IMG/VR virus record: IMGVR_UViG_3300025889_000070
Reading direction: 5' to 3' (one strand)
Origin: a virus
Lineage: Duplodnaviria; Caudoviricetes
Length of the DNA stretch: 64,000 nucleotides
This document shows, one piece after another, positions 1 through 64,000 of this stretch. The notes under the pieces were generated by a model. That model did no database searches, was not told the origin of the DNA, and worked only from the letters and a program-made list of their open reading frames with translations. The translations under genes and the position numbers were made by a program. Position 1 is the stretch's first letter. Each line of letters opens with the position of its first letter.

Positions 1-1
1 A

Positions 2-946
2 GAAACAAAAATTAAAAATCAAGTATACGGGCAAGATGAAACCATAGAAAAAGTAATGGAAAAGGTCTATGTTAGCAAGGCTGGACTTGCTCCCAAAGAT
101 AAACCAGTGGGTGTATTTTTATTCTTGGGACCCACTGGTACCGGTAAAACAGAACTTGCTAAACAACTTAGTAAGAGGCTTACCATGGAACTGCTACGTT
201 ACGATATGAGTGAATATCAAGAACGTCACAGTGTAGCGAGGTTTATTGGTGCGCCTCCAGGATATGTGGGATATGATGACAGTAATCTGGGCGGTGGTTT
301 GCTTATCAGAGACATTGAACGTAATCCAAACAGCGTAATACTTTTTGACGAAATAGAAAAAGCCCATCCTGACGTTACCAATGTTCTCCTACAACTCATG
401 GATGAAGGCTTTATTACTGCTACCAACGGCAAACGTGTAGATTGCCGCAACACCATTGTTATTATGACCAGTAACCTGGGCGCACAAGAAATGGAGCGTG
501 AGCCTATAGGTTTTGGTAGAGAGTCACGTGAAGGCGAGGACGACAAGGCTATGAAGGATTTTTTCAGGCCCGAGTTTCGTAATCGTATTGATGCTGTATG
601 TAAGTTTAATAAACTTGATGAACTTACCAAACGTAAGATTGTTATTAAGTTTGTACAAGAATTTTCAGATCAGTTAACTGAAAAGGGCATAAACCTACAC
701 ATTGATGAACAAAGTGTAGACTACATTCTCAAGCATGGCTTTGATGAAAAAATGGGAGCCAGGCCAGTTGCCAGAACTGTGGATAAACTGCTCAGAGTTC
801 CAGTTAGTAAAGAACTGGTGGTTGACCCAGCTATCAAAGGCTGTAAAATTAAAGTAAGGGTCAATAAAAATGGCCTGCTGCTCAAAATAATAAGGAATAA
901 TAACAATGAGCCTCTATCAATTAAAGAAATTAACGTCAAAGTATAA
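2..946 (+). CDS. clpA: ClpA/ClpB-family AAA+ chaperone, C-terminal (D2) part; 5' end lies outside the window
   Basis: Frame is open from base 2 (ETKIKNQVYGQDETIEKVM). Walker A GPTGTGKT, RYDMSEY, GAPPGYVGY, Walker B ILFDEIEKAH, FRPEFRNRID and MGARP motifs are present. ClpP lies nearby. Confidence 0.85.
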   Translation, partial: ETKIKNQVYGQDETIEKVMEKVYVSKAGLAPKDKPVGVFLFLGPTGTGKTELAKQLSKRLTMELLRYDMSEYQERHSVARFIGAPPGYVGYDDSNLGGGLLIRDIERNPNSVILFDEIEKAHPDVTNVLLQLMDEGFITATNGKRVDCRNTIVIMTSNLGAQEMEREPIGFGRESREGEDDKAMKDFFRPEFRNRIDAVCKFNKLDELTKRKIVIKFVQEFSDQLTEKGINLHIDEQSVDYILKHGFDEKMGARPVARTVDKLLRVPVSKELVVDPAIKGCKIKVRVNKNGLLLKIIRNNNNEPLSIKEINVKV

Positions 947-1538
947 TTTAAAATTTACTAAGAACGATAGAAAATTTTATAAAAAGTATAATTATAAACT
1001 AGGCTATTATATGTTTGGCGAGGGGTTGAGCAGTGAAGAATACCTAGATAAGATAGAGGAACAGCGAGTATATGTTAGTCTGAATAACATGTACTTAAGA
1101 CGTGAACGTAATAGAATAAACGTTTATGCTAGTAGCCTGTCTAGCATTAAAAAATATATTGAAATTAATCCAAACTTTGACTTTGTAGAAATAGGATATT
1201 TTCCTGAAGGCATTCCACACAGTATTAAATTACGCAAGTCTGAACCTGAATACCCCTGGGAAGTTAAACTACGTAGACATGTTAAAAAAGAAACACTTAA
1301 AACATTCTGGGAAACACACCAGAAAACCATGTGGATTAACAGTGACAGTAAGTATGAACTGGATGTAGAAAAACATAAAAGTTATATAAGAAACTGGATA
1401 CCGCCGATACGACCTACAACCTGGGCAGTCACTACATGGCGATTCAATGACCAAGATGTTAAGAACCTGTTTGTATTCACATTCTGTGAATATTTACAAG
1501 AAGAAACCCTGTTTAAAAAAGAGGAAATTCATGAATAA
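906..1538 (+). CDS. hypothetical protein
   Basis: 210-aa ORF tightly packed between neighbours; no motif recognised. Confidence 0.6.
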   Translation: MSLYQLKKLTSKYNLKFTKNDRKFYKKYNYKLGYYMFGEGLSSEEYLDKIEEQRVYVSLNNMYLRRERNRINVYASSLSSIKKYIEINPNFDFVEIGYFPEGIPHSIKLRKSEPEYPWEVKLRRHVKKETLKTFWETHQKTMWINSDSKYELDVEKHKSYIRNWIPPIRPTTWAVTTWRFNDQDVKNLFVFTFCEYLQEETLFKKEEIHE

Positions 1539-1803
1539 TAATCTGTTAAAAACACTGGTAGAGCGTAAACTAGTTACAACTGAAACTGTGGTAAGAGCAA
1601 AAATTCCCACGCAAGGATTTCATAATGCTACGTTTTTGGCTGAAAAAGATGTGCACTGGCACACAGGTATTAGTGCAGAAAATATTTTAAATGTAGAAGG
1701 AATGGATCCTGACAGATTCGCTAAAAGCTATGACATCAAACCTGATGGAACTGTAAAGGTATATAAAAAGCGTGGCAGAAAACCAAAATTAGAAAAGGTA
1801 TAA
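1531..1803 (+). CDS. hypothetical protein (basic C-terminus KKRGRKPK)
   Basis: ATG at 1531 follows GAGG and overlaps the upstream stop; preferred over the track start at 1447. Confidence 0.6.
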   Translation: MNNNLLKTLVERKLVTTETVVRAKIPTQGFHNATFLAEKDVHWHTGISAENILNVEGMDPDRFAKSYDIKPDGTVKVYKKRGRKPKLEKV

Positions 1804-1806
1804 GAT

Positions 1807-2355
1807 ATGTCAGACGAGAACACAGGCAACTTAATGGCAGATAAAGGGATGTATCTAATGATGAGTTCCTTTTCCCCGGAAACTGTTAAACCAATTGTTG
1901 AGTGGATTATAAATGAAAATTTAGAAAAAAAGAAAAAGCCATTTTTAACCCTAATTATTTGTAGTCCAGGTGGAGATGTAAATGCATGTTTTGCTCTTAT
2001 TGATACCATGAAAGGATCCAGCATACCAGTTAAAACAGTTGGTGTTGGCATGATTGCTAGTTGTGGATTACTTACGTTTATCGCCGGAGAAAAGGGCCAC
2101 CGTGTTCTTACACCAAACACAAGTATCCTGTCTCATCAATACAGTTGGGGGTCTCATGGCAAAGAACACGAACTATATGGGGTCGTCAAGGAATTTGAAC
2201 TCACCAGTAAACGTATGGTTAATCACTATAAAAAATGTACTGGGCTCAATGAAAAGCAGATTCGTGAAAAACTACTGCCAGCGACTGATGTATGGCTGGA
2301 TGCACAGGAAGCGAAAAAGTTGGGCATTTGTGACACTATCAAGGAAACTTATTAG
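1807..2355 (+). CDS. clpP: ATP-dependent Clp protease proteolytic subunit
   Basis: ICSPGGDV, catalytic Ser motif GMIASCG, ILSHQ His, DVWLDAQEAKKLGICD. Confidence 0.9.
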   Translation: MSDENTGNLMADKGMYLMMSSFSPETVKPIVEWIINENLEKKKKPFLTLIICSPGGDVNACFALIDTMKGSSIPVKTVGVGMIASCGLLTFIAGEKGHRVLTPNTSILSHQYSWGSHGKEHELYGVVKEFELTSKRMVNHYKKCTGLNEKQIREKLLPATDVWLDAQEAKKLGICDTIKETY

Positions 2356-2363
2356 CATAAATA
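2356..2363 (+). promoter_or_regulatory. T4-like late promoter (CATAAATA)
   Basis: Matches NATAAATA and sits upstream of an AGGAG SD; the motif recurs before other late-type genes. Confidence 0.55.
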
Positions 2364-2384
2364 CTGCTAGTAAGGAGTACAAGC

Positions 2385-2549
2385 ATGGCTAAACTCAACG
2401 AAGAAATGGTTGTTATCAAGATTAGTAAACTTCTTAGAGACAGCGAAACACCTGAGTCTATGTTAGATGATGAAATGACTGCCAGTCTAGAAGCAGTAAT
2501 TCAAGAACTAGCAGGACCAGACAAACTAGTAGAATTGATTAAAGAATAA
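2385..2549 (+). CDS. small hypothetical protein (54 aa, MAKLNEEMVVIK...)
   Basis: Read by hand; AAGGAG SD; stop overlaps the next ATG. Confidence 0.65.
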   Translation: MAKLNEEMVVIKISKLLRDSETPESMLDDEMTASLEAVIQELAGPDKLVELIKE

Positions 2550-2923
2550 TGTCAGCAACAACCACAGTTACACTATTGCCAACAACAACATTTGGTACTG
2601 CAACAGGCAATTATAATGGCAGTGCCAGTTCCTTTAATAGTGACAAGGTTAAGGGAGACGGTTACTATGGTTTTGCTGATGGTGTTCATACTGTGCAAAC
2701 AAGAATCACAAATCTTGTTGCTACAATAAAAATACAAGGCACACTAGCAACAGATCCAACTAGCAGTGACTGGGTAGATATCAGCAGCGTGGTTACTAGT
2801 GATGGAAGCACCACTGTTACAAACAGTTATTTTACAAACTTCACTGGAAACTATACCTGGATTAGAGTTTCTGTAAGTTCCTTTACGGCCGGAACTATTA
2901 ACAGCATTTACCTAGCTCACTAA
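2549..2923 (+). CDS. putative virion structural protein (beta-rich, Thr/Ser/Gly-rich)
   Basis: Composition and position downstream of a late promoter only. Confidence 0.45.
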   Translation: MSATTTVTLLPTTTFGTATGNYNGSASSFNSDKVKGDGYYGFADGVHTVQTRITNLVATIKIQGTLATDPTSSDWVDISSVVTSDGSTTVTNSYFTNFTGNYTWIRVSVSSFTAGTINSIYLAH

Positions 2924-2931
2924 GTAATACT

Positions 2932-4143
2932 ATGATCACCTGGTTATTTGATAACCGTAACCAGTATGGCTACTTGCCTAATCTTATAAAAGACATGACA
3001 CTACAGCCCGGCACTGATGCCTGGCATGATTTATGTATAAAGCAGCCCTACAGTTACGAGTTTAGATTTTTAAAATATTGTATACTGGACAAAGTGCCCT
3101 TCAAATGTGCCATGGCCAACAGTGACATCTATGAAGCACCTGCTTATTATCCAGTAAACCTAAACTTCTTTGACACAAACATTGACTATTTTAGTTTAAT
3201 GGCGCCTGACAGTTTAACAAAACTTAAACAGGGAAGATTTAAGTTTTTGTTTTATTACAGCGAAGGTGATGACATTAGTATAAGTGGCATTGATTACACC
3301 CTAGCAAACTTGATGAATAAACATGGAATAAGTCCTGAAAATGTTGTGTTTATTACAGCAAATGCTAAAATAGACGGCAAATATCCCTACTTCTTTTTTC
3401 CTGACGATGAGCTATACTATAGATTACTACATTTAAGACAAAAGGACTGGGTTAAAACAGTGGGCCTAGGTCCTAGACCCTACAAACTAACATATCTAAA
3501 TCGTGCTGATAAAATATGGAGACGTATACTAGCAAGTAGATTATACCATTTAGGTTGTTTAAAAGATGCACAATTTAGTTATTCAAACTACAAATACCAA
3601 ACTAGTAGTATAGAAGAAGATAAAATAGAGAACTATGACGATGGGTATCTAGATAATCTTGAAAACATTTATGACAGTTTTAGTATGCAAATGCCTTTCA
3701 GTTGTGATGAAATGACCATTGATCAACACAACAATCATAAAATAATACACTTACCACACTTTACTGACAGCTATTGGCAGCTCATAGCAGAAACCCACTT
3801 CAGGCAAGATACTATATTCTTGACAGAAAAGACATTTAAATGTATATTAAACTTACAACCTTTTGTTATTGCTGGTAGTCCTTACAGTTTAAAGTTATTA
3901 AAACATCTTGGTTACAAAACTTTCAAAAATGTAATAAAAGAAACATATGATAACATAGATGACTCAGCAAAAAGAATGCATGAAATTTTAAATGTGGTAT
4001 ATAGTTTAAATAACAGACCTGATGCTGATCATCAACAAATAATGGGTATGTTAAAAGAAACTCTAGAGTATAATCAAAAAACATTTCTTGCCCCCAAAGT
4101 AGGAAGATTACAAGGACTTTTACAGAGATTGGATTACAAATGA
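2932..4143 (+). CDS. glycosyltransferase-like protein
   Basis: C-terminal IAET...FLTEKTFKCILNLQPFVIAG...LGYKTF...ETYD pattern resembles phage GT-B-like glycan-modifying proteins. Confidence 0.4.
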   Translation: MITWLFDNRNQYGYLPNLIKDMTLQPGTDAWHDLCIKQPYSYEFRFLKYCILDKVPFKCAMANSDIYEAPAYYPVNLNFFDTNIDYFSLMAPDSLTKLKQGRFKFLFYYSEGDDISISGIDYTLANLMNKHGISPENVVFITANAKIDGKYPYFFFPDDELYYRLLHLRQKDWVKTVGLGPRPYKLTYLNRADKIWRRILASRLYHLGCLKDAQFSYSNYKYQTSSIEEDKIENYDDGYLDNLENIYDSFSMQMPFSCDEMTIDQHNNHKIIHLPHFTDSYWQLIAETHFRQDTIFLTEKTFKCILNLQPFVIAGSPYSLKLLKHLGYKTFKNVIKETYDNIDDSAKRMHEILNVVYSLNNRPDADHQQIMGMLKETLEYNQKTFLAPKVGRLQGLLQRLDYK

Positions 4144-4811
4144 TACATTTTTGCACACCCTGTTATGGCGGACAAATAAGTGAAGTAACTTTCCAGGGAT
4201 ATTTACGCTGGACTATTTTAGCATGTGATCCTAAGTCTAGAATTCCATTTACAGTTGATACGCTGAGTAACGAAAGTAATATCAATCGAGGCAGAAACAG
4301 TTTAGTAGCAAAGTTTTTAGCTGGGGCTGGTACGCATCTTATGTTTGTTGATGCTGACATTATGTGGTTTCCACAACAAGTTTTAAAACTATTAAGTGCG
4401 GACAAAGACGTTGTAGGTGGCATCTATCCACAAAAAACTATTCCTCCGAAAATGGTTGTAAATACAATAGACAATGGAGGCAAGGAAGGCGACTTACTTG
4501 AAGTAGGTACCATTGGCACTGGATTTCTACTAATTAAACGCACTGTTTTTGAACAAATGATTGAAATGGGTGCTAAAAAATACACTGACGATATCGGACT
4601 AGACGAATTCAACGATTATCAGTATGATTTTTTTAATTGTACAATAGATTCGGAAGGAAGATATTTAACTGAGGACTGGAGTTTTTGTAGGCGCTGGCGG
4701 CAATTAGGCGGCAAGATCTGGGCCGATACTAGTATAGAACTGGGACATGTTGGGTATCACAGATTTATGCCAGACGTACAAAGTTTAAGGAAAGAACATG
4801 GAATCAGTTGA
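4140..4811 (+). CDS. GT-A fold glycosyltransferase-like protein
   Basis: TPCYGG, ESNINRGRN, LMFVDADI (DXD), GTGFLLIKR, LTEDWSFC, LGHVG. Confidence 0.75.
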   Translation: MIHFCTPCYGGQISEVTFQGYLRWTILACDPKSRIPFTVDTLSNESNINRGRNSLVAKFLAGAGTHLMFVDADIMWFPQQVLKLLSADKDVVGGIYPQKTIPPKMVVNTIDNGGKEGDLLEVGTIGTGFLLIKRTVFEQMIEMGAKKYTDDIGLDEFNDYQYDFFNCTIDSEGRYLTEDWSFCRRWRQLGGKIWADTSIELGHVGYHRFMPDVQSLRKEHGIS

Positions 4812-5256
4812 ATTTAAACTAAGTTTATATGGCCATGGATTTGATGATAGATGGCCAAAGTGTAGAGTACTAGTTAACGATACAGAATTTTTCGATGGTG
4901 TTGTTAATGGTGATTTAGACGTAAACTTTACTGTTGATCTAGAAGATGATACTAAAAATAAGCTAATAATCGATTATTATAACAGAGATTTTAAGAAAGA
5001 TGTTGTGCTAGGTTCTGATGGCATGCCAGTCAAATACACTGCTATCTATGTTAATAACTTGGAGGTGGATGGAATAAACCTAGCCCACACACCATATACA
5101 AATTCTTATCAGGAAATATACGAGCCCTGGTATTTAGAACAAAACAGAGATGATTTTCCTAATCCAAGACGCGAAGACATGCAAATAAGCTGGAACGGAC
5201 AATGGATTTTAGAATTTACAAGTCCAATTTATATTTGGTTACTAGAAAACCTATAA
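4798..5256 (+). CDS. hypothetical protein
   Basis: 152-aa ORF overlapping the upstream gene; no motif recognised. Confidence 0.6.
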   Translation: MESVEFKLSLYGHGFDDRWPKCRVLVNDTEFFDGVVNGDLDVNFTVDLEDDTKNKLIIDYYNRDFKKDVVLGSDGMPVKYTAIYVNNLEVDGINLAHTPYTNSYQEIYEPWYLEQNRDDFPNPRREDMQISWNGQWILEFTSPIYIWLLENL

Positions 5257-5258
5257 CA

Positions 5259-5266
5259 AATAAATA
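5259..5266 (+). promoter_or_regulatory. T4-like late promoter (AATAAATA)
   Basis: Immediately upstream of the 1526-aa ORF. Confidence 0.5.
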
Positions 5267-5271
5267 CATGT

Positions 5272-8200
5272 ATGCGTATACATGAAGCAATCCAGCAAGT
5301 TGTAGCTATATATCCTGGCAGATTTCACCCTTTCCACAAAGGTCACGCCAGTGTTTATACCTATCTACGCAATAAATTTGACACTGTCTTTATTGCTACC
5401 AGCGACAAGGTAGACCCCCCTAAAAGTCCTTTTAGTTTTGCTGAAAAGCGACAAATGATGATCGCGGCCGGAGTACCAGCGTCAGCTATTGTCCAAACTA
5501 AAAATCCCTATCAAGCACAGGAAATATTACAAGCCTATGATCCTGCTACAACAGCGGTTGTGTTTGCTGTAAGTGAAAAGGACATGGCTGAAGATCCGCG
5601 GTTTGCTTTTAAACCTAAAAAAGATGGGTCACCCAGTTATTTCCAACCCATGGCACCAAACGCAAAACAGTTACAAACCTTTGACAAGCATGGGTATATT
5701 ACAACCGTTCCCACACTAGACTTTACAGTACTAGGCGAACCCATGCGTAGCGCCACAGAACTACGTAGTAATTTTGCCGCGGCAGATGAAGAAACAAAAA
5801 AGAAAATAATTACTGATCTCTACGGCAAATATGACGACAATGTCTACAAAATTATGAGTACTAAGATCACTGAAGCAGAAGAAGATGATTCGTTTAAATA
5901 CCTGTCAAAAGCAGGCGATCCAGTTTATGGACATTCAGTGTTTGGCGGAAACAAAGGTGTAGCAGTTAAAGCATATAAAAACTTAAATCATATTATTAAC
6001 GATCTTAAAGAACTTGACCTAGAACAAAAATTGGACAAGGAAACAAAACGTAGAATATTACAACAGATAGAAGATATCAAGAACATTATATTAAGAATAC
6101 AAACAGAAAGCCAGATGCTGGAAGATTATGATAGACTGGGCGGTATTATTAAACGTATCTGGACACTAGACTTACAACGCCCTCTCAGTGAAGATGTAAA
6201 AAAGAATGTAATAAAGAATATTAGACTGGCAACAGAGGCATGGAGCGCAAAGTACAAGCGTAGCATAGACTGTGATAATCCACGAGGATTTAGTCAACGT
6301 GCTCACTGCCAAGGTCGTAAGAAAACAGAAAGTTTCCCTGATTTAGATATTGAAGATCTAGAAAAAGAAGAAAAGAGACAAAAAAAATTAAGAAGGCAGC
6401 GTGATTTAGACAAAATCCTTAGAGACATGGAGGGTATACAGCAGCAACTAGATCCTAGAGAATATCCAGGTATAGATGTGGACGTCTATAGACAAAGAAG
6501 GAAAAAATTCCGGAAGGACAATAAACCTTATTTGATCACTGGTTTGGATCAAGAAGAATTAGATGAAGGCGACTTAATACCCTTTCCAGATGATACAATA
6601 GTAATTGATAACGAAAGCGATCAGGACTGGTACGAACTTGGCAAAGACATTAGTGACCTTAGTAAGGCGAACAAACGGCACTATGGACATGCTAATTCAG
6701 ATACTATTATGAGTTTTATGGGTCCTGAAGAAATGAAGTTTGTTAGAGATAGAATTTCCAAGTTTACCGGCCTAAAAAATGCTATTACAAAACATACTCC
6801 TTACTATGAACTTACAAGGGAACAACAGGAAAGTTTATTAGGGAAAGTAAAAGATCTTACAGAGACAATTCGTAATATCCACAGTAAGTTAGCGGAAGGA
6901 TTTTCTCAACCACGATTTGATGTAGAATGGGAAGAAGCAAATCGTTATCCAGAGTTTCGAAAGATTGGCAAAGAAGCATGGATTGAACTTGCTAAAACTG
7001 GTCGGGCAGTAACCATTACAGATGCAAGTGATATTGAGAATACAGATGCAGCAGACCCAGATAGTTTCAAATCATTAGATCCAAACAAACAAAAACGTGC
7101 TCTGGCACAACTGGAAAAAGACAACGTTGAGATGCCAATCGTTGCTGTATATAGCGATGGCTACAAAGAACTAATTGGCGGCAATACAAGACTTACTGCT
7201 ATGATGGCTAAAAATGGTCAGGCAACTATATGGCAGTTTGAGGTTCCGGATTCTGTTGCAGAACTAGCGCAAGGTGTGGCGGAGTCAATTCGTAAGACTG
7301 GTAGTCAGTATACTGTTTACAGTAAAAAGGGTAAGCGCATGGGCACTTATCCCAGTAAAAAGCAGGCTAAGAAAAGACTACAGCAGATTGAATATTTTAA
7401 GCATGTTGGCGAGAGTAAGGACAACAATACAAGTCAAGGTTTTTTAGATAAAATTAAAATTGTAATTGACAAATTCATAGACAACAAAAACAGTGGAAAC
7501 ATGGATAGACTCGCCATGGATAAAAAAGAGCTTAACCAGGCAATTACCGCAGCAGCAAACAAGTATGGCGTGGATCCTGAAATTGCTATTAAAGTAGCAC
7601 AAGCAGAAGGTGGCACAATTTATCAAAGTAATATTATAAAAGGAAACAAACGAGAACGCAGTTACGGACCATTCCAACTTTACAAAGATGGTGGACTTGG
7701 CAATGAATATGAAAAAGAATATAATACTGATTTAAGTAAAGAAAATAGTCCTGAACTAATAAAAAGACAAATCGATTTTGCAATGAGAAAAGCAAAAGAG
7801 TTAGGCTGGAAACCCTGGTACGGCGCCGCTCGTGTAGGCATCGGAGATCGAGAAGGATTAGATACTCAAAAAATTTCAATAGGCGTTAATACTGCTCAAG
7901 CAGCCCAACCACCTAAGACAGATGTTACAGATTTTGAAAAAGCACTTCAAAGAGTGCAAAGTAAATTAAAAGAAGACGTTGCCAAAGACGTCAAAGATTT
8001 AGAAGCAGAGTTTCCCGGATTATACTTAGACTTATATAAAACAAAAGCAGGTTACATACTTGGCAAAATAGAACTACCTAAACAAGAACGTGGTTCGGGC
8101 ATTGGTACACGAGTTATGCAACGAATCGTTGACATAGCAGACAGTGAAGGTGAAGTTGTTGCACTAACGCCCGATACAGCATTTGGTGCTAGCAGTAAAG

Positions 8201-9852
8201 GCAGACTCGAAAAGTTCTACAAGCGTTTTGGTTTCGTATTCAACAAAGGACGCAACAAACATTATAGTTTTAGAGAAACAATGATTCGCTATCCTCAGGG
8301 CCCTGAAGCACGAGCAACAGTAAAAGATATAGCAGGCGAATCTCAACTAAATGAACGTGCTACTGATATAGTCTATCACTATACCACAATTGGCCCAGCA
8401 TTAAACATTTTAAAATCCGGTGAGTTTCAGTTAAGCAGCGTAGTAGGTGTCGATTCCGAGCAGGCTATTAATCCCCAGGGTTATAACTTTTTTCTAAGCA
8501 CTGCCCGCAGCAAAGGTGGCGAATACCACAGTAGAGTTGGCAATTCAGCAGTAATGTTTGTATTGAATGGACGTTGGATTAGTGATCGTTATCCAGTTAA
8601 ACCAGTGGATTATTGGGCTGGGTTCTCTATTGCTGGGCGTAACAAAGAAGCAGAGGATCGTATATTCAGCAAAGATCCTACTATGCCCATAGACCCTGTT
8701 ACAAGTATACATGTTTTACTAAAAGAAAAGCATCCATTTGCTAGTGCTAAGACCAGACAATTCATAATACAGGCAAAAATACTGGGTATACCAACTTACT
8801 TGTATAAAGATGAATCTGCGTGGAAATTACAGAATACTGCCAAAGCAGCCAGTGTAGAGCAAATGAAAAGTGAACTAAGTGGCCCAGAAACGTTTCGCAG
8901 TGGTGGTAGCGGATCGCGCTGGTTAAAACCCTGGCTTGAAGTTATATTTGGCAAAACCGACGCCGATCTAGGTAAAAAAGCTAAAGACTTGGTAAGAGGT
9001 TTCCGCTATTATCATAACGATGGCGATGACCACGGACTAGGAAATGAACTTAGCAATGCTAGAAAGCCAGGCAATTTAGACCGAGAAGATGCGGTTAAGA
9101 TTCTAAAGTTTATGCGACAGAATCGTATGGCCACACACAAAGATCTAGTAAACTATCTAGTAGACAAGTGGAAAGTAAAAGACGAATCCATAAACGAAGC
9201 AGGTGTTGGGCGTATTACTAAACAGAACGCAACCAAAGACGCACCAATTGGTAGCGAGTATGCAAACGTTAAGAAGCTAGGTTTGGGTAGTGGTAAGCCC
9301 AAAGAGCTACATGTTAAAGCAAGAAAGAATTCAGATCCCAATACACTATTCAATCTTGGACTTGCAGAAGACAAACATCGTGACGTTATAGTTCACTTTG
9401 TTGGATTTTGCCAGGATAAACTTAACCTGCCCAGTTTGCCAAAAATAACTGTAGCAGATAAAATTGATGACACAACCTTTGGTCAATATGATACAGAAAA
9501 TAAAGACATATGTGTAAGAACCGGTGACAGGCATATAATGGATGTGCTGAGAACACTAGCACACGAACTTGTACATCACAAACAGAGAACAATAACACCT
9601 GATTTAGATGGTAGCGATGGCAGTGATCATGAAAATCAAGCCAATGCTGTTGCTGGAGTACTACTAAGAAAGTATGGACAAAAGCATCCAAAACTATACG
9701 AACATCTACAGGAGAGAGCCAGCATAGGAATACCATTAAGCAGTGGACTTACAGTTACCCTAGCACCACATAGAGCTCTAAAGATTAAAAAATCCACGAA
9801 GGGGAGGCACAGCTATGAAAACCCTAAAACTAAACGAAAAAATTCTAAATGA
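5272..9852 (+). CDS. multi-domain putative head-internal polyprotein: HxGH nucleotidyltransferase, ParB-like, lytic transglycosylase, GNAT, ADP-ribosyltransferase-like, HExxH metallopeptidase
   Basis: GRFHPFHKGH; ELIGGNTRLTA; AANKYGVDPEIAIKVAQAEG..SYGPFQL; RGSGIGTRVM..FYKRFGF; VYHYTT..FLSTAR..EAEDRI; RTLAHELVHHKQ. Domains are separated by (I/L/V)-x-E motifs. Confidence 0.75.
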   Translation: MRIHEAIQQVVAIYPGRFHPFHKGHASVYTYLRNKFDTVFIATSDKVDPPKSPFSFAEKRQMMIAAGVPASAIVQTKNPYQAQEILQAYDPATTAVVFAVSEKDMAEDPRFAFKPKKDGSPSYFQPMAPNAKQLQTFDKHGYITTVPTLDFTVLGEPMRSATELRSNFAAADEETKKKIITDLYGKYDDNVYKIMSTKITEAEEDDSFKYLSKAGDPVYGHSVFGGNKGVAVKAYKNLNHIINDLKELDLEQKLDKETKRRILQQIEDIKNIILRIQTESQMLEDYDRLGGIIKRIWTLDLQRPLSEDVKKNVIKNIRLATEAWSAKYKRSIDCDNPRGFSQRAHCQGRKKTESFPDLDIEDLEKEEKRQKKLRRQRDLDKILRDMEGIQQQLDPREYPGIDVDVYRQRRKKFRKDNKPYLITGLDQEELDEGDLIPFPDDTIVIDNESDQDWYELGKDISDLSKANKRHYGHANSDTIMSFMGPEEMKFVRDRISKFTGLKNAITKHTPYYELTREQQESLLGKVKDLTETIRNIHSKLAEGFSQPRFDVEWEEANRYPEFRKIGKEAWIELAKTGRAVTITDASDIENTDAADPDSFKSLDPNKQKRALAQLEKDNVEMPIVAVYSDGYKELIGGNTRLTAMMAKNGQATIWQFEVPDSVAELAQGVAESIRKTGSQYTVYSKKGKRMGTYPSKKQAKKRLQQIEYFKHVGESKDNNTSQGFLDKIKIVIDKFIDNKNSGNMDRLAMDKKELNQAITAAANKYGVDPEIAIKVAQAEGGTIYQSNIIKGNKRERSYGPFQLYKDGGLGNEYEKEYNTDLSKENSPELIKRQIDFAMRKAKELGWKPWYGAARVGIGDREGLDTQKISIGVNTAQAAQPPKTDVTDFEKALQRVQSKLKEDVAKDVKDLEAEFPGLYLDLYKTKAGYILGKIELPKQERGSGIGTRVMQRIVDIADSEGEVVALTPDTAFGASSKGRLEKFYKRFGFVFNKGRNKHYSFRETMIRYPQGPEARATVKDIAGESQLNERATDIVYHYTTIGPALNILKSGEFQLSSVVGVDSEQAINPQGYNFFLSTARSKGGEYHSRVGNSAVMFVLNGRWISDRYPVKPVDYWAGFSIAGRNKEAEDRIFSKDPTMPIDPVTSIHVLLKEKHPFASAKTRQFIIQAKILGIPTYLYKDESAWKLQNTAKAASVEQMKSELSGPETFRSGGSGSRWLKPWLEVIFGKTDADLGKKAKDLVRGFRYYHNDGDDHGLGNELSNARKPGNLDREDAVKILKFMRQNRMATHKDLVNYLVDKWKVKDESINEAGVGRITKQNATKDAPIGSEYANVKKLGLGSGKPKELHVKARKNSDPNTLFNLGLAEDKHRDVIVHFVGFCQDKLNLPSLPKITVADKIDDTTFGQYDTENKDICVRTGDRHIMDVLRTLAHELVHHKQRTITPDLDGSDGSDHENQANAVAGVLLRKYGQKHPKLYEHLQERASIGIPLSSGLTVTLAPHRALKIKKSTKGRHSYENPKTKRKNSK

Positions 9853-10138
9853 GGAGAAACTATATGATGAACAATTACAACAATGCCTGGAAGAACTTGA
9901 ACAACTCATTGAAGATTTTAAAGGTCGTGCCAAACCTGGTAGTAGGCCAGGAAGTCTAAAGAGAAAAGCAAGTCAGTATTTAGGCAAAGGCGTAGGAGAT
10001 AAGTTAAGTAAAAGTGAACTAAGACGACTTAGAGCTAAGGCAAACAAAATGAAAACTTCTGATAAAAAAGAAGAGCGTGATCGTGGCATACAACTGGGTC
10101 GTCAAGTAAGTTTTGCTTTTAACATGCGGAAAGAATAA
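9815..10138 (+). CDS. basic putative internal head protein
   Basis: Strong GGGGAGG SD; LNE/LIE motifs followed by a Lys/Arg-rich segment. Confidence 0.6.
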   Translation: MKTLKLNEKILNEEKLYDEQLQQCLEELEQLIEDFKGRAKPGSRPGSLKRKASQYLGKGVGDKLSKSELRRLRAKANKMKTSDKKEERDRGIQLGRQVSFAFNMRKE

Positions 10139-10401
10139 TGAAACTAGTATGTGAAATACACACAAAAGACAGTTCTAATACTCCCAGTTATAGAGTTTAT
10201 GTTAACGGCGAGTTAATGACGGAACGTGATTATGTTGTTCCAGAAACAGAGCAGGGACACTATAACTTTGTGTGTGATCTAGATTTACCAGCCGGCGAAA
10301 ATAAACTGGAAGTTGTAGGTATAAATCATGAGTTCGGACTGGGTAAAATGTGGCTGGATAGACGAAAGATTATTCACAACCAGGGAGTATTTACGTTATG
10401 A
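10138..10401 (+). CDS. hypothetical protein
   Basis: 87-aa ORF with TAATG coupling to the upstream gene. Confidence 0.6.
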   Translation: MKLVCEIHTKDSSNTPSYRVYVNGELMTERDYVVPETEQGHYNFVCDLDLPAGENKLEVVGINHEFGLGKMWLDRRKIIHNQGVFTL

Positions 10402-10589
10402 AAATTCATGAACTATTGGAAACAGCAAGTACCGGCGCTACAACAAGTGGTAATATTGCCACTGTAGCTAATCCCAGTGTAGCCCGGTCAAACGGCAAGC
10501 CAAAAATGCAAAAACCCACTGACAATGCCCTAGACAATGATGTCAACTTGTTTAGTGGTGGTGCTATCAAACGTAATAAGCAGCGTTAG
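10398..10589 (+). CDS. small putative internal head protein
   Basis: N-terminus MKIHELLE resembles neighbouring N-termini. Confidence 0.55.
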   Translation: MKIHELLETASTGATTSGNIATVANPSVARSNGKPKMQKPTDNALDNDVNLFSGGAIKRNKQR

Positions 10590-10597
10590 CATAAATA
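10590..10597 (+). promoter_or_regulatory. T4-like late promoter (CATAAATA)
   Basis: Intergenic NATAAATA motif. Confidence 0.55.
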
Positions 10598-10621
10598 CAC
10601 ATATAACTTGCAGGGATTCAT

Positions 10622-11170
10622 ATGGATAACTTTAGACATTTAATTGATTTAATTGACACTAACTCCAGCAATACTTTGACTGAGTCTCAAACCCAGCTAG
10701 TTCATGAATGGATAGTTGATTTTTTACATGATCATATTACCAAAGAGGAACTGCTTATAAAGATAGATGAATCTGGTTTAGATAGAGAACAAGTTAAGGA
10801 AGCCTTTTGGGCACCATTCACTGCGTTAGCGGGTGCGGGCATCGGCGCCGCGGCCGTTGCAGCTGATAAAGGTCTCAATCCATTAAAATGGAGCAAAGGT
10901 GACTGGGCTAGCATAGGCACAGATGCCGCATTAGGTGCTACTGGTGCAGGATTAGCTGGAGTAGCAGGTCGTGCTCTAGCAAAAACAGGAGCCAAAAAGG
11001 GCGGGCAGTGGCTTGCTAAAAAACTTACTGGCACCAATGCAACTAAAGCAGCAGCAAATGTAACAAACAAACAAATAGCTAAAAATGCGGCCAAGACTGG
11101 AGGAAAATGGGGTGCTACTACCGCAGCTATAGATAGTGGCATTAATCTTATGGGCGCCGGCAGCGCATAA
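10622..11170 (+). CDS. putative internal/ejection protein with Gly/Ala-rich hydrophobic helices
   Basis: LTE and VKE motifs, then glycine-zipper-like ALAGAGIGAAAVAA and AALGATGAGLAGVAG. Confidence 0.55.
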   Translation: MDNFRHLIDLIDTNSSNTLTESQTQLVHEWIVDFLHDHITKEELLIKIDESGLDREQVKEAFWAPFTALAGAGIGAAAVAADKGLNPLKWSKGDWASIGTDAALGATGAGLAGVAGRALAKTGAKKGGQWLAKKLTGTNATKAAANVTNKQIAKNAAKTGGKWGATTAAIDSGINLMGAGSA

Positions 11171-11191
11171 TGTATATACAGGGAAATAGTA

Positions 11192-12400
11192 ATGAGATTT
11201 AATGAATTTAATAATACATTAACAGAACAAGAAAAACATGTTAATCACCAGCTAAAACTCTTTTTGGAAGGTTCTATCACAAAACAAGATTTTATAGAAA
11301 CTTTGCAAAAAAGCAAACTTGATGAAATCGACTTCACGAAATTGGCTAAGTTAGGCAGTGCAGGTTGGGGAAAGGTCCAGGACTTTTTTTCAGGTGCAGG
11401 AAAAGGTTTTGGTGGTGCATCGGGTCAAGCACGGGACCAGGCTGGGCGATACGTTAGTAAAGGCAGCGCAATGCAGAGAGGGCAAAATGTTGGCGGAGCT
11501 GTTCGAAACAATCCCGGTAAGGTTGCCGCCGGCGCCGCGGCCGCCGGCGCGGTCGCCGGATCAGCATTAGGAAACAATGATATCGTTGACGCAAACACAG
11601 CCATGGCTGCTCCAACAACTGCTCCAGCTAACATGGATGATAGTAGTTTTGGCAAAGCATTTGCAGCAGCACGTAAACAACACGGCGGCCCTGGTGGTAA
11701 ATTTACATGGCGTGGTAAAGAATATCAAACAAATGTCAAAGGCGAAAAGTACGTAAAAAATCCAACAGCAGTTAGCTTTGGCGGTTCAGCGAATCCTCCA
11801 AGAAAACCAGCTACAGGACCAGGTGGGGGACAAGGTGAGACACCTGTTCAATCTGGTGGCGCAGCCGGCGAGTTTGGTGGAACTCCAACAACTACTCAAA
11901 CACCTGTTCAATCTGGTGGTGCAGCCGGCGAGTTTGGTGGAACTCAAACAACTACTCCAACACCTGTTCAATCTGGTGGTGCAGCCGGCGAGTTTGGTGG
12001 AACTCAAACAACTACTCCAACACCCGCTCAACCAGCTACAGGACCAACTGATAATCAAATAGCAACAAGAATACTAGCAAGAACCGCTGCTAAAGACTTA
12101 ACAGGTAAAGATTTATCAAATCAAGAACTTCTAAGAGGATTAAAAGCAGACATAAAAAAGGGTGGAGTAGGCACGGCAGGATTGATGCAAAAAATGCGTA
12201 ATATTGAGAGAGGTGACATGGGCGATGATAGTGAATTTGCTGATACTGGTGCAATGACTAGAAAAACTGAAAAAATGCCTAAAGCGTTTGGCATTGGACC
12301 GCGTGTTGATGATACAAAAGGTGGTGAAACAGTTAAAACTCCGTTTGGATTTAGTTATAAAACTCTACCAAAAGCCAATGATCTTAGCGATAGAAATTAA
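11192..12400 (+). CDS. putative internal head protein with low-complexity repeats
   Basis: MRFNEF..LTE N-terminus; SFGKAFAAARK..GKFTWRGKEY module; 20-aa tandem repeats. Confidence 0.6.
   Translation: MRFNEFNNTLTEQEKHVNHQLKLFLEGSITKQDFIETLQKSKLDEIDFTKLAKLGSAGWGKVQDFFSGAGKGFGGASGQARDQAGRYVSKGSAMQRGQNVGGAVRNNPGKVAAGAAAAGAVAGSALGNNDIVDANTAMAAPTTAPANMDDSSFGKAFAAARKQHGGPGGKFTWRGKEYQTNVKGEKYVKNPTAVSFGGSANPPRKPATGPGGGQGETPVQSGGAAGEFGGTPTTTQTPVQSGGAAGEFGGTQTTTPTPVQSGGAAGEFGGTQTTTPTPAQPATGPTDNQIATRILARTAAKDLTGKDLSNQELLRGLKADIKKGGVGTAGLMQKMRNIERGDMGDDSEFADTGAMTRKTEKMPKAFGIGPRVDDTKGGETVKTPFGFSYKTLPKANDLSDRN
11840..12019 (+). repeat. 3 x 60-bp in-frame tandem repeat (TPVQSGGAAGEFGGTxTTTx)
   Basis: Units start at 11840, 11900 and 11960 (acacctgttcaatctggtgg...). 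Confidence 0.95.
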
Positions 12401-12414
12401 TAGGATTTTATACG

Positions 12415-13446
12415 ATGAAAGACATACTAGACAAACTTGATAATATTATAAACGAAGGCATGCTGGGTGATATGGCTCATGCCTGTGAAGCAGATCATGA
12501 AGTTCAAATGGCCCGAGCAGACCTTTACAAAATTGCCAAGTATGCTATTAAACTACACGACATAATGAAGAGTGTTAGTGAAATTCAGGGTATCCAGGGC
12601 TGGCAACAGGCAAAGATTACCAAAGCTGCTGATTATTTGAGCAGTGTATATCACAACATGGACTATGAAATGAGTCCACTTAATCAGCCTGAAGTAGAAC
12701 CTGATGAGGCAATGCAGCGGATGGCTTTTGATCTTGCTAGTGAAAGCAAAGAGACAGTTAAAGAAAGTAGAATGAGCTACAGTGATGCAGAAAAATTAGG
12801 CAGCGCCGGCGCAAGTAAAATTGATAATGTTCTTCGTAGAAAAATTTATGACATGGGCAAAGACATCAGAGACATTGAGCCTGGCACTTTAGATAGGATG
12901 AGATATCAGGTGGCAAAAGAACTAGGACTTGTTGAATCTATAGAAATTGATGAGGGTTCGAAAACATTTGGTTCTGCTAGGAAAAAGGCAGAGGCTAGCA
13001 GACAACGAGCAATAGAAAAAGCAAAGAGATGGATGAAGTCTACTGGGAAATCCGCCGAGGACGCAGTAAAAGAATTTGATTTGTTTCCTAGTGATATTAG
13101 AAAACTCAAAGAAGAAGCAGGGTATACCGACGAAGAACGTAAAGCTATGGACGATTTAGTTAATTCACTTGGAGCACTTGGAGGTCATAGGGATATGAAG
13201 AAGCCTAGATATGACCCAGATATGGTGAAGAAGCCTGGATATGACCCAGATATAATCGTGCAGCAGCCTAGATATGACCCAGATATGGTGAAGAAGCCTG
13301 GATATGACCCACGGGTCTATGACCCGGGTATGGAACGTGATCGTACACAAGGTTTAGATCAAGATTTTAGCAAGCGTGTGCAACAACAAAATCAAAAGAA
13401 TATGAAGTTAAACAATAGTAAATTCAGCGATTGGGGTAAAAAATAA
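12415..13446 (+). CDS. putative internal head protein
   Basis: IINE, VKE, IDE and LKE motifs; DHEVQMARADLYKIAKYAIKLH..GWQQAKITKAADYLSSVYH helical module; YDP repeats. Confidence 0.6.
   Translation: MKDILDKLDNIINEGMLGDMAHACEADHEVQMARADLYKIAKYAIKLHDIMKSVSEIQGIQGWQQAKITKAADYLSSVYHNMDYEMSPLNQPEVEPDEAMQRMAFDLASESKETVKESRMSYSDAEKLGSAGASKIDNVLRRKIYDMGKDIRDIEPGTLDRMRYQVAKELGLVESIEIDEGSKTFGSARKKAEASRQRAIEKAKRWMKSTGKSAEDAVKEFDLFPSDIRKLKEEAGYTDEERKAMDDLVNSLGALGGHRDMKKPRYDPDMVKKPGYDPDIIVQQPRYDPDMVKKPGYDPRVYDPGMERDRTQGLDQDFSKRVQQQNQKNMKLNNSKFSDWGKK
13198..13332 (+). repeat. about 4 x 30-33-bp in-frame repeat (KKPxYDPDMV)
   Basis: aagaagcct(a/g)gatatgacccagatat repeated. Confidence 0.9.
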
Positions 13447-13967
13447 TGAGCGATTTTGCAAGTTTAGTAGCAAAGCTAAATGAAATTAGTGCCAATGAGG
13501 ACACGCTAACAGAAAGTGAAGTCTCCGGAGTAAACCTTTATCAGCCTGTGGAAACCATTAAGGGCACAAAATCTACTGCTAATATCCTACGCAAGTTTAG
13601 TGAAATACAGGATGAGATTATTGCTGAAGAACGTCAAATGGAAGAAGATGTTGTAAGTGATATCCGTACACGTTACAGCGACTTTATGAAAAGCGAAACA
13701 GCCCAAGGCAACGATCTAAACACAATCAATGTTGCAGTTAAAGAAGCAACGAGTTCTGCAATGGCTATTGATGATAGTTTTAACAAAATGTTTAATATGA
13801 TGGACCGCTTGTTGAAAGTAACAGGAGAAGATGCTGTTCTCAGTAGAATGGTAGAGCGTGAAGGCGGTGATCCTTCATGGATTGCAGACGCACATCAAAA
13901 ACTCGTTGAAGCTATGGAAGCTCTAGAAGAAGCTCATATGTATGCTGTTAGAGAATTAGAGAAATAA
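13446..13967 (+). CDS. acidic helical hypothetical protein, putative head-internal
   Basis: LNE, LTE and VKE motifs; coupled to the upstream stop. Confidence 0.55.
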   Translation: MSDFASLVAKLNEISANEDTLTESEVSGVNLYQPVETIKGTKSTANILRKFSEIQDEIIAEERQMEEDVVSDIRTRYSDFMKSETAQGNDLNTINVAVKEATSSAMAIDDSFNKMFNMMDRLLKVTGEDAVLSRMVEREGGDPSWIADAHQKLVEAMEALEEAHMYAVRELEK

Positions 13968-13970
13968 AAA

Positions 13971-15728
13971 ATGACCAATCCTACACAAATTCGTAAATAT
14001 ATAAATATTTTACTAGAAGCTACTCAGTCTTCTAACTTAAAACAAAATTATGAAAAGTTGCTAGCAACCCTAGAATTAACACCAGGCAGCGATGAAGGAT
14101 TCTTTGGCAGAAATTTTCGTAACAATCGTAACAATGAAAAACTAGCTCAGTTTGCAAGAGATAATAATTTACCTGGCATGTTTAATCCTGAAACTGGTCG
14201 TTTTGTCAAGTTCGGTGAAGACCCCGAAGGCGCCGGGCCCACTGATACAGTTGATGATGCTGCACTCGCTAGTATGGATGATCTAGAACAACTAGCGGCT
14301 ATTGGAGCTCTCCCTGCTAATGTAGTAGACGAGCTTAATCAGGAAGTAGAATATTATGATACTGGAGAAAGAAGTTTATCCAGAAGAGATATTTTAGGTA
14401 ATATTTTTGGTGATCCAAATCCCGAGTATAGAGACAGACTTTTAGGCATTCTTAAGAAAAATCAAGGAGGTGCTAAGAAAGACGTCCAACCTAAAAGTAA
14501 ATCCCAACCTAACAAAGAACTAGACATAGGCGCTGATAAAGATATGCCCAAGGGTGGAACTGCTCCGGTTAGCCCTGTACAAGGACCTGAGGAACTACCT
14601 GACCTTCCACCTAACCCCCTGGATGCACCTGAGGCACCATCAAGCGCAGGAAGTAAACCAGATGATATTCCAGCTAGCCCCCTGGATGCACCTGAGGCAC
14701 CATCAAGCGCAGGAAGTAAACCAGATGATATTCCAGCTAGCCCCATGGATGCACCAGATGCAGCATCAAGCGCAAGAAGTAAACCCGATCCTAATGTAAA
14801 TCCTTTAGCAAATAAACCAGGCGATTATACTGGTGCAGATGGTATAGAAGATATGGGCACAGGAATGTTTGTTAAGCCTGAGCCTTCTAATAAAGAACTA
14901 GACATAGACGCTGATAAGGCTATTAAACCTAAAAAAGCATCATTATCCTCTGAACCAGACCCATCAAGTAAATATTTCGGAAAGAGCGGACATATGGGCC
15001 AAAAGAGCAAGGCAGAAATAAAGGCTCTTCAAACACAACTTAAAAACGCAGGGTATAATCCTGGCGACGCAGATGGTATTATAGGCAAGAATACAACGGC
15101 TGCGATCAAAAAATTACAAAGGGATTCCGGAATAGCAGTTGATGGATTATTTGGTAAAGATTCCCTGAATGCATTAGCACAAAAATTGCGTAATGATTCT
15201 ACAATTAAAGAACAAATGGAAACATTTCTTAATGAAGGACCAGAGGAGAAAAAAGCTGTAGTAGACGCAATTAGAAAATTAGGCACTACTGATGAAGTAA
15301 GACAGTGGATGGGTCAACAAGGACATAATCTAGATAATATGTCAGATGATGAAGTTGTTAGCAATATTATTAGACCTTACTATAAAGCAGCAATGATGGG
15401 CGGTATTCAAGCAAAAAGAATGGGAATAGATCCTAAAAAAATTGATTCTCTTGTAAGTCAAGCTAAGAACATGCTTCCATTAGCTGGTTTAGCTCAGCTG
15501 GTCGGATACAAGCCCAGTGTTGGTTTGCGTGGTAAAGTGACTACGCCTGGTTTGGACAAAGTTAGACCTGCTGTGATTGACGTTGATCCAAGTGCTAGTG
15601 ATGTTCAAACAGCGGTTGATGTTTATGATAAATTGCGTGGAAATTTTCCAAAAGCAGCAGATATGTTTGACCAGGGAGAATATAAAAACGCCATCTATCA
15701 AATATATAAACGCATGGCAGACAAGTAA
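13971..15728 (+). CDS. putative internal protein with peptidoglycan-binding (PG_binding_1-like) domain and Pro-rich repeats
   Basis: IKALQTQLKNAGYNPGDADGIIGKNTTAAIKKLQRDSGIAVDGLFGKDS is a typical PG-binding domain. Confidence 0.7.
   Translation: MTNPTQIRKYINILLEATQSSNLKQNYEKLLATLELTPGSDEGFFGRNFRNNRNNEKLAQFARDNNLPGMFNPETGRFVKFGEDPEGAGPTDTVDDAALASMDDLEQLAAIGALPANVVDELNQEVEYYDTGERSLSRRDILGNIFGDPNPEYRDRLLGILKKNQGGAKKDVQPKSKSQPNKELDIGADKDMPKGGTAPVSPVQGPEELPDLPPNPLDAPEAPSSAGSKPDDIPASPLDAPEAPSSAGSKPDDIPASPMDAPDAASSARSKPDPNVNPLANKPGDYTGADGIEDMGTGMFVKPEPSNKELDIDADKAIKPKKASLSSEPDPSSKYFGKSGHMGQKSKAEIKALQTQLKNAGYNPGDADGIIGKNTTAAIKKLQRDSGIAVDGLFGKDSLNALAQKLRNDSTIKEQMETFLNEGPEEKKAVVDAIRKLGTTDEVRQWMGQQGHNLDNMSDDEVVSNIIRPYYKAAMMGGIQAKRMGIDPKKIDSLVSQAKNMLPLAGLAQLVGYKPSVGLRGKVTTPGLDKVRPAVIDVDPSASDVQTAVDVYDKLRGNFPKAADMFDQGEYKNAIYQIYKRMADK
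14616..14790 (+). repeat. about 3 x 63-bp in-frame tandem repeat (PLDAPEAPSSAGSKPDDIPAS)
   Basis: Units start at 14616, 14679 and 14742; the third is diverged. Confidence 0.9.
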
Positions 15729-15739
15729 TAAGAGTTATT

Positions 15740-16132
15740 ATGCGTTTTACAGAAATTATAGAGGGCAAAAAAGATGCTTGCTATCGCAAAGTAAAATCAC
15801 GCTACAAAGTATGGCCCAGTGCATATGCTAGCGGTGCTCTTGTAAAGTGTCGCAAGGTTGGTGCTAAAAACTGGGGAAATAAGACCCAGGAAGATGTACA
15901 AGAAGATTTACAGAAGTGGTTTAAAGAAAAGTGGGTACGTTTTGGACCTGATGGTAAGATCCGTGGAGACTGTGCTAGAGATAATGACAGTGAAGGTAAA
16001 CCCAAGTGTTTACCACAGAAAAAAGCACATGCACTAGGTAAAAAGGGACGTAAGAAAGCAGCCAGTAGAAAGCGCAGAGAAGATCCTAAAAAGAACAGAC
16101 GCGGCAAGGCAAAGAATGTGAAAACAAAATGA
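15740..16132 (+). CDS. very basic putative internal head protein
   Basis: MRFTEIIE N-terminus; ACYRKVKSRYKVWPSAYASGALVKCRK and LQKWFKEKWV..PKCLP modules. Confidence 0.6.
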   Translation: MRFTEIIEGKKDACYRKVKSRYKVWPSAYASGALVKCRKVGAKNWGNKTQEDVQEDLQKWFKEKWVRFGPDGKIRGDCARDNDSEGKPKCLPQKKAHALGKKGRKKAASRKRREDPKKNRRGKAKNVKTK

Positions 16133-16686
16133 GATTTTCAGAAATTATACACAAACCCTCACCAGTTGAACTAGCAATTAAAGAACATATTGCTCAGTGC
16201 GTTCCTTTTAGTGAATGCATGTTCCGTCCGGGTAGTCGAGCATTTACAGAGTTTTATACTCGTGTGCGTGAGATGCGTGAAAGCCTTGACCTAGATTGGC
16301 AGGATCAAGAACTACTTGATACAGACATTGGTGAATGCATTGTGGTAGAGGGTGAGCGTGTTCCTCTTGATGTTCCTATTGCCGAAGAAGTTGAACTTGA
16401 TGAAGCAGAGTATCAAGGACGCAAAGTTAAACTAAATTCACCCAAGCGTGGCGGTTCTAAGAAGTATTACGTATACGTAAAGAATCCCAAAACTGGCAAA
16501 GTTAAAAAAGTTAGCTGGGGTGACACAACTGGTTTAAGTACCAAGGCTAAAAACCGTGGCGCAGTTCGTAGTTTTGTAGCCAGACATAAATGTAAACAAA
16601 AAAACGATAAAACTAAAGCAGGATACTGGGCATGTCGTACACCACGTTATAAAGCACTTGGTGTCAAAGGCGGACAGTGGTGGTGA
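16129..16686 (+). CDS. putative internal head protein
   Basis: MRFSEII N-terminus; after LDE comes AEYQGRKVKLNSPKRGGSKKYYVYVKNPKTGKVKKVSWGD..YWACR. Confidence 0.6.
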   Translation: MRFSEIIHKPSPVELAIKEHIAQCVPFSECMFRPGSRAFTEFYTRVREMRESLDLDWQDQELLDTDIGECIVVEGERVPLDVPIAEEVELDEAEYQGRKVKLNSPKRGGSKKYYVYVKNPKTGKVKKVSWGDTTGLSTKAKNRGAVRSFVARHKCKQKNDKTKAGYWACRTPRYKALGVKGGQWW

Positions 16687-16946
16687 AACCTTACACTGAA
16701 CAAGTAAGGCACAACACAAGAACCCGTAAATTTTCTACACTTACAGAAAGCGATGAACTTGTCTGGCACAGAGATGCTACTGATAGAGAGGTTCACGTGC
16801 TTGAAGGCCTGGGGTGGCATTTTCAGATGGATAATGAATTGCCCGTACCACTAAATCCTGGCGACGTAATACATATACCCAGAGAAACTTATCATCGTAT
16901 TATAAAAGGCAAAACAGATCTTACTGTAAAAATTATAGATAAATAA
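16677..16946 (+). CDS. small cupin-domain protein
   Basis: WHRDATDREVHVLEG..W..LNPGDVIHIPRETYHRI cupin signature; GTG start. Confidence 0.7.
   Translation: MVVKPYTEQVRHNTRTRKFSTLTESDELVWHRDATDREVHVLEGLGWHFQMDNELPVPLNPGDVIHIPRETYHRIIKGKTDLTVKIIDK
16938..16945 (+). promoter_or_regulatory. T4-like late promoter (GATAAATA)
   Basis: NATAAATA at a gene boundary. Confidence 0.4.
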
Positions 16947-16968
16947 GGATAAAGACGGGAATTTTGCT

Positions 16969-17295
16969 ATGACTACTTCTTTAGATATTCGTAAAACTAT
17001 AACAATGCTAGAAAAAACTGGCATGGAATATGTAGCCAATAGAGATTTTATAAAAGTTCTCCAAACAATCAAAGATGGAATAACTTACACTCTGGGCAAT
17101 GTAGAGCACGATGATGGCGATGTTAAGAAAAATAGTTATAGTATATATAAAAAAGTAAGAGATGGTGGATTTGAATATAATGATAAGTTTTTTCCTCAGG
17201 AATTCTATGTTGAGGTAGAACCATTACGTGTAAGTGGCTATGCTAAAATGCCAGAAGTGCAACAAGCGTTTTCAAAATGGGTAGAAGAAAATTAA
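16969..17295 (+). CDS. hypothetical protein
   Basis: 108-aa ORF; no motif recognised. Confidence 0.55.
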   Translation: MTTSLDIRKTITMLEKTGMEYVANRDFIKVLQTIKDGITYTLGNVEHDDGDVKKNSYSIYKKVRDGGFEYNDKFFPQEFYVEVEPLRVSGYAKMPEVQQAFSKWVEEN

Positions 17296-17313
17296 AAATA
17301 TTAGGAAATCTAC

Positions 17314-17793
17314 ATGGAGAATTTAAACAAACCATTTCTAAAATGGTGGATCCAGTTTGTGTGTATTAGTTTTGGTGTTGTTGTAGCATTTGAACTAGGC
17401 TGGTGGCATGCCCTTTACCAATCAGATATTACCAAAATTAGTTTAGCCATTCTTGCTATTTTTTGTTTAACAACTTTACTTACTGGTTATATAAGTAAAA
17501 ATTTCCAAAAACAAAAAATAAAACGCCTAGGCAACTACGCATGGTTTTCCAGCGAAGCTATGATAACACTGGGAATGATTGGAACGGTTGCTGGATTTTT
17601 AATAATGCTAGGCGGTGCTTTCTCTAGTATTAACGTAAATGATGTAGTTAGTGTTCAAAACGCTATTAGTAAAATGGCTGTGGGTATGAGTACAGCTCTT
17701 AGTACAACTCTTGTAGGACTAATTTGTAGTGTATTAACCAAAGTACAAATGGTTATCCTAGAAAATAGCTGGGAAGATGGCGGAGAGAAGTAG
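17314..17793 (+). CDS. MotA/TolQ/ExbB proton-channel family membrane protein
   Basis: Several TM helices; LGMIGTVAGFLIML..GMSTALSTTLVGL ExbB/TolQ-type motifs. Confidence 0.75.
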   Translation: MENLNKPFLKWWIQFVCISFGVVVAFELGWWHALYQSDITKISLAILAIFCLTTLLTGYISKNFQKQKIKRLGNYAWFSSEAMITLGMIGTVAGFLIMLGGAFSSINVNDVVSVQNAISKMAVGMSTALSTTLVGLICSVLTKVQMVILENSWEDGGEK

Positions 17794-18403
17794 ATACAGG
17801 ACTAACTTTGCTTTTATAGACTTACTGTTTAATTTATTGGTAGGTATCACACTACTATTCTTTTTAGCATTTATACTTATAAATCCAGTAGCAAAAAAGA
17901 AAGATATAGAAGCTAAAGCAGAATATCTAATAACCATGACCTGGCCGGAACGCAATGAGGACGATATTGATATATGGGTAATGGATAACCAAAAACATAT
18001 AGTGAGTTTCCGGAACAAAGACAATGCTTTAATATCACTGGATAGAGATGATTTGGGCACAAGGAATGACGAGTTTATAGAACACAGTACCAAAAAAGTT
18101 ATAAGGATATATCAGAATAGAGAAGTTATTAGCATACGATCCAAGGACCCTAGAAGATATCTTGTCACAGTTCACAAATACATGAATACTAGCAAGGAGC
18201 CTACTCATATAACTATTGAACTTACAGAAATAAATCCATATAAAATACACATTGTAAAAAAGCTAGTACTAGATCATATGGGAGACGAAAAACAAGCCTT
18301 TGAATTTGAAGTAATGCCTGATGGCAGTACCATTGTTGAAGAAACTGAGAGACTAGTAATTAATGACCCAAAATTAGGAATTTTAAATCAGGTTGGTAGA
18401 TAA
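17777..18403 (+). CDS. ExbD/MotB-like single-pass membrane partner
   Basis: N-terminal TM AFIDLLFNLLVGITLLFFL with the conserved-type Asp, directly after the ExbB-like gene. Confidence 0.55.
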   Translation: MAERSRYRTNFAFIDLLFNLLVGITLLFFLAFILINPVAKKKDIEAKAEYLITMTWPERNEDDIDIWVMDNQKHIVSFRNKDNALISLDRDDLGTRNDEFIEHSTKKVIRIYQNREVISIRSKDPRRYLVTVHKYMNTSKEPTHITIELTEINPYKIHIVKKLVLDHMGDEKQAFEFEVMPDGSTIVEETERLVINDPKLGILNQVGR

Positions 18404-18885
18404 TGTTTGACTTTAGTTTTAATTCTACGATATTACTTTTTATATGGACAGCAGCAGGTATTGTCTGCTTAATACCTATGTTACTCAAGGAGACATGGAA
18501 AAAGTATTTGATTGTACCTACTGTATTCTTTGCCGTGTATGCTAGCTTTATTACAAACAAAGAATTTTTAGGCACACCACTGTACCAACTTCCAGAAGGA
18601 GAATTTGTTTACCTAGGTCATAGAATAACTACAGAAAATAAAAAGAAATACATTACACTATGGGCTATTGTTGATAACAAGGAAAGACTATATTACTTTG
18701 CTAGTAACAATCAACAACAAAAAGAATTATCCAAAAGTAGAACACGTAGCAGTAATGGTCTAGTTCAGCTAGGCAAATTTAAACCTAAAAAACCTATTAA
18801 TAATGTGGAAGATACAAAATTTGCTGAACTACAAACCTATGACTTTCCGTTTCAGGAAAAATTTCCTAAAAATCCAGTTGACTAA
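18403..18885 (+). CDS. membrane protein (2 N-terminal TM helices)
   Basis: Hydrophobic N-terminus; translationally coupled to the upstream gene. Confidence 0.55.
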   Translation: MFDFSFNSTILLFIWTAAGIVCLIPMLLKETWKKYLIVPTVFFAVYASFITNKEFLGTPLYQLPEGEFVYLGHRITTENKKKYITLWAIVDNKERLYYFASNNQQQKELSKSRTRSSNGLVQLGKFKPKKPINNVEDTKFAELQTYDFPFQEKFPKNPVD

Positions 18886-18906
18886 ACTAACACTGTGTAA
18901 TATAAT
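18878..18906 (+). promoter_or_regulatory. sigma70-type promoter TTGACT-N17-TATAAT
   Basis: Near-consensus boxes with 17-bp spacing upstream of an AGGAG SD. Confidence 0.75.
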
Positions 18907-18928
18907 ACATTATCATAAGGAGTTATCA

Positions 18929-19195
18929 ATGAGCGATAGTGATAGAGTTTTTAGCCAAGAAGAGAAATCAAAACTAACACAACTAATTAACGAGGGTCTT
19001 ACTGTTTTACAGGAAGTTGATGATTTAAACGAAGGTCTCAACGACACAGTAAAAGCTATTGCTGAGGAGATGCAGATCAAGCCAGCAGTGCTAAAAAAAG
19101 CAGTAAAGACCGCATACAAAGCAGACTTTGCCAAGCATAGTGAAGATCTAGCAGCCCTGGAAAATATCTTAGCCACAGTTGGCAAACTTCAGTGA
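18929..19195 (+). CDS. dsDNA-binding protein (T4 DsbA / GapR-like)
   Basis: 88 aa, helical: LNDTVKAIAEEMQIKPAVLKKAVKTAYK; sits upstream of the polymerase; ATG follows AGGAG. Confidence 0.6.
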   Translation: MSDSDRVFSQEEKSKLTQLINEGLTVLQEVDDLNEGLNDTVKAIAEEMQIKPAVLKKAVKTAYKADFAKHSEDLAALENILATVGKLQ

Positions 19196-19416
19196 CACAA
19201 CAGAAGCCCTACCAGCTACTTGCATGGTTAGGTACAGCTACTATTTTAATTGGATCAGTTCTTGCGGCCTTTAACATTTATCCTGTATACTTGTATGTGT
19301 TCCTGGTTGCTAATGGCATCTGGGCAACAGTAGGCTGGTTATGGCGAGAGCAGAGCTTGGTTATTTTAAACGCGGGAATAACAGTAGTTTATCTTCTCGG
19401 GCTGTACTTTAAATAA
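19192..19416 (+). CDS. small membrane protein
   Basis: 74 aa, about 3 hydrophobic helices. Confidence 0.6.
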   Translation: MTQQKPYQLLAWLGTATILIGSVLAAFNIYPVYLYVFLVANGIWATVGWLWREQSLVILNAGITVVYLLGLYFK

Positions 19417-19437
19417 TTGTGGGAAATATATATATAA

Positions 19438-22089
19438 ATGTATGTCGACGCTCATTTTGATCGAGACCATGATAGAATTAACATAGTAGAGCGTGTAGGG
19501 GGTAGAAGAGAGTATCGCGAATTCCCTGTTAACTACATATTCTACTACAATGATCCGCGTGGTAAACACAGGACAATCTATGGCAATCCTGTAAGTAGGT
19601 TTAGCACCAGAAATGGAAAAGAGTTCCAAAAAGAACTTAAGATTCATGGCAAGCATGGACTCTGGGAAAGTGATATTAATCCAGTATTCAGATGTTTAGC
19701 GGAAAACTATCTAGGTTCAGATGCTCCAAAACTAAACGTAGCATTTTTTGACATTGAAGTGGACTTTGACCCTGAGCGTGGATATAGCACGCCTGATGAT
19801 CCTTTTAATACTATTACAGCAATTACAGTATACATGGATTGGCTTAACCGACTTGTAACGCTGGCTATTCCACCCAAGAGTATGAGTATACAAACTGCCC
19901 AGGAAACTGTTGCTGACTTTGATAATACATTCTTATTTGAACGTGAAGATAATTTACTAGAAGCATTCTTGGACTTGATTGAAGATGCAGATATCCTCAG
20001 TGGTTGGAACAGTGAGGGTTATGATATTCCCTACACAGTTAACAGGATTACCAGAGTACTCAGCAAGGATGATACCAGACGTTTCTGCTTATGGGGACAG
20101 TATCCAAAGCAGCGGACGTTTGAAAGATTTGGCGCAGAAAATATTACCTTTGATTTAATTGGCAGGCAGCATTTAGATTACATGCAACTGTACCGCAAAT
20201 ACACATATCATGAGATGCACAGTTACAGTTTAGATGCTATCGGTGAATATGAACTCAATGAACGTAAGGTTACCTACGAAGGTACATTGGATCAACTATA
20301 TAATCAAGACTTTTATACATTCATTGACTATAACAGACAAGACACAATGCTGTTACATAAGTTGGATACTAAACTAAAATTTATTGATTTGGCAAACGAA
20401 CTTGCTCATGCTAACACTGTGTTATTACCAACTACCATGGGCGCGGTAGCTGTTACAGAACAGGCTATTATTAACCATGCACACGAACAAGGATTGGTTG
20501 TCCCTAACAAGAAAAAGCCGGACGAAAATCATAATAAAGCAGCAGGTGCTTATGTAGCCAAGCCCAAGGTCGGACTACATGACTGGATTGGCAGTATTGA
20601 CTTAAACAGTCTGTATCCCAGTGTTATCAGAGCACTAAACATGGCTCCTGAAACTATTGTAGGGCAACTACGTCCAGTTATAACTGATAAATCTATCCAA
20701 GCAGTGCTAGCACAAAAAGGCACATTTAGTGATGCCTGGGATGGCGAGTTTGGTAGTAAAGAATATCAAGCAGTCATGAACATGGAAGTGGGCACTGAGA
20801 TCACTATTGACTGGGAGAGTGGCGATAGTGATATATTAAGCGCAGCAGATACATGGCGGTTAATCTTTGACAGCAACAATCCCTGGATACTAAGTGCTAA
20901 CGGTACAATACTAACCTATGAAAAGAAGGGCATTGTTCCCGGGTTGCTGGAACGCTGGTATGCTGAACGTAAAGAACTACAGGCAAAGATGCGTGAAGCA
21001 ACTGGGGAGGAACGTGCTTTCTGGGACAAGCGACAGCTGGTAAAGAAAATTAACTTGAACAGTTTGTATGGCGCCATCCTAAATCCATACTGCCGCTTCT
21101 TTGATCATCGTATTGGCCAAAGCACTACACTGACTGGTAGATGTATTGCTAAACACATGAGCGCACAGGTTAACAAATTACTTACTGACAAATATGATCA
21201 TCAGGGAGATTGTATTATCTATGGTGACACAGACAGTGTGTACTTTAGTGCCTGGCCGGTGATACAAGAACAAGTAGAATCTGGCAAAATGAAATGGGGC
21301 AAAGACGAATGCATTCAACTTTATGACCAACTTGGTGAAGCAGTTAACGAAACATTCGCAGCGTTTATGGAACGTGCTTTTCATTGTCCAAGAAGCTATG
21401 GTGAAATTATTGCTGCGGCTAGAGAAATTGTAGCAACCAAGGGCTTGTATATTACCAAGAAACGCTATGCTGCTCTGGTTATTGACACAGAGGGTTTCCG
21501 CAGTGACATGGACGGCAAGCCAGGCAAAGTTAAAGCCATGGGACTTGATCTCAAGCGCAGTGATACACCCAAGTATATGCAGGACTTTCTCATGGAATTG
21601 CTGATTGATGTGCTTACTGGCAAGCAAGAAGATCATATTGTAGAACGTATTAAAGATTTTAAATACCAATTCAAGGACAAACCAGGCTGGGAAAAAGGCA
21701 CACCCAAGCGTGTTAACAACCTAACAATGTATAGTGCTAGAGAACGTGCAGAAGGTAAAACAAACATGCCGGGACATGTAAGGGCAGCAATGAACTGGAA
21801 CTATCTACGCAAACTTCATGGCGACAACTACAGCCAGCAAATAGTAGATGGCATGAAAACCATTGTGTGTAAACTTAAAGATAATCCACTGGGATATACA
21901 AGTGTAGGCTATCCAACAGATGAGACTACACTTCCTAAATGGTTCAAAGACCTGCCTTTCGATGAGAGTGCCATGGAAGATGCTATCGTAGATCAAAAGA
22001 TAGACAACTTGCTCAGCGAGCTAAACTGGAATCTTAAAGAAAAAACACAGACCAAGAATACATTTGACGATTTGTTTACGTTTGGATAA
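19438..22089 (+). CDS. polB: family B DNA polymerase with 3'-5' exonuclease (T4 gp43-like)
   Basis: ExoI FDIE, ExoII GWNSEGYDIPY, ExoIII YNRQD; motifs DLNSLYPS, KINLNSLYG, YGDTDS, TKKRY. Confidence 0.97.
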   Translation: MYVDAHFDRDHDRINIVERVGGRREYREFPVNYIFYYNDPRGKHRTIYGNPVSRFSTRNGKEFQKELKIHGKHGLWESDINPVFRCLAENYLGSDAPKLNVAFFDIEVDFDPERGYSTPDDPFNTITAITVYMDWLNRLVTLAIPPKSMSIQTAQETVADFDNTFLFEREDNLLEAFLDLIEDADILSGWNSEGYDIPYTVNRITRVLSKDDTRRFCLWGQYPKQRTFERFGAENITFDLIGRQHLDYMQLYRKYTYHEMHSYSLDAIGEYELNERKVTYEGTLDQLYNQDFYTFIDYNRQDTMLLHKLDTKLKFIDLANELAHANTVLLPTTMGAVAVTEQAIINHAHEQGLVVPNKKKPDENHNKAAGAYVAKPKVGLHDWIGSIDLNSLYPSVIRALNMAPETIVGQLRPVITDKSIQAVLAQKGTFSDAWDGEFGSKEYQAVMNMEVGTEITIDWESGDSDILSAADTWRLIFDSNNPWILSANGTILTYEKKGIVPGLLERWYAERKELQAKMREATGEERAFWDKRQLVKKINLNSLYGAILNPYCRFFDHRIGQSTTLTGRCIAKHMSAQVNKLLTDKYDHQGDCIIYGDTDSVYFSAWPVIQEQVESGKMKWGKDECIQLYDQLGEAVNETFAAFMERAFHCPRSYGEIIAAAREIVATKGLYITKKRYAALVIDTEGFRSDMDGKPGKVKAMGLDLKRSDTPKYMQDFLMELLIDVLTGKQEDHIVERIKDFKYQFKDKPGWEKGTPKRVNNLTMYSARERAEGKTNMPGHVRAAMNWNYLRKLHGDNYSQQIVDGMKTIVCKLKDNPLGYTSVGYPTDETTLPKWFKDLPFDESAMEDAIVDQKIDNLLSELNWNLKEKTQTKNTFDDLFTFG

Positions 22090-22099
22090 TATATGCGTA

Positions 22100-22107
22100 T
22101 ATAAATA
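22100..22107 (+). promoter_or_regulatory. T4 late promoter consensus TATAAATA
   Basis: Exact match 5 nt upstream of the ATG at 22113. Confidence 0.6.
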
Positions 22108-22112
22108 TATGC

Positions 22113-23198
22113 ATGAGCAGACTTCATAAAAAGCATAGTTTACTAGATCTTTTTAAAAGAAGACTGAAAAATTTACCAATTAACTTGGACGATCATTTAT
22201 CCCTGGCGAAAAAAACCGTATCAGATCAAGTTGCTGTATGGAAAGATAATACAAAATATCAAGTTCTTTCTCAACGAATTAGTGAATTAGAGATTGCAAA
22301 AAATAACTATAATTTAGCAGTACAAGAGCTTGATGATGACATAAACAAATTACTACAAGAAAAAGAAAAAAGAATAATACAACGCGACTATAACAGAGTA
22401 AACACCTATGAAGCTGAAAATACAGTACTCAGGAATAGCTGGTTAAGCGCAAAAATAAAAGATGTATGTTCAGGAGTTATACAGGCAAACACATTTTGGC
22501 AGTATGCTAGTTTAGAGATTAATCCCGGAGATGGATGTCTTAGTCAGCTTATGAACGCGGCTGATCCACAGTACTGTATTGTAGCAGATAGCAGTGTTGA
22601 AAAACAGGTTAAGAGTAAATTCAACGAATTTTACAGTACTAGGAGATTAAGGTGTTATTCTAGTTTGGATAAGATACCTGATGCTACAGTAGGTTTTGCT
22701 AGTTGTATTAACTTATATGAATATCTACCCTTGGAAAATATCAAAGAAATTAGCACAACAACTTTTACAAAATTAAAGCCTGGTGGAAAGTTTTTAATAA
22801 CATATAATGACTGTGAGCAAAGATACAGTTTAGAGTTGTTAGATAATGAATTTAGGTGTTTGGCTACCAAAACTCTAATATCCAGTTTACATTTTGGTTT
22901 AGGATATGACGTGTTAGACTCTGGTAACACAGATAACGGTACCTGGAGTTATATGGTGCTACAAAAACCTGGAGAACTTACCAGCCAAAAACTAGCCAGT
23001 CCACAAGTTGAATTTGTTCCTAAATTTGTTCCTTATGCGGTTTGGCCCAGCGAACTACGGGAACTAGTGGAGGCAAAGAAAAGTAGGTCATCGGTTCAAT
23101 GGAGGGGTGATGTTATGGCATATTATCAACCTGCGTGGAACAATCTTAAAACCAGTGTACACAAATATATTGATACTTTTTATCACACAAATAGTTGA
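22113..23198 (+). CDS. class I SAM-dependent methyltransferase-like protein with N-terminal coiled coil
   Basis: Degenerate motif I LEINPGDG; later LYEYLP..TKLKPGGKFLITYNDC. Confidence 0.55.
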   Translation: MSRLHKKHSLLDLFKRRLKNLPINLDDHLSLAKKTVSDQVAVWKDNTKYQVLSQRISELEIAKNNYNLAVQELDDDINKLLQEKEKRIIQRDYNRVNTYEAENTVLRNSWLSAKIKDVCSGVIQANTFWQYASLEINPGDGCLSQLMNAADPQYCIVADSSVEKQVKSKFNEFYSTRRLRCYSSLDKIPDATVGFASCINLYEYLPLENIKEISTTTFTKLKPGGKFLITYNDCEQRYSLELLDNEFRCLATKTLISSLHFGLGYDVLDSGNTDNGTWSYMVLQKPGELTSQKLASPQVEFVPKFVPYAVWPSELRELVEAKKSRSSVQWRGDVMAYYQPAWNNLKTSVHKYIDTFYHTNS

Positions 23199-23223
23199 CA
23201 CTATAACCACAAACAAGTATAAT
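23195..23223 (+). promoter_or_regulatory. sigma70-type promoter TTGACA-N17-TATAAT
   Basis: Perfect consensus. Confidence 0.85.
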
Positions 23224-23252
23224 TAATTAATCATAAAGCAAAGGATTTTTTA

Positions 23253-23984
23253 ATGAAAGATTATCTGTTAGACATTGTTAAGCATACACACAGCCTAGGT
23301 ATTATTGATCTGGTAAAAATTAACGGAGATGATTCCCAGACAAATATTGAAGGCTTGGCAGAAGATCGCAGTGTCATCCTACAAGGTAAATTCCACAACC
23401 CAGTAGCAGAGTTCATGGGCACGTTTGGTATGCCTAATCTAGACAAGCTGGGTGTTATCCTGCGTATTCCCGAATATGCAGAAAATGCTAAGATTACTAT
23501 TAACACACAGGAACGCAATGGCGAAACAGTTCCAGTTGGTGTACACTTTGAAAATGCTGCTGGCGATTTCCAGAACACATACAGATTTATGAGCAGCGAC
23601 ATTGTCAATGATAAACTTAAAAGTGTTACCATGAAAGCAGTTAACTGGGGTGTAGACTTTGAACCCAGCATTGCTGGTATCCAGCGTCTCAAGATGATGA
23701 TCAGTGCTAACAGCGAACAAAGTGTGTTTACTGCTAGAACAACTGGTAAGGATTTAACTTTTGCTTTTGGTGATGCTAGTTCGCATGCCGGTGAGTTTGT
23801 ATTTCAACCAGATGTTGGTGGTAGTCTCAGCAAAGCCTGGAGTTGGCCAGTTGATAGCATTAGCAAGATCCTAAGTCTAAGCGGCGACATTAGTTACAAG
23901 ATTAGTGATGATGGCGTTAGCCAGATTACAGTTGACAGCGGACTTGGTGTTTACAACTATCTACTTCCTGCACAAACAAAGTAA
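23253..23984 (+). CDS. putative DNA polymerase sliding clamp (gp45-like)
   Basis: 243 aa with alternating beta/alpha pattern, C-terminal YLLPAQ, close to PolB; called from size, pattern and context. Confidence 0.6.
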   Translation: MKDYLLDIVKHTHSLGIIDLVKINGDDSQTNIEGLAEDRSVILQGKFHNPVAEFMGTFGMPNLDKLGVILRIPEYAENAKITINTQERNGETVPVGVHFENAAGDFQNTYRFMSSDIVNDKLKSVTMKAVNWGVDFEPSIAGIQRLKMMISANSEQSVFTARTTGKDLTFAFGDASSHAGEFVFQPDVGGSLSKAWSWPVDSISKILSLSGDISYKISDDGVSQITVDSGLGVYNYLLPAQTK

Positions 23985-23992
23985 TAAAAAAC

Positions 23993-24835
23993 GTGTATCT
24001 TGACTACTGTGAATTTTATATAACTAATGTTTGTAATTTAACATGCTCTAACTGTAATAGGTTCAACAACTATAATGTAAAAGGTAGAGTAGATTTTAAC
24101 TATGATCTATACAAGCCCTGGGCAGATAAGCTAAATTTTGGTTATATCGGCATCATAGGCGGAGAGCCGTTGCTGCATCCAAACTTAAAAGATTGGATTA
24201 TAGGTATACACAGTCTTTGGCCTAATACTGCCATACAAATAACTACAAATGGAACGAGAATAAATTACGTAAGAGATTTATTCAATACATTTGTAGAGTG
24301 TAATGTAATCATAGAAATTACACTCCATGATACCATTATTGATAAGTTTGTATTTGAAGAGCTGGAAAAGTTTAAAGAAAAAGGCACAAACTGGCAGAAA
24401 AAAGTTATAGATAATACCCAGCTGGACAGGGACAATAAAGAAATGACCATCACTAATGAATATTTAACATGTGATCAAGGGCTAATGATTAAATTTAACC
24501 CTGGCTACTATTTTCAGTCAGTGCAAATTACAGAGAAGCAACATCAATCTAATAGGGTTAAACCTATTATAGGAGATCCAGAACGTGCCCATTATGTTTG
24601 TGGTATAAAAAACTCTCATACGTTTTACGAAGGTAAATTGTATAAATGCGGGTTTATTCCCAGTATAAAAGAATACTTTAAAACATATAATCATAACGAT
24701 GGTTGGGATCCTGTTTACAAATATGAAGCACATGAATTTGATTCTGACTTAACTAGATTGACAAAACCAGAGAATGTTTGCAGTTTATGTCCTAATAGAA
24801 TAAAAACTAGTAAAGTTATAACATCATTTAAATGA
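23993..24835 (+). CDS. radical SAM protein
   Basis: CNLTCSNC, IIGGEPLLHP, ITTNG; C-terminal Cys (YVC..YKC..CSLC). Confidence 0.9.
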   Translation: MYLDYCEFYITNVCNLTCSNCNRFNNYNVKGRVDFNYDLYKPWADKLNFGYIGIIGGEPLLHPNLKDWIIGIHSLWPNTAIQITTNGTRINYVRDLFNTFVECNVIIEITLHDTIIDKFVFEELEKFKEKGTNWQKKVIDNTQLDRDNKEMTITNEYLTCDQGLMIKFNPGYYFQSVQITEKQHQSNRVKPIIGDPERAHYVCGIKNSHTFYEGKLYKCGFIPSIKEYFKTYNHNDGWDPVYKYEAHEFDSDLTRLTKPENVCSLCPNRIKTSKVITSFK

Positions 24836-25719
24836 AAATATCGATTCCAAATTTAGATCTGTTCATAGCGCAAACTTGTAATTTGAGTTGTAGTGGTTGT
24901 ATTACTTTCAGTGACAGTAAACTAGTAAAGGGGATTACAAGATACAATCCGGATCATCTAGAATTCTGGAGTCAACACATACAACCAGCATACATTAATA
25001 TGTTTGGTGGTGAACCCTTACTTAATCCTGATCTGGAATTATGGATCGCTGGTTGTAGTGGATACTGGCCTGCTAGCAACCTAACCATACAAACAAATGG
25101 TGTAAAACTTACAGTCGATCATCTAGATTTAATAGACAAATATGGAGTAAGTTTTCGTATTAGCCAACACATAGCAGATTACAAGAGCACTATAACAGAG
25201 TTTATAGATGCTGCTCTAGCAACTGGCAAGTTTCAGCCCTGGACAAATGAAAATGGACCAGTACAAAATGGTTATGGTGAACAACGTGGCTGGATAAATG
25301 AAAGCGGTGCTAGTATACAATGGACAGAAAGTTATAGTGAAACAGTTTGGTGGCCATTTTATCAGGGAACTGCTGAAGATAGTAACCCTAGTTTCAGTTA
25401 TTTTAGCAATGATTTTGCTAGTAGTTGGAATACCTGTGTAGCCAAAACGTTTGTTAACATGTTTGAAGGTAATCTCTATAAATGTCCAGCAGTTGCTGGT
25501 TTGTTAATAAATGGGCATAGCCTAGGCCTAGATAAAAAAAATTACTGGTCGGACTGGTTTAATAACTATAAAAGGTTGAATATAGGCAGTGATAGTGCTA
25601 CAATAACTGAGTGGTTTAATGAACAGCAAGGACCACAAAGTTGTTGTAATATGTGCTCTAGAAATGTAAGCACAAACGTAGAAGTACAAACAGGAGTAAA
25701 TTCAAAGGTTAAACTATGA
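24832..25719 (+). CDS. radical SAM protein
   Basis: CNLSCSGC, MFGGEPLLNP, IQTNG; C-terminal C..YKC..CCNMC. Confidence 0.9.
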   Translation: MKISIPNLDLFIAQTCNLSCSGCITFSDSKLVKGITRYNPDHLEFWSQHIQPAYINMFGGEPLLNPDLELWIAGCSGYWPASNLTIQTNGVKLTVDHLDLIDKYGVSFRISQHIADYKSTITEFIDAALATGKFQPWTNENGPVQNGYGEQRGWINESGASIQWTESYSETVWWPFYQGTAEDSNPSFSYFSNDFASSWNTCVAKTFVNMFEGNLYKCPAVAGLLINGHSLGLDKKNYWSDWFNNYKRLNIGSDSATITEWFNEQQGPQSCCNMCSRNVSTNVEVQTGVNSKVKL

Positions 25720-25943
25720 AAAACAGAGATAAAATTAGAATTTTAGAAGATCAACATCGTAGACTAGATAGTGCTTGTTATGAACTTGAGCGCCTGAGAG
25801 AACTGGATCGTAGTGAGGATATGAAATTTAAACTACAGGACCTTAAGAAGAAAAAACTTGCTGTAAAAGACGAAATTGCTTTCTTAATGAAAAGCGAATT
25901 GGCTGAACAAGAAGCATTTGATTTTGAAAATTATGAAAGATAG
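25716..25943 (+). CDS. small coiled-coil protein (YdcH/DUF465-like)
   Basis: LEDQHRRLD..LQDLKKKKLAVKDEI pattern. Confidence 0.55.
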   Translation: MKNRDKIRILEDQHRRLDSACYELERLRELDRSEDMKFKLQDLKKKKLAVKDEIAFLMKSELAEQEAFDFENYER

Positions 25944-25948
25944 TTTTC

Positions 25949-26578
25949 ATGACTGAAAGATATTATAAAGTATACTTGTTGGGATATGGAGGCGAACATG
26001 TTATTGGCACTCTTACAAAAGAACAATATGATTTTTGGAAAGATCTAGAAGAAGAAGACATTATTAACCATGCGTTCTGGGATCCATGGGACGAAAGTGA
26101 TGAGAATCCTGTGTTTGACGATACTGATCCAAGATTTTTGGGAAACTGGTATGATCTAGATGACTTAATGCATGAAAATGGCGTATCTGCCGAAAATGCT
26201 CTAATAACTATAGAAGAAGTTGATAGTTCTGATTATGATGCTAAAATATTAGAGACACTAATAGAAAATGTATCCTGGGAAGAGTTTGTAGAAAAATACA
26301 ATATAAGCCTGGGTAAAGATCAGGTTATAGATTTAGAAGAAACCATGGATTATACAGAATATACCTTTCACGGGTTCGCTGCGGAAAAGGGTTGTTTAGG
26401 CGTGTATGTTATTAAAACAGACAGTGAGTTAGACATTAATAAATTAAACTTTTGCTTGACACATGTGCCAAATACGGATACAATATTAGAACTAATCGAT
26501 TATGCTGGTCAGGACGTGGATCGCGAAGGTGGCGATACAATAGGCAAAGGGTACTACGCAAGTGTCCAACAAAATTAG
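25949..26578 (+). CDS. acidic hypothetical protein
   Basis: 209-aa ORF, Asp/Glu-rich. Confidence 0.6.
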   Translation: MTERYYKVYLLGYGGEHVIGTLTKEQYDFWKDLEEEDIINHAFWDPWDESDENPVFDDTDPRFLGNWYDLDDLMHENGVSAENALITIEEVDSSDYDAKILETLIENVSWEEFVEKYNISLGKDQVIDLEETMDYTEYTFHGFAAEKGCLGVYVIKTDSELDINKLNFCLTHVPNTDTILELIDYAGQDVDREGGDTIGKGYYASVQQN

Positions 26579-26816
26579 TGACAGTGAGATGCAAGAAGTT
26601 TATGACAGATTTTTTACTCTAGCTATGACTATAGCAGAAGAAAAAGACGATATTTCACTTGTTGCTGGTATCATGCTAGCACAGGCAATGCGTTTATACA
26701 AGACCATGCTTGGTGAACAAGACTTTCTTGATCTATGTGAAACAGTGTATGAAACATCTAAAGAAATAAAACCTTTAGACCTAGAAACCTACGATTTATC
26801 TAAAACTTTTCACTGA
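26562..26816 (+). CDS. hypothetical protein
   Basis: 84 aa, GTG start. Confidence 0.5.
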   Translation: MSNKISDSEMQEVYDRFFTLAMTIAEEKDDISLVAGIMLAQAMRLYKTMLGEQDFLDLCETVYETSKEIKPLDLETYDLSKTFH

Positions 26817-26834
26817 AAGGAAAAAATCAAAACT

Positions 26835-27005
26835 ATGTTTGCTGTTAAGGTATTAGTTGATGATACTTGGTTGTACGTTACTAAAACGGATCAGCCTGAT
26901 CCAATATTATTTGATACTGAAGATGAAGCCGAAGATTTTGCTAGTGCGTGGCGGCTATCCGGTGCAGAAGGAAATGTAAAGGTGGTGAACTATGACGGGC
27001 TTTAA
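26835..27005 (+). CDS. small hypothetical protein (56 aa)
   Basis: Read by hand: MFAVKVLVDDTWLYVTK...; GAAAGGA upstream. Confidence 0.5.
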   Translation: MFAVKVLVDDTWLYVTKTDQPDPILFDTEDEAEDFASAWRLSGAEGNVKVVNYDGL

Positions 27006-27165
27006 AAACAAACAAGACTACACTGACTGGGCTTACTATCAGATGAAAAAGTACGGTATTCGTATGCCAGAAACATATTCAGCTGATGAATTGGAATATC
27101 TTAATCCCAGTGTTCCCAGAGATTTTATTGATAACCTTGTAAAGCAGAGAGACAACAATGGCTGA
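26992..27165 (+). CDS. small hypothetical protein (57 aa)
   Basis: Read by hand: MTGFKNKQDYTDWAYYQMKKYG...; fills the gap and overlaps both neighbours. Confidence 0.5.
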   Translation: MTGFKNKQDYTDWAYYQMKKYGIRMPETYSADELEYLNPSVPRDFIDNLVKQRDNNG

Positions 27166-27616
27166 AACCAGAGAAAGTCATGACGAATATATCCTACGTA
27201 AGATGCGTGAAGAAAGTCTAAAAGATCGCTTACGCAGAGCGGACAAAATGATCTGGGTAACCTTCCAGAAAGAAGGTATCCACAAGTATCCTGCTGCTCT
27301 CAACGATCCTAAACTAGCAACTGGCGATGAATATGATGTAAGTTTCCTGGGATATCCGCACAGGCACATATTTCATTTCCGTGTATGGATCGAAGTATTC
27401 CATGATGATCGCGATATTGAATTTATACAATTCAAGCGTTGGTTGGAAAACTTATATAAAGACGGAACATTAGAATTAGATTTTAAATCTTGCGAAATGA
27501 TCAGCGATGATTTGTACTTACAAATCCTGGAACGCTATCCAGGTCGTAATGTTCAAATTGAGGTAAGCGAAGACGGTGAGAACGGTTCACAAACTTTTTA
27601 TAACAAGGATATTTAA
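27158..27616 (+). CDS. dpdL: QueD-like T-fold protein, putative 7-carboxy-7-deazaguanine decarboxylase (DpdL-like)
   Basis: LGYPHRHIF matches the LxxxHRHxF signature as I recall it for DpdL; also DRDIEF, SCEMI, EVSEDGENG; co-occurs with folE, queD, queE and dpdA. Confidence 0.6.
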   Translation: MAETRESHDEYILRKMREESLKDRLRRADKMIWVTFQKEGIHKYPAALNDPKLATGDEYDVSFLGYPHRHIFHFRVWIEVFHDDRDIEFIQFKRWLENLYKDGTLELDFKSCEMISDDLYLQILERYPGRNVQIEVSEDGENGSQTFYNKDI

Positions 27617-27617
27617 A

Positions 27618-27830
27618 ATGAAACAAGAAGTAACACGAGTATTTGACGACCTAGACGATTTCCTACGTTTTTGTGCAACGTTTGGTCACCCCTATAACGA
27701 GGCTGATCTATATAACGACGAAAGCGAAGTATATCAGCAGTATCGCATGCTAAAAGATGGCAAGCGTATCAGCAACAACTGGATGCGAGATGCTAAAATT
27801 CATGGACACCGAATTTTTGGAAACAGATAA
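27618..27830 (+). CDS. hypothetical protein
   Basis: MKQEVTRVFDDLDDFLRFC...; start placed just after the upstream stop. Confidence 0.6.
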   Translation: MKQEVTRVFDDLDDFLRFCATFGHPYNEADLYNDESEVYQQYRMLKDGKRISNNWMRDAKIHGHRIFGNR

Positions 27831-28171
27831 TGTCTCCGGAACAAGCAAAATTTCCCTATAGTGTTGTTGTTAAAAGCGAACATTATACACAACGAGCAAA
27901 TCATCTACCTGTTCAAGGGGGAGCATTAAACGCTGGTTACACCGTCGCGCCGGCGCGACGGCCGGCACCAGTGGATGCCCTTTGTATGATCAGTAATTTA
28001 CTTGGCAAACACGGTCTACAGTACAATGTAGACTGGTGGTGGGAAGGTTTTGGTAGTGGAGATTATAATCCAAACACTGGGCATACTAGTAGGATACAAT
28101 TAAGGTTTAAAAAAGAAGAACACAAATTACTTCTCCATCTTAGCCCAGACATGGATCACAGGTTATGTTAA
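27830..28171 (+). CDS. hypothetical protein
   Basis: 113-aa ORF coupled to its neighbours. Confidence 0.5.
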   Translation: MSPEQAKFPYSVVVKSEHYTQRANHLPVQGGALNAGYTVAPARRPAPVDALCMISNLLGKHGLQYNVDWWWEGFGSGDYNPNTGHTSRIQLRFKKEEHKLLLHLSPDMDHRLC

Positions 28172-28992
28172 CAAATGTATTACTAATAGGTGGTGCTGGA
28201 TTTATAGGCGGGCATCTTAAAAATAAACTAGAGTCTAATGGTACCACTGTTGATGTCATTGACAAAAAACATGGAAAAAATATACTGGACGAATATGCTC
28301 TAGTAGCAGACAGAGAATATAGTCATGTAGTATTTTTAGCAGCAGAAGCAAATCTTAGAGCAGTAAAACGAAATCCTGTTGATGCTATCAAAACAATGAC
28401 TGTAGGTTTAATGAACTGTTTGAAATATTATTCAGACAGTCATTTTACATATATTAGTAGTAGTATGGTTTATGGCAACTGGGCTGGAGACAGTGTAAGT
28501 GAAAATGATGCTCGAGCTCCTATAGACTTGTATGGCCAACTTAAACTGGCTGGAGAAGGCATTGTTAAAGAATTACACAGCAACTATACCATTATAAGGC
28601 CCACGGCAGTTTATGGTCCTGGTGATGATCCTACTAGAGTACTTCCACACTTTATAAACCTAGCAAGACAAAATCAAATACTTACAGTAAAAGGGTCTAA
28701 CAACATGCTAGATTTTACGCATGTTGACGATATTATACAAGGAATTATACTGGGTATGAATAGACCTAAATACAGTACAGGCGTTTACAACATAAGTTAC
28801 GGTAACGCAGTACCCTTAGAAACTGTAGCTAAATACATTACAAAGTGCTTGGGCACCGGATCAGTTAAAGTAGATCCGCTGGACTTAGAATACCCAAAAC
28901 GTGGCAGCATGAATATCACAAAAGCAAGAACTGAACTGGGATACAAGCCTACAACGCACGTATTTGATGGTATAAATGAACTATTATCATAA
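28165..28992 (+). CDS. NAD-dependent epimerase/dehydratase (extended SDR)
   Basis: GGAGFIG, ISSSMVYG, YGQLK (YxxxK), IRPTAVYGP, DFTHVDD. Confidence 0.92.
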   Translation: MLTNVLLIGGAGFIGGHLKNKLESNGTTVDVIDKKHGKNILDEYALVADREYSHVVFLAAEANLRAVKRNPVDAIKTMTVGLMNCLKYYSDSHFTYISSSMVYGNWAGDSVSENDARAPIDLYGQLKLAGEGIVKELHSNYTIIRPTAVYGPGDDPTRVLPHFINLARQNQILTVKGSNNMLDFTHVDDIIQGIILGMNRPKYSTGVYNISYGNAVPLETVAKYITKCLGTGSVKVDPLDLEYPKRGSMNITKARTELGYKPTTHVFDGINELLS

Positions 28993-29001
28993 GGATATTT
29001 A

Positions 29002-30225
29002 ATGTATATTGGTTTTATAGGGTTAGGTAAACTTGGCATGCCCTGTGCTGAAGCAATGGCACAAAAATACGACGTAACAGGATACGATATACAGCCAAAA
29101 ACCAGCAACTTAGTAGACATAGTATCTAACTTAGAGCAAGCAGTTACAAACAAAGACCTAGTATTTGTTGCTATTCAAACACCACATCAGCAGGAATACG
29201 ATGGTAGCCAACCGTGCATGGACCTTGAACCCAAGGACTTTGATTACAGTCAAGTAAAGCAGTGCTTACAAGAAATAAACAAATATGCAAATAAGCACAC
29301 GTTAGTAGTTCTTATTAGCACAGTGTTGCCGGGTACGGTTCGCAGAGAACTAGCACCACTAATCACCCAGGCTCGTTTTATATACAACCCATACCTAATA
29401 GCAATGGGTAGTGTTAGTTGGGACATGATTAATCCAGAAATGGTTATCGTTGGTACAAAAAACGGCAGTTATACAGACGATGCTACATTAATTATTGACT
29501 TTTACAAGGAGTTAATGGAGAACAATCCACGTTATGTTGTAGGAACCTGGGAAGAAGCAGAAAGCATTAAGATTTTTTATAATACATTTATTAGTGCTAA
29601 ACTAAGTCTTGTAAACATGATCCAGGATGTTAGTATGAAATTGGGTAATATGAATGTTGATGTTGTAACGGATGCACTATCAAGAAGCACACAACGTATC
29701 ATGGGTCCACAATATATGAAAGCTGGCATGGGAGATGGCGGTCCTTGTCATCCCAGAGACAATATTGCTCTACGTTTTATGGTACAAGAACTTGGGTTAG
29801 GCTATGACTTGTTTGATGCTATTATGCAAGCCAGAGAAATACAAGCTGAAAACGTTGCTTTTAAACTAGTAGATTTAGCTAATGAATATAATATGCAGAT
29901 TGTCATACACGGTAAAGCATACAAGCCACAAGTTCCATATTTAGAAGGCAGCTATAGTTTGCTAATTGGACACTACTGTAAAAAACTAGGGTTTGATCCT
30001 GTATATGTTGATCCAGAAACCGGTGATGCATTTGAACCTACAGAGCCTTGTGTTTTTTTACTAGCGCACAGCGCCAACACTACTTATAAGTATACTAACA
30101 ATCAACCAGTTGATACTAATACAATGTACTGTTTAGTGCCTGACGGAAGTGTTGTTGTTGACATGTGGAGAAACTATACCAATAACAAGTGTACAGTTAT
30201 TCATTATGGAAATACACGTGACTAA
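29002..30225 (+). CDS. ugd: UDP-glucose/GDP-mannose dehydrogenase family
   Basis: GLGKLG, FVAIQTP, STVLPGT, YNPY, AESIKIFYNTF, GGPCHPRD. Confidence 0.88.
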   Translation: MYIGFIGLGKLGMPCAEAMAQKYDVTGYDIQPKTSNLVDIVSNLEQAVTNKDLVFVAIQTPHQQEYDGSQPCMDLEPKDFDYSQVKQCLQEINKYANKHTLVVLISTVLPGTVRRELAPLITQARFIYNPYLIAMGSVSWDMINPEMVIVGTKNGSYTDDATLIIDFYKELMENNPRYVVGTWEEAESIKIFYNTFISAKLSLVNMIQDVSMKLGNMNVDVVTDALSRSTQRIMGPQYMKAGMGDGGPCHPRDNIALRFMVQELGLGYDLFDAIMQAREIQAENVAFKLVDLANEYNMQIVIHGKAYKPQVPYLEGSYSLLIGHYCKKLGFDPVYVDPETGDAFEPTEPCVFLLAHSANTTYKYTNNQPVDTNTMYCLVPDGSVVVDMWRNYTNNKCTVIHYGNTRD

Positions 30226-30733
30226 TTGGCACATAGACAAAATAGAATCTTTTTGGGACAATGATCATCAATTCCTAAACTACGAATCAGAAAATTTTAA
30301 CAATCCCGACGATATTTTAAATTGGCAAGGAAAAGGATATAAACCACCATTTGTTGGTGAACTCTGCGACATGCGTAAACCACAGGCTTGGTACACAGAT
30401 AATGTCGTGGAATACTTTAAAAACAAGTATAGCATAGAAAACGTTGGTACAAGTTTTTACAGAATGTCCACAGGCATTATACTTCCTAAACACCGAGACA
30501 CATACAAAAAATACAGAGAATTGTTTGGGGTTAGTGTACACCAAATCCAACGTATTATAGTTTTTTTAGAAAACTGGCGCAGCGGACATTATTTTGAAAT
30601 TGAAGGCACACCAATTGTAGATTGGCAAGCCGGAGATTATGTTTGGTGGAGAGGCGATGCAGAACACATGGCAGCTAACCTAGGAACGGAATATAGATAT
30701 ACGCTACAGATAACAGGACATGATGGATTATAA
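30206..30733 (+). CDS. 2OG-Fe(II) oxygenase / cupin-fold hydroxylase
   Basis: LPKHRDTY (HxD), RIIVFL, WQAGD..H.AAN..RYTLQITG. Confidence 0.65.
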   Translation: MEIHVTNWHIDKIESFWDNDHQFLNYESENFNNPDDILNWQGKGYKPPFVGELCDMRKPQAWYTDNVVEYFKNKYSIENVGTSFYRMSTGIILPKHRDTYKKYRELFGVSVHQIQRIIVFLENWRSGHYFEIEGTPIVDWQAGDYVWWRGDAEHMAANLGTEYRYTLQITGHDGL

Positions 30734-31325
30734 GGTTCTTGAAGATTTTGAAAACTTATTAAGTAAGTATACTGGTGCTCCTTATGTTGTTCTTACTGAC
30801 AGTTGTACTCATGCTGTAGAACTTTGCATACGTCAGCAAAAGTGGCAGGGCCCGGTTATACTTCCTCCAAAAACATATATTAGCATACCCATGACCATGC
30901 ATAAACTTGGTTTACAAGTTTACTGGGATCACGAATATAACTGGAAACACCAGTATAGAATTGCGCCCACAAATATCTGGGATAGTGCTCGAGCATTTGA
31001 TAAAAATATGTACAAGCCAGGTGCTTGGCAGTGTTTAAGTTTCGGCTGGGACAAAAGGTTAGCCATTGGCCATGGTGGGGCTATATTGTTAGACAAAAAA
31101 AGCGATTACATTTCGCTTAAATGTATGGCATATGACGGCAGATTTCTAGATATAAAACCCTGGCAAGAACAATCTAATTGGCAGTTAGGTTTTCATTATA
31201 ATATGAGACTGGAAGACGCTGCTAAAGGTATAGAACTATTATCTCAACCTGATAAATTGCCAATGATGTATACGCAGGTAAAAGAGTATCCTGACGTGAG
31301 CAAAATTAAAATTAAACTTGACTAA
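30720..31325 (+). CDS. DegT/DnrJ/EryC1-like PLP-dependent sugar aminotransferase (short form)
   Basis: TDSCTHA, TYISIP, WDSA, LSFGWDK (PLP Lys), GGAILL, GFHYNM. Confidence 0.75.
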   Translation: MMDYKVLEDFENLLSKYTGAPYVVLTDSCTHAVELCIRQQKWQGPVILPPKTYISIPMTMHKLGLQVYWDHEYNWKHQYRIAPTNIWDSARAFDKNMYKPGAWQCLSFGWDKRLAIGHGGAILLDKKSDYISLKCMAYDGRFLDIKPWQEQSNWQLGFHYNMRLEDAAKGIELLSQPDKLPMMYTQVKEYPDVSKIKIKLD

Positions 31326-31346
31326 TCGTCTAAATAATCTTATCAT
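31318..31346 (+). promoter_or_regulatory. sigma70-type promoter TTGACT-N17-TATCAT
   Basis: Upstream of the dpdA-like gene. Confidence 0.6.
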
Positions 31347-31371
31347 TAATAATAAAAAAAGGTACAACTAT

Positions 31372-32835
31372 ATGGCAGTTAGAATAAATCTAAGTGAAAA
31401 AAATCATGACTATGCAGTGTTCACACCTGCGCTTAGTGGCTTTTATCAGAGTTATGTAAGCAAGCAACAGCAAGATCCCAATCATGTAGAACAATCACGT
31501 ATACCAGCAAAGTTTGAAAATGGTATTGAAGGCTTGAACTTCTTAAATCCTGAGCAGGGATACTTTACCTACAATCATGTTCTTTACAGTGCTGGACATG
31601 CTGAACTAGACATGGCTAAAGCAGTGGATCGTGAAAGTATGATCCATAAGCGTGATAGAAACAATACTGTGCTTATTGGTGACAGTGGCGGGTTCCAGAT
31701 TAGTAAAGGTGTGTGGCAGGGTAACTGGCTAGAGCCTGAAGGGCAATGTGCTGACACAGACAAAAAGCGTGGTGTAGTTCTCAACTGGTTAGAAAATACA
31801 GCAGACTACAGCATGGTACTGGATATCCCCACAAACGGTTTGAACTTCATAGACGAAACAACAGGCAAACCTAGATGTGGTTTGAATGACTATGCTGAGT
31901 TCCGTGATGCTACTCGAGCCAACAATAACTATTTCTTTAAACATAGACAGGGCAAAACAAAGTTCCTAAACGTGCTACAGGGCAGTACATATGAACAAGC
32001 AGATGACTGGTTTGATAATGTATGCTTGCCTATTGTAAATGAAACAAGTGGATGGGCATTTGGTGGTGTACAAAAAACAAACCTCAACCACAGCCTAAGA
32101 AGGTTGCTATATCTCAAAGAACTTGGATTGCTACAAAAAGCAGAATGGATTCACTTCTTGGGCACAGGTAGACTTGACCAGGGTGTAATGTATACTGCTA
32201 TGCAACGGGCTATCAGAAAGTCTATAAATCCGTTCCTTACAATAAGCATGGATTGTGCAAGTCCATTTATTGCTACAGCAAACGGCCAAGTGTATACTGA
32301 CAATACATTTAACAACAAGCGTATTGGCTACAACATGGTACACATGGTAGACGAAAAGGATCCCGCAAACAAAGAAGCACCCTGGCCCTGGGACGACTCA
32401 CCTATTGGCGCCAGACTTACCTGGCGTGATGTTAACTGGTATGATCCAGGTGACTTAAACAAGATTGGTAAAGAAGGCAAAACCAGTTGGGATAGTTTTG
32501 CATACTGTTTGATGATGGGACATAACATCTACAAGCATATTGATTCAGTACAAATGGCTAACCGTCTAATGGCAAGGCCAATTGGTATGAATGAATGGAT
32601 ACCAGACCAATATTTGCAATTCCAGGATCTATGTGTAGACTTGTTTGCTAGAGATTATAACAAGAGCATGGCTGCTATTGATGCAGAACTTGACAAGCAT
32701 GAAGGTTTGATTAGTAAACTAAGCCGTATTAAAAATCTTAAAAACACAAACGCATTTGAGAGTTTGTTTAGTTTTGATGTTCCAACAACCAACACTGATA
32801 TAGACAGTAGCCAGGAAGAGGACGATGCCCGATGA
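31372..32835 (+). CDS. dpdA: DpdA / TGT-superfamily 7-deazaguanine DNA transglycosylase
   Basis: DSGGFQ, MVLDIP, VLQG, GWAFGG, IHFLG, SMDCASP TGT-fold motifs; clustered with folE. Confidence 0.8.
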   Translation: MAVRINLSEKNHDYAVFTPALSGFYQSYVSKQQQDPNHVEQSRIPAKFENGIEGLNFLNPEQGYFTYNHVLYSAGHAELDMAKAVDRESMIHKRDRNNTVLIGDSGGFQISKGVWQGNWLEPEGQCADTDKKRGVVLNWLENTADYSMVLDIPTNGLNFIDETTGKPRCGLNDYAEFRDATRANNNYFFKHRQGKTKFLNVLQGSTYEQADDWFDNVCLPIVNETSGWAFGGVQKTNLNHSLRRLLYLKELGLLQKAEWIHFLGTGRLDQGVMYTAMQRAIRKSINPFLTISMDCASPFIATANGQVYTDNTFNNKRIGYNMVHMVDEKDPANKEAPWPWDDSPIGARLTWRDVNWYDPGDLNKIGKEGKTSWDSFAYCLMMGHNIYKHIDSVQMANRLMARPIGMNEWIPDQYLQFQDLCVDLFARDYNKSMAAIDAELDKHEGLISKLSRIKNLKNTNAFESLFSFDVPTTNTDIDSSQEEDDAR

Positions 32836-33908
32836 ACACCATTTATATTATATGTCTGGAGCCTATTGATCAGAGATATACTAAACAGTGGTTTACAAAC
32901 ATTCCCAGTATACTGGAACAGCGTATCCAGGAACAGGGCTTAGATTATCGTGTAGTTACTATTGAAGGTGACACAGTGCCTGATAATACTACAGCAGGTG
33001 CGTTTTTGGACTTTGGTGCTACAAACGTCTACAAAGCAAGCCAGACTGTAACTGTTAGCAAGATGTTTAGTCAGGGAGACATCAAGCCTGGTGATAAGTT
33101 TTTAGTTACAGATGCCTGGAACTTTATTATTACACCTATCAAATACATGAGTGACCTGCTGGACATTCCAGTAGAAATACACAGCATCTGGCATGCTGGG
33201 GCATATGATCCCAGTGACATCCTGGGTTACAAAATGAACAAGCCATGGCCCTGGGATGCTGAGCGTAGTTGGTTTTATAGCAGTGACTATAACTACTATG
33301 CCAGTGAAAATCATCGTAAAATGTTTTTAACTAACTTAAACATACCAGAAGAATATCATCACAAAGCAGTGCGAAGTGGCCAGCCACACGAATTGATAAT
33401 CGATGATCTTGTTAGGCATCAGAATACAGACAAACAAGATCGTGTTATGTGGCCACATCGTTACAATGCTGACAAGCAACCAGCGATCGCAGAAGATCTT
33501 GCTGCCAACTTTGACATGGTTATTACTCAGAAAATGAACTTGAACAAAGCAGATTACTATGCTACAATGGGCACAAGTAAACTTATTTTTAGTTGTGCAC
33601 TACATGAGAACCTTGGCATCAGTGTCATGGAAGCAGTGCTAACTGGAGCAGTTCCAGTGGTGCCGGATCGTTGTAGTTACAGTGAAATGTATTTAGATGA
33701 ATTTAAATATCCCAGTGAGTGGACAGAGGATCTGGAAAGTTATCAGAAAAATAAACACAGGGTAGCAGAGTTTATTCAGGATAAACTGGATAACTACTCT
33801 AATTATCATAATCTTATTCGTGAGCAACAGAGTATTCTCGTACGAGATTATTTAAGCAGCAATATTATGATGGACAAATTATTAGAAAAAAAGGAACTTA
33901 GTGCATGA
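32832..33908 (+). CDS. GT-B fold glycosyltransferase (GT4-like)
   Basis: MWPHRYNADKQP..SCALHENLGISVMEAVLTGAVPVVPDRCSYSE (Ex7E motif). Confidence 0.75.
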   Translation: MNTIYIICLEPIDQRYTKQWFTNIPSILEQRIQEQGLDYRVVTIEGDTVPDNTTAGAFLDFGATNVYKASQTVTVSKMFSQGDIKPGDKFLVTDAWNFIITPIKYMSDLLDIPVEIHSIWHAGAYDPSDILGYKMNKPWPWDAERSWFYSSDYNYYASENHRKMFLTNLNIPEEYHHKAVRSGQPHELIIDDLVRHQNTDKQDRVMWPHRYNADKQPAIAEDLAANFDMVITQKMNLNKADYYATMGTSKLIFSCALHENLGISVMEAVLTGAVPVVPDRCSYSEMYLDEFKYPSEWTEDLESYQKNKHRVAEFIQDKLDNYSNYHNLIREQQSILVRDYLSSNIMMDKLLEKKELSA

Positions 33909-34594
33909 GAAATACTTCCGAACAAATTATAGAACGTATAAAACAGTCCAATGGCCGTTACTGGGCTGGAGATAATATTAGTGAATATCTAGGGCCAGGT
34001 GACAAAGAAGCACTTATTGAAGAACTTACTGTTAAGTTTGAAAGTGTACTGGATAGTTTGGTGATCGATCGTCACACTGATCCAAACAGTCAGGATACTG
34101 GCAGACGTTTGGCCAAGATGTACATTCGAGAGATAATGAGTGGTCGTTACAATCCTAAACCTAACGCAACAGCATTTCCTAATCATACAAATGAGCGATA
34201 TGATGGTATGCTAGTCGTGCGTAGTGAACTTAAAAGTATGTGTTCACACCACCATCAACCAGTCACTGGTGTAGCATACATTGGAATTATTGCTGCTGAT
34301 ACTCTCATTGGTTTAAGTAAATATACACGAATAGCACAATGGTGTGCTCGCCGTGGAACTCTACAAGAAGAACTTGCCATGGATATTGCCCGAGAAATTC
34401 AGGCAGCAACTGGCAGTAATGATGTTGGCGTATATATTCAGGCTACACATGGTTGTTGTGAAAATCGCGGCATAGGTGCTCATAGTAGCCTAACACAAAC
34501 TACAGTTTTGCGTGGCAGTTTCCACAATGATCCTGCTTGCAAGAAAGAGTTTATGGATAACATTAAACTACAACAAGGATTTGCTCCAAGATGA
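33905..34594 (+). CDS. folE: GTP cyclohydrolase I
   Basis: DTGRRLAKMY, SMCSHHHQP, GLSKYTR, LQEEL, HGCCENRG. Confidence 0.95.
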   Translation: MRNTSEQIIERIKQSNGRYWAGDNISEYLGPGDKEALIEELTVKFESVLDSLVIDRHTDPNSQDTGRRLAKMYIREIMSGRYNPKPNATAFPNHTNERYDGMLVVRSELKSMCSHHHQPVTGVAYIGIIAADTLIGLSKYTRIAQWCARRGTLQEELAMDIAREIQAATGSNDVGVYIQATHGCCENRGIGAHSSLTQTTVLRGSFHNDPACKKEFMDNIKLQQGFAPR

Positions 34595-35301
34595 TACTGT
34601 TATTTGATGTAGACGGTACTCTTACTCCGAGCAGGGGAGAAATGAATCTTGAGTTTGCTAATAAGTTTCTCAAGTTAAAAAACTTTAGTTTAGTCACTGG
34701 CAGTGACTGGCCAAAAACAGTGGAACAAGTTGGCACAAAAATATTTGAAGATGCTGATTATTCATTTAATTGTAGCGGCAATGATGTTTACAGCAAAGGA
34801 AAACACATAGCCAAAAATAACTGGAAACCCGGCACAGACTTACTGGATTACCTTAGCAAGTGTTTAGGGGAATCTAGTTATCCTGAAAAATATGGTAACC
34901 ATATTGAAATACGAACTGGAATGCTTAACTTTAGTATAGTAGGAAGAAATGCTATAGGTAAGCAAAGAACAGATTATTATAACTGGGACGTTCAAATGCT
35001 GGAACGTGACAGAATATGCAGAGGAATCAAATATCATTTTCCAGAACTTTGTGCTGAAGTTGGTGGTGAAACTGGTGTTGACATTTATCCAGTTGGTAAT
35101 GATAAATCCCAGTGCTTAAAATATTTTGGTGGTCGACCAATACATTTTTTTGGTGATTCTTGTCACGCCGGCGGGAATGATTATAGCATAGCAAGTATAC
35201 TGGAATCTAGATCAGATTGTAAAGTATATCATGTCAATGATTGGAAGGAAACATGGCAGATCCTAAACCAAAAATATATGAATCACCTGATGGTGGATTA
35301 A
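34591..35301 (+). CDS. HAD-IIB phosphomannomutase (eukaryote-type PMM)
   Basis: FDVDGTLT, VTGSD, EIRTGMLNFSIVGR, GGETGVDIYP, FFGD..GGNDY. Confidence 0.85.
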   Translation: MILLFDVDGTLTPSRGEMNLEFANKFLKLKNFSLVTGSDWPKTVEQVGTKIFEDADYSFNCSGNDVYSKGKHIAKNNWKPGTDLLDYLSKCLGESSYPEKYGNHIEIRTGMLNFSIVGRNAIGKQRTDYYNWDVQMLERDRICRGIKYHFPELCAEVGGETGVDIYPVGNDKSQCLKYFGGRPIHFFGDSCHAGGNDYSIASILESRSDCKVYHVNDWKETWQILNQKYMNHLMVD

Positions 35302-35585
35302 CTGTATACGCCAGAGATTTTGGTGCTCCAACGGATAGTAGAGTCGAGATTACCATGCCTGATAATCTTTACTATGACGAATTGTCTGGCTGGGAAGTTA
35401 AAATAAGTGATAATCGTTCTAACGGTTATATAGAGTATGACGCCATCAAAGAAGCAATAAAAAGTAACAGTACATTTGTAGATGTTGAATTACACAACAA
35501 ATATCCTGAACTCAGGGAAGCCTGGGAAGAATACAAAAAATTACAGGATCAATATAGTATGTGGCAACATATAGCACAAAAATAA
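35241..35585 (+). CDS. hypothetical protein
   Basis: KIYESPDGG.TVYAR N-terminal motif; 114 aa. Confidence 0.55.
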   Translation: MEGNMADPKPKIYESPDGGLTVYARDFGAPTDSRVEITMPDNLYYDELSGWEVKISDNRSNGYIEYDAIKEAIKSNSTFVDVELHNKYPELREAWEEYKKLQDQYSMWQHIAQK

Positions 35586-35595
35586 TCCAAAACGG

Positions 35596-35623
35596 TTGAC
35601 GTTCGACAACCTCATGCTATCAT
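35596..35623 (+). promoter_or_regulatory. sigma70-type promoter TTGACG..TGC-TATCAT
   Basis: Intergenic, upstream of the autotransporter; extended -10. Confidence 0.6.
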
Positions 35624-35664
35624 AATATTATGCAATGGTGCATATTTGATAAATGAGGTAAAAA

Positions 35665-38600
35665 ATGAACAAAGCATATATTGGTGCTTTGCTTGCTTCA
35701 ACTGCTCTGCTCAGTGCTTGTGTTCCTGGAAGTGGAACTCTAAGCTCTGCTGCAAGTACTGTAAAGTCTGCGTTTAACGCTAACAACGCTTTTGCTGTTA
35801 TTAGTGGGCAAATCTCAGAACTTGAAAATGTAGTTGCGGTGGCGCAAAGCAGCGCAAGCCTAAGCGCATTGGTCAATCCAACTAATGAAGACAGGACCAA
35901 TGCTGCCAACGTCGTTAGCAAGATTGATGCTGTTATCCGTGGCTGGGAAGATCATAAAGCCAACATGGATCCTAATCTACTTGCCGTTAAACTTAGTACA
36001 GCAGAATGGCGGCAAGCAGAAGCTGTTGTAAAACTACTCAAGGATGATCTCCGTCCCGTAGTTGACCGTGTAGTTCAGGGCGGCAACTATGATACCAAAG
36101 ACTTTGAATTCCTCGCAAAGAAGGAATCACTTGAACAAAAGATTAATGAAAAGAAGGCTGCCATTTTTGAAGCAGCCCAGCCCACTGTTATTAGCGCAAC
36201 TACCAGTGCAGTAACAGTAAACACTGGAGCGTCGTCCATGTCTCCTGAACGTGTCAAAAGCACTGAAGTTGTAGACGGTACACAAACGGTAACAGGTGGT
36301 AGTAGCATAAGCGATCTAACTCGTACAGCAACCTGGACCAGGACAACTACTCTGAGCATGGAGTATGATCGTACCTGGACTGTTGATGTACAGGATGTTA
36401 CTACAACTGTTTTCAGTAATGGTACTACATCTGAATCTCGTGGTACAGTTCGCAGCATTACAAACACTCAGACGTTTGATGCTCAACCACAGGTTAGCAG
36501 CCAGGAGATGACGCAAAACATTGGTTATACTGTTACAGAGCAGAATACACCAACTGTTAGTGTTACTAATGGAGAACCCACTGTTGTTGCTGAACACGTA
36601 GATAGGGTTGAACAAACAACTCAGGAAAATGGAAGTATTTTACATACTACTATTAGGACTACTACAACTACTACTACCACTCCTGTGACAACTACTACAA
36701 CTTATCCAAAAATTAGTGTCTACAACTATGAAGATGGACACTCTTTTACACACGATGCTACTGATGAAGTTTTGAGTAGCACAGTGGATGATGTTGTTGT
36801 TGCTACCAGTGAGGCTGTCGTAGAAACTATTACTGAGCATGTTGTAACAACAGAAACTACTACTAATGAAGTTGTTACACAGGTTACAGAAGGTAATCCA
36901 GTATTTGTTACTACACACGAAGATGTTACTACTACAAATACTGTAAACGGCGTAACTACTACTACAGTTACTCGTAACTATACTACAACTGCTACAGTGA
37001 CAACTACTACCACGACAAGTACTACCCCTGTAACTGTTAAAGTGTGGACAGACGGTAAACAAGAAACTATTCGTGGCGAAACTGTTGTAACAACGGAAAC
37101 CAGTGAAAGTGTAGTAACTGACCAGTGGGCAAAAGTAATGGAACAAACCACTACTGATGCTGTTGCGGAAGAAACTACAGAGTCAGCAGGAAGTGTTAAT
37201 CTTGCTGACCTAGGAACCCCAACGCCTGGAATGAGCAGCAATCCAGCAGACTTTAAGACCAATGAGTTTACCCTTGGTGCTACTGGTGGCTGGACTGACA
37301 ACAAAAGCATTATCAAGGCTGATGTTGCTTATAGTCGTGGTTGGACTGGTAAAGGTAGTTTGATTACCATTGCTGACACTGGCTATAATACCACGCACAC
37401 TGACTTAGAAGCAAAACACACTTTTAATACTATCACCGGTGATTCGACTAACATGGAAGATAATGTTGGACACGGATCACATGTTATGGGTATTGCAGCT
37501 GGCCGTAGAAACGGAACTGGTATGCATGGTGTAGCATTTGATGCTGATGTTGCTGTAGTTAAAGTAACAGATACCACAGGTTACAGTTTCGCTCGTGCTA
37601 GAACTGGCGCGACTTGGGCTGCTAACCTAGGCAGTGTTGCTTACAACGTAAGTGCTAACTATAGCTCAGACAGTGCTTTGCGTAGCAGTATTGTAGCAAC
37701 AGGTGATGGCACCTATAAGTCCACGCACTATTACTACGGTGTTAATGGCTATAATGGTGTACTACAAGAAGCCCAATTATGGAAAACCGCACTGGGTACT
37801 GAACAGATCCTAGTAAACAGTGCCGGCAACCAGACCAGCGATGTTGTATTTGGAACAGGACAAATGGCAACTGCTACAGAAAATGGTCAGCTTATCCTAG
37901 GCGGACGAATGCTGGTAGTTGGCAACTGGGACCAGAATAACAACGTTGTTCAGGGTGCAAAAGCTGGTCATCTTTGTACCACATACGATGAAGCAGCAGC
38001 AACTTGTAAAGACGCTGCTAGCATGCGGGACTTTTACATTCTTGCTCCAGGCATGAGTGTTAAGAGTGCTAACAAAGGAGATCCAAACGCTATCGTAGAC
38101 ATGAGTGGTACTAGTATGGCAGCACCACAGGTTACTGGCGCACTTGCTATTCTTAACCAAATGTGGCCACACATGAAAGGTGAAAACCTTGTCAAGTTGG
38201 TAACTACTACTGCCAGCAAGGACTTGCCTGGATACAATCCAGGTGTACACGGCAGCGGTTTGCTGGATTTGGATCGTGCTACACAGCCTGTAGGTGCTAC
38301 TGGTATCCCAACAAGTGGTCGTACCAGTGGCGCTATCGCAAGCCTGAGCACACTAAGCGGTGGTGCCCTAGTTGGCTCAATTAGCAGTGAAGCATTTGCT
38401 CCGCTTGCAAATGTTATGGTACTAGACAGCTTTGAGCGTGATTACACTATTGACCTTAGTGAAGCACAAAAGGTTGATACACGCCCAGGTAGCTATGTAG
38501 AATCTCTAGCATTTGGCAACGGCGACTACGACGCTTATGGAAACCTTGCCAGCAGTAATGCTAATCTTGCACTACCAAACATGCTAGGCTATACTGGTAA

Positions 38601-39231
38601 TATTAAAATCAACGAGAACGCAACTGGCGACTATGCATTTAGTGTTGGTTACAATCTTGTTGATGATAAGGATACCAAAGTAGATTTTGGTTTGGGCTTT
38701 GTCAAAGAAACAGGTAAGTTTCTTAACAACGTTCAGCAGGGCTTCATGGGAGTTGGTGAAAATCACACCACAAACTATGCCAGCCTAAAGATTAAACACA
38801 ACTTCAATGATACAGTGTTTGGGTTTGGTAATCTCCAGCTGGGTATGACAGATGTTGAATCCAGCAAGGATTTTAGCCTAGTTACAGGATACAGCAATCT
38901 AGTAAGTCGCAGTTTTGCTGTAGGCGCTGGGGTAAAGCCTGCTCAAGGCTGGAAACTCGGGGCTACATATAGTCAGCCACTAAATATCATGAGTGGCAAA
39001 ATGAACTACAAAGTTCCTGTAGCCAGAACCTTGGATGGTCAAGTTCAGTTTAATGAAGGAAGTGCTGATGCAAGCACAAAAGTTATTGAACATGACCTGG
39101 GTCTTTTTGTACAATATAAGATGGATGAAAACTTTAGCTTTGCTGGCTATGGTGAACACAGAATAAACGTTGCCGGTACAAAAGGAAACAGCCAGACTAA
39201 CGTAGGTGTAAAATTTAACTGGCAGTTCTAA
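35665..39231 (+). CDS. lipoprotein S8 subtilisin-like serine protease autotransporter with Thr-rich stalk
   Basis: Lipobox LSAC (Cys19); triad IADTG / GHGSHVMG / GTSMAAP; C-terminal amphipathic beta-strands ending VKFNWQF. Confidence 0.85.
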   Translation: MNKAYIGALLASTALLSACVPGSGTLSSAASTVKSAFNANNAFAVISGQISELENVVAVAQSSASLSALVNPTNEDRTNAANVVSKIDAVIRGWEDHKANMDPNLLAVKLSTAEWRQAEAVVKLLKDDLRPVVDRVVQGGNYDTKDFEFLAKKESLEQKINEKKAAIFEAAQPTVISATTSAVTVNTGASSMSPERVKSTEVVDGTQTVTGGSSISDLTRTATWTRTTTLSMEYDRTWTVDVQDVTTTVFSNGTTSESRGTVRSITNTQTFDAQPQVSSQEMTQNIGYTVTEQNTPTVSVTNGEPTVVAEHVDRVEQTTQENGSILHTTIRTTTTTTTTPVTTTTTYPKISVYNYEDGHSFTHDATDEVLSSTVDDVVVATSEAVVETITEHVVTTETTTNEVVTQVTEGNPVFVTTHEDVTTTNTVNGVTTTTVTRNYTTTATVTTTTTTSTTPVTVKVWTDGKQETIRGETVVTTETSESVVTDQWAKVMEQTTTDAVAEETTESAGSVNLADLGTPTPGMSSNPADFKTNEFTLGATGGWTDNKSIIKADVAYSRGWTGKGSLITIADTGYNTTHTDLEAKHTFNTITGDSTNMEDNVGHGSHVMGIAAGRRNGTGMHGVAFDADVAVVKVTDTTGYSFARARTGATWAANLGSVAYNVSANYSSDSALRSSIVATGDGTYKSTHYYYGVNGYNGVLQEAQLWKTALGTEQILVNSAGNQTSDVVFGTGQMATATENGQLILGGRMLVVGNWDQNNNVVQGAKAGHLCTTYDEAAATCKDAASMRDFYILAPGMSVKSANKGDPNAIVDMSGTSMAAPQVTGALAILNQMWPHMKGENLVKLVTTTASKDLPGYNPGVHGSGLLDLDRATQPVGATGIPTSGRTSGAIASLSTLSGGALVGSISSEAFAPLANVMVLDSFERDYTIDLSEAQKVDTRPGSYVESLAFGNGDYDAYGNLASSNANLALPNMLGYTGNIKINENATGDYAFSVGYNLVDDKDTKVDFGLGFVKETGKFLNNVQQGFMGVGENHTTNYASLKIKHNFNDTVFGFGNLQLGMTDVESSKDFSLVTGYSNLVSRSFAVGAGVKPAQGWKLGATYSQPLNIMSGKMNYKVPVARTLDGQVQFNEGSADASTKVIEHDLGLFVQYKMDENFSFAGYGEHRINVAGTKGNSQTNVGVKFNWQF

Positions 39232-39241
39232 GGAGGAAGAA

Positions 39242-39724
39242 ATGCAACTAGTGCAGATCACATTAGAAAACTATAAGAAACTTAAATTTAATATCGATGA
39301 TGATCCAGTACGGCCTGAGCTAACTTTAGACTTTAGACTAGCACCAGGGCGTGAGATTTGGGCACTAGTTGCAGATGACGAATACAAGGCGGCGGTCTGT
39401 GTGGCATACTGCAACGAAGTACCTATTACTGTAAAAGAACTTGATTATTACAGTCAAGCAGCGCATCAAGACGATCAACATGGTAATATTGCAATCGCAT
39501 ACACAGTTTGGACCAAGCAACCTGGTGCTGGAAGAAAACTAATATTGGACATGATAAAACTATTAGAACAACAACGTGTCCTGCGCCTAGTAACTCTAAG
39601 TCCAAAAACAGCAATGGCGAGAAAATTCCATTTAAGAAATGGCGCCTTTATTTTTCAATTAAATACTGAGACAGACAACTATGAATATAAACTTTATCAA
39701 GAACAGGAAACGAGTAATACTTGA
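39242..39724 (+). CDS. hypothetical protein, possible GNAT-like fold
   Basis: YTVW..QPGAGRKLI..LVTLSPKTAMARKFHLRNGA. Confidence 0.45.
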   Translation: MQLVQITLENYKKLKFNIDDDPVRPELTLDFRLAPGREIWALVADDEYKAAVCVAYCNEVPITVKELDYYSQAAHQDDQHGNIAIAYTVWTKQPGAGRKLILDMIKLLEQQRVLRLVTLSPKTAMARKFHLRNGAFIFQLNTETDNYEYKLYQEQETSNT

Positions 39725-40124
39725 CAGACTGGGAAACAACCCTTATCTTGTTAGATACTACTTGTTCCTTAAAGATAGAAAATGGTTTCCATTCAATATT
39801 TTCCTACACAAGTTTCTAAGCAGTGACCCAGATGAACTACATGACCATCCCTGGCCCTACTTTACACTTATACTACGCGGCGGATACTGGGAAACAACAC
39901 CAAATGGCAGATTTTGGAGACAGCCTGGGCATTTTAGGTTTTGTAAACCAAAAGATTTACATCGCATTGAACTAGAGCCTGATATTACCGCCTGGACTCT
40001 TTTTATTCCTGGCCCAAAACTTAGAGAATGGGGTTTTATAGTAAACGGAAAGTGGATGCATAACGAGCAATATTTTGCTTGGAGAAAACAAAAGGTAAAA
40101 AATGAAAAAGTTGTATCTTTCTAA
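39681..40124 (+). CDS. cupin-fold protein
   Basis: LHDHPWPYFTLILRGGYWE..LHRIEL..WTLFIPGP. Confidence 0.7.
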   Translation: MNINFIKNRKRVILDRLGNNPYLVRYYLFLKDRKWFPFNIFLHKFLSSDPDELHDHPWPYFTLILRGGYWETTPNGRFWRQPGHFRFCKPKDLHRIELEPDITAWTLFIPGPKLREWGFIVNGKWMHNEQYFAWRKQKVKNEKVVSF

Positions 40125-40635
40125 TAAACAGATTAAAAAAAGCATACACGATATTGTTTCACAAATGTATGCTGATAACTGGCGACCTGACTACATTGTA
40201 GGTATTACTCGTGGCGGTCTTGTCCCCGCTGTTCTTATGAGCCATCTAACAGGTATTAAGATGCATACCCTTGATGTTAGATTACGTGATGCCGCTGGCG
40301 AAAATGAATCCAACTACTGGATGGCAGAGGATGCTTTTGGCAACCATAGAACTGATGATCTACCAAGTTATAGCAATCCGCATCTTAGGAAAAATATTTT
40401 AATCTTGGATGATATCAATGATAGCGGAGCAACTCTTGAATGGATCAAAAACGATTGGCCCAGCGGATGCTTGCCAAATGATCCTGCTTGGAATGATGTT
40501 TGGCACAATAATGTTCGTTTCGCGACCATTGTAAATAATCTATCAAGTCCCTTTGAAGTTGATTATTCCTGTATCGAAATAAACAAAGCGGAAGAAGATG
40601 TTTGGGTAGTTTTTCCCTATGAGGAATGGTGGTAA
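40102..40635 (+). CDS. type I phosphoribosyltransferase (xanthine/guanine PRT-like)
   Basis: VGITRGGLVPA, PRPP loop ILILDDINDSGATL, WVVFPYE. Confidence 0.85.
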   Translation: MKKLYLSNKQIKKSIHDIVSQMYADNWRPDYIVGITRGGLVPAVLMSHLTGIKMHTLDVRLRDAAGENESNYWMAEDAFGNHRTDDLPSYSNPHLRKNILILDDINDSGATLEWIKNDWPSGCLPNDPAWNDVWHNNVRFATIVNNLSSPFEVDYSCIEINKAEEDVWVVFPYEEWW

Positions 40636-41204
40636 TGCTGTTTACAGAATACAAAAATTGGATATCTGATAAGGAACACATTGATATTTTAAGTAAAATT
40701 GTATACGCACCAAAGTGGCGTTTTGGCCAAGTAAGTGATGATCAAATTGAACCAAACTATCCAATGTGGTTCCAGGGATTTTATCACGTGCACAAACATG
40801 AATTTAAGGACGATTGTCCTGATATTGCTAAAACTTTAACGGAACGGTTTTTGGACCTAGCACCCGACAACTATATGTTGGTTAGAAGCATGGCTAGTAG
40901 TAATACGTTTGGTCAGGACGGAGACTTTCACACAGATTGGCCAGTATTTGGGCAAAGCATTACTGGTGTACTTTATACTGATAAAGTATGGGAAACAAAC
41001 TGGGGCGGTGAAACCTTGTTTAAAGGAGATCAGGTTTTAGAAGCAAGTGAGTATGAGCCTTGTAAACTTGTTACTTTTGATAGTAGCATTCCGCACATTG
41101 GTAAAGGTCCCCAACGTAGGTGCAAGGAAATGCGTAGCATACTAGCATTCCAAGCAGTGGAAGCCGATGCTCTCAGAGAAAGAATGAATAAAAAACTTGA
41201 CTAA
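40635..41204 (+). CDS. 2OG-Fe(II) oxygenase
   Basis: FHTD (HxD), WGGETLF, VTFDSSIPHIG, R.ILAF. Confidence 0.8.
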   Translation: MLFTEYKNWISDKEHIDILSKIVYAPKWRFGQVSDDQIEPNYPMWFQGFYHVHKHEFKDDCPDIAKTLTERFLDLAPDNYMLVRSMASSNTFGQDGDFHTDWPVFGQSITGVLYTDKVWETNWGGETLFKGDQVLEASEYEPCKLVTFDSSIPHIGKGPQRRCKEMRSILAFQAVEADALRERMNKKLD

Positions 41205-41225
41205 ATAGAAAGTACTTGTTATTAT
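41197..41225 (+). promoter_or_regulatory. sigma70-type promoter TTGACT-N17-TATTAT
   Basis: Upstream of the queD leader. Confidence 0.7.
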
Positions 41226-41231
41226 AATAAT

Positions 41232-41297
41232 AAGAGGACTTAGTGTTCGTTCCCTCTTTAAATATTCCGCGCACTCCATAACCAAGGAGTATAAATT
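41232..41297 (+). promoter_or_regulatory. structured 5' leader of queD (candidate riboswitch-like element)
   Basis: Stem AAGAGG/CCTCTT; loop AGTG complementary to downstream CACT; ACTCC/GGAGT hairpin covers the SD. Confidence 0.45.
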
Positions 41298-41777
41298 ATG
41301 GCAAAATATATTAGTACTAAAACATATAGACACTTAGGTCCAGTAGCATACAGGCAGTGGAGAGCAGACAGTCATTGTAATTTAATTCATGGATACGCAT
41401 TAAGTTTCCATTTTGAATTTGAATGCGACACACTGGATGCTAGAAACTGGTGCATGGACTTTGGTGGTTTGAAGCCACTAAAACAAAACCTAGAAGATTG
41501 GTTTGATCATACGCTATTAGTAGCACAAGACGATCCAGACCGAGAAACATTGTTAGATCTTGGTAAAAAAGGATTAGCAAAGATCACAGAAGTTGAAAAA
41601 ACTGGCTGCGAGGGTCTAGCAGACTTCCTTTATGAATACGTAAATACTATTTTCTTACCCAACTATGGCAAAGCAGAAGCAGAACGTATCTGGTGCTGTA
41701 AAGTTGAGGTAAGGGAAACCGACTCAAATATGGCTATGCGTGTCGGGCATAGAGAAGATGGAGAATTCGATGTTTAA
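41298..41777 (+). CDS. queD: 6-carboxy-5,6,7,8-tetrahydropterin synthase
   Basis: HCNLIHGY, MDFGGLKPLK, FDHTLL, EGLA, VRET.SN.A. Confidence 0.9.
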   Translation: MAKYISTKTYRHLGPVAYRQWRADSHCNLIHGYALSFHFEFECDTLDARNWCMDFGGLKPLKQNLEDWFDHTLLVAQDDPDRETLLDLGKKGLAKITEVEKTGCEGLADFLYEYVNTIFLPNYGKAEAERIWCCKVEVRETDSNMAMRVGHREDGEFDV

Positions 41778-41985
41778 AACTTTTTGGAACTTTATTTCTG
41801 GTTTAGGCAGTGTTGAAGACATTGTAAAGACAGCTACAGTAACAGAAGCAGAACTTAAAAAGATGACCAAAAAAGAAATTGATGACTGGGCTGCTAGTTC
41901 AGGCGTTACACTTGATCGTCGTCTTACAAAAGATAAGATGATTGCTGAACTTAAAACACACACATCTAAAGTTAACATTACATAA
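41770..41985 (+). CDS. small hypothetical protein (possible Rho-N/SAP-like helical C-terminus)
   Basis: LKKMTKKEIDDWA..LDRRLTKDKMIAEL; GGAG SD. Confidence 0.5.
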   Translation: MFKTFWNFISGLGSVEDIVKTATVTEAELKKMTKKEIDDWAASSGVTLDRRLTKDKMIAELKTHTSKVNIT

Positions 41986-41994
41986 GAGGCATTA

Positions 41995-42876
41995 ATGAAA
42001 ATAAGATACACTGAAGCGTTTTATAGTGTACAAGGCGAAGGAAGGTTTGTTGGAGTTCCCAGCGTTTTCTTGCGTATGTACGGTTGTAATTTTACATGTC
42101 CAAAGTTTGGGCTAGCAAGGGATGCAGATACAAGTCAGACTGATAAAAAGTTAGCGGACATTGTTTACGAAACAACCAAGGTGTTTCCTGAAAAATATGA
42201 TAGTGTAGATAAACTCCCACTTATTGAAACAGGCTGTGACAGTTATGCCGCTTGGCATCCTGCTTTTAAACATCTACAGAATGACGTAGACTTGGACACA
42301 CTTGTAGATAGACTGCTAGCACTAACACCCACTGGATCATGGACACAGGAAAATGGTCAAGACATACACTTGGTTATCACAGGTGGTGAACCTTTGTTGG
42401 GTTGGCAGCGTGTGTATACAGAACTATTTGAACATCCAAAAATGAAGGATCTTAAAAATGTCACTTTTGAAACTAACACCACACAGCCTTTGCAGGACAA
42501 TTTCCAGTCTTACCTCAACAATAACCAACAACTACATGTTACATGGTCATGTTCCCCGAAGCTATCGGTTAGTGGACATGCTTGGGATGATGCTATACAG
42601 CCTAGTATTGCTAGGAGTTACAGTGACATTCGTGATAGCTACCTATATTTCAAGTTTGTTGTATGTGATGATGTTGATGTGGAAGAAGTTGACCGAGCTG
42701 TGGCGGAATTTAGAGCTGCCGGTATTACTGCGCCGGTTTATGTCATGGCTGTCGGAGGTACAACAACAAGTTACTTTGCTAACGGCAAAACTGTGGCGGA
42801 ACTTGCTCTTAAAAAAGGCTATTGTTATTCGCCCAGGCTTCATGTCGACGTTTTTGGCAATGCCTGGGGAACGTAA
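41995..42876 (+). CDS. queE: 7-carboxy-7-deazaguanine synthase (radical SAM)
   Basis: FYSVQGEGRFVGVPSVFLRMYGCNFTC..GCDS, VITGGEPLL, FETN, SPKL, SPRLH. Confidence 0.93.
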   Translation: MKIRYTEAFYSVQGEGRFVGVPSVFLRMYGCNFTCPKFGLARDADTSQTDKKLADIVYETTKVFPEKYDSVDKLPLIETGCDSYAAWHPAFKHLQNDVDLDTLVDRLLALTPTGSWTQENGQDIHLVITGGEPLLGWQRVYTELFEHPKMKDLKNVTFETNTTQPLQDNFQSYLNNNQQLHVTWSCSPKLSVSGHAWDDAIQPSIARSYSDIRDSYLYFKFVVCDDVDVEEVDRAVAEFRAAGITAPVYVMAVGGTTTSYFANGKTVAELALKKGYCYSPRLHVDVFGNAWGT

Positions 42877-42966
42877 TAAATCCACTGGTATGCCTGTAAT
42901 AGAAAAACAAAAACAAGAAAAACTAGTCCCAAAAGATTTAGAACAGAGACTTAGAGAATCAGGATT

Positions 42967-43530
42967 ATGAAATCAGTTTGGGTAAGACACGGTCAAAGCG
43001 AATACAATGCTCAAAACTTGAGCACTGGTTGGCACGATCCTGATCTTACAGAACAGGGAGTGATAGAAGCGCATCAAGCAGGTGTTGTGCTTGCTGAAAG
43101 ATACACAAGCGTTGCTGGCGTATATGCTAGTGACCTACGTCGTAGTTTTAATACTGCTAATATTATAGTAGAAACCACTGGTTGGAATATTACCCCACAG
43201 GTTAGTCCTGCTATAAGAGAACGTGATTATGGCGATTGGAGTGGTAAAAATAAAGATCAGATCAAGCAGGAACTGGGGGAAGATAAATTCTTACAAATAC
43301 GCAGAGGTTGGCAGGCCAGCCCAGTTAACGGCGAAAGTTTAAAAGATACTGCTGCAAGAGTTTATGGTTTTTTACGCGAAATAGAAGACAGAGCAAATGA
43401 ACTACCACATATTATTATTTGTCATGGTAATACAATCAGGGCGGCCGCAGTAGTGCTGGGAAAAAGAACACAAGAAGACGTACATGAGTTTGAAGTACAC
43501 ACAGGAGAAGTAATTGAATGGGACTTTTAG
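42967..43530 (+). CDS. histidine phosphatase / phosphoglycerate mutase family
   Basis: RHGQSEYN, SDLRRS..TA, IRERDYGDWSG, GESL, CHGNTIR. Confidence 0.9.
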   Translation: MKSVWVRHGQSEYNAQNLSTGWHDPDLTEQGVIEAHQAGVVLAERYTSVAGVYASDLRRSFNTANIIVETTGWNITPQVSPAIRERDYGDWSGKNKDQIKQELGEDKFLQIRRGWQASPVNGESLKDTAARVYGFLREIEDRANELPHIIICHGNTIRAAAVVLGKRTQEDVHEFEVHTGEVIEWDF

Positions 43531-43886
43531 ATGATGCAAAACGTGCTATGGGCCTGGGGAAAGCAAAAGTAGTAGAAGAGCCAAAACCTAGAGCGCCTAA
43601 AAAAACAGCAAAAGAAATTGCTACAGAAAAGGGAGAGCCCTGGGTAAGTGTGCTCGATATAGAACTGGATCCTGAAAATCCTGGAAACGGTGCTTTTGAA
43701 CTTGACTGGAACGAATATTTTATAAAGCGTCTTTGGAAGGCTGGCTACCGTGACGAAGATGAAAATGACATGGTAGATCGTTGGTTCCAGGATGTTTGTA
43801 GACAGGTAGTTCTTGAAACATATGAAAAAGATGAAGCAATGGTAACCAGAAATGATCTAGGTGATGGAAAGACAGAGTATAGATAA
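43518..43886 (+). CDS. hypothetical protein
   Basis: 122 aa; KGEPWV..GAFELDWN..VDRWF. Confidence 0.65.
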   Translation: MGLLDDAKRAMGLGKAKVVEEPKPRAPKKTAKEIATEKGEPWVSVLDIELDPENPGNGAFELDWNEYFIKRLWKAGYRDEDENDMVDRWFQDVCRQVVLETYEKDEAMVTRNDLGDGKTEYR

Positions 43887-44656
43887 TGTTGCTATACGTA
43901 AATGGTGATAGTCATAGTGCTGGAGCAGAACTTGTTAAAGACTATTGCTTTGCAGAAGACGACAACCGATATCGTCATTATGGCAGAACTCCTCACCCTG
44001 AAGCAATACCAAAAACATTTGGACATCATTTGTCTAAAAAACTTAACGCTGGCTACTTTTTAGACGCTGAGAGTGCAAGTAGTAATGATCGTATCCTCCG
44101 GACAACTCAGTTATTCCTAGGTGAGAAAATACGCAAACCGCGTACAATAGTTATTGGTTGGAGTTCCTGGGAGAGAGAAGAGTTTTGGCATACTGATAGA
44201 TATTATCAGTTTACAGCAAGTGGAACTGATAGTGTTCCTGAAGAATTAGAACTTGATTATAAAATCTGGGTTGCAGAACAAACTAATGATACACTAAGAA
44301 TAAAGCACATATACTGGCACAATAAAATCTGGGATTTTCACCAGGAACTTGTGGAGAAAAACGTTAAACATTTATTCTTTAATGCCATGCAAAATTTTAA
44401 TCCAGGCTGGGTAGAAAGCAAGGACTGGCAGGGAAGTTATATAGAGCCATATGATAATAACTGGGTATACATAAACTGGGCTAAACAACAAGGCTTCCTA
44501 ACAGCAAACTTCTTTGGCAGTCATTATGGCGAGGACGCTCATAAAGCCTGGGCAAGAGAACTTCATACACGGTTGACAGGACCAGTAGAATCTAGTACAA
44601 TAAACACTAGAGTAGTAAATGCAAGAGTAAACCCTTACAAACCGAGGAAGTTGTGA
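43886..44656 (+). CDS. SGNH/GDSL hydrolase-like protein
   Basis: VNGDSHSAG (block I), SASSNDRI, IGWS, C-terminal SHYG..AH. Confidence 0.65.
   Translation: MLLYVNGDSHSAGAELVKDYCFAEDDNRYRHYGRTPHPEAIPKTFGHHLSKKLNAGYFLDAESASSNDRILRTTQLFLGEKIRKPRTIVIGWSSWEREEFWHTDRYYQFTASGTDSVPEELELDYKIWVAEQTNDTLRIKHIYWHNKIWDFHQELVEKNVKHLFFNAMQNFNPGWVESKDWQGSYIEPYDNNWVYINWAKQQGFLTANFFGSHYGEDAHKAWARELHTRLTGPVESSTINTRVVNARVNPYKPRKL
44573..44601 (+). promoter_or_regulatory. sigma70-type promoter TTGACA-N17-TACAAT
   Basis: Inside the 3' end of the SGNH gene, upstream of the exonuclease. Confidence 0.6.
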
Positions 44657-45645
44657 CCACATACTTACTTGTTGATACAGCAAATACTTTTTTTAGAGCA
44701 CGGCACGTCTCCCATCGGGGCATGGATACCTGGACCAGACTGGGCTTTAGTATACATGTTACAATGAGTGCTATTAACAAAGCCTGGCGTATTGCTGGTG
44801 CTGATCATGTTGTTTTTGCGCTTGAAGGTCGTAGTTGGCGCAAAGACTACTATGAACCTTATAAGAAGAACCGCAAAGTAAAGTACGACTCACTCACTGA
44901 AGAACAGCAGGAAGAAGACAAACTGTTCTGGGAGACCTATGATGAACTTACTGGTTTTTTGACAGATACCAGTAATTGTAGTGTGTTACGTTGTGATATT
45001 GCTGAAGCAGATGATATTATAGCACGTTGGATTAACAAGCATCCAGATGATGATCATGTTATTGTTAGCAGTGACACTGACTTTGTGCAGTTGGTTAGCG
45101 ATAACGTCCGCCAATACAATGGCATTCAAAATCATATGATTACGCTGGATGGTATTTTTGACGATTATGGTAAACCTGTAAAAGACAAAAAGACAGGCGA
45201 AGCCAAGGAAATTCCTGACCCAGAATGGTTGCTGTTTGAAAAGTGTATGCGTGGCGACCCTACCGACAATGTTTTTAGTGCCTATCCTGGTGTGCGAAAA
45301 AAGGGTACTAAGAACAAGGTAGGGCTGGCTGAAGCTTTTGAGGATCGCAACACCAAAGGCTACAACTGGAACAACCTTATGCTACAACGCTGGACTGACC
45401 ATAATGGTGACGAGCATCGTGTGCTTGATGACTACGAACGCAATCGTACACTAGTAGATTTAACTGCTCAACCAGAAGAACTAAAAGAGTATATTGACAA
45501 CGCAATAGAAGATCAGTTAGAATCTAAAAATAATAGCATGGTTGGTGCTAAGTTTCTTAAGTTCTGCGGCAAGTATGAACTTAATAGAATTGCTGAGGAG
45601 GCAACAAAGTATGCTGAATGGTTACAACGGGGATACAATGTATAA
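44653..45645 (+). CDS. rnh: T4 RNase H-like 5'-3' exonuclease (FEN family)
   Basis: LLVD, SWRK..Y..YK.NRK, EADDII, SSDTDFVQL, GDPTDNV, N..LVDL. Confidence 0.88.
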   Translation: MTTYLLVDTANTFFRARHVSHRGMDTWTRLGFSIHVTMSAINKAWRIAGADHVVFALEGRSWRKDYYEPYKKNRKVKYDSLTEEQQEEDKLFWETYDELTGFLTDTSNCSVLRCDIAEADDIIARWINKHPDDDHVIVSSDTDFVQLVSDNVRQYNGIQNHMITLDGIFDDYGKPVKDKKTGEAKEIPDPEWLLFEKCMRGDPTDNVFSAYPGVRKKGTKNKVGLAEAFEDRNTKGYNWNNLMLQRWTDHNGDEHRVLDDYERNRTLVDLTAQPEELKEYIDNAIEDQLESKNNSMVGAKFLKFCGKYELNRIAEEATKYAEWLQRGYNV

Positions 45646-46099
45646 AGCAAAACCTGTTATAGCTGACAAGTTTTGGATTGTGGAACAAAACGGAGAACGT
45701 GTGGGCACTATTCGTAAGGGCACTGATTTAACTGTCAGTTTAGCAGGAAAGAATATTGGTAGATGCAGCAATCTCGATGAACTAGAAAACAAGTTTAATA
45801 TTCGCCTGGTGTCTGGGAAAGAACTTACTGTTGGTAAGGAAGAAAAATCAGTACTTGAAGTTCACGGTTATCCATCTAAAACAGCGCCATTTAATGCTAT
45901 GTATGACATGAAACGTAAACTGCCGCTTTATACAAAAACACAGAACAGCCAGAGTTTTTATTGTGCTGGTTATTACATTATTCAGTTTGACAAATGGTTA
46001 CCAAGTTTTTGCCCTAAACTTTTAACATTGAGTAGGAACGAGTTTAAAGGCCCATTTAAGACTAAACTAGAAATGCAGCAAGTCCTTAAAAATACATGA
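45638..46099 (+). CDS. hypothetical protein
   Basis: MYKAKPVIADKFWIVE..KLPLYTK..YCAGYY; start overlaps the rnh stop. Confidence 0.65.
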   Translation: MYKAKPVIADKFWIVEQNGERVGTIRKGTDLTVSLAGKNIGRCSNLDELENKFNIRLVSGKELTVGKEEKSVLEVHGYPSKTAPFNAMYDMKRKLPLYTKTQNSQSFYCAGYYIIQFDKWLPSFCPKLLTLSRNEFKGPFKTKLEMQQVLKNT

Positions 46100-46314
46100 G
46101 ACTACCTAACACGAGCAACCTTGAAACATTTGTAAAACGTGCAAACGCTGGAAATGCGCCTGGCATATCCATTAGTAGACTAGAGGCACAGGGTATTTCC
46201 AGAGAATATATTAATCTTGTAAACTATGTTATGAAACTTCAAGATCGTATTATTGAATTAGAAGAGCAACAAAACAATCCTGATACACTGGAGATTGTAA
46301 CTCCTAACTTCTAA
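46096..46314 (+). CDS. hypothetical protein
   Basis: 72 aa, ATGA-coupled. Confidence 0.55.
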   Translation: MRLPNTSNLETFVKRANAGNAPGISISRLEAQGISREYINLVNYVMKLQDRIIELEEQQNNPDTLEIVTPNF

Positions 46315-46333
46315 CAAAACCTGCTGAATATTA

Positions 46334-46341
46334 GATAAATA
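46334..46341 (+). promoter_or_regulatory. T4-like late promoter (GATAAATA)
   Basis: Followed by TATGC, like the site at 22100. Confidence 0.5.
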
Positions 46342-46365
46342 TATGCGTATATTTTAGGAACTAGT

Positions 46366-46653
46366 ATGAGCAGACCCAAACCTGAAGTTTTAATAGAAAA
46401 GGTAGACAAAGCAACATATAAATCTGAACAGATACTTGCTAGCGAAGGCATCTGGAGTGTCTATTATCAAGGCAGGCCCATAAATTTAAAAAGTCACAAT
46501 ATTCTTATTAGTTACCCTGGACCAAAATATAAAAAAGTAAGTTTTAGTAACAGCGGTCATGCTATCAACTTGGCTAAAAAGTTAAACAAAAAATTTAACT
46601 GTGAAGATTTTAGTGTGGTGCTTCTCAAACTAGGTGATGTAATATATCCATAA
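46366..46653 (+). CDS. hypothetical protein
   Basis: 95 aa; PGPKYKKVSFSNSGHAINLAKKLN. Confidence 0.65.
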   Translation: MSRPKPEVLIEKVDKATYKSEQILASEGIWSVYYQGRPINLKSHNILISYPGPKYKKVSFSNSGHAINLAKKLNKKFNCEDFSVVLLKLGDVIYP

Positions 46654-46733
46654 CAAAAAAACAATATGCTGAAAAGTTTGCTGAAGTTGGCAGGCTAGAT
46701 ATTCCAGTTGACGAACTTGCTGGTTTTTTTTGG

Positions 46734-47003
46734 ATGAATATACGTGACAACGGCGGCCTTAGGTTAAACGATAACGGATATACCTACCTAGTGAACAATT
46801 TAGAATTAGAATCTTATACAGTAAACCTGTACGAGCAGGCAATAAATCATAAATTTTTGCTGGAACTAGACAAGTTTATGGATTGTCCATATTTTCTTGT
46901 TAGGGGGAGATGGCCAAAAATAATATTGTTTAGTGAGCAAACTTACATGTGGTGTTGTTTACATGAAGATTTTAGGAGTTTTCTAAATGGATACAAAGTT
47001 TGA
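46734..47003 (+). CDS. hypothetical protein (frame open upstream to about 46638; true start uncertain)
   Basis: GGLRLNDNG..LDKFMDCPYFL. Confidence 0.55.
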   Translation: MNIRDNGGLRLNDNGYTYLVNNLELESYTVNLYEQAINHKFLLELDKFMDCPYFLVRGRWPKIILFSEQTYMWCCLHEDFRSFLNGYKV

Positions 47004-47286
47004 ACTTGGATACACAAAGCAAATTCAAGGGTCTAGATGGAAGCATATAATAAATGTAGACTTACCATTATACACAAATCATACGCCACAAAAGCAAGAA
47101 TTCCTAAATTTTATGCAAATAGAATATGGCATTGTAGACAAAAGATATAGTATTCGCTGGACAGACCATGGCGCTGATGTAAGGTTTGAATCTGATGCTG
47201 ATGCTGCTAGTTTTTTGATGTTGCATACTAAACAATACAATTGGGCTATTAAAAAAACTAGATATTCTAGTATTAGGGGTCACTAA
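46987..47286 (+). CDS. hypothetical protein
   Basis: 99-aa ORF. Confidence 0.5.
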   Translation: MDTKFELGYTKQIQGSRWKHIINVDLPLYTNHTPQKQEFLNFMQIEYGIVDKRYSIRWTDHGADVRFESDADAASFLMLHTKQYNWAIKKTRYSSIRGH

Positions 47287-47292
47287 AAACGG

Positions 47293-47320
47293 TTGACTAT
47301 CCGTGTATCTGTGTTATGTT
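47293..47320 (+). promoter_or_regulatory. strong early promoter TTGACT-N13-TGT-TATGTT
   Basis: -35 box plus extended -10; near-duplicate at 47572. Confidence 0.65.
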
Positions 47321-47363
47321 TAGTATGTAAGTTGATGTTAACGGGTAAGAAACGGAGAAGATT

Positions 47364-47552
47364 ATGACATATACTATTTCAATGGAAGAGTATGTTGACG
47401 GAGAAGTTGTAGATACTCAAACCTTTACCTTTGATTCTAAGGATGAACGTGACGAAGCCGCAGGAATGATTTGGAGGTCTTACACTATGCTCAATGAAGC
47501 GTGGATAGAAGATGGGTTTGGTACTGGTTGGCTAATGCTCGACGAAGAATAG
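47364..47552 (+). CDS. small acidic early protein
   Basis: 62 aa; GGAG SD; has its own promoter. Confidence 0.6.
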   Translation: MTYTISMEEYVDGEVVDTQTFTFDSKDERDEAAGMIWRSYTMLNEAWIEDGFGTGWLMLDEE

Positions 47553-47571
47553 ATCATAGGACGATAATTGG

Positions 47572-47599
47572 TTGACATATCACAGATCTGTGTTATGTT
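47572..47599 (+). promoter_or_regulatory. strong early promoter TTGACA-N13-TGT-TATGTT
   Basis: Shares ATCTGTGTTATGTTTAGT with the promoter at 47293. Confidence 0.7.
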
Positions 47600-47629
47600 T
47601 AGTTATAGTTATTAACAAGGAGTAACAAG

Positions 47630-48739
47630 ATGTCAGAAGCAGTTGATGCCCGCACAGTTACGCTAGCAGAAGCAGAACAGCGTATTGTTCGTGCTTTCCG
47701 CAAAAAGCGTCCTGTGTTTTTGTGGGGCTTGCCGGGTGTTGGCAAGAGTGAGCTCATGGAGCGCATTGCCAACAAGGCTTACCTGGGCAATACATACCTG
47801 GTAGATGTTCGTGTGGCGCTCATGGAGCCCACGGACCTGCGTGGTATGCCGTTTTACAATCGTGAGACAGGCAAGATGGAATGGGCGCCGCCTGTAGATT
47901 TGCCGGATGAGGCTCTTGCTAGCCAGTACGATACTGTTATCTTGTTCTTGGACGAGATGAACAGTGCTGCTCCGGCTGTCCAGGCCGCTGCCTACCAATT
48001 GGTGCTCAATCGCCGTATTGGTCAGTTTAAGTTGCCTGACAACGTGGTTATTGTTGCTGCTGGCAACCGCGAAAGTGACAAGGGTGTTACTTATCGTATG
48101 CCCACGCCGCTTGCTAACCGTTTCGTCCACCTTGAAGTTCGTGTGGACTTTGACAGTTGGTTTGACTGGGCTGTGGAGAACAAAATCCATGAAGATGTGG
48201 TTGGCTATGTCAGTTTTGCCAAGGCTGACTTATGCAACTTTGATCCCCGTTCCAGCGGACGTTCGTTTGCTACCCCGCGTAGTTGGACGTTTGTTAGCCA
48301 GTTCCTGGACGACGATGCCAGTGATATGGAGTTAACTGACTTAATCAGCGGTTGCATTGGCGAAGGTACTGCTCTTAAGTTCATGGCCCATCGCAAGATT
48401 GCCAAGGACATGCCAGAGCCTACTGCTATCCTGGCCGGCAAGGTCAAAGAGCTCAAGGTCAAAGAGATCAGCGCCCAGTATGCTCTTACTGTTGGTATGT
48501 GCTATGAGCTCAAGGATGCCTACGACAAGTTCGGCAAAAAGGACACCAAGAAATGGCACGAAATGGCAGACAACTTCTTCCGCTTTACCATGGACAATTT
48601 CCCTACTGAGATGGTTGTTATGGGGGCACGTATGGCGATTACCAACTATAACTTGCCCTTCCAGCCCAACAAGCTCAGCAACTTCAAGGAATTCTTTGAT
48701 CGGTTTGGCAAATATGTTGTCAAGGCCATGGAGGACTAA
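47630..48739 (+). CDS. MoxR-like AAA+ ATPase
   Basis: GLPGVGKS, EPTDLRGMP, LFLDEM, AAGNR, PLANRF, TPRSW. Confidence 0.9.
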   Translation: MSEAVDARTVTLAEAEQRIVRAFRKKRPVFLWGLPGVGKSELMERIANKAYLGNTYLVDVRVALMEPTDLRGMPFYNRETGKMEWAPPVDLPDEALASQYDTVILFLDEMNSAAPAVQAAAYQLVLNRRIGQFKLPDNVVIVAAGNRESDKGVTYRMPTPLANRFVHLEVRVDFDSWFDWAVENKIHEDVVGYVSFAKADLCNFDPRSSGRSFATPRSWTFVSQFLDDDASDMELTDLISGCIGEGTALKFMAHRKIAKDMPEPTAILAGKVKELKVKEISAQYALTVGMCYELKDAYDKFGKKDTKKWHEMADNFFRFTMDNFPTEMVVMGARMAITNYNLPFQPNKLSNFKEFFDRFGKYVVKAMED

Positions 48740-48913
48740 ATGAAAGGTTTAAAACTTATAATTGCTGTTGTTGTTCTCGTAGTGGTTGGTGTTAGTGGAT
48801 GGCATTTAACACGCTGGTTTAACTATGAATTTGGATACAATGCTAAAATTGAGCAAACCGTGTGTCACATGGTTAAACCAGCAGCACTTATTAACCCTAG
48901 CAAATGTAAATAG
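48740..48913 (+). CDS. small membrane-anchored protein (57 aa)
   Basis: Read by hand: MKGLKLIIAVVVLVVVGVSGW...; GGAGG SD. Confidence 0.55.
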   Translation: MKGLKLIIAVVVLVVVGVSGWHLTRWFNYEFGYNAKIEQTVCHMVKPAALINPSKCK

Positions 48914-48923
48914 GAAAAATTAT

Positions 48924-49127
48924 ATGAAAGCAACTATTGTTGCGTTGATAATGACTACTGTGCTGGCAGGATGCACTTTTAAAACAGTTAAAAAGTGCAC
49001 CCTGGGTTGCGGCGAGTTTGTGCTGGTAACGAGAGACGGCGTTACTTACGCCAGAACTGTAGACAAACAAACGCTGAACGTTCCTCCTTATATTAATGAC
49101 AGACCGGAGAAAAACAATGAAAAATAG
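48924..49127 (+). CDS. small putative lipoprotein (67 aa)
   Basis: MKATIVALIMTTVLAGC carries a lipobox. Confidence 0.55.
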   Translation: MKATIVALIMTTVLAGCTFKTVKKCTLGCGEFVLVTRDGVTYARTVDKQTLNVPPYINDRPEKNNEK

Positions 49128-49395
49128 TTTAACACTTGCTGAAGACTTTGATCTATGGTGGAAGATGCGGAAATACCAAACTAGAGATATTCCAGCCAGG
49201 GAGTTTGGTGACCAAACTGTTGTAATGCGTCATGGCAGTAACTCAGGTTGGCCTGGTGAAGAGAAAGACGTAGAGTACTGGGTAGAACTTAAGAATGGCA
49301 TGGCTGTTGGTTTCCGACATGGGCGTAGTTCAACTGGAGTCCGTCGTGCAAAATATGCTGAATTTCCAGTAGTAAAATTGTTGACAACAGGTTAA
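49117..49395 (+). CDS. hypothetical protein
   Basis: GGAG SD; 92 aa; GWPGEEKDVEYWVEL.NG.AVGF. Confidence 0.6.
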   Translation: MKNSLTLAEDFDLWWKMRKYQTRDIPAREFGDQTVVMRHGSNSGWPGEEKDVEYWVELKNGMAVGFRHGRSSTGVRRAKYAEFPVVKLLTTG

Positions 49396-49409
49396 CAATA
49401 TACTATAAT
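49381..49409 (+). promoter_or_regulatory. sigma70-type promoter TTGACA-N17-TATAAT
   Basis: Perfect consensus. Confidence 0.85.
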
Positions 49410-49415
49410 AATAGA

Positions 49416-49480
49416 GTAAGTTGATACCCAACTTATATGGTCCTTACCAAGGACTTTTAATAAACCGCTCGTTTTAGAGC
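49416..49480 (+). promoter_or_regulatory. three-hairpin 5' leader
   Basis: TAAGTTG/CAACTTA, GTCCTT/AAGGAC and GCTC/GAGC stems. Confidence 0.45.
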
Positions 49481-49499
49481 ATAAAAAGGAAACACTAAA

Positions 49500-50768
49500 A
49501 TGAAAAAAGACACTATTGGTCTATTTGTAGATACATCGCGACCAAAAGCAGAGTTAACAGACACTGCTTATTCTGTCATGAGCTATGCTCAACAGGTTAA
49601 CGAGAAATTCAACACAAAAGAAGATACGATTGTAGAGCTGGCTACTCGGTTTGTCCAGGCTATCGTAGAAAAAGATCCTAACTTGCCTGATTTTCTTAGG
49701 GAATTAGCACAAGAATTTCGTAATCGTAATCCACAATACACAGAGTTTGCTGACATGTATGCTGATATGGTGCAGATGTCTGCAAACAAGAAGGAACGTG
49801 TTAAACTCAAGCAGATGCTTATTAACGCAACTATCCAGCGTGAAGTTGATCCTGAATGGGTTTTAAAAATCGTTGGAAAGTTTGATCCTTTCTTTGTTAA
49901 CATTATTCGCTTATATCCCGTGCTGAATGGAAAAGCTGAACAAAAATTGTTTGCTATCTGGGACGGTCAGCATACGACCCTTAGTTTGCTCTGCATTGCT
50001 ATGTACGCATTTGATATGAGCTTTGAGGACGCTATGGAACTTGAAGTACCAACGGCAATATATCCTGGCAGAGATGTTGCAAAGTTACGCAAACGGTTTA
50101 TTGGTGTACATGATGACACTATGAGCAAACGGTTGGACAAGATTGATTTGTATATGCAGTATGTATGGGCAGTACGAAACAATGGAGATACTGATCCCTG
50201 GAGCATGCGTTTTGAAGAAATCCAGTGCGCTCTAGAAGAGTTCAATTGCTTTTTTACGCATGACAAGTTTGGAGACACAGACAAGCCTGGTGCTGTATCA
50301 CGTCCTACAGAAATTTTTCCTAAAGGTCGTGATGTGACTAAGTGGAAGAGTAGTGTGCTACGGCGAGTTTTCCAGTATCACAATATGTACCTTGCAGATC
50401 AGCCCATTGAGCCTCTGGAAATTGACAATATGGCACATATTTTCCGTGCTTGCGATCTGCAGGCCATTGTTGTAGACGATGATTATGTGCGTGAATTTGG
50501 CAAGTACCTTGCCGCTGTTACAAAGAATACTTGGGCAAAGGGATATACTAATAAGCAACTTAAACACAAGTTAGTTTCTAGTGCCTACAAGAGTTGGTTT
50601 AATAGACAGGACTCGCGAGTCCGTATGACACTGAATAGCCGCTGTAATCAGACAGAAGTTGCTCCTACTTGGATCTGTCAGGCAATAGCCAAAGCAGGGT
50701 TTTCCAAAGACTTGCCGATCTTTACTGGTAGGTTTGCATATGATTTTGATGACAAGGAGTTAGGCTAA
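49500..50768 (+). CDS. ParB/Sulfiredoxin-superfamily DGQH-motif protein
   Basis: TIQREVDPEWVLKIVGKFDP..FAIWDGQHT. Confidence 0.7.
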   Translation: MKKDTIGLFVDTSRPKAELTDTAYSVMSYAQQVNEKFNTKEDTIVELATRFVQAIVEKDPNLPDFLRELAQEFRNRNPQYTEFADMYADMVQMSANKKERVKLKQMLINATIQREVDPEWVLKIVGKFDPFFVNIIRLYPVLNGKAEQKLFAIWDGQHTTLSLLCIAMYAFDMSFEDAMELEVPTAIYPGRDVAKLRKRFIGVHDDTMSKRLDKIDLYMQYVWAVRNNGDTDPWSMRFEEIQCALEEFNCFFTHDKFGDTDKPGAVSRPTEIFPKGRDVTKWKSSVLRRVFQYHNMYLADQPIEPLEIDNMAHIFRACDLQAIVVDDDYVREFGKYLAAVTKNTWAKGYTNKQLKHKLVSSAYKSWFNRQDSRVRMTLNSRCNQTEVAPTWICQAIAKAGFSKDLPIFTGRFAYDFDDKELG

Positions 50769-51208
50769 TGACATTACGCGATCCTAACCTGGACCTTCTT
50801 AAAGAAGGCGTAGCATTAAGAAATGCCCGTAAAACACGTTGTAGCGTTGAAGGCTGTGAGAAATTTCTCACAGCCTATCAGGGCCCAGGTAGCGATACAC
50901 TTTGTAGAGAACATCAGAAAAATCTTGCTGACTATAATGGTTTAGCTACTATAAAAAAGGCTTATAGCCATCATCGTGGCACTCATTGTGAACACTGTGG
51001 ATATACCCCCTTGACGGACACCAGGGTTCAAGAAATAGAAGATGTTAAAATTAAAAACAGACTTATTAGAACTCTGCTAACTGTTGATCATATGGATGGC
51101 AATCATAGTAATAATAATCCGGAAAATCTACAAACACTATGCACTGTATGTCATGCTATAAAAACTGTTATCAACGGCGATACACTGACTCCTAGCAACC
51201 AAAATTAA
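50768..51208 (+). CDS. HNH endonuclease with N-terminal Zn finger
   Basis: CSVEGC..CREH; CEHCG..VDHMDGNHSNNNPENLQTLCTVCH. Confidence 0.9.
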   Translation: MTLRDPNLDLLKEGVALRNARKTRCSVEGCEKFLTAYQGPGSDTLCREHQKNLADYNGLATIKKAYSHHRGTHCEHCGYTPLTDTRVQEIEDVKIKNRLIRTLLTVDHMDGNHSNNNPENLQTLCTVCHAIKTVINGDTLTPSNQN

Positions 51209-51209
51209 T

Positions 51210-51238
51210 AAAATAGCCCTAGAAATAGGGCTATTTTT
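51210..51238 (+). terminator. rho-independent terminator (possibly bidirectional)
   Basis: AAAATAGCCCT-AGAAAT-AGGGCTATTTTT. Confidence 0.85.
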
Positions 51239-51240
51239 GG

Positions 51241-51268
51241 TTGACAAAACTGCTATCTATGCTAATAT
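51241..51268 (+). promoter_or_regulatory. early promoter TTGACA-N13-TGC-TAATAT
   Basis: Directly after the terminator; strong AGGAG SD follows. Confidence 0.7.
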
Positions 51269-51296
51269 GTATATGTAGGAAATGAGGAGAAAACAT

Positions 51297-51371
51297 ATGG
51301 ATTACGTCGAAAACTGCTTCTTCGAAAAGGAATGCCTCGCCGCTGTCAAAGGCATTTTGGAGATCACCTAA
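51297..51371 (+). CDS. micro-ORF, 24 aa (MDYVENCFFEKECLAAVKGILEIT)
   Basis: GAGGAG SD; first gene after the promoter; TAATG-coupled. Confidence 0.55.
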   Translation: MDYVENCFFEKECLAAVKGILEIT

Positions 51372-51478
51372 TGATCGAGTTCTTTGATAACCTTCCAAAG
51401 GCTTTAACGGTCATAGCTATCTTGCTGCCGCCGTCTTTGGTGCTGACTTGGTTGATTAAACGGAGTGAACCCAAATGA
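51371..51478 (+). CDS. micro-ORF, 35 aa, single TM helix
   Basis: MIEFFDNLPKALTVIAILLPPSLVLTWLIKRSEPK; coupled on both sides. Confidence 0.5.
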   Translation: MIEFFDNLPKALTVIAILLPPSLVLTWLIKRSEPK

Positions 51479-51630
51479 GTGGCTTTCTCGTAAACGCAGC
51501 AGCTAAACAGATCGACGCTGGCAACGCCCAGGTCAAACTCTTGACGCTGGGCTATGCGATTAAGGTGGAAGTTACCCGCCAGGTTGAACTGGGCGCTTTT
51601 ACCGCTGAATACGGTTTTGATTTCGTCTAA
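51475..51630 (+). CDS. micro-ORF, 51 aa
   Basis: MSGFLVNAAAKQIDAGNAQVKLL...; GGAG SD; ATGA overlap; ends just before the next promoter. Confidence 0.55.
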   Translation: MSGFLVNAAAKQIDAGNAQVKLLTLGYAIKVEVTRQVELGAFTAEYGFDFV

Positions 51631-51635
51631 AACGG

Positions 51636-51663
51636 TTGACAAGTACAAGCTATATGTTAGTAT
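51636..51663 (+). promoter_or_regulatory. early promoter TTGACA-N13-TGT-TAGTAT
   Basis: Same architecture as the promoters at 47293, 47572 and 51241. Confidence 0.7.
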
Positions 51664-51682
51664 ATACATATAGGAGACAAAC

Positions 51683-52981
51683 ATGACCACTACAACTGCG
51701 AATAAGAAAAACGTAGAAATTCCAGTAGGATTTGAGACAGATCCTCTAGAGGATGCGCTTGCTCGTGAAGCCCTTACTACTGCTAGAGTAGCCCTGCTCC
51801 TTAAAGCCAGCTTCTTCGGCAACATGGCTACTCGCTTGCCGCTTGTAAACGCAGATGCTTGGCTTCCCACAGCGGCTACTGATGGACGCTATTTCTACTA
51901 CAATAGCAAGTTCATCAACATGCTTAAAAAGAAGGAAATTGAGTTCCTGTTTGGGCATGAGGTGCTCCACAATGTGTATGAGCACCTGGGCCGTAGCAAG
52001 CTGAACAAACATAACCCTATGATTGCTAACATTGCGGCAGACTATGCTGTAAACGGTGACCTTGTTAAGAGTCGTATTGGTCAGCTGATTACCACTGTAC
52101 CTGCTCTGCACGATACAAAATACTATGGCATGAGCATGGAAGAGATCTACGACGACATTTATGAAAATGCCGAGAAGATAGATCTAGATCAACTTGCTGA
52201 TATGCTGCTAGATGAGCATCTGGAAAGCGACGATGAGCAGGACGGCAATAGTGGTGCTGGCGGCCCTCAAGAAGACGAGAACGGCAACCTCAAGAGTAAA
52301 AGCAAGCCCAAGTACAGCGAAGAAGAGCGCAAAAAGATTCGTGATGAGATCAAGGAGAGCCTCATCAATGCTGCCAAGCAAAGTTCAGGTGCTGGTGAAA
52401 TTCCTGGTGGTGTACAGCGCATTATCAAGGACTTGACCGAGCCCAAGATGAACTGGCGCGAACTGCTTGCTCAGACTATCGAGAGCAGCATTAAAAGCGA
52501 TTATAGCTTTATGCGTCCTAGCCGCAAGGGCTGGGGTATGGATGTGGTACTTCCTGGCATGGTTGCAGAAAACACTATTGACATTGCGGTTGCTGTGGAC
52601 ATGAGCGGCAGCATCAGCGACCAGCAAGCCCGGGACTTTTTTAGTGAGATTAAAGCTATCATGGATAGCTACACTGACTTTAAGATCAAGCTCTGGTGCT
52701 TTGACACGCAGGTTTATAACTATGCTGAGTTTGATAACACGAACATAGATGATATCCTTGTTTACGAGCCGGCTGGCGGTGGCGGCACTATGTTTGAGTG
52801 TAACTGGGCTTACATGAAGGAAAACGACATACAGCCCAACCGCTTTGTTATGTTTACTGATGGCTATCCTTGCGGTACCTGGGGAGATGAGTTCTACTGC
52901 GATACGGTGTTTATTATTCACGGTCCAGAAACTATCAAGCCATCATTTGGTAATTATGCCTACTACGATGGTAAGAAATAA
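51683..52981 (+). CDS. HExxH metallopeptidase plus vWA domain protein (DUF2201-like), MoxR partner
   Basis: TAATDGR, HEVLH, NIAADYAVN; MIDAS DMSGS; GGGGT..F; FTDGY. Confidence 0.88.
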   Translation: MTTTTANKKNVEIPVGFETDPLEDALAREALTTARVALLLKASFFGNMATRLPLVNADAWLPTAATDGRYFYYNSKFINMLKKKEIEFLFGHEVLHNVYEHLGRSKLNKHNPMIANIAADYAVNGDLVKSRIGQLITTVPALHDTKYYGMSMEEIYDDIYENAEKIDLDQLADMLLDEHLESDDEQDGNSGAGGPQEDENGNLKSKSKPKYSEEERKKIRDEIKESLINAAKQSSGAGEIPGGVQRIIKDLTEPKMNWRELLAQTIESSIKSDYSFMRPSRKGWGMDVVLPGMVAENTIDIAVAVDMSGSISDQQARDFFSEIKAIMDSYTDFKIKLWCFDTQVYNYAEFDNTNIDDILVYEPAGGGGTMFECNWAYMKENDIQPNRFVMFTDGYPCGTWGDEFYCDTVFIIHGPETIKPSFGNYAYYDGKK

Positions 52982-53622
52982 TGAGGTACTGGACAGAGTA
53001 TCAAAATTTCAAGCATGCTCAAATAGTAAAAAAATACCAGCACTCTTATCCTATAAGCAAGGGTAAGATGCCACTTTTTTCCTGGGCTGGTTTTGATGGT
53101 ATAGATACTAGTGTATGGATACCTAAAACCTATTCTGAGTGGTTAACAAATAGAAAAAAAATGAAAGAAAAACATAAGCGAGCACACATGCGGGCAGCCT
53201 TTGCATATGCTGAATGTAGCACTGCGAAGCGTTTGCAAGTGGGTTGTGTTATAGTAAAGGACGATCGCATTATCAGCATCGGCTACAATGGCATGCCCAG
53301 TGGCTGGACAAATGAGTGCGAAGAAGAAGTTGTTGAAGTTCCTGAGTTACAGGCGGCTTTACCTGAAAACGAAATAAGATACTTGGTTACCAAACCAGAA
53401 GTGCTACACGCGGAAATGAATGCTCTTATGAAGTTGGCTCGATCTACTGAGAGTGGCGAGGACGCAACTGCATTTATAACACATCAACCCTGCATGGAAT
53501 GTTCTAAAGGTTTATATCAAGCAGGTATTAAGGAAATATTCTATGTTCATCCATATAGATTAAACGATGGACTAGAGTTTTTAAAAAAATGTGGTATACC
53601 CGTTGAACAAATAAATGTTTGA
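52981..53622 (+). CDS. dCMP deaminase (about 60-aa N-terminal extension, or start at 53161)
   Basis: STAKRLQVGCVIV, IGYNGMPSG, HAEMNA, PCMECSK. Confidence 0.9.
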   Translation: MRYWTEYQNFKHAQIVKKYQHSYPISKGKMPLFSWAGFDGIDTSVWIPKTYSEWLTNRKKMKEKHKRAHMRAAFAYAECSTAKRLQVGCVIVKDDRIISIGYNGMPSGWTNECEEEVVEVPELQAALPENEIRYLVTKPEVLHAEMNALMKLARSTESGEDATAFITHQPCMECSKGLYQAGIKEIFYVHPYRLNDGLEFLKKCGIPVEQINV

Positions 53623-54859
53623 TATCTTTTGTATGCAGATTACAGGTAACAATGTTGACCTACCCGCTAATACACAATACACTCGTTGGAATGGTACACA
53701 CCTAGACACAATACGTAGGTGTGTAAATCATGCTAGAACAGAGTACGTTTGGATTGTAGCAGACTGTTGCAATTATTCTAACTTTGATTTTACCTGGCAA
53801 CCCGTGCCCTGGGAAGCAGATCAGATACACTGCTGGGCAAGCGGTAACCAACAGTTTGGTGATACTTTCCTGGTGCCTGTCAGTGCTTTTAAGAAGCAAG
53901 AGCAAGGGCTTAAACTACTTGAGTGGTATGAGTATATCAACTGGCACAGTGAGCCCAGTGTGCCGCGCTATGAATGGCCCACAGTGACCGATTTAGATGC
54001 TCAGACCAGCTTGTATGCTTGGCACAAGCAAACCAGCGCAGACATTGACTATGAGCCCAGTTTATGGAAAAAACGTGATCTACACGCCTTTACACAGAGC
54101 GGTAGTGTACTACTAGTGCCCAGGGACTGTAAAACGCATTTTAAAGAGCAATACTACGACTACCCACATATCTTGCGCCATACGGACTATAATATACCTG
54201 AAAAACTACTTGATGTAGTATACTTGAGCAACGGTGAAAAAAACGCCCTTAAAAACTGGAATATATTAAAAGAAATTTGCCCTAGGGCAAAATGGGTTGA
54301 GGGGGTAACAGGCAGGGCAGCGGCATATAAAGCCTGCGCTGAGATAAGCGATACACCCTGGTTCTTTAATGTGTTTGCTAAGTGTATTGTAGATCCAGAC
54401 TTTGACTTTAACTGGCAACCAGACTGGTTACAAGGACCCAAGCACTGGATATTTCACAGTCGTAATCCTGTTAATGGGTTGGAATATGGACACATGGGTA
54501 TCATTGCTTACCACAAGCAGATGGTACTTGATGCTACTGAATGGGGGCTAGACTTTACGCTGAGTGCTAGACACGGCGTTGTGCCTGTGGTGGGTAGTAC
54601 AGCAGACTTTAATACTAGTCCATACGAAACTTGGCGTACTGCTTTTAGAGAATGTATCAAACTGTATGGACAATCAGATCCAGAAAGTCGCTACAGGTTA
54701 AATCAATGGTGTACAGTTGGTAAAGGTGACTATGCTGAGTGGAGTATAGAAGGTGCTACTTATGCCACTGTTTATGCTGCTAGCGGAAACGATCTACAAG
54801 CCACCTTTGAATGGAAATTCCTCAAAGAACTCTTTGATAGCAAGTATAACATGGTGTAG
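53615..54859 (+). CDS. glycosyltransferase-like protein (two-part)
   Basis: EYVWIVADCC..FDFTWQP echoed by WFFNVFAKC..FDFNWQP; NPVNGLEYGHMG; WRTAFREC.KL. Confidence 0.5.
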   Translation: MFDIFCMQITGNNVDLPANTQYTRWNGTHLDTIRRCVNHARTEYVWIVADCCNYSNFDFTWQPVPWEADQIHCWASGNQQFGDTFLVPVSAFKKQEQGLKLLEWYEYINWHSEPSVPRYEWPTVTDLDAQTSLYAWHKQTSADIDYEPSLWKKRDLHAFTQSGSVLLVPRDCKTHFKEQYYDYPHILRHTDYNIPEKLLDVVYLSNGEKNALKNWNILKEICPRAKWVEGVTGRAAAYKACAEISDTPWFFNVFAKCIVDPDFDFNWQPDWLQGPKHWIFHSRNPVNGLEYGHMGIIAYHKQMVLDATEWGLDFTLSARHGVVPVVGSTADFNTSPYETWRTAFRECIKLYGQSDPESRYRLNQWCTVGKGDYAEWSIEGATYATVYAASGNDLQATFEWKFLKELFDSKYNMV

Positions 54860-55786
54860 TTCATGATCTGTCATATAAGGATCACAGGGAAGAGCTAGTT
54901 GGCATAAACAGTTTTCTGTGGCTTGTGGTGATTTATAAATTGGTTGTTCGTAAACACGTTTAATTTGTATTTCACGCTTTATCATCCACATTTCTAGTTC
55001 TACTCTAAGCGGAGTGCTTATCACAAACTTGCTTACTTGACCACGTGGATCAGTTACGCAGGTAACTAGATGTCTAATTTGTTGATAATAGTCTCTGGCA
55101 ATCTCTTGTCTGCGTTCTTGCCAAATTGGAAAGTGATCCAGCTTTACTAGAAGTTCAGCACATTCACGTTCACTGGGTATACTATTGCCGCCTATTTCCA
55201 AACCATGTCGTCTTAGGGATCGTAAATTACCAGCAATAGTATCTGAGTTTGTTACGACTGCGCCGGCGTTTCCAAAGTTAGGTAAACTTTTTGTAGGATC
55301 AAAACTATAACTAGCAAAAATGCCCTGTAGTGGAGCACCAAAATGTTGAGCTCCATCTTCATATATTTTTTTATTTTCTGGTAAGTGTTGATAATTATTT
55401 CCAAACAAGCCTACCCAAATAACATGATCTATACCACTGGGTATTTTATTCCAATCCAGTAAACCAGTATCTGTTACATCAACCGGCACTGGAATATTAT
55501 TACTCCTATTAATACTGTTTTTTGTTGCTATAAAGGTTTGTGCTGGAAATGCAATTAAAGATTTAGATAAGCCACTGGCTACTAGACCATAATATAACGC
55601 ATCACTGCCACTACCAAGCATTACACAGTGCTTTGCTTGACTTAGTTTGGCAATTCTATTTTCTAGTTCTTTTGTACAGTTTCCTAGCAGATGCCTTCCT
55701 GATTGATAAACCTGTTCAGTTGCTAGGTCTAGGCTTTGTTTTAATTCAGCATACAATCTATCTAGATTGTGGAGGTGGATTGTCAT
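54794..55786 (-). CDS. DegT/DnrJ/EryC1 PLP-dependent aminotransferase
   Basis: SGSDAL, TFIAT, PVDV, EDGAQHFG, SFDPTKSLPNFGNAG. Confidence 0.88.
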   Translation of the reverse strand: MTIHLHNLDRLYAELKQSLDLATEQVYQSGRHLLGNCTKELENRIAKLSQAKHCVMLGSGSDALYYGLVASGLSKSLIAFPAQTFIATKNSINRSNNIPVPVDVTDTGLLDWNKIPSGIDHVIWVGLFGNNYQHLPENKKIYEDGAQHFGAPLQGIFASYSFDPTKSLPNFGNAGAVVTNSDTIAGNLRSLRRHGLEIGGNSIPSERECAELLVKLDHFPIWQERRQEIARDYYQQIRHLVTCVTDPRGQVSKFVISTPLRVELEMWMIKREIQIKRVYEQPIYKSPQATENCLCQLALPCDPYMTDHELHHVILAIKEFFEEFPFKGGL

Positions 55787-55991
55787 CTTCTGAAACTTTT
55801 ACTTGTTGCAAATTAAGAATAACTAATTCACGTAATTCATCTATGTTAACATCACCTGACTCGATCATGTCTAATGCTTGGCTTGGTTTTATTTTTTTTA
55901 ATCGCACAAGAGCAGAAGATAAAATCACTAATTCCGGTCTGCTCATTTTCGGGTATTTTTTAATTATACTTAATATGTCTGTGTAAGTCAT
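55758..55991 (-). CDS. hypothetical protein
   Basis: 77-aa ORF in a packed minus-strand operon. Confidence 0.5.
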   Translation of the reverse strand: MTYTDILSIIKKYPKMSRPELVILSSALVRLKKIKPSQALDMIESGDVNIDELRELVILNLQQVKVSEDDNPPPQSR

Positions 55992-55992
55992 T

Positions 55993-56289
55993 TTATTCCC
56001 TATGCTGCTTATTATACCATTTTAAAGTCCAGAGCGCCAGTTCGTTAGGATCCTCAAAGCTCATTACCGCTTGGTTCTCATCAGGCGTAAACCACCAACC
56101 CCATTTACTTTGGCAATTTTCTATAGCCCACTCTATACTAGGATACATAACACCATTTGTATTTAAAAAACAGTTGTAGTCAAACTTTTTATTGTATCCA
56201 CAATCAGGGTTTTTATCTTTAATCATTGGGTCTAGTTTTTGCCATTCATAATAAGTAAACCCTTGTTTGTTTATCCTAGGTAGTCCCAT
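55993..56289 (-). CDS. hypothetical protein
   Basis: MGLPRINKQG..IEWAIENCQSKWGWWF..FEDPNELALW.L.W. Confidence 0.55.
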   Translation of the reverse strand: MGLPRINKQGFTYYEWQKLDPMIKDKNPDCGYNKKFDYNCFLNTNGVMYPSIEWAIENCQSKWGWWFTPDENQAVMSFEDPNELALWTLKWYNKQHRE

Positions 56290-56968
56290 CCCATTCAAAC
56301 ATTTCGTCCGCAAGTGGGAACACATCTGCAATTACTCGTGCACACGCATGAGCAATCTCCATGTGTTCCTTTTGAGTACCATTAGCACCACGTAGTTCAA
56401 TATAGTGTACCCAACTACGTAGCGTACCGTTCATATACATGCGACTTACTGTATTACCCTCAGGCAATACAGCCCTAGCTTGTTCTTTAGCAATACCGTT
56501 CTCAATAGCCCACTGATATGCCTTTTTTGATGCATCAATTACAAATTGTTGAGCAGCAGTCCACTGATGTTCTAGTTCTTCGTCATTTACATCAATACTG
56601 TTCTGCCTGTTTGTAGTGTCCTGCAAACGTGCTTCACGAGTAACAAACTCTAGATCCTTTGTGGGATCAGCGTAGCGTTGGCTAAACTCTTGGAAACTGA
56701 AACTCCTGTGACGCAGGATCTGCCTTGCTATGTCACGAGTAGTTTCAATCTCCATACAAGCACTGACCATTTCTAGGGGACTCCAATGCTTGTGTTTGAT
56801 GAGATATTTAATGAGCTTTGCGCTAGTTTCCATGTTTAACTGTCCACTAGGGTTGCTGACTCTAGCACAGAACGCAATAAGGTCCTGCACGTCTGCATCA
56901 ACAAGATCATGAGCAGTTAAAAACTCTGGACTGGCTTGGCTATAGCTAACCAGGCTTACTTTCATCAA
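56276..56968 (-). CDS. thyX: flavin-dependent thymidylate synthase
   Basis: HWSPLE, RQILRHRSFSFQEFSQRY, EQARAVLP, LRSWVHYIELR, Q.EH..IA. Confidence 0.96.
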   Translation of the reverse strand: MMKVSLVSYSQASPEFLTAHDLVDADVQDLIAFCARVSNPSGQLNMETSAKLIKYLIKHKHWSPLEMVSACMEIETTRDIARQILRHRSFSFQEFSQRYADPTKDLEFVTREARLQDTTNRQNSIDVNDEELEHQWTAAQQFVIDASKKAYQWAIENGIAKEQARAVLPEGNTVSRMYMNGTLRSWVHYIELRGANGTQKEHMEIAHACARVIADVFPLADEMFEWDGTT

Positions 56969-57594
56969 GCAGCAGCCTTTTTACGTCCACGCTTCTTAGG
57001 TGCTAGACTTGGATCTAGATCCTGAGCCTGGGCTGTTAACCTTTCAATCTCTTCTGTAAGAACATTAATCTGTGCTCGCATACCATCAGCTTGCTTAACT
57101 AAATCCTGAGCTAAATCAGCATCAGTTAGTACGCCTCCAGGTGTTGCAGCGGCGGCCGCAGCTTCTCTGCCTGCCTGTTGCTTGGCTGGATCAGCCAATC
57201 CTGACGTAGCATCAATCTCAGCTAGTCTGCTAGCAGCATCACCACCAGCTTCCATGTCACGGATAATCTGATTAATTTCATCTAACCTAGCACCCTGACC
57301 ACCTGGACTTGGTGTCATGATAATATCCTGTGTGCGTACCTTCTTCATCCAACCTTCTCTGTGCATTTTAGTAAGAAGGTTAGCACCGTCGGTTCCTACT
57401 ACACGGTGTAATGCGTCACCAAGATGTTTTGCTGCCTGACCGGCATTGCTTTCAATACATTTCATGATATCGTCATGAAACCCTGTAGGCAACTGCTGGG
57501 GGTATGCTACCAGAGCCATGTGTTCTTCTCCGGGAACTTCACGGAAAACAACAACTACTCTTTTATCACCTTGTCTACCTACGTGTTTAAGCAT
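56965..57594 (-). CDS. hypothetical protein
   Basis: MLKHVGRQGDKRVVVVFREVPGEEH...; start chosen after GAAGGAG; coiled-coil and basic tail. Confidence 0.65.
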   Translation of the reverse strand: MLKHVGRQGDKRVVVVFREVPGEEHMALVAYPQQLPTGFHDDIMKCIESNAGQAAKHLGDALHRVVGTDGANLLTKMHREGWMKKVRTQDIIMTPSPGGQGARLDEINQIIRDMEAGGDAASRLAEIDATSGLADPAKQQAGREAAAAAATPGGVLTDADLAQDLVKQADGMRAQINVLTEEIERLTAQAQDLDPSLAPKKRGRKKAAA

Positions 57595-57955
57595 TGTCTG
57601 CTTCTCCTTCTTCATGTGAGTGTTCTACATCACCATCAACATGTGAATGTGTAGTGCCATCATCATGTGTATGTTCTACTTCTTGTTGAGCAGAAGGCTG
57701 ATTTAATGTTCTAGCACCATTAGCTACTAGAAAAGTAATAAGCCTGTTGTACAGGGTGCCTACTGCTTCCATTTCACCAGCACGGATTGCGCCGCGTTGT
57801 GATACTGCTTCAAGCACATTTGCCATAAGATTTAAGTCAGCAACACCTAGTTGCGGTGCTTGAACCGCTGATTCGCCAACTACTGGATCTACACTGGCAT
57901 CTGCCTCTACTGCTTCTTCTTCTGTTTCTTCTACTACATTCATTTCTTCACTCAT
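57587..57955 (-). CDS. acidic protein with His-rich tail
   Basis: AGGAG SD; C-terminal HTHDDGTTHSHVDGDVEHSHEEG. Confidence 0.65.
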   Translation of the reverse strand: MSEEMNVVEETEEEAVEADASVDPVVGESAVQAPQLGVADLNLMANVLEAVSQRGAIRAGEMEAVGTLYNRLITFLVANGARTLNQPSAQQEVEHTHDDGTTHSHVDGDVEHSHEEGEADNA

Positions 57956-58005
57956 GTTATCGATTCTCCTTTTAGGTCGATAAGTATATTATATAGGATT
58001 ACTTT

Positions 58006-58548
58006 ATGATTTCCAAATACTTTTTTATAATTTTAACAATTTTTTTATTAACTACTAAGCCTCTTTTTTCTCAAGAAATTAATTCAGGGGAAATGATTGT
58101 TAATAATATTTTTACCTTGTTTGAAGCAAGTCTTCAATGTCAGGCAGTAGCAGAAATCACTGCCAATTACTACATTATTTACCTAGGATTCAAACACAGT
58201 TTAGAAAAATCTGATATTAAAAAGTTAGAAACGCCAAAAAGTATAAGTTACCTCAAAACACAATTTACAAAATATGAAGAGTTAATACAAGAAATAAAAA
58301 AGTTATTAACTCGCTTAGACAGTACTACGGCAAACAAAATAAAAAATTATGAACAAAGTACATACATAAAAATAAAACAACAACTACTATATTTTTTATT
58401 GAACAGAATAGAGCCAGATTTTATAGAAAATACTATGGCCTTGAACAGTGAATGTTATCAAAAATTTAAATTTCGCCAAGATTATTTAAAGACAATATCT
58501 GCAGATATTGACAGGCATATACAAGAAAATCCTAGCTTAAAACCTTAA
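58006..58548 (+). CDS. AT-rich secreted or membrane-anchored hypothetical protein
   Basis: Only + strand gene in the minus block; signal-like N-terminus MISKYFFIILTIFLL. Confidence 0.55.
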   Translation: MISKYFFIILTIFLLTTKPLFSQEINSGEMIVNNIFTLFEASLQCQAVAEITANYYIIYLGFKHSLEKSDIKKLETPKSISYLKTQFTKYEELIQEIKKLLTRLDSTTANKIKNYEQSTYIKIKQQLLYFLLNRIEPDFIENTMALNSECYQKFKFRQDYLKTISADIDRHIQENPSLKP

Positions 58549-60013
58549 CACCATAATGCTTTTCAAACCTATCTGCGTCCGCTCTAGTATTAATCATGGG
58601 CTCGCCACGGATATTTAGACTAGTGTTTAACAGCATTGGACAGTCAGTTAGCACATACCATTTTTCTAGAAGTTCCCTTACGCCAGAATGATCGTTTCTA
58701 CCAACCGTTTGTACTCTACTGGTTGAGTCTACATGAAGTATAGCAGGAAAGCCAAGCCTTGTACACCCGTAGACGCTCTGCATATATGGATTTGTTTCCC
58801 AGGGCGGCATAGCAAAATAATCGCTGGCATGTTCATTTAGAATCATGGGAGCAAAAGGTCTAAACTTTTGTCTGCGTTTTATTTCATTTACACGGTCTTT
58901 GATATCAGCACCTCTCGGATCTGCTAGCAAACTTCTAGTGCCCAGTGCTCTTGGTCCAAACTCCGCTCTGCCACTGGCCACTCCCACTATTTTGTTTTCC
59001 ATTAGTTCACTGATAATTTCATCAACTGGATATTCACCTGGTATATTGGTACCCAGATATGGTCCTTGCCAGTTTAAGCGTTTACCATAGGCTAATGCGG
59101 CTGCTCCTAGACTGCTACCACAATCTCCTGGATTGGGCATTATCCAAAACCTGTTCCATATCTCACTTATTTTAGCATTTGCTACACAGTTTAAGGCAAC
59201 GCCGCCCATGTATACACAATCATCTATATCAGTATAAGTTTCAGCAAGTTGACGCATTAAGGTAGTTAAACAGCGTTCAGTTACAAGTTGTGCGCTTAAT
59301 GCCAAACTTTCTGGGTCAATATCTGGCAACATGGATTTAGGTATACCAGTATGACAGTTATACTTCCAGGTTTGATTGTGATCAGCATCTACAAAGGTAT
59401 TATAAACGTCTTTGTACCAATTTGGCATGCCATAAGCACTCATACCCATTAAGATATATTCTTCTTCCATGGGTTTAAGACCAACTGCTTGTGTCATAGC
59501 ACTGTAAAATAATCCTAGACTGTTTGGGTATCTGCGTTTTAGAACGGATTTATACACCGCATTGCCATGGTTATCATAACTGGCAATATAGGCACTGTAG
59601 GTATCCCATTCTCCAATAGCATCTACTACCACAACCATGGCTCTATCAAACGGTGATGTTTGAAACCCTGCGGCAGCATGACTCAAATGATGACTATATG
59701 TGGTTATTGGTTTGTTTATGCCAACGTCTGCTAGATGACGTTTAGGAGATTTATCAGTAAGTGCTTTGCGCCATTCTCCGCTGTAGAGTTGTCGTGTCTT
59801 TTTAAGCCAGGGTCGCTCATACCAAGCAACTTGACTTATATCACCATAACTCAAGGCTTCATCTATTATTTCTTGGTTAAGTTCTGGGTCATTTTTAACA
59901 CGACTATATCGTTCGCTGTGAGCAGCAAATAGAATATCACCGTGATTGTTGATTACACTCACACCAGCATCATGAAAGCCGGCACTCACACCCAGTATAT
60001 TTGGTAGTTTCAT
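58532..60013 (-). CDS. carbamoyltransferase (NodU/CmcH family)
   Basis: GFHDAG, HSERYSR.KND, HHLSHAA, DAIGE, GGVALNC, PGDCGSSLGAA, EFGPRALG.RS, LLNTSLN. Confidence 0.93.
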   Translation of the reverse strand: MKLPNILGVSAGFHDAGVSVINNHGDILFAAHSERYSRVKNDPELNQEIIDEALSYGDISQVAWYERPWLKKTRQLYSGEWRKALTDKSPKRHLADVGINKPITTYSHHLSHAAAGFQTSPFDRAMVVVVDAIGEWDTYSAYIASYDNHGNAVYKSVLKRRYPNSLGLFYSAMTQAVGLKPMEEEYILMGMSAYGMPNWYKDVYNTFVDADHNQTWKYNCHTGIPKSMLPDIDPESLALSAQLVTERCLTTLMRQLAETYTDIDDCVYMGGVALNCVANAKISEIWNRFWIMPNPGDCGSSLGAAALAYGKRLNWQGPYLGTNIPGEYPVDEIISELMENKIVGVASGRAEFGPRALGTRSLLADPRGADIKDRVNEIKRRQKFRPFAPMILNEHASDYFAMPPWETNPYMQSVYGCTRLGFPAILHVDSTSRVQTVGRNDHSGVRELLEKWYVLTDCPMLLNTSLNIRGEPMINTRADADRFEKHYGVKVLS

Positions 60014-60111
60014 TTATATATAAAAGGGTCTCTACGTCTCAACTCTTTTAATCTTTTTCTATACTGTATTTCCAGTTTAATACGGTTTATAATATTTTTA
60101 ATCCACTGCAT
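60010..60111 (-). CDS. 33-aa basic peptide (MQWIKNIINRIKLEIQYRKRLKELRRRDPFIYK)
   Basis: Read by hand; bridges the radical SAM and carbamoyltransferase genes with overlaps on both sides. Confidence 0.6.
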   Translation of the reverse strand: MQWIKNIINRIKLEIQYRKRLKELRRRDPFIYK

Positions 60112-61381
60112 CTGGTATATCCTTCCACCATTTGATAAGAGCAGGATCGCGTAACGTGTCTATAAACCTTGTCCCTTTTCTACCTGTATCCAGACTTTCC
60201 ATTCGTTGTTTGGCCCTACATCTGGCCTCGAGATATACTTCCGACGGATATTCTTCTTCAAACGTTTTACGTTTTAGTAGGTTTATTAACACGTCACGCA
60301 TCGCACCTTTTGTATTAGGAACTATACTATTAATTATCTGTTCTAAAATATGACGCGGAAGAAATAATGGACTCATTGCTATATCAGGCGTAAACGCAAA
60401 ACAAACCTTTGCTAATATTTCTACGTCCAGTTCGTCTGCTAATTTAGTAATTTCTGGTACTTGAAATAAGCCTGGCGTGGTTAATGTAAAGTCTATACGC
60501 ATCATGCGTTTGTTTTTAGCATATGCTAAACCTTGTTTAAAATTTTCTAACCACTCATCGTATTTCAATCCAGTTCGTATATACTCTCCTATCTTACCAA
60601 CACCATCCAAACTGGCACATATTTGCCAATCTCTAATTTTATCTAATATATCAGTATACAAGTTTACACCCTGATAATCTACACGACTTAAATTTGTATT
60701 GTATCTAGCATACAAACCAGGACCATCGCCTAGTTCAATAATCCGTTGCATGTACCGCCAATGCTGTTCATACATCAGTGGCTCGCCGCCTACCCAGTAT
60801 ATTTCTTCTATGCGATGTTCTTCAACTGCCCGGGCAAACTCTGCTTCTATTTGTGTGTCTTGATAGTTGCTAATTTGTTTTTTTACACTGGGTTCCATCC
60901 AGGGTTCTATTTTGCCCTGTTTGCGAGCCTCTGTTTCCCAACTGCTGGATAGCATAGGTCCACACATACGACATTTAAAGTTACATAGGTTGCTGAAACG
61001 ATAGTCCCAACTCACAGGTTGCATGGTTGTATAGCCAGTGGCATCGGTGGTTTCTGCTATTTGCTTATATTTGTGTTTGAATAAATGCCAAAAATAATCA
61101 CGATAAACGTCTGTGTTAAGTAACTTCTTGTCGCATACTTCGCACTCAGGTGGCAGTTCTCCGGCCATCATTTGACGGCGCACACGGCGTATATGCTCAC
61201 CATTCCACCACTCATCTAAGGTTTGCGGTTTATACTCATTTGTGCCATCTGCGGTGTCTATATATTGACGAAAGTTCTGTGCTGGCTCTCTACTAGCACA
61301 ACACAGTCTACGCTCTGTCTGTGGACTAAGATAGGTATGTAAAAAAGGTGCAAGGCATAAATTATCAGGCTTATCTTTCAT
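60098..61381 (-). CDS. radical SAM protein with N-terminal twitch/SPASM-like Cys motif
   Basis: CLAPF..RLCC..CEVC; CNFKCRMC; GGEPL; YNTN. Confidence 0.9.
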   Translation of the reverse strand: MKDKPDNLCLAPFLHTYLSPQTERRLCCASREPAQNFRQYIDTADGTNEYKPQTLDEWWNGEHIRRVRRQMMAGELPPECEVCDKKLLNTDVYRDYFWHLFKHKYKQIAETTDATGYTTMQPVSWDYRFSNLCNFKCRMCGPMLSSSWETEARKQGKIEPWMEPSVKKQISNYQDTQIEAEFARAVEEHRIEEIYWVGGEPLMYEQHWRYMQRIIELGDGPGLYARYNTNLSRVDYQGVNLYTDILDKIRDWQICASLDGVGKIGEYIRTGLKYDEWLENFKQGLAYAKNKRMMRIDFTLTTPGLFQVPEITKLADELDVEILAKVCFAFTPDIAMSPLFLPRHILEQIINSIVPNTKGAMRDVLINLLKRKTFEEEYPSEVYLEARCRAKQRMESLDTGRKGTRFIDTLRDPALIKWWKDIPDAVD

Positions 61382-62543
61382 AACCTATTACTCTGGCAAA
61401 TTTTTCATGTGTAGTAGCAAAGTTTTTATCCCTAAAGTCATCTTTTTCTTTTAACCGTTTTTTTAGTTTTTCGCCATCGTTTTCATCACTACGTTGGCTA
61501 ACTATAAACTTAATGCTGCGGATCTTTTCTTCATAATCAGGGTGCTGAACTATACACTTATCTAAAGCCAGCATAACCGGAGCCTTGGCAGTCTTTGGTA
61601 GATTATACAAACTAAACTCTTCCGGATCATGCATTAGATTATAGTGTACGTCAGTGATAGGTTGTTTCTTTACCCAGGTTAAGAAGTCAGCCATGTACAT
61701 AACGTTTTGCACGTTCCAGGTTACACAAATTTGAAACTCAAAAGGATATCCTTGGTCTCGTAGTTCATAAAATTTTTCTATATTACGGTTTACTGTTGCC
61801 CATTTAGCACCATCGCGCTCATATTCAAAACGCTCGCCCACATTGTCTATGCTAAAAGCGATCTGTACACGTTTAAACTTTTTCCATACTTCATGCTGTT
61901 TTGGAAACTGTGTTCCGTTTGTATTGTAGTGTATGTCAATATCACCAGCATAACCACCATCCACTGCTCGCTGTAGCAAATCAAAATGCTGTTTAATCAG
62001 GAATGGTTCGCCACCAGTGAACTCAAAATACTTAATGTCGGGTAATAGTTCATCTACGTGTTCCCAGAATTTTTTACTGCTTCTAGGCCAGCGTCCCTGA
62101 CTTAACCACTGCTTGGCTATGTGCTTTTCGCCAAATTGTGCTAGGTCTTCCTGCGCCCAGGCGCTGCTACTCCAACTGCCACAAATTCTACATTTTAGAT
62201 TACAGATATTGCCTAGTTTTAAGTCTAAAAATCTTAGCGTATCTCCACGGGTGTCTTCGTAGTTTACTTCTATGTCTTTAAACTTTTCCAGCATGTACTG
62301 TCGTTTACTTTTTTTGCCAGCATCTTCTTCTTTAAAACATTTGGCACACTGACCAGGTTGGCGATTTTTCATAAATGCTTCACGCAACTCTGTCATGTAT
62401 TCACCTTGTAAAACTTCTGTTAGGGTGTGTGTTTTTACATTAACAAATGGTATTTCTCTGTCAAATAAACAGCAGGGCCTAAGGTTTCCCAGTGGCGTTG
62501 TCTCTAAACTAATCCATGGTAGTATACATCTATTATCTGTCAT
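61371..62543 (-). CDS. radical SAM protein with N-terminal twitch/SPASM-like Cys motif
   Basis: CILPW..RPCC..CAKC; CNLKCRIC; TGGEPF; YNTNG. Confidence 0.9.
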   Translation of the reverse strand: MTDNRCILPWISLETTPLGNLRPCCLFDREIPFVNVKTHTLTEVLQGEYMTELREAFMKNRQPGQCAKCFKEEDAGKKSKRQYMLEKFKDIEVNYEDTRGDTLRFLDLKLGNICNLKCRICGSWSSSAWAQEDLAQFGEKHIAKQWLSQGRWPRSSKKFWEHVDELLPDIKYFEFTGGEPFLIKQHFDLLQRAVDGGYAGDIDIHYNTNGTQFPKQHEVWKKFKRVQIAFSIDNVGERFEYERDGAKWATVNRNIEKFYELRDQGYPFEFQICVTWNVQNVMYMADFLTWVKKQPITDVHYNLMHDPEEFSLYNLPKTAKAPVMLALDKCIVQHPDYEEKIRSIKFIVSQRSDENDGEKLKKRLKEKDDFRDKNFATTHEKFARVIGYER

Positions 62544-63849
62544 AGTCTTGTAATCTCTCTAATTCAGGGAATACACTAAAGAAATTTTCGTTGCGCCAAC
62601 GATCAAGTTCCTTAGCCCGCACTACAAACTCTGGTATGTGTTTGCTGTTATCTGAATTGCTCATAAAGTTAATAGCACTTTTGAATCCTTGTGTAGCACG
62701 ACTTAGTGGATCCTGTGGTTCCAACCAAGTAATATGATTTTGGTATAGTTCAACAAGTTCCTGTTTCATGTCTTCAGGTAATACATCTAATCTAAATCTA
62801 ATAGGATCTTGTAATATATTTACATTCCAATCCTGTGGCTTTACTAATCCTAGCTCTACCCACTCCTTGTGGAAGTCTACAATGTTGTAACTGTTCATTA
62901 GACTAAGTGTTGAACTTACATAAAAGTCTACAGTAGGACACTTCTCTAGCATACGTTCTCTGTTTGCTACAATCTTACTCCACACCGTGCCTTTACGTAT
63001 GAGCTCACCACGTTCATAGTTTGCGTCCAAACTTGCACCAATGCTTACAATGTCAAACTCATTCCACATGTCCAACACATCCTGCTGTTTGAATACTAGC
63101 TCTGTAAAGTTTGTATTGTAGTTCAGTCTAACGTCTGTGCGTCCTCTGCGTAGTAGCTCACGAAGTAAATTGTAATGCTCTACCATCATAAGTGGTTCAC
63201 CGCCCGCAAAGTAAATGTTTTCTATACTGTCAATGTGAGGCTCTAACTGTTCCCACATGTCCATTTCATAACGTCCTGCATACTGTACATTTGGATGGTT
63301 AGGTTTTAGCCAACTCATCTTCTTTGCTTCTTTTACCCAGTTACTACTAAAGATATCTCCGCATGTACGGCACGCAAGGTTACATAAATTACTAAAGCGA
63401 ATATCATAGTACTTGAGTTCAAAACGTTCTAGTGTACCATCTTCCAGTGTCTCATCTACAATACCAATGTGATGTCCTTCGTTTTTGTTCTGTGCATTGC
63501 GCATACTGAAGAACCCGTTCTTTTCCTGTTCATAACATTTTGTGCATTCTTTACAAGGCTTGTCTGCTAGCATGTTACGACGCATTTCACGCAAGGATTC
63601 GTCATTCCATACTTCAGCCATTGTTTGTTCACGTAGGTTACCAATAGGATGTTCCATAACACTTAAACAACAAGGATAAGCACGGCCGTCTGGAAATGCA
63701 TGCATGTGTATCCAGGGCAAAATACAAAATGTATCGCTATATATTAATCTATTGGTTTGCTGATCGTTTAAGTCCTGCAAATTTACGTAAACAGGATTAC
63801 GTGCACCATAGTCATAATTTTCATAATAATTTTTTAATTTGTCTGTCAT
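62533..63849 (-). CDS. radical SAM protein with N-terminal twitch/SPASM-like Cys motif
   Basis: CILPW..YPCC..CTKC; CNLACRTC; AGGEPL; YNTN. Confidence 0.9.
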   Translation of the reverse strand: MTDKLKNYYENYDYGARNPVYVNLQDLNDQQTNRLIYSDTFCILPWIHMHAFPDGRAYPCCLSVMEHPIGNLREQTMAEVWNDESLREMRRNMLADKPCKECTKCYEQEKNGFFSMRNAQNKNEGHHIGIVDETLEDGTLERFELKYYDIRFSNLCNLACRTCGDIFSSNWVKEAKKMSWLKPNHPNVQYAGRYEMDMWEQLEPHIDSIENIYFAGGEPLMMVEHYNLLRELLRRGRTDVRLNYNTNFTELVFKQQDVLDMWNEFDIVSIGASLDANYERGELIRKGTVWSKIVANRERMLEKCPTVDFYVSSTLSLMNSYNIVDFHKEWVELGLVKPQDWNVNILQDPIRFRLDVLPEDMKQELVELYQNHITWLEPQDPLSRATQGFKSAINFMSNSDNSKHIPEFVVRAKELDRWRNENFFSVFPELERLQDYDR

Positions 63850-64000
63850 AGGCTGTTATACCATTCAACTAATTCTGGGAAGGTTTCTGTAAAGTTTTTA
63901 TTCCTACGCACATCATATTGACTATAAAACTGTTTAAAGTCATTGTGCAGTTTTGGCATTTCAAACGCTTCGTCGTGCGGTGTGTTAACAACTTTCAAAT
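63846..64000 (-). CDS. C-terminal fragment of a probable fourth radical SAM protein (start outside the window)
   Basis: ...FYSQYDVRRNKNFTETFPELVEWYNSL* matches the D.RR..NF...FPEL ending of the 62533 paralog; ATGA overlap. Confidence 0.6.
   Translation of the reverse strand, partial: LKVVNTPHDEAFEMPKLHNDFKQFYSQYDVRRNKNFTETFPELVEWYNSL

Follow-up and report, generated by a model that had tools for sequence, protein, structure and literature searches.

Locus organization

Within the window, the 64-kb stretch of DNA that was analysed, positions 5272..9852 (+) form a single open frame of 1526 aa (protein P0001), which is real and uninterrupted, as the first-pass annotation had claimed. All 12 of the hydrophobic-x-Glu motifs listed there were found in the sequence; by their P1 Glu they are IHE5-A, ITE201-A, ATE322-A, LDE432-G, LAE542-G and VAE671-S, followed by VGE714-S, LKE901-D, LNE1028-R, INE1309-A, LAE1366-D and LQE1481-R. 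The features of the locus are as follows (an arrow marks the junction after Glu).

5259..5266 (+): AATAAATA box, 7/8 match to the T4 late-promoter consensus TATAAATA, 5 nt 5' of the ATG
5272..5286 (+): short CTS-like leader at the N-terminus, MRIHE↓A
5287..5874 (+): NMNAT/PPAT-type HxGH nucleotidyltransferase, aa 6-201, ending KITE201↓A
5875..6123 (+): module aa 202-284, with no counterpart in P0002 (indel directly after KITEA)
6124..6237 (+): aa 285-322, a short module that is conserved, up to ATE322↓A
6238..6330 (+): small basic Cys-containing module WSxKYKxSIxCxNPxGFSQxAHC (Cys-KYK), aa 323-353
6331..6567 (+): charged linker-like segment, aa 354-432, ending LDE432↓G
6568..6897 (+): module with no function assigned, aa 433-542, ending LAE542↓G
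6898..7284 (+): ParB/Srx-fold module with GGNTR box, aa 543-671, ending VAE671↓S
7285..7413 (+): 43-aa basic module IRK...QIEYFKH, aa 672-714, ending VGE714↓S
7414..7974 (+): putative lytic transglycosylase (SLT) cassette, aa 715-901, ending LKE901↓D
7975..8340 (+): GNAT acetyltransferase cassette, aa 902-1023, closing with the sites GPE1012↓A and AGE1023↓S
8341..8355 (+): spacer of five residues (SQLNE1028↓R) from one Glu site to the next, without structure in the AF2 model
8356..9198 (+): ART-fold and helical domains, aa 1029-1309, up to INE1309↓A
9199..9369 (+): small module GVGRITK...LFNLGL (GVGRI), aa 1310-1366, ending LAE1366↓D
9370..9714 (+): cassette resembling HExxH metallopeptidases, aa 1367-1481, up to LQE1481↓R
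9715..9852 (+): aa 1482-1526, a basic and conserved C-terminal tail, then the stop codon

A late promoter had been proposed for this gene. The box-like element is there and its position is kept in orthologues, where the equivalent box at the same distance reads TATAAATA in L002, L018 and L024, CATAAATA in L022 and AATAAATA in L004, but the P0001 box is imperfect, being AATAAATA and not TATAAATA. No perfect TATAAATA was found upstream of the ORF, and no Shine-Dalgarno sequence was evident upstream of its ATG. The MRIHE N-terminus is likewise present, but is not the whole story, as it is one form of a very widespread CTS-like N-terminal signal. Orthologues begin with MRITE, MRISE, MKIYE or MKLYE, the window genes at 10398, 11192, 15740 and 16129 also bear leaders, and in L026 a nucleotidyltransferase of the P0001 type lies behind the longer leader MRLFDLVE↓N. 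Only five residues lead to the first Glu of P0001, while the T4 CTS is longer, at 10 residues.

Modules of P0001

Four of the enzyme assignments made previously were supported. The nucleotidyltransferase scored 32.6 bits with Pfam CTP_transf_like (cut-off 21) and carries HxGH and SxTxxR motifs; its nearest solved structures are NMNAT and PPAT, and the homology of P0002 and L022 to this module breaks off at Glu201. The ParB-like module (543-671) found no match in a Pfam search, and was assigned to the ParB/Srx fold from an AF2 model (pLDDT 93.7) for which 50 of the 50 best Foldseek PDB matches had this fold, at weak E-values of 0.02-1. Its stand-alone homologues carry CTS-like leaders. The GNAT module matched phrog_10691 (E 9e-28) as well as DarB-like or PLxRFG giant proteins, and its Pfam score, sub-threshold in P0001, passes the threshold in a 41%-identical homologue from L026. 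The ART fold of residues 1029-1309 was also seen by AF2 and Foldseek (pLDDT 92; top PDB matches DarT, Tpt1/KptA and cholera toxin A), with H1036, S1076, R1079, E1126, E1128, D1129 and R1130 as invariant residues. The HExxH cassette is a probable peptidase, with the motif present and a match to the phrog_87 metallo-protease (E 1e-5), although its Pfam score was sub-threshold. The lytic transglycosylase call (715-901) was not confirmed; its support consisted of one 41% tblastn match, to the tape-measure protein of a podophage, and a match to phrog_19914 (E 8e-4).

Several of the smaller modules recur elsewhere. The Cys-KYK module, which cultured cyanomyoviruses also carry, is found alone (starting MT-WS) or behind leaders such as MRATEFITE↓K and MQLRELTE↓A. 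The 43-aa module exists as stand-alone 44-aa ORFs that start M-IRK; in copies that are preceded by other sequence, Glu occupies position -2 in 24/32, with L/I/V at P3 in 23 of those 24. Near the end of module 433-542, before LAE542↓G, the start of this module recurs in truncated form (LTE531↓TIR). The GVGRI module is found behind an N-terminal leader in L054, L044, L042, L027, L057 and L028, and its homology terminates on Glu in at least five contexts. The basic tail is kept as the C-terminus of P0001, P0002, P0003 and L024. Family searches gave no match for module 202-284.

Cassette exchange in related loci

The prediction that related loci would gain or lose cassettes exactly at the xE junctions was borne out: relatives swap, lose and reorder cassettes, and the breakpoints of these changes fall directly after Glu. 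After HVGE↓S, P0001 carries SLT and GNAT; P0002 has a Cu/Zn SOD there (PF00080, E 2e-45), and P0003 lacks any insert. Both the SLT+GNAT insert and the SOD insert close with xE↓S. The SLT cassette is missing from P0002 and P0003, and the HExxH cassette, between LAE↓D and LQE↓R, from P0002, P0003 and L024. In L024 the ParB module sits at a different place, with homology that stops on Glu at both ends, and the homology of L024 to P0001 picks up again exactly at EGDLIPFP, the LDE432 junction.

Six unrelated modules (43-aa, Cys-KYK, GVGRI, NFADGK, ParB and ART) were found in two settings, as separate genes directly behind M-R/K-h-x-E-h-h-x-E↓ and in fusions behind an internal h-x-E↓, where h is hydrophobic. 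The internal junction of the fusions is the position at which the leader of the separate gene ends. In L028, three adjacent leader-bearing genes correspond to modules that are fused in L024 and P0001.

The leader consensus of separate module genes, M-R/K-h-x-E-F/L/I-I/L-x-E, closely resembles the T4 capsid-targeting sequence MKTYQEFIAE (PMC8442874), a likeness read from sequence. The first 10 residues of IPIII suffice for targeting to the T4 head, and T4 gp21 cleaves after L/I-X-E (PMC9026906). The ART-like family, with 1,484 representative clusters, displays the same arrangement: (L/I)-x-E stands ahead of the domain in 103/112 copies examined, and Glu at -8 with L/I at -10 from the invariant His was found in 73/78 N-terminal and 30/34 embedded copies. 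In the AF2 model these junction residues fall outside the folded core. One member, P0014, retains a complete internal MRANEFISE↓, and one family member carries Pfam ART-PolyVal.

Coincidence of module boundaries and Glu motifs

The frequency of [ILV]xE[AGS] per 1000 aa was 4.6 in P0001 and 7.1 in the cluster of genes downstream, compared with 1.9 in other window proteins. Motif density by itself, merely 2.4 times background, is weak evidence; it is the position of the motif, rather than its density, that carries the weight. Of 45 independent homology-breakpoint classes, 16 fell on Glu or Glu+1 where chance would give 6.9 (binomial p = 7e-4), so that boundaries coincide with xE above chance; the other 29 lay off Glu, many of them being ragged ends of weak alignments. 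Whole module families conserve the motif exactly at their starts. The claim that boundaries carry hydrophobic-x-Glu applies to most of them, but P3 is non-hydrophobic or atypical at some proposed sites (KTE353, GPE1012 and AGE1023), and three good matches (VSE102, LSE307 and LKE1152) lie within folded domains.

Breakpoints could also fall at h-x-E because these are flexible acidic linkers and preferred places of cassette recombination, with P0001 injected largely in one piece and at most its leader removed. Some polyvalent proteins are indeed packaged or transferred unprocessed (N4 virion RNAP, ArdC, TraC1; PMC5512222), and repeated junction strings (ETIR/ESIR around the ParB insert, GES...GES) offer possible microhomology. 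We consider this explanation rather unlikely, as a recombination scar does not account for the same motif closing the leaders of single-module genes, for a P3 that is kept hydrophobic while P2 and codons are free, or for the occurrence of the same modules as separate adjacent genes in L028.

Proposed processing and packaging of P0001

The source is an uncultured jumbo phage of about 350 kb from the T4 superfamily, and its DNA polymerase places it on the T4/Rak2/Atu_ph07-like rather than the phiKZ-like side. Genes for its own prohead protease, capsid and portal were absent from the 64-kb window and from the contigs of four relatives (CheckV 11-31% complete). A gp21-type protease (Peptidase_S77) was found in Vibrio phage K566 (E 4e-98), which holds a leader-bearing ART-like homologue, and in phage Phosso (E 1e-27), the nearest DNA-polymerase relative.

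With a map of the modules, folds for four of them, the coincidence of Glu with boundaries, cassette swapping and fused and split forms in hand, P0001 is probably a CTS-addressed polyvalent effector polyprotein that enters the head, is cut by the prohead protease and is injected. We infer from sequence its targeting, cleavage at each site, capsid packaging and injection, and the targets of its enzymes. The short leader of T4-CTS type would direct the precursor to the core of the prohead. There, a gp21-type (Peptidase_S77) protease with cleavage after Glu in (L/I/V)-x-E would take off the leader and sever the chain at about 15 junctions. The predicted products are an NMNAT-like nucleotidyltransferase, a ParB/Srx-fold protein, a probable muralytic enzyme, a GNAT, a DarT/Tpt1-like ADP-ribosyltransferase-fold enzyme, a metallopeptidase and several small basic modules, which may bind packaged DNA; all would leave the capsid together with the genome. 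The first-pass annotation had arrived at a similar reading, which gains from the cassette comparison, the leader and the S77 proteases of two cultured phages, and loses the SLT call and a perfect promoter box.

P0001 might instead be cut by its own HExxH module, or by a different protease of phage or host, either prior to packaging or once injected. The module is present, zincin-like peptidases are predicted to process polyvalent proteins, and cleavage of P1 DdrB precedes its packaging (PMC5512222). We nevertheless regard such processing as very improbable: P0002, P0003 and L024 keep the junction motifs without the HExxH cassette, hundreds of leader-bearing single-domain proteins have no peptidase, and the junction motif is the known specificity of gp21-type proteases (PMC9026906). 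As for other proteases, P0001 is closely preceded by genes for a ClpB-like AAA+ protein and for ClpP. To our knowledge, Clp proteases are not site-specific, which counts against Clp processing.

The neighbourhood of P0001 in the window contains Clp genes, unknown genes and replication genes (from 19438) instead of head genes. This would fit a protein that is not virion cargo, such as a cytoplasmic multi-enzyme protein or a part of the prohead core or scaffold that is broken down and expelled, with a leader that serves another purpose (e.g. translation initiation or stability); the T4 core proteins gp22, gp67 and gp68 are likewise cut up at L/I-x-E (PMC5694885, PMC9026906). There is little probability of this, given a leader very close to an experimentally defined capsid-targeting sequence, and cassettes (ART, GNAT, ParB, muralytic, NUDIX, nucleotidase, SOD) that are typical of injected effectors, not scaffolds (PMC5512222).

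Comparison with known systems

In the literature, we found no description of such a capsid-addressed, protease-cuttable enzyme polyprotein. The internal proteins IPI, IPII and IPIII of T4 and Alt, an injected ART packaged in the head (PMC3012670, PMC9026906, PMC5694885), share with P0001 a short leader of the same pattern (MKTYQEFIAE in T4) and an L/I-x-E motif with cleavage after Glu, which for P0001 is predicted. T4 internal proteins and cargo of the P0001 type are both diverse and fast-changing, with the leader alone in common. T4, however, has a separate gene for each cargo, with one leader and one maturation cut, whereas P0001 joins up to about a dozen modules in one frame, with the cutting motif repeated at every joint, and its relatives alternate between fused and split forms. 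Several L/I-x-E cuts in one product, as proposed for P0001, are known from T4 gp22, gp67 and gp68, some peptides of which stay in the head; these belong to the scaffold or core, have no enzyme domains and lose most of their fragments from the head.

The giant phages phiKZ, 201phi2-1 and SPN3US have a gp21-related protease and many head-internal proteins that are cut after Glu in a three-residue motif, often at several sites, and their propeptides act like a CTS (PMC5694885, PMC9026906, PMC10052503). Their motif is S/A/G-x-E and not (L/I/V)-x-E, the extra cuts mostly clear long propeptides, and a chain of independent enzymes from one precursor, as proposed for P0001, has not been reported for them.

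Polyvalent proteins (Iyer, Burroughs, Anand, de Souza, Aravind 2017, PMC5512222) resemble P0001 in combining many unrelated conflict-related domains in one polypeptide, and head packaging and delivery alongside the DNA have been predicted for them. Judged by analogy, the cassette repertoire of P0001 matches theirs, with ART, GNAT, ParB, lysozyme/SLT, zincin-like peptidase, NTase and NUDIX domains common to the two kinds. Their processing is predicted to depend on an embedded zincin-like metallopeptidase, whereas relatives of P0001 keep the junction motif without a peptidase module. They have been described without a capsid-targeting leader or a prohead-protease junction grammar (PMC5512222), both of which are proposed for P0001 and its relatives.

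Results

Genomic setting of the open reading frame

The locus had been annotated in a first pass as a single frame encoding an 'effector polyprotein', and we found one unbroken frame at 5272-9852 (+), encoding a 1526-aa protein (P0001). A megablast search of 50,697 phage records detected no DNA near-identical to this gene. Scans of IMG/VR and metagenomes yielded orthologues of 864, 881, 1140 and 1261 aa, along with many smaller relatives. The window has a G+C content of 39.5% with almost all genes on one strand, and its family-B DNA polymerase (19438-22089) is closest to those of jumbo myoviruses (identities of 49% to Sinorhizobium phage Phosso, 45% to Agrobacterium phage Atu_ph07 and 43% to Rak2/121Q-like phages). 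Since a 108-kb contig of a relative was rated 31% complete by CheckV, a genome size of ~350 kb is suggested.

Directly upstream of the locus lie genes for a ClpB/ClpA-D2-like AAA+ ATPase (56-946; AAA_2 and ClpB_D2-small), which extends past the window start, and for ClpP (1807-2355; PF00574, E = 8e-29). The latter carries the PHROG label 'head maturation protease' and was considered as the prohead protease; it proved to be a normal ClpP, encoded next to the ClpB-D2-like AAA+ gene, and the label is misleading.

The late promoter proposed for the gene has an imperfect box: AATAAATA is present at 5259-5266, 5 nt before the ATG, and no perfect TATAAATA was found upstream. Orthologues carry TATAAATA, CATAAATA or AATAAATA at the same 5-nt spacing. 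A (T/A/C)ATAAATA box is conserved before the orthologous starts of five relatives' loci (L002, L004, L018, L022 and L024), with no Shine-Dalgarno sequence. The window as a whole has two perfect copies of TATAAATA (14000 and 22100), below the chance expectation of 6.7. Were the box to act as a late promoter of the T4 type, the transcript would have almost no 5' leader.

Folds and families of the modules

Modules of P0001 (residues; gene on the + strand)
aa 6-201, HxGH-type nucleotidyltransferase
aa 323-353, small basic Cys-containing module
aa 543-671, ParB-like domain
aa 672-714 (window 7285-7413), small basic 43-aa module (IRK...QIEYFKH)
aa 715-901, putative lytic transglycosylase cassette (SLT)
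aa 902-1023, GNAT
aa 1029-1309, ADP-ribosyltransferase (ART)-like domain
aa 1310-1366, small basic GVGRITK...LFNLGL module
aa 1367-1481, candidate HExxH peptidase

Four of the domains named in the first-pass annotation were supported. The nucleotidyltransferase scored 32.6 bits against PF01467 (CTP_transf_like; cut-off 21) and contains the motifs PFHKGH (HxGH) and SATELR (SxTxxR); its closest solved proteins are NMNAT and PPAT, the nearest structure being the NMNAT 2qjt. The GNAT matched phrog_10691, a 3925-position profile, with an E-value of 9e-28, as well as DarB-like or PLxRFG proteins, and a 41%-identical homologue from the relative L026 passes Pfam. Pfam searches with cut-out segments of P0001 did not recover ParB, SLT or ART; residues 543-671 had no Pfam match, and the ART-like segment matched none of the Pfam ART models. 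A language-model atlas gave weak leads to ParB_N and DarT/PARP.

Two of these segments were modelled with AlphaFold2 (AF2). The ParB-like model (39-sequence alignment, pLDDT 93.7) had only ParB/Srx-fold proteins among its best 50 Foldseek PDB matches, with weak E-values (0.02 and up); each was ParB-N, PadC, sulfiredoxin, Noc, SbnI, Osa or KorB, and the GxxR box (GGNTR) is invariant. The best PDB matches of the ART-like model (66-sequence alignment, pLDDT 92) were DarT (E = 2e-4, probability 1.0), Tpt1/KptA and cholera toxin A1, and TM-scores were low (0.33/0.46). In the model, a helical domain comes after the ART fold. H1036, S1076, R1079, Y1114, E1126-x-E1128, D1129 and R1130 are invariant and may include a catalytic triad of the H-Y-E or R-S-E type.

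The remaining two claims fared less well. For the peptidase, the HELVH motif is present and phrog_87 (metallo-protease) matched at E = 1e-5; the Pfam models DUF6782 and Peptidase_M78 stayed below cut-off, and a PDB sequence search of the segment gave no useful match. The lytic transglycosylase was not supported by any Pfam or PDB sequence match, and what remains is a motif resemblance (AEGG...YGPFQL); a phage tape-measure homologue of the segment had no Pfam match either. The C-terminal tail of P0001 is basic and conserved.

Several long members of the ART-like family (among P0006, P0008, P0011, P0004 and P0005; only 45-51% identical) also have an HxGH-type nucleotidyltransferase first and an ART-like domain further on. 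This order suggests that synthesis of NAD or an NAD-like nucleotide may be functionally paired with an ART-fold enzyme. The 43-aa module occurs at loci L063, L067, L068, L076 and others. RB43- and GAP161-like T4 phages have ORFs, annotated gp57B or 'RNA ligase', that match it at ~41-44% identity, and it gave a weak Pfam lead to Phage_Y01A. A stretch preceding the ParB cassette (window 6862-6897, aa 531-542; LTE↓TIR-NIHSKLAE, where the arrow here and below marks a proposed cut after Glu) resembles the start of this module, truncated by insertion of the cassette; at the matching position, L024 has an intact copy.

Module boundaries and glutamate

All 12 of the hydrophobic-x-Glu (h-x-E) motifs listed in the first pass are present. 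P0001 has 4.6 copies of [ILV]xE[AGS] per 1000 aa, compared with 1.9 in the other window proteins, but the count by itself tells little, and position is the meaningful test. Raw BLAST end-points showed no clear peak at Glu, being too ragged, and enrichment was only ~1.5-fold. The trimmed test, applied to left ends, gave no enrichment (31/520 where 26.6 were expected), since the alignments take in the conserved xE. For this reason the analysis turned to classes of breakpoints and to counts anchored on modules. When breakpoints of homology were pooled into 45 independent classes, 16 ended on Glu or Glu+1 where 6.9 were expected (p = 7e-4), indicating that boundaries coincide with Glu above chance. 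Many of the non-Glu classes are ragged ends of weak alignments.

Cassette gain or loss at xE was expected from the first reading, and alignment of P0001 with its orthologues P0002 and P0003 revealed swaps and indels directly after Glu. After the 43-aa module (HVGE↓S), P0001 has the putative SLT and the GNAT, P0002 has a Cu/Zn superoxide dismutase (SOD), and P0003 has no insert and continues directly with QLNE↓R-ATD; both inserts end with xE↓S. In P0002 (L004:10001-13420) the replacement, at residues 542-674, comprises the dismutase (PF00080, E = 2e-45) and DUF5661. Of the three proteins, P0001 alone has an extra module after KITE↓A and, flanked by LAE↓D and LQE↓R, the HExxH cassette. The ParB module lies at a different position in L024, with similarity ending on Glu at both sides (VAE and FAE); GNAT similarity ends at AGE-S, and that of the GVGRI module at GLAE in five distinct contexts.

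Equivalence of leader and junction

Relatives share a leader at their N-termini (MRITEA, MKLYEA, MRASEFLAE, MRATEFITE, MKIWELTE, MRWHEISE and MLVSEILNE among others), and 150 representatives gave the consensus M-[RK]-[IAL]-x-[ED]-[FLI]-[ILF]-[TEN]-E-[ASGR]. P0001 itself has a 5-residue short form, MRIHE↓A, and its orthologues have MRITE, MKIYE or MRLFDLVE. One and the same module was found in two settings, either right after a leader or internally after h-x-E in a longer protein. The Cys module is internal after ATE↓A or MHE↓A, follows the leaders MRATEFITE↓K or MQLRELTE↓A, and stands alone as MT-WS. The ParB module, behind leaders like MRIAEIITE↓S or MRAAEFITE↓N, makes up proteins of ~135-220 aa, to which one or two small basic modules are frequently added. 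The 43-aa module has Glu at -2 in 24 of 32 preceded copies, with L, I or V at P3 in 23 of those 24; the eight copies without this Glu all come from unrelated contigs. On its downstream side, Glu lies within 2-6 residues in 19 of 25 internal copies. It also occurs as free-standing ORFs of 43-47 aa on many unrelated contigs, including ones of 841 and 969 kb, those of 44 aa starting with M-IRK.

An exhaustive search placed the ART-like family at 1,484 representative clusters, and junctions were counted in 112 copies. Glu stands 8 residues before the invariant His in 73 of the 78 N-terminal copies, with Leu or Ile 10 before in 72, and the same spacing of both is seen in 30 of the 34 embedded copies. 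These junction residues precede the first strand of the AF2 model, and one protein, P0014, retains a complete MRANEFISE↓ internally. Long family members also carry NUDIX, ParB_N, LysM+SLT, GH19, NTP_transf_2, ART-PolyVal and 5'-nucleotidase cassettes. If P0001 were an essentially uncut polyvalent protein, its joints would be linkers and recombination sites; exchange of cassettes after Glu is consistent with this, the recurrence of leader endings at internal joints would not be explained by recombination, and we consider the uncut form unlikely.

Modules fused in P0001 and in L024 are split in the relative L028 (229-1407) into three adjacent, overlapping small genes with one leader each, resembling the T4 capsid-targeting sequence (CTS). 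Leaders of this type were also found downstream of P0001.

Leader-bearing window genes (start position)
10398, starts MKIHELLE
11192, starts MRFNEF..LTE
15740, starts MRFTEIIE
16129, starts MRFSEII

These belong to a cluster at 9815-16686, in which other genes have an early LNE, INE, LLE or LTE. One gene of the cluster (13971-15728) encodes 585 aa and has a PG_binding_1 domain. Per 1000 aa, [ILV]xE[AGS] is present 7.1 times in the cluster and 1.9 times in the rest of the window. The module that follows MRFTEIIE↓ is internal, after VNE↓A, in gp114 of the cultured T4-like cyanophage S-CAM9 of Synechococcus (L103:2273-4372). The gene of this 700-aa 'hypothetical protein' adjoins a structural gene. 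The protein strings together small basic modules with xE motifs between them, three YEPEGE repeats among them, and could be used as a model for experiments.

The prohead protease

In T4, the prohead protease gp21 (family Peptidase_S77) cuts after Glu in L/I-X-E, and the first ten residues of IPIII are enough for head incorporation (PMC9026906), MKTYQEFIAE (PMC8442874). No gp21-type protease turned up in the partial contigs of relatives, and neither PF03420 nor PF07068 was detected in the IMG/VR contigs of four relatives (11-31% complete). Peptidase_S77 was detected in Phosso, the nearest DNA-polymerase relative (E = 1e-27), and in Vibrio phage K566 (E = 4e-98), which also encodes an ART-like homologue starting MKKFNEFANELAE↓A. 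Vibrio phage 6E35.1a has an ART-like protein with a leader as well. Processing by the HExxH module of P0001 itself, or by another protease, would be in line with the processing predicted for polyvalent proteins via embedded metallopeptidases (PMC5512222); the junctions are kept in relatives that lack the HExxH module, which argues against self-processing, and we judge this explanation very improbable.

Discussion

The most economical reading of these data, and probably the correct one, is that P0001 is a polyprotein of head cargo. Its CTS-type leader would address it to the capsid, the prohead protease would cut it at the joints into ~12-15 pieces, and these would stay in the head and then enter the host. 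Given the leader consensus, we attach very little credence to P0001 having no cargo role. We see roughly even chances that phages across the T4 superfamily, cyanomyoviruses and 350-kb jumbo phages alike, follow a common two-part cargo rule, namely a CTS-type leader and a prohead-protease motif at every module joint. Genes for injected proteins could then be freely fused, split, shuffled and replaced, because the head protease would always restore separate products, and effector cassettes could be exchanged without harm to delivery.

If the rule is true, dsDNA phages would have a real polyprotein strategy, and thousands of unrecognised virion-delivered effectors could be predicted from genomes alone. 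Injected proteins meet host defences first and are otherwise very hard to recognise; if the polyprotein reading holds, those of uncultured phages would be recognisable by a simple sequence rule (a leader of the form M-R/K-h-x-E-h-h-x-E, or h-x-E inside a protein immediately before a module), and dsDNA phages would resemble RNA viruses in their use of polyproteins, which the capsid maturation protease would process. The cargo list (an NMNAT-like enzyme with a DarT/Tpt1-like ART, a ParB/Srx protein, GNAT, SOD, a NUDIX hydrolase and 5'-nucleotidases) hints that NAD-dependent and nucleic-acid-based systems of the host are manipulated early. Leader and junction together could widen the T4 CTS packaging tool for laboratory phage-host systems, a single construct then delivering several cargos.

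Literature searches found no described jumbo-phage cargo polyprotein with prohead-protease joints. The two underlying ideas, CTS-directed packaging with gp21 cleavage on the one hand and polyvalent proteins on the other, are already in the literature, and it is their combination in one cargo polyprotein that we did not find described. The internal proteins of T-even phages are varied anti-defence proteins with only the CTS in common (PMC3012670), and in giant phages many head proteins are cut after Glu, frequently at several sites (PMC5694885). Compared with T4 head cargo of the IP/Alt class, the family-wide leader consensus fits well, but the leader of P0001 itself is shorter. Polyvalent proteins are defined by 2-15 unrelated conflict-type domains per polypeptide (Iyer et al. 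2017), a definition under which P0001 falls, with its nucleotidyltransferase, ParB/Srx, GNAT, ART fold and HExxH domains and a putative muralytic domain. P0001 shares signature domains with these proteins (GNAT via phrog_10691), one ART-like homologue carries Pfam ART-PolyVal, and the domain repertoire is the same (PMC5512222).

Follow-up and report, generated by a model that had tools for sequence, protein, structure and literature searches.

Phage 7-deazaguanine systems combine DpdA with FolE, QueD and QueE, with or without DpdL, and are represented by Cellulophaga phage phiST with dDG and Campylobacter phage CP220 with dADG; in phiST, which encodes DpdL, the DNA is fully dDG-substituted (PMC10516641). 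The DpdL family is proposed to act as a decarboxylase of 7-carboxy-7-deazaguanine (CDG). We know of no glycosylated product of these systems, and a sugar-bearing purine in DNA has, to our knowledge, never yet been described. In the locus analysed here, which comes from a large marine phage and lies within a window of 64,000 nucleotides (the whole stretch of DNA under study), a glycosyltransferase (GT) gene is embedded among genes of the deazaguanine pathway. A glycosylated deazaguanine is well supported by this gene association, and we give this reading an even chance of being correct.

Organisation of the locus

The ORF check found the eight genes of 28165-35301 where the earlier note had placed them, contiguous and in agreement with the family matches. 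The ATGA coupling that it had claimed along dpdA-GT-folE-PMM was read directly in the sequence as overlaps at 32832 (dpdA/GT), 33905 (GT/folE) and 34591 (folE/PMM), so that the GT gene is coupled both upstream and downstream. The module extends beyond these eight genes to a DpdL-type gene, QueD, a QueE-like gene and a purine phosphoribosyltransferase. The features, all on the plus strand, are:

27158..27616, +, DpdL-family T-fold protein, a QueD paralogue; conserved part from about 27245
27576..27830, +, small conserved ORF of 84 aa accompanying DpdL and GT
28165..28992, +, SDR nucleotide-sugar epimerase/decarboxylase of UDP-glucuronate type (Pfam Epimerase E 4.4e-28)
29002..30225, +, UDP-glucose/nucleotide-sugar 6-dehydrogenase, Ugd (phrog_9148 E 5.4e-100; TIGR03026 E 3.6e-42)
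30206..30733 (alternative start 30149), +, small cupin with a 2OG/Fe(II)-oxygenase-type metal triad (Asp_Arg_Hydrox E 0.0099, a weak Pfam assignment)
30720..31325, +, short DegT-like PLP enzyme of 201 aa (Pfam DegT E 1.5e-12)
31372..32835, +, DpdA-like transglycosylase with TGT fold, 487 aa (structure model and motifs)
32832..33908, +, GT4-type GT-B glycosyltransferase, 358 aa (structure model and motifs)
33905..34594, +, GTP cyclohydrolase I, FolE (Pfam E 1.6e-39; NF006824 E 6e-40)
34591..35301, +, phosphomannomutase-like HAD-IIB enzyme, PMM (Pfam PMM E 1.7e-32; phrog_29277 E 1.5e-58)
39681..40124, +, accessory cysteine-dioxygenase-like cupin (phrog_4786 E 9.6e-38)
40102..40635, +, 6-oxopurine-type phosphoribosyltransferase (Pfam Pribosyltran E 1.2e-12; nearest NCBIfam model xanthine PRTase, E 3.3e-9)
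41298..41777, +, QueD/PTPS, CPH4 synthase (Pfam PTPS E 6.6e-16; TIGR03367 QueD E 1.3e-9)
41995..42876, +, QueE-like radical SAM enzyme, CDG synthase (five QueE NCBIfam models, E 2.9e-10 to 5.1e-9)

The DpdL-type gene had been overlooked in the earlier note. Its motif L-GYP-HRH-I-F agrees with LxxxHRHxF, the signature defined for DpdL (PMC10516641), and the protein matches phrog_17812 (E 3.1e-35) as well as, by tblastn, the phiST DpdL CGPG_00067 (E 2e-9) and sequences of ACP17 (61% identity) and Phosso (73%). In marine loci L020 and L051, homologues of the adjoining 84-aa ORF, 80-88 aa long, lie between the genes for DpdL and GT. QueD shares 68% identity with the protein annotated as QueD in ACP17; the QueE NCBIfam matches are confined to the N-terminus of the QueE-like protein, which has homologues annotated as QueE in PA5oct (E 9e-29), ACP17, X1 and BCSR5. 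QueC was not seen in the module, nor was it found in searches of the PA5oct, ACP17 and Phosso genomes. Many marine loci have the cysteine-dioxygenase-like cupin gene behind FolE, and X1 has it too; BLAST found no match in PA5oct, ACP17 or Phosso. Conservation of the purine phosphoribosyltransferase extends over marine loci and, in weaker form, to PA5oct.

Among the sugar-nucleotide genes, the best solved relatives of the SDR include the 6zl6 group, MoeE5 and UDP-glucuronic acid decarboxylases, and there is a UDP-GlcA 4-epimerase among them. The small cupin, for which sequence search found no solved relative, keeps H96-x-D98, H154 and R164 invariant in seven homologues. The DegT-like protein has about half the normal DegT length; 12 homologues, each of about 200 aa, all keep D88 and S107-F-x3-K112, which points to a conserved short family and not a fragment. 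It retains the catalytic lysine, and a profile search matched it to NtdA, perosamine synthetase and ArnB (best E 2.4e-7). Because Ugd lies beside an SDR of UDP-GlcA type and a PLP enzyme with its lysine retained, the neighbouring enzymes resemble a pathway to a uronic or amino sugar. The earlier description of an amino-sugar operon holds to that extent, but the sugar-nucleotide genes are lineage-specific add-ons outside the core of the module, the tailoring enzymes found inside the module varying by lineage among GFO/IDH/MocA, ADH, UGDH, radical SAM and DegT-like proteins.

The transglycosylase and the glycosyltransferase

The names DpdA and GT are based on fold and motifs and stand below curated family thresholds, the former protein scoring 18.8 bits against tgt_general (cut-off 47.6) and the latter 15.9 bits against Glycos_transf_1 (cut-off 26.4). 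The long ORF of the DpdA-like gene opens at TTG 31318, an AAGG precedes ATG 31372, and the latter is the likely start. By sequence the protein falls under the Pfam and NCBIfam cut-offs and fits no described DpdA subfamily; its nearest cultured relative is in the Pseudomonas jumbo phage PA5oct. The best Foldseek matches of its predicted structure (pLDDT 85.8) are all TGT (E 4.8e-9), and the five best by VIA all belong to the TGT superfamily (ArcTGT Z 18.6, QTRT2 18.4, TGT 18.1, the bacterial DNA preQ0 insertase DpdA 7ui4 16.4 and Cap10 13.9), with the next fold at Z 11.3. With GDSGGFQ, D151, QG and FDCASPF invariant, the model indicates a TGT superfamily member in which both catalytic Asp motifs are kept. 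The GT and this protein are both acidic (pI 5.1 and 5.45), a point against the proposed pathway.

The predicted structure of the GT (pLDDT 89.4) matches BshA, PglA, PimA and SPS (Foldseek E 7.1e-11; VIA Z 25.9), and E259-x7-E267, R210 and K215 are invariant over seven lineages, which indicates a GT-B enzyme of the GT4 type with intact EX7E and R/K phosphate-binding motif. As judged from the model, the generic GT4 fold gives no clue to the acceptor, the best neighbours using small molecules or lipids. In GT-B enzymes the acceptor is generally bound by the N-terminal half, and 19 of the 32 residues invariant across the seven lineages lie in that half. Since the hosts of these lineages range from Alpha- to Gammaproteobacteria, the N-terminal conservation indicates a common acceptor supplied by the phage.

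Conservation of the association

The earlier note had made conservation of the dpdA-GT adjacency one test of its proposal, and the adjacency proved strongly conserved. A GT homologue was located no more than 5.4 kb from the DpdA-like gene in 45/45 related IMG/VR contigs that continue for 5 kb or more downstream of that gene, and adjacency or co-occurrence extends to hundreds of metagenomic phage contigs. In a survey of 50,697 phage records, a clear GT homologue occurs in 17 records from cultured phages, each of which has DpdL within 4 kb, and the marine contigs likewise carry DpdL. The association is thus far beyond chance, even though in the marine clade, where the block is syntenic and adjoins PolB, it partly reflects mere conserved synteny.

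At least six cultured lineages have the pairing (the PA5oct group, ACP17, X1/BUDD, BCSR5, Phosso and the marine clade), and their gene orders differ: DpdA-GT-DpdL in PA5oct, QueD-FolE-x-DpdA-GT-DpdL-QueE in ACP17, FolE-...-GT-DpdA-DpdL-QueE in X1, and DpdL-GT-x-FolE in Phosso, whose DpdA-like gene is about 170 kb away. Two different DpdA subfamilies occur with the GT among these lineages, so the link outlasts both rearrangement and subfamily change.

Proposed pathway and alternative explanations

We hypothesize that this region forms the central part of a system that hypermodifies guanine in two stages. On the basis of homology, FolE, QueD and the QueE-like enzyme would convert GTP to CDG, and with QueC lacking the pathway would end before preQ0. 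The DpdL-type enzyme could then convert CDG to the base used, which by the phiST precedent may be 7-deazaguanine, and the DpdA-like enzyme would exchange guanine in DNA for this product, the released guanine being plausibly salvaged by the purine phosphoribosyltransferase. The gene association suggests that the GT4 enzyme moves a sugar from an NDP-sugar to the deazapurine, either on DNA, like the T4 glucosyltransferases, or, by analogy with queuine, on the base while it is still free and not yet inserted. The donor may here be tailored by Ugd, the UDP-GlcA-type SDR, the cupin, the mini DegT-like enzyme and PMM, and the remaining lineages could use a host NDP-sugar or another tailoring set.

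PA5oct DNA withstands five G-containing restriction enzymes, and a nuclease sensing hypermodified DNA targets this phage (PMC12191111). Cui et al. reported that dpdA and dpdL of ACP17 did not reconstitute dDG and that further enzymes were perhaps required (PMC10516641); the ACP17 GT is located between these two genes. No GT was found in phiST, which is nevertheless fully substituted, so the GT should be dispensable for base insertion. The earlier proposal of a sugar on the deazapurine gains from the conserved gene association, whereas attachment at the CDG carboxyl, one of its suggested sites, is disfavoured by the DpdL that accompanies every clear GT homologue of cultured phages and the marine contigs too. 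A counterpoint is that plain 7-deazaguanine lacks any hydroxyl or carboxyl that could carry a conventional O-glycoside; if this is what DpdL yields, glycosylation would call for an unusual linkage or a further oxidation, and not every lineage has the candidate oxygenases.

With no obvious acceptor on 7-deazaguanine, the GT could instead serve deazaguanine or pterin chemistry whose product lies outside DNA, as a glycosylated free intermediate or by-product (a pterin), a transient protecting or activating group on CDG, or a non-catalytic partner of DpdA, bacterial DpdA being known to require the partner protein DpdB (PMC10516641). FolE and T-fold enzymes also open pterin synthesis, the cyanobacterial tetrahydrobiopterin alpha-glucosyltransferase is a precedent for a pterin glycoside, and the structural neighbours include the UDP-glucose:tetrahydrobiopterin glucosyltransferase 5zer (Z 20.9), similar in length (354 aa), and the small-molecule GT4 enzymes BshA, MshA, LmbT and SenB. 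We nevertheless consider such a product unlikely: the GT accompanies DpdL, DpdA and QueE specifically and not FolE alone, a universal reductase for the biopterin route is absent, pterin glycosides are of no evident benefit to phages of Pseudomonas, Acidovorax and Xanthomonas, and the invariant EX7E and donor-binding residues speak against a purely structural role.

To a similar degree it seems improbable that the GT and sugar genes target envelope polysaccharide, LPS or virion or host proteins and adjoin the deazaguanine genes through genome organisation. The unspecific fold, the syntenic marine block beside PolB, the presence of Ugd, epimerase and PMM, which are typical of polysaccharide genes, and, elsewhere in the window, a weak Anp1-like match (4140-4811) and a cytidylyltransferase-like domain (5272-9852) would fit such a target. 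It is, however, difficult to reconcile with an association that spans the lineages, gene orders and DpdA subfamilies described above, with the GT amid the que/dpd operons of ACP17 and X1, with the proximity of every clear homologue to DpdL, with the translational-type overlaps of the GT with dpdA and folE, and with acceptor-side residues conserved though hosts and envelopes differ. A T4-like role, in which the GT would act on a hydroxymethylated pyrimidine of DNA and have no connection with the deazaguanine genes, is very improbable. Known phage DNA glycosyltransferases do use hydroxymethyl pyrimidines, and PA5oct and Phosso encode ThyA-family proteins, but the complete ACP17 genome has the GT and no ThyA-family gene, T4 alpha-GT is no close structural neighbour, and the restriction pattern of PA5oct indicates a modified G (PMC12191111). 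The pairing of the GT with deazaguanine genes is found again in many unrelated phages, which makes a purine that carries a sugar in DNA a serious possibility.

Comparison with known systems

Like the phiST/CP220-type systems, the locus has the CDG-forming enzymes, the LxxxHRHxF QueD paralogue and, adjoining replication genes, a transglycosylase of the TGT superfamily, and it lacks QueC. It differs in that the transglycosylase, at 487 aa, is only marginally alignable with the 259-aa DpdA3 of phiST (hhalign 50%), and in that a GT4 enzyme is integral, with sugar-nucleotide tailoring genes attached. Like the T4 alpha- and beta-glucosyltransferases, the GT is a phage GT-B enzyme genetically tied to base modification, and the base would be modified first and the sugar added second; the target is hmC in T4, whereas a purine analogue is proposed here. 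CAZy places the T4 enzymes in GT72 and GT63, while the present GT has the GT4 EX7E motif, and T4 alpha-GT (1y6f) ranks 36th among its structural neighbours (VIA Z 18.6), under generic GT4 enzymes and without specific structural closeness.

The proposed logic also resembles that of QTMAN/GTDC1, the eukaryotic tRNA-queuosine mannosyltransferase (Pfam QTMAN_N plus Glycos_transf_1), likewise GT-B, whose sugar acceptor is a 7-deazaguanine derivative already placed in nucleic acid by TGT; the acceptor proposed here, DNA or a free base, differs in having no queuosine cyclopentenediol. A bacterial QTMAN_N cluster occurs among the structural neighbours (TM 0.74), which is no better than generic GT4 clusters (0.72-0.77). 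A search with the QTMAN_N profile at a limit as loose as E 10 matched neither the GT family nor any of five related phage genomes, and a specific link to QTMAN was not supported. In the 'PHR...K.P' stretch shared with QTMAN, only Arg and Lys are invariant across the lineages, and these we take to be the generic GT4 donor-phosphate motif.

The nearest cultured homologues are EST35_0316, _0317 and _0318 of PA5oct (Wroclawvirus), each annotated as hypothetical and likewise situated after PolB, with identities of 38.6% for the DpdA-like protein, 36% for the GT and 53% for DpdL. PA5oct differs in its order DpdA-GT-DpdL and in having no adjacent sugar-nucleotide genes, and it is the relative in which a modified G has experimental evidence (PMC12191111).

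Organization of the module

The window comes from a large phage. It has a GC content of about 0.39 and encodes a T4-type family B DNA polymerase (PolB, 19438-22089) along with RNase H, Clp and further phage proteins. Its encoded proteins were found on contigs of up to 220 kb, and no cultured phage with near-identical DNA was found. The eight contiguous ORFs named in the earlier note all lie at the coordinates it gave, and the three ATGA overlaps (dpdA/GT, GT/folE, folE/PMM) can be read directly from the sequence:

28165-28992, SDR epimerase/dehydratase
29002-30225, nucleotide-sugar dehydrogenase (Ugd)
30206-30733, cupin/2OG-oxygenase-like protein
30720-31325, DegT-like protein
31372-32835, DpdA-like protein
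32832-33908, GT-B glycosyltransferase (GT)
33905-34594, FolE
34591-35301, PMM-like HAD enzyme

Family matches are strong for the SDR enzyme, the nucleotide-sugar dehydrogenase, FolE and the PMM-like enzyme. The module extends beyond this interval, with a DpdL-type ORF upstream and four further genes downstream:

27158-27616, DpdL-type ORF, with LxxxHRHxF in place of the QueD motif CxxxHGH; tblastn to phiST CGPG_00067 at E 2e-9
39681-40124, cysteine-dioxygenase (CDO)-like cupin
40102-40635, 6-oxopurine-type phosphoribosyltransferase (PRTase)
41298-41777, QueD
41995-42876, QueE-like radical SAM gene

The phiST protein CGPG_00067, for which the LxxxHRHxF motif was defined, has been named DpdL and proposed as a decarboxylase of 7-carboxy-7-deazaguanine (CDG) (Cui et al., PMC10516641). 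DpdL occurs in these modules with FolE, QueD, QueE and DpdA and without QueC. No QueC was found among the window ORFs scanned or in the complete genomes of phages PA5oct, ACP17 and Phosso, thus the canonical pathway ends at CDG. The CDO-like cupin and the PRTase were rejected as core genes, since neither is universal. A preQ1 riboswitch upstream of queD (41197-41300) was also rejected, as no Rfam family reached threshold in the window and the sole match around this site at E <= 10 was a chance snoRNA (E 1.9, 41216-41304).

Several neighboring genes deserve mention. A histidine-phosphatase (dPGM-like; 42967-43530, Pfam E 8.3e-38) lies directly 3' of the QueE-like gene and could have a phosphorylated intermediate, either sugar or nucleotide, as its substrate. 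Two tandem radical SAM genes of 280 and 295 aa, homologous to each other (23993-25719, and 22113-23198), occupy the stretch from the structural gene to the DpdL region, beside a weak methyltransferase-like ORF, and could also take part in tailoring the base or the sugar. Also present are a ClpB/Clp-type AAA_2 ATPase domain and a protease of the ClpP family (56-946 and 1807-2355), and a 1526-aa ORF (5272-9852) whose N-terminus resembles a cytidylyltransferase-like domain (E 1.1e-7). An S8 subtilase-domain protein of 1188 aa (35665-39231) follows PMM at a short distance, with a 114-aa ORF between them, and keeps its position across the close clade of the window (loci L002-L010).

The DpdA-like transglycosylase

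The DpdA-like protein most likely starts at ATG 31372 and is then 487 aa long. Its AlphaFold model, built from 36 homologues (pLDDT 85.8), has a TGT-type (beta/alpha)8 barrel, and the top Foldseek matches are all tRNA-guanine transglycosylases (E 4.8e-9, prob 1.0). The five top-ranking chains of an exhaustive VIA search were the archaeosine TGT ArcTGT (Z 18.6), QTRT2 (18.4), TGT (18.1), the bacterial DNA preQ0 insertase DpdA (7ui4, 16.4) and Cap10 (13.9), followed by generic barrels at Z 11.3, so that the model places the protein unambiguously in the TGT superfamily. All 36 sequences of the family keep the catalytic-Asp motifs G103-D104-S-G-G-F-Q109 and F-D294-C295 unchanged, and the LDxP aspartate, QG and FDCASPF are invariant as well; together they correspond to the catalytic and base-binding motifs of TGT. 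Matched by motif, the two aspartates are presumably the equivalents of Z. mobilis TGT D102 and D280, which fits the mutant names in PDB titles.

At the sequence level, Pfam gave no TGT (PF01702) match, the NCBIfam model TIGR00449 scored 18.8 bits, below its cut-off of 47.6, and the family profile had no match in the PDB. The TGT zinc site CxCxxC...H is not present in the family alignment (A1), where C295, nearly invariant, is the sole conserved cysteine. Compared with phage DpdAs by hhalign, the protein gave 49.9% for phiST DpdA3, 80.8% for ACP17 DpdA and 6.6% for X1 DpdA; the ACP17 and X1 transglycosylases form a subfamily distinct from that of the window. Among cultured phages, tblastn matches were confined to the PA5oct-like phages, to Phosso and to a single Vibrio phage. 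The family itself is large, with 7,465 of 8,000 candidates scoring at E <= 0.001 and a typical identity of about 45%.

Association of the glycosyltransferase with the deazaguanine genes

The earlier note made its reading depend on whether the dpdA-GT pairing is conserved, and the pairing held: a profile HMM detected the GT in 45/45 IMG/VR loci with at least 5 kb 3' of the DpdA-like gene. Four of these 45 loci seemed to lack a GT and are no exceptions, as the profile HMM detects in them a divergent, longer GT of about 400-430 aa (L016:10348-11655, L018:9011-10225, L030:9263-10510, L085:8622-9923); in L085 it is followed by epimerase-like and DegT-like genes. The common order among 91 IMG/VR loci starts with PolB, a structural gene and the DpdA-like gene; after one to three genes that are small or variable come DpdL, a small ORF, the GT and FolE, which cupin, PRTase and QueE can follow.

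The cultured lineages are more telling, because they are independent of shared synteny. The nearest cultured relative of the window is the Pseudomonas jumbo phage PA5oct, with synteny around PolB, where homologues of the GT (36% identity, E 3e-69) and of DpdL come next, in this order, after the DpdA-like gene. A GT homologue is clear in 17 cultured records (the PA5oct group, Phosso, ACP17, BCSR5, X1 and BUDD), and every one of them carries DpdL within 4 kb. The order is QueD-FolE-x-DpdA-GT-DpdL-QueE in ACP17, FolE-...-GT-DpdA-DpdL-QueE in X1 (BCSR5 being similar) and DpdL-GT-x-FolE in Phosso, whose DpdA-like gene lies about 170 kb away. The converse does not hold: DpdL occurs without the GT in phiST, whose DNA is fully substituted with 7-deazaguanine (dDG), and in several T4-like phages. 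GT carriers are therefore a subset of DpdL carriers, as expected for an add-on step downstream of DpdL.

Two further protein sets accompany some modules. A family of about 170-180 aa without Pfam match (X172, alignment A5; e.g., L051:7938-8483, L020:7156-7665, L093:6323-6721) is encoded in marine loci between the genes for the DpdA-like protein and DpdL, and in ACP17 between those for FolE and DpdA; neither the window nor the loci of PA5oct, Phosso, X1 and BCSR5 have it, and thus it is not core. The modules of Xanthomonas phage X1 (L096:5332-5865) and BCSR5 (homologue at L097:5152-5799) contain a PAPS-reductase/PP-loop protein (Pfam E 1e-13) plus two unknown proteins just upstream of the GT, a set that may provide a lineage-specific, QueC-like ATP-dependent step.

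The glycosyltransferase

The GT model (pLDDT 89.4) shows the two Rossmann domains of a GT-B enzyme of the GT4 kind, with VIA Z scores of up to 25.9 and BshA, PglA, PimA, MshA and sucrose-phosphate synthase as structural neighbors. The EX7E motif (E259-x7-E267) and the donor-binding R210 and K215 are invariant across seven lineages. At the sequence level the window protein stays below the Pfam gathering score of Glycos_transf_1 (15.9 vs 26.4 bits), 26 of 36 family members match that family at E <= 1 (best E 1.2e-5), and a profile search of the PDB returned nothing useful. The family comprises 2,520 cluster representatives at E <= 1e-3.

As modeled, the fold does not reveal the acceptor. No specific kinship to T4 alpha-GT or beta-GT was found by VIA or BFVD ranks: T4 alpha-glucosyltransferase (1y6f) was at rank 36 in VIA (Z 18.6), and the 'DNA alpha-GT' of S-TIM5 at rank 44 in BFVD. 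Kinship to QTMAN/GTDC1 was rejected at the sequence level. PF12038 (QTMAN_N) matched none of 36 family members at E <= 1 and none of five related phage genomes at E <= 10, and the motif common to the GT and QTMAN shrinks across lineages to the invariant Arg and Lys, which we take to be the generic GT4 donor-phosphate motif. QTMAN was not among the top Swiss-Prot or AFDB-cluster structural matches. An ESM Atlas shape search placed a bacterial QTMAN_N cluster (TM 0.74/0.71) amid generic GT4 clusters (0.72-0.77); this cluster holds 70 Pseudomonadota proteins auto-named tRNA-queuosine mannosyltransferase, whose bacterial role is not obvious. The GT and the DpdA-like protein are both acidic, so pI is useless as a proxy for DNA binding.

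Sugar genes

The earlier note's 2OG oxygenase (probable start ATG 30206) keeps an H-x-D...H...R arrangement invariant in seven homologues, a pattern like the HxD/E...H facial triad plus 2OG-binding basic residue of 2OG/Fe(II) oxygenases; its Pfam match is weak, and no significant family or structure match was found. The DegT aminotransferase of the earlier note keeps the active-site motifs of its family and not the architecture. D88 (PLP Asp) and S107, F108 and K112 (S-F-x3-K) are invariant in 12 homologues, the Lys motif aligns with the lysine region of NtdA, and the profile matches sugar aminotransferases in the PDB, but the protein has only 201 aa. The full two-domain architecture of DegT/DnrJ/EryC1 enzymes takes about 360-440 aa; all 12 homologues have 192-207 aa, compared with 359-445 aa in PDB relatives. 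A pseudogene fragment was ruled out, because the family conserves a length of about 200 aa.

Among the best solved relatives found for the SDR protein are UDP-glucuronate-acting enzymes. These relatives and the adjacent Ugd would fit a uronic-acid-derived donor, possibly aminated. The epimerase/Ugd/cupin/DegT-like set upstream of dpdA is confined to the close clade of the window (L002-L011). Other lineages carry different sugar-type genes inside the module, i.e., a DegT-like gene directly 3' of the GT, GFO/IDH/MocA and ADH-type oxidoreductases, a UGDH-family gene, a radical SAM gene, or PMM between PolB and the structural gene. None of these was found beside the GT in PA5oct, ACP17 or Phosso.

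What the glycosyltransferase may modify

A functional link of the GT to the deazaguanine module is strongly supported, which is the part of the earlier note's glycosylated deazaguanine that stands; its product and attachment point remain predictions. We consider the chances about even that the GT puts a sugar on the deazapurine installed by DpdA, on DNA or on the free base. This reading is favored because the gene association is tight, survives rearrangement and is accompanied by translational coupling, and because acceptor-side residues of the GT are conserved among phages of very different hosts. It also draws on PA5oct, in which a G modification was inferred experimentally and which is targeted by a nuclease sensing hypermodified DNA (PMC12191111); the restriction resistance of PA5oct DNA (PMC12191111) bears indirectly on an exchange of guanine for 7-deazaguanine. 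A further argument is that dpdA and dpdL of ACP17 alone reportedly failed to reconstitute dDG in E. coli (Cui et al., PMC10516641).

Its chief weakness is that plain 7-deazaguanine, if this is what DpdL yields, has no conventional acceptor group, and the candidate oxygenases that might make one are not universal among module carriers. As no hydroxyl is expected after the DpdL step, the linkage could be unconventional, e.g., a C7 C-glycoside formed by a GT4 enzyme. The GT might instead act on a free intermediate or a pterin, or serve as a partner of DpdA, which we regard as unlikely; tetrahydrobiopterin glucosyltransferase is among its VIA matches (Z 20.9), no closer than many others. We give a similarly low chance to a target other than nucleic acid, the co-location then stemming from synteny only, a view that the rearranged cultured loci speak against. 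Glycosylation of hydroxymethyl pyrimidines is highly improbable, being disfavored by ACP17, which has no ThyA-family gene.

Extending the glycosylated-deazapurine reading, we hypothesize, with somewhat less than even confidence, that a 7-deazaguanine bearing a sugar takes the place of guanine in an abundant clade of large marine phages and in cultured phages such as PA5oct, ACP17, X1, BCSR5 and Phosso, with a perhaps unconventional linkage and a sugar diversified by lineage. Cassette-like tailoring genes would vary the sugar from one lineage to another.

Relation to known systems

To our knowledge, eight 7-deazaguanine derivatives are known from phage DNA, none of them sugar-bearing, and DNA glycosylation is known from pyrimidines only. 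Our searches of the literature yielded neither a description of a glycosylated 7-deazaguanine in DNA nor one of a GT in such clusters. The region is best regarded as a previously undescribed form of the 7-deazaguanine DNA modification of phages, and it may plausibly claim to be the first case of a glycosylated purine in any DNA. With a GT as a fixed member, the deazaguanine module would represent a separate, new class of hypermodified DNA. It could account for the modified G of the therapeutic jumbo phage PA5oct and for the failure of ACP17 dpdA and dpdL in E. coli, and the product is predicted to be a new substrate for type IV restriction enzymes, END-type nucleases and anti-phage DNA glycosylases. 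Since several carriers are in culture, the reading is directly testable. The proposed system would share its first steps with the dDG pathway of the phiST type, follow the same logic as the glucosylation of hmC in T4, and find a parallel in the mannosylation of queuosine in eukaryotes.

Follow-up and report, generated by a model that had tools for sequence, protein, structure and literature searches.

What use would a phage have for a subtilisin-type protease that carries a lipoprotein signal at one end and a β-barrel at the other, and where in the infected cell would such an enzyme work? The gene that raises this question lies in a 64,000-nt stretch of DNA (hereafter, the window) from a virus of the class Caudoviricetes (IMG/VR record IMGVR_UViG_3300025889_000070). 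The window also encodes a family-B DNA polymerase, an endolysin, an HNH endonuclease, FolE and QueD, in line with the original prediction that the gene is phage-borne. We consider it somewhat probable that the product is an active protease of the subtilisin type, anchored by a lipid and inserted by the infected Gram-negative host into its outer membrane. There is good support for an active protease anchored in that membrane, with lipidation and insertion as predicted steps; the surface exposure, early expression, targets and biological role of the protease are what we infer.

The same prediction had described the gene as unusual cargo, a description that its distribution contradicts. The gene is present on 49 IMG/VR contigs, 41 of which share the gene order S8-PRTase-queD-queE, and the same neighbourhood is seen in loci L001–L004, L006 and L060, as befits a conserved, syntenic gene of a broad phage lineage. 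About 30 homologues have at least 60% identity to the phage protein and hundreds have ∼ 44%. A megablast search of GenBank phages with the locus gave no match and a tblastn search with the protein gave one weak partial match; thus, no cultured relative appears to carry the gene. Judging from these comparisons, the gene has been long inherited in a lineage of uncultured marine T4-related large phages. We found no paper describing a phage-borne S8 or outer-membrane protease.

The gene was expected to have a sigma70 promoter of its own, and a candidate that matches the consensus at 10 of 12 positions and has an extended -10 TG indeed sits inside the 79-bp gap 3' of the upstream ORF; the motif is also kept in L001, a relative at 77% identity. 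The pattern TTGAC-N16-18-TANNAT occurs 12 times in the window (3.2 expected), every time on the plus strand. Such a sigma70-like promoter suggests expression early in infection. The features of the gene and its product are as follows.

35596..35623, plus strand: candidate sigma70-like promoter, TTGACG, 16-nt spacer, TG-extended TATCAT (consensus scan)
35655..35658, plus strand: Shine-Dalgarno sequence GAGG, 6 nt 5' of the ATG (direct reading of the sequence)
35665..39231, plus strand: ORF of the lipoprotein-S8-barrel gene, 1188 aa (translated)
35665..35721, plus strand: predicted lipoprotein signal peptide, aa 1–19, lipobox LSAC, Val at +2 (translation; invariance of Cys19)
35737..36174, plus strand: predicted N-terminal helical bundle, aa ∼ 25–170 (AF2 model m3ddcd13029f1)
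36205..37224, plus strand: Thr/Val-rich stalk, aa 181–520, about three tandem ∼ 105-aa β-rich repeats (composition and internal repeats)
37297..38289, plus strand: Peptidase S8 (subtilase) domain, aa ∼ 545–875 (Pfam PF00082, PDB subtilisin alignments)
37375–37377, plus strand: predicted catalytic D571 in ADTG (subtilisin motif alignment)
37471–37473, plus strand: predicted catalytic H603 in GHGSH (subtilisin motif alignment)
37828–37830, plus strand: predicted oxyanion N722 in AGN (subtilisin motif alignment)
38113–38115, plus strand: predicted catalytic S817 in GTSMAAP (subtilisin motif alignment)
38290..38559, plus strand: highly conserved linker, aa 876–965, motifs ATQPVGATGIPTSGRT and VMVLDSFERD (invariant columns in alignments A1 and A3)
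38560..39231, plus strand: predicted outer-membrane β-barrel, aa ∼ 966–1188, about 12 strands, ending in ...KFNWQF and the stop codon (AF2)

The predicted lipobox (L-S-A-C19) was upheld by the alignments: Cys19 is invariant across 20 aligned homologues (alignment A3) and a lipobox is found in 113 of the 121 family proteins. The anticipated helical domain is seen in the AF2 model, where helices at model residues 6–149 correspond to protein residues ∼ 25–168; the bundle is present in the long phage-clade homologues (alignment A4). A VIA search with the N-terminal model, effectively a comparison of its helical part, produced generic helix-bundle matches only (Z ≤ 8.3), and an ESM Atlas feature search with this domain produced no match. 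The stalk that follows, N-terminal to the protease, has the Thr/Val-rich composition originally noted (T 29%, V 15% of residues 181–520) but is not a simple linker, given its three or so β repeats, which a windowed self-comparison reveals at offsets of ∼ 106–107 and ∼ 205. The number of repeats differs between homologues and is at least six in P0114. According to the AF2 model, which has long β strands with pLDDT of 80–91 at about model residues 170–370 and lower values beyond, the stalk is a folded tandem-repeat array and not a featureless Thr-rich linker; Foldseek found no PDB fold match for the stalk plus helical model at E ≤ 0.001.

The S8 domain matches PF00082 over residues 562–852 (E = 1.2e-26; 94.1 bits against a cut-off of 21.8). 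The triad, in the order D-H-S, was predicted to be intact, and D571, H603, N722 and S817 are all invariant in the 20 homologues of alignment A3. So is the Cys771/Cys781 pair. The mature protein has two cysteines compared with 15.8 expected (P about 2e-5), and 112 of the 113 lipobox-bearing family members have only two or four, spaced 8–10 residues apart in the two-cysteine members, with a second pair 15–49 apart in the four-cysteine members. Autotransporter passengers likewise have few, closely spaced cysteines. In single-sequence searches the best PDB match of the S8 domain, covering its N-terminal and Ser-motif regions, was Ssp of Serratia marcescens (PDB 8E7F; E = 4.9e-20), but in a search with the family profile Ssp drops to about 24th place and stands no nearer than the ordinary subtilisins do, so that a special affinity to the autotransporter subtilases was rejected. 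NCBIfam gave only sub-threshold mycosin and EprS matches, and PHROGs gave phrog_3677 ('protease') with no finer assignment.

The linker is modelled by AF2 with pLDDT of 77–91 over most of its length, in a position against or within the barrel domain. It is common to the phage and SAR116 proteins, and its family motifs, ATxPxGxxGIPTxGR and MVLDxxxRDF, are kept in the consensus of 63 distant members; more distant cellular relatives have no linker match. The C-terminal domain (pLDDT 86.9, pTM 0.82) is all antiparallel β, with 12 main strands as read from the AF2 DSSP string only; ahead of the barrel the AF2 output has short helices only (model residues 39–47, 75–81 and 90–93). Foldseek and VIA retrieved nothing other than outer-membrane barrels, including those of OmpG, FapF, NanC, EspP, NalP and AIDA-I (Z of 10–12.6). 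In the Foldseek list, NanC and FapF, both 12-strand barrels, have the best target-normalised TM-scores. The longest alignments, which include the linker, are those with the EspP, AIDA-I, NalP, Hbp and AaaA translocators, the autotransporter chains aligning from model residues 15–60 onward. Fold searches do not separate autotransporter translocators from porins, which score equally high. Of 121 homologues, 120 end in an aromatic residue (F, Y or W), which is Phe in 111; the models and this count bear out the predicted β-barrel ending in Phe. The barrel profile found nothing meaningful among PDB sequences (best E 1.2), Pfam scans of the individual barrels gave scattered weak porin-type matches (Toluene_X, OMP_b-brl, OprB) with no consistent one, and the ESM Atlas returned unnamed clusters only. 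The S8-linker-barrel family, as defined by profile A1, comprises 1,892 cluster representatives at E ≤ 0.001. Because the barrel was fused to an S8 domain in all 63 sampled distant barrel-bearing proteins, the S8 domain, the ∼ 90-residue linker and the barrel appear to form one dedicated unit.

The original prediction placed the protein among NalP/SphB1-type autotransporters, an assignment that holds for the layout and fails for family membership. NalP of Neisseria meningitidis and SphB1 of Bordetella pertussis, which belong to type Va, are lipidated and process proteins on the surface of the cell that makes them (PMC9977779). The phage protein shares with them a lipoprotein signal, an S8 domain with intact triad, a C-terminal barrel that has about 12 strands and ends in an aromatic residue, and the few closely spaced cysteines of the passenger. 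Given this common layout of lipoprotein, S8 domain and barrel, an outer-membrane protease is the natural reading, and by analogy it would be expected to be kept at the surface by its lipid and to trim the proteins there. However, its barrel is not a PF03797 barrel by either HMM or profile–profile comparison. PF03797 had no match in the phage protein itself (P0001) at E ≤ 1, in any of 45 C-terminal domains at E ≤ 10, in 63 distant members at E ≤ 0.001 or in eight cellular relatives at E ≤ 0.1; the scans covered 116 family proteins. A comparison by hhalign against 17 real PF03797 domains gave a probability of 5.5%. Within the same bacterial class the HMM does work, with matches in 36 of 81 genomes, and classical autotransporters were found at other loci in genomes that also carry the S8-linker-barrel family. 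As neither sequence nor profile comparison connects the protein to PF03797, homology to that family gives no grounds for assuming self-translocation.

There are further differences. In Ssp, the solved subtilase autotransporter, the protease sits on a 248-residue β-helix with an autochaperone before the translocator (PMC9977779). The phage protein has the subtilase domain in common with Ssp, but only ∼ 90 residues lead from its protease to its barrel, and these are modelled as short strands and helices with neither β-helix nor autochaperone. Unlike NalP and SphB1, it has a helical bundle and a repeat stalk N-terminal to the protease, and its gene is borne by a phage lineage, not a bacterial pathogen. 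A neighbouring Slam or type 11 secretion partner was also considered and rejected, although the protein may depend on a distant Slam: no such gene was found next to the gene at the phage or cellular loci checked, including the neighbours of the phage copy, and five SAR116-order genomes with a cellular homologue yielded one sub-threshold Slam (PF04575) match, on another contig. As far as these comparisons go, the layout is like that of the bacterial NalP/SphB1 surface proteases, but the barrel family is a different one, unnamed and undescribed, which is distinct from the PF03797 autotransporters, common in Alphaproteobacteria and shared with SAR116-type bacteria.

The phage protein in fact belongs to an alphaproteobacterial family of lipoproteins with an S8 domain and an unclassified barrel. 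The original prediction had proposed comparing phage and bacterial genomes, and this comparison, besides the 49 IMG/VR contigs, brought up homologues in 30 of 192 SAR116-order genomes (e.g. loci L007/L062, L065 and L066). These cellular proteins, of about 680–760 aa, have the lipobox and the same S8-linker-barrel unit with the linker motif VMVLDSFERDF but lack the helical bundle and the Thr-rich repeats of the phage protein; the one at L007 is 40–41% identical to it over about 616 aa. The neighbours at L007, L100 and L101 are housekeeping or mobile-element genes. More distant alphaproteobacterial members have the barrel proper alone in common. The tree (88 rows) places the SAR116 clade among those of the phages (AU p = 0.013; 31 rows under LG+G4). 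This nesting of stalk-less SAR116 homologues among phage proteins suggests gene exchange between phage and host and, with it, a SAR116-like host.

The mechanism that we favour would begin with transcription from the host-type (sigma70-like) promoter, followed by export through Sec and lipidation at Cys19. Val at +2 would direct Lol sorting to the outer membrane, where BAM would insert the C-terminal barrel with its dozen or so strands and terminal Phe. The phage versions carry, in addition, the N-terminal helical bundle and the ∼ 105-aa Thr-rich β repeats, whose number varies. The linker would most likely thread the barrel, and protease and stalk would be exposed on the outside of the cell, as they are in NalP and SphB1; the substrates of the protease would be proteins of the infected cell, at its surface or close by. 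Against such display, other proteins too (LptD, BamA, FapF, BcsC) commonly combine an N-terminal periplasmic domain with a barrel at the C terminus.

One specific role within this surface-display model, which was the main idea of the original prediction and which we regard as possible and put forward tentatively, is receptor destruction or superinfection exclusion. The displayed protease would trim host surface proteins, phage receptors and other adhesins among them, infected cells and lysis debris would stop adsorbing sister or competing phages, and the variable stalk would determine how far above the membrane the enzyme can act. Such a role accords with the different stalk copy numbers of the phage clades, with a promoter that suggests expression from early infection and with the long conservation of the gene across the phage lineage, which points to a role in the infection cycle, as well as with what NalP and SphB1, of the same layout, do to their own cells (PMC9977779). 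Still, the sequence gives no pointer to a target, and the stalk-less homologues of the hosts show that the family does a job in cells that has nothing to do with phages.

Phage-encoded proteins do occur in the host outer membrane. Lambda Lom and Bor and T5 Llp are small proteins placed there during infection or lysogeny, and Llp blocks the receptor FhuA, which results in superinfection exclusion. The FhuA-Llp structure (8a60) is among the listed Foldseek matches of the barrel. Lom, Bor and Llp are, however, small and non-enzymatic, whereas the protein described here is an enzyme of 1188 aa that brings along a BAM-type barrel and a stalk.

Rather less likely, in our judgement, is a protease that faces the periplasm, with barrel and lipid serving only to tether it to the outer membrane from the inside. 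Its substrates would be envelope proteins, such as porins or the tethers between outer membrane and cell wall, and by cutting them it would remodel the envelope or aid lysis, with the stalk spanning part of the periplasm. With an even number of strands both ends of the barrel face the periplasm by default, the protein lacks PF03797 homology, no long pore helix is modelled, N-terminal periplasmic domains are frequent among outer-membrane proteins, and the barrel resembles porin and FadL-type barrels too. However, a double anchor of lipid and barrel would be redundant for a periplasmic enzyme, surface proteins are where one would rather expect strong cysteine depletion with short-range pairs only and a rigid stalk of variable length, and a promoter of the sigma70 type is better suited to early expression than to a lysis gene.

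About equally doubtful is a broader scenario, in which the S8-linker-barrel unit would be an unrecognised, protease-dedicated, type V-like self-export module. A widespread lineage of marine jumbo phages would have retained it over a long period, would have added an adjustable rigid stalk and would use the product on the surface of the infected cell as a receptor-destroying enzyme, the counterpart in bacterial viruses of influenza neuraminidase, and the gene would have moved from phage to SAR116 bacteria and been domesticated there.

It seems still less probable that the enzyme scavenges nutrients, digesting dissolved or particulate protein outside an oligotrophic host and channelling the amino acids into phage production. 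SAR116-order bacteria carry the same S8-linker-barrel unit, so the phage copy could be a boosted host function like other auxiliary genes of marine phages, and its conservation and intact catalytic residues agree with such a use. Yet this leaves the phage-specific helical domain and stalk unexplained, the pay-off within a single latent period is uncertain, there are no peptide or amino-acid uptake genes among the adjoining genes, and our literature search turned up no publication that connects S8 peptidases of viruses with auxiliary metabolism.

Finally, that the protein is a divergent but bona fide classical type Va autotransporter of the NalP/SphB1 subgroup is very improbable: the order of parts, lipobox, S8 domain, barrel of about 12 strands and terminal Phe are the same, VIA matches it to the EspP, AIDA-I, NalP and Hbp translocators with Z of 10.1–11.0 across the linker, and Ssp is its best single-sequence S8 match, but PF03797 is absent in all scans while detecting classical autotransporters elsewhere in the class, the hhalign probability is as low as stated above, neither β-helix nor autochaperone is modelled, porins score as high in fold searches and the affinity to Ssp vanishes with the family profile.

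To our knowledge, phages have few genes whose products go to the outer membrane of the host, and these products are small and non-enzymatic. Here, a lineage of abundant uncultured marine large phages conserves an enzyme of 1,000–1,500 residues that would need the Sec, lipoprotein and BAM machinery of its host. If displayed, this enzyme would represent a new phage route to editing the surface of the occupied cell, be it for receptor removal, competitor exclusion or protein scavenging, and its barrel would define a protease-dedicated family outside the catalogued autotransporters. From the nested cellular clade of SAR116 a host can be predicted, in a form open to testing, for phages without cultured relatives; the clade also points to apparent gene flow from phage to host. 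The stalk, with its variable copy number, amounts to a natural experiment on the distance from the membrane that the enzyme needs to cover.

The S8-barrel ORF encodes 1188 residues, and the gene with its upstream region carries every element that the original prediction had listed: a promoter-like site, a lipobox, helices, a Thr/Val-rich stretch, the S8 triad and a barrel ending in Phe. The features of the locus and of the protein are as follows.

35596-35623, + strand: sigma70-like promoter candidate from the sequence scan (TTGACG, 16-nt spacer, TG-extended TATCAT)
35665-39231, + strand: S8-barrel ORF
aa 1-19: lipoprotein signal ending in LSAC, with Cys19 invariant in 20 aligned homologues
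aa ~25-170: helical bundle in the AF2 model
aa 181-520: stalk, by composition (Thr 29%, Val 15%)
aa 562-852: Peptidase_S8 domain (Pfam, 94 bits)
aa 876-965: linker, the most conserved non-catalytic stretch, with the motifs ATQPVGATGIPTSGRT and VMVLDSFERD
aa ~966-1188: barrel, modelled together with the linker (AF2, pLDDT 86.9, pTM 0.82)
39242-39724: 160-aa ORF, starting 10 nt 3' of the S8 stop codon

The lipobox is present in 113 of the 121 family proteins, and the last residue, Phe in the window's protein, is F, Y or W in 120 of the 121 homologues. D571, H603, N722 and S817, as well as the Cys771/Cys781 pair, are invariant in the aligned homologues (n = 20). The DSSP string of the barrel model has 12 main antiparallel strands, and Foldseek and VIA returned outer-membrane barrels only (Z 10-12.6), with matches to OmpG, Vibrio cholerae OmpT, CymA, FapF, NanC, KdgM, EspP, AIDA-I, NalP and Hbp. 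It is well supported that the protein is exported and probably lipidated, that its barrel is a BAM substrate, and that the subtilase has kept its essential residues under long-term purifying selection. Some phage homologues (the 1240-aa protein P0032 and those at loci L037 and L045) have a tail of ~50 aa past the terminal aromatic residue of the barrel; where present, this tail would leave the BAM signal, which usually sits at the C-terminus, buried.

Windowed self-comparison and the AF2 model show that the Thr/Val-rich stalk is no featureless linker. Repeats are seen at offsets of ~106 and ~205 residues, giving about three units of ~105 aa in the window's protein and at least six in P0114, a 1524-aa homologue, and in the family alignment the length differences between homologues correspond to whole blocks. 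AF2 renders the stalk as very long beta strands, with pLDDT of 80-91 over roughly the first 200 residues and 44-64 thereafter; a search of the PDB found no fold match for it. The model suggests an extended, probably rigid, beta-rich structure, which the phage's glycosyltransferases might glycosylate. Structural neighbours of the helical bundle were generic only.

The original prediction also compared the protein with the NalP/SphB1-type autotransporters. The layout is indeed that of these lipidated subtilase autotransporters, but membership of their family fails wherever it is testable. PF03797, the beta-domain of the classical type, had no match in the window's protein, in 45 C-terminal domains of the family (even at E <= 10), among 63 distant family members or among 8 cellular relatives. 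As a control, the same HMM was run on 81 genomes from the bacterial class in question and recovered classical autotransporters in 36 of them; some of these PF03797-positive genomes also have the S8-barrel family at distinct loci. One genome of the tally (G232), flagged as unpublished, contributes to this count alone. Compared profile against profile with 17 genuine PF03797 domains, the barrel gave a probability of 5.5%. In Ssp, a subtilase autotransporter of solved structure, a beta-helix of 248 residues, with an autochaperone, comes after the protease (PMC9977779), whereas the window's protein has just ~90 residues between protease and barrel and carries its stalk N-terminal to the protease. 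Ssp was the top PDB match for the single-sequence query and ranked about 24th with the family profile, after ordinary subtilisins.

Fold searches gave their longest alignment, linker included, to autotransporter translocators, at scores not above those of porins. The mature chain (1169 residues) has 2 Cys versus 15.8 expected from the other ORFs of the window (P ~2e-5). Of the 113 family members with a lipobox, 112 have either 2 or 4 Cys, spaced 8-10 residues apart in the 2-Cys members, with the second pair of the 4-Cys members 15-49 residues apart. Few, closely spaced Cys residues are the pattern reported for autotransporter passengers, and this depletion would circumstantially favour passage through a narrow pore. 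We infer, with slightly better than even confidence, that the protease and the stalk are placed on the cell surface; an enzyme facing the periplasm is unlikely.

The linker + barrel profile matched 1892 cluster representatives among 1.84 billion, 834 of them at E <= 1e-10, and in full-length family matches the barrel is C-terminal. The PF03797 domain serves many kinds of passengers; unlike it, the barrel of this family is a protease-dedicated partner, because S8 is present in all 63 sampled distant members. A few distant members have added ankyrin or FG-GAP modules. Such variants of the barrel family are represented by the protein P0097, by a viral cluster of the ESM Atlas and by 3 of the 63 members of the distant-member alignment A5: FG-GAP/VCBS repeats with S8 and barrel are seen in phage-labelled clusters, and ankyrin repeats with S8 and barrel in others.

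The window is phage-like: its family-B DNA polymerase shares 45-49% identity with the polymerases of two jumbo phages, Phosso and Atu_ph07, and it also encodes an endolysin and an HNH endonuclease. The protease gene is surrounded by FolE, QueD and QueE-like genes. It splits the 7-deazaguanine gene set (33905-35301 and 40102-42876), with FolE and phosphomannomutase upstream and a phosphoribosyltransferase (PRTase), QueD and the QueE-like gene downstream. Most related phages keep this split. A functional connection of the protease to the 7-deazaguanine genes is not evident.

The S8-barrel gene was found in none of the GenBank phages. Homologues number ~30 at 60% identity or more with equal length, and hundreds at ~44%; IMG/VR has the gene on 49 contigs, the longest 306 kb, of which 41 have the order S8-PRTase-queD-queE, the most divergent (29% barrel identity) included, and the neighbourhood is common to the metagenomic contigs L001-L004 and L060. 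These numbers, the shared order and the shared neighbourhoods indicate a gene long held in the phage lineage rather than sporadic, so that its description as unusual cargo does not stand. The remaining 8 contigs have the gene amid homologues of other window genes, and therefore it has moved within related phage genomes. In these contigs (L037-L040, L042 and L045-L047) it lies apart from the deazaguanine genes, and the neighbours are homologues of the window ORFs at 56, 2549, 4798, 60098, 61371 and 62533.

The promoter-like site lies in the 79-bp gap 3' of the preceding ORF, with GAGG 6 bases 5' of the ATG of the S8-barrel gene, and the motif is retained in contig L001, a relative at 77% identity; evidence for a host-type promoter is consensus-level, short of proof. 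The window has 12 sites of the pattern TTGAC-N16-18-TANNAT (3.2 expected), all 12 on the coding (+) strand, and this enrichment suggests that the phage region depends on promoters of the host sigma70 type. Sites on the + strand include those at 18878, 22064, 23195, 26456, 31318, 35596, 41197, 44573, 49381, 51241 and 51636, several of them immediately 5' of ORFs. Since the next ORF begins 10 nt past the S8 stop codon, the candidate promoter probably drives several genes. In 30 of 49 viral loci that 160-aa ORF is conserved along with S8, in some clades with its homologue directly upstream instead. It has only a faint Pfam match, to the malonyl-CoA decarboxylase C-terminal domain; its product might work together with the protease.

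A pattern scan of one genome per prokaryotic species yielded three loci: a mis-binned phage contig (L006), a phage-like one (L005) and a true chromosomal one in a Ca. Puniceispirillum (SAR116) MAG, flanked by panB/panC, gcvP, gamma-glutamyltranspeptidase and a DEAD-box helicase. Its product is a lipoprotein without the stalk and with the same linker motifs as the phage protein. In an HMM survey of the SAR116 order, 30 of 192 genomes had matches, ~15 of them strong and full-length (ORFs of 710-760 aa), one located 1.49 Mb into a contig of 2.75 Mb. On this chromosome (L100, G102:C1:1486000-1502000) the gene stands between panC with a HalD-like 2OG oxygenase and, on the other side, a resolvase paired with a tyrosine integrase; it likewise adjoins panC/panB in another SAR116 MAG (L007). 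Its place beside panC may mark a hotspot of integration or the border of a mobile island. At the loci examined, no Slam gene was found next to the S8-barrel gene. Of 401 genomes sampled across the class, 55 gave weak matches confined to the barrel proper, and the matching proteins were again S8 + barrel.

A tree of 88 rows (LG+C20) was built on the S8-linker-barrel region; its root was placed on five distant proteins from Alphaproteobacteria, whose branches are long, and several of its 'phage' labels were assigned by family resemblance. In this tree the window's protein falls in a clade of 16 rows, all of them phage (SH-aLRT 99), and the cellular proteins of SAR116 group in a single clade (SH-aLRT 100) that is nested among clades of phage proteins. 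The topology was the same with 31 origin-verified rows. On this set the AU test rejected a tree in which the cellular rows are all kept in one group (p = 0.013), for a nesting hypothesis set after the first tree and under a simple model with a known false-rejection rate. Repeated capture from SAR116-like hosts is possible; the most economical reading would be that the phage lineage captured the gene once, long ago, and that it later passed once into SAR116. Under either reading, SAR116-like Alphaproteobacteria are the probable hosts, to judge by the closest cellular relatives.

Full-text literature searches turned up no account of an S8 or outer-membrane protease carried by a phage. The window's protein is laid out like NalP, with a barrel from a different, protease-dedicated family, and a marine jumbo-phage lineage conserves its gene and has added the helical domain and the repeat stalk. 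The enzyme could trim surface proteins of the infected cell, receptors among them, for exclusion or to avoid adsorption to debris, or it could scavenge protein for an oligotrophic host.
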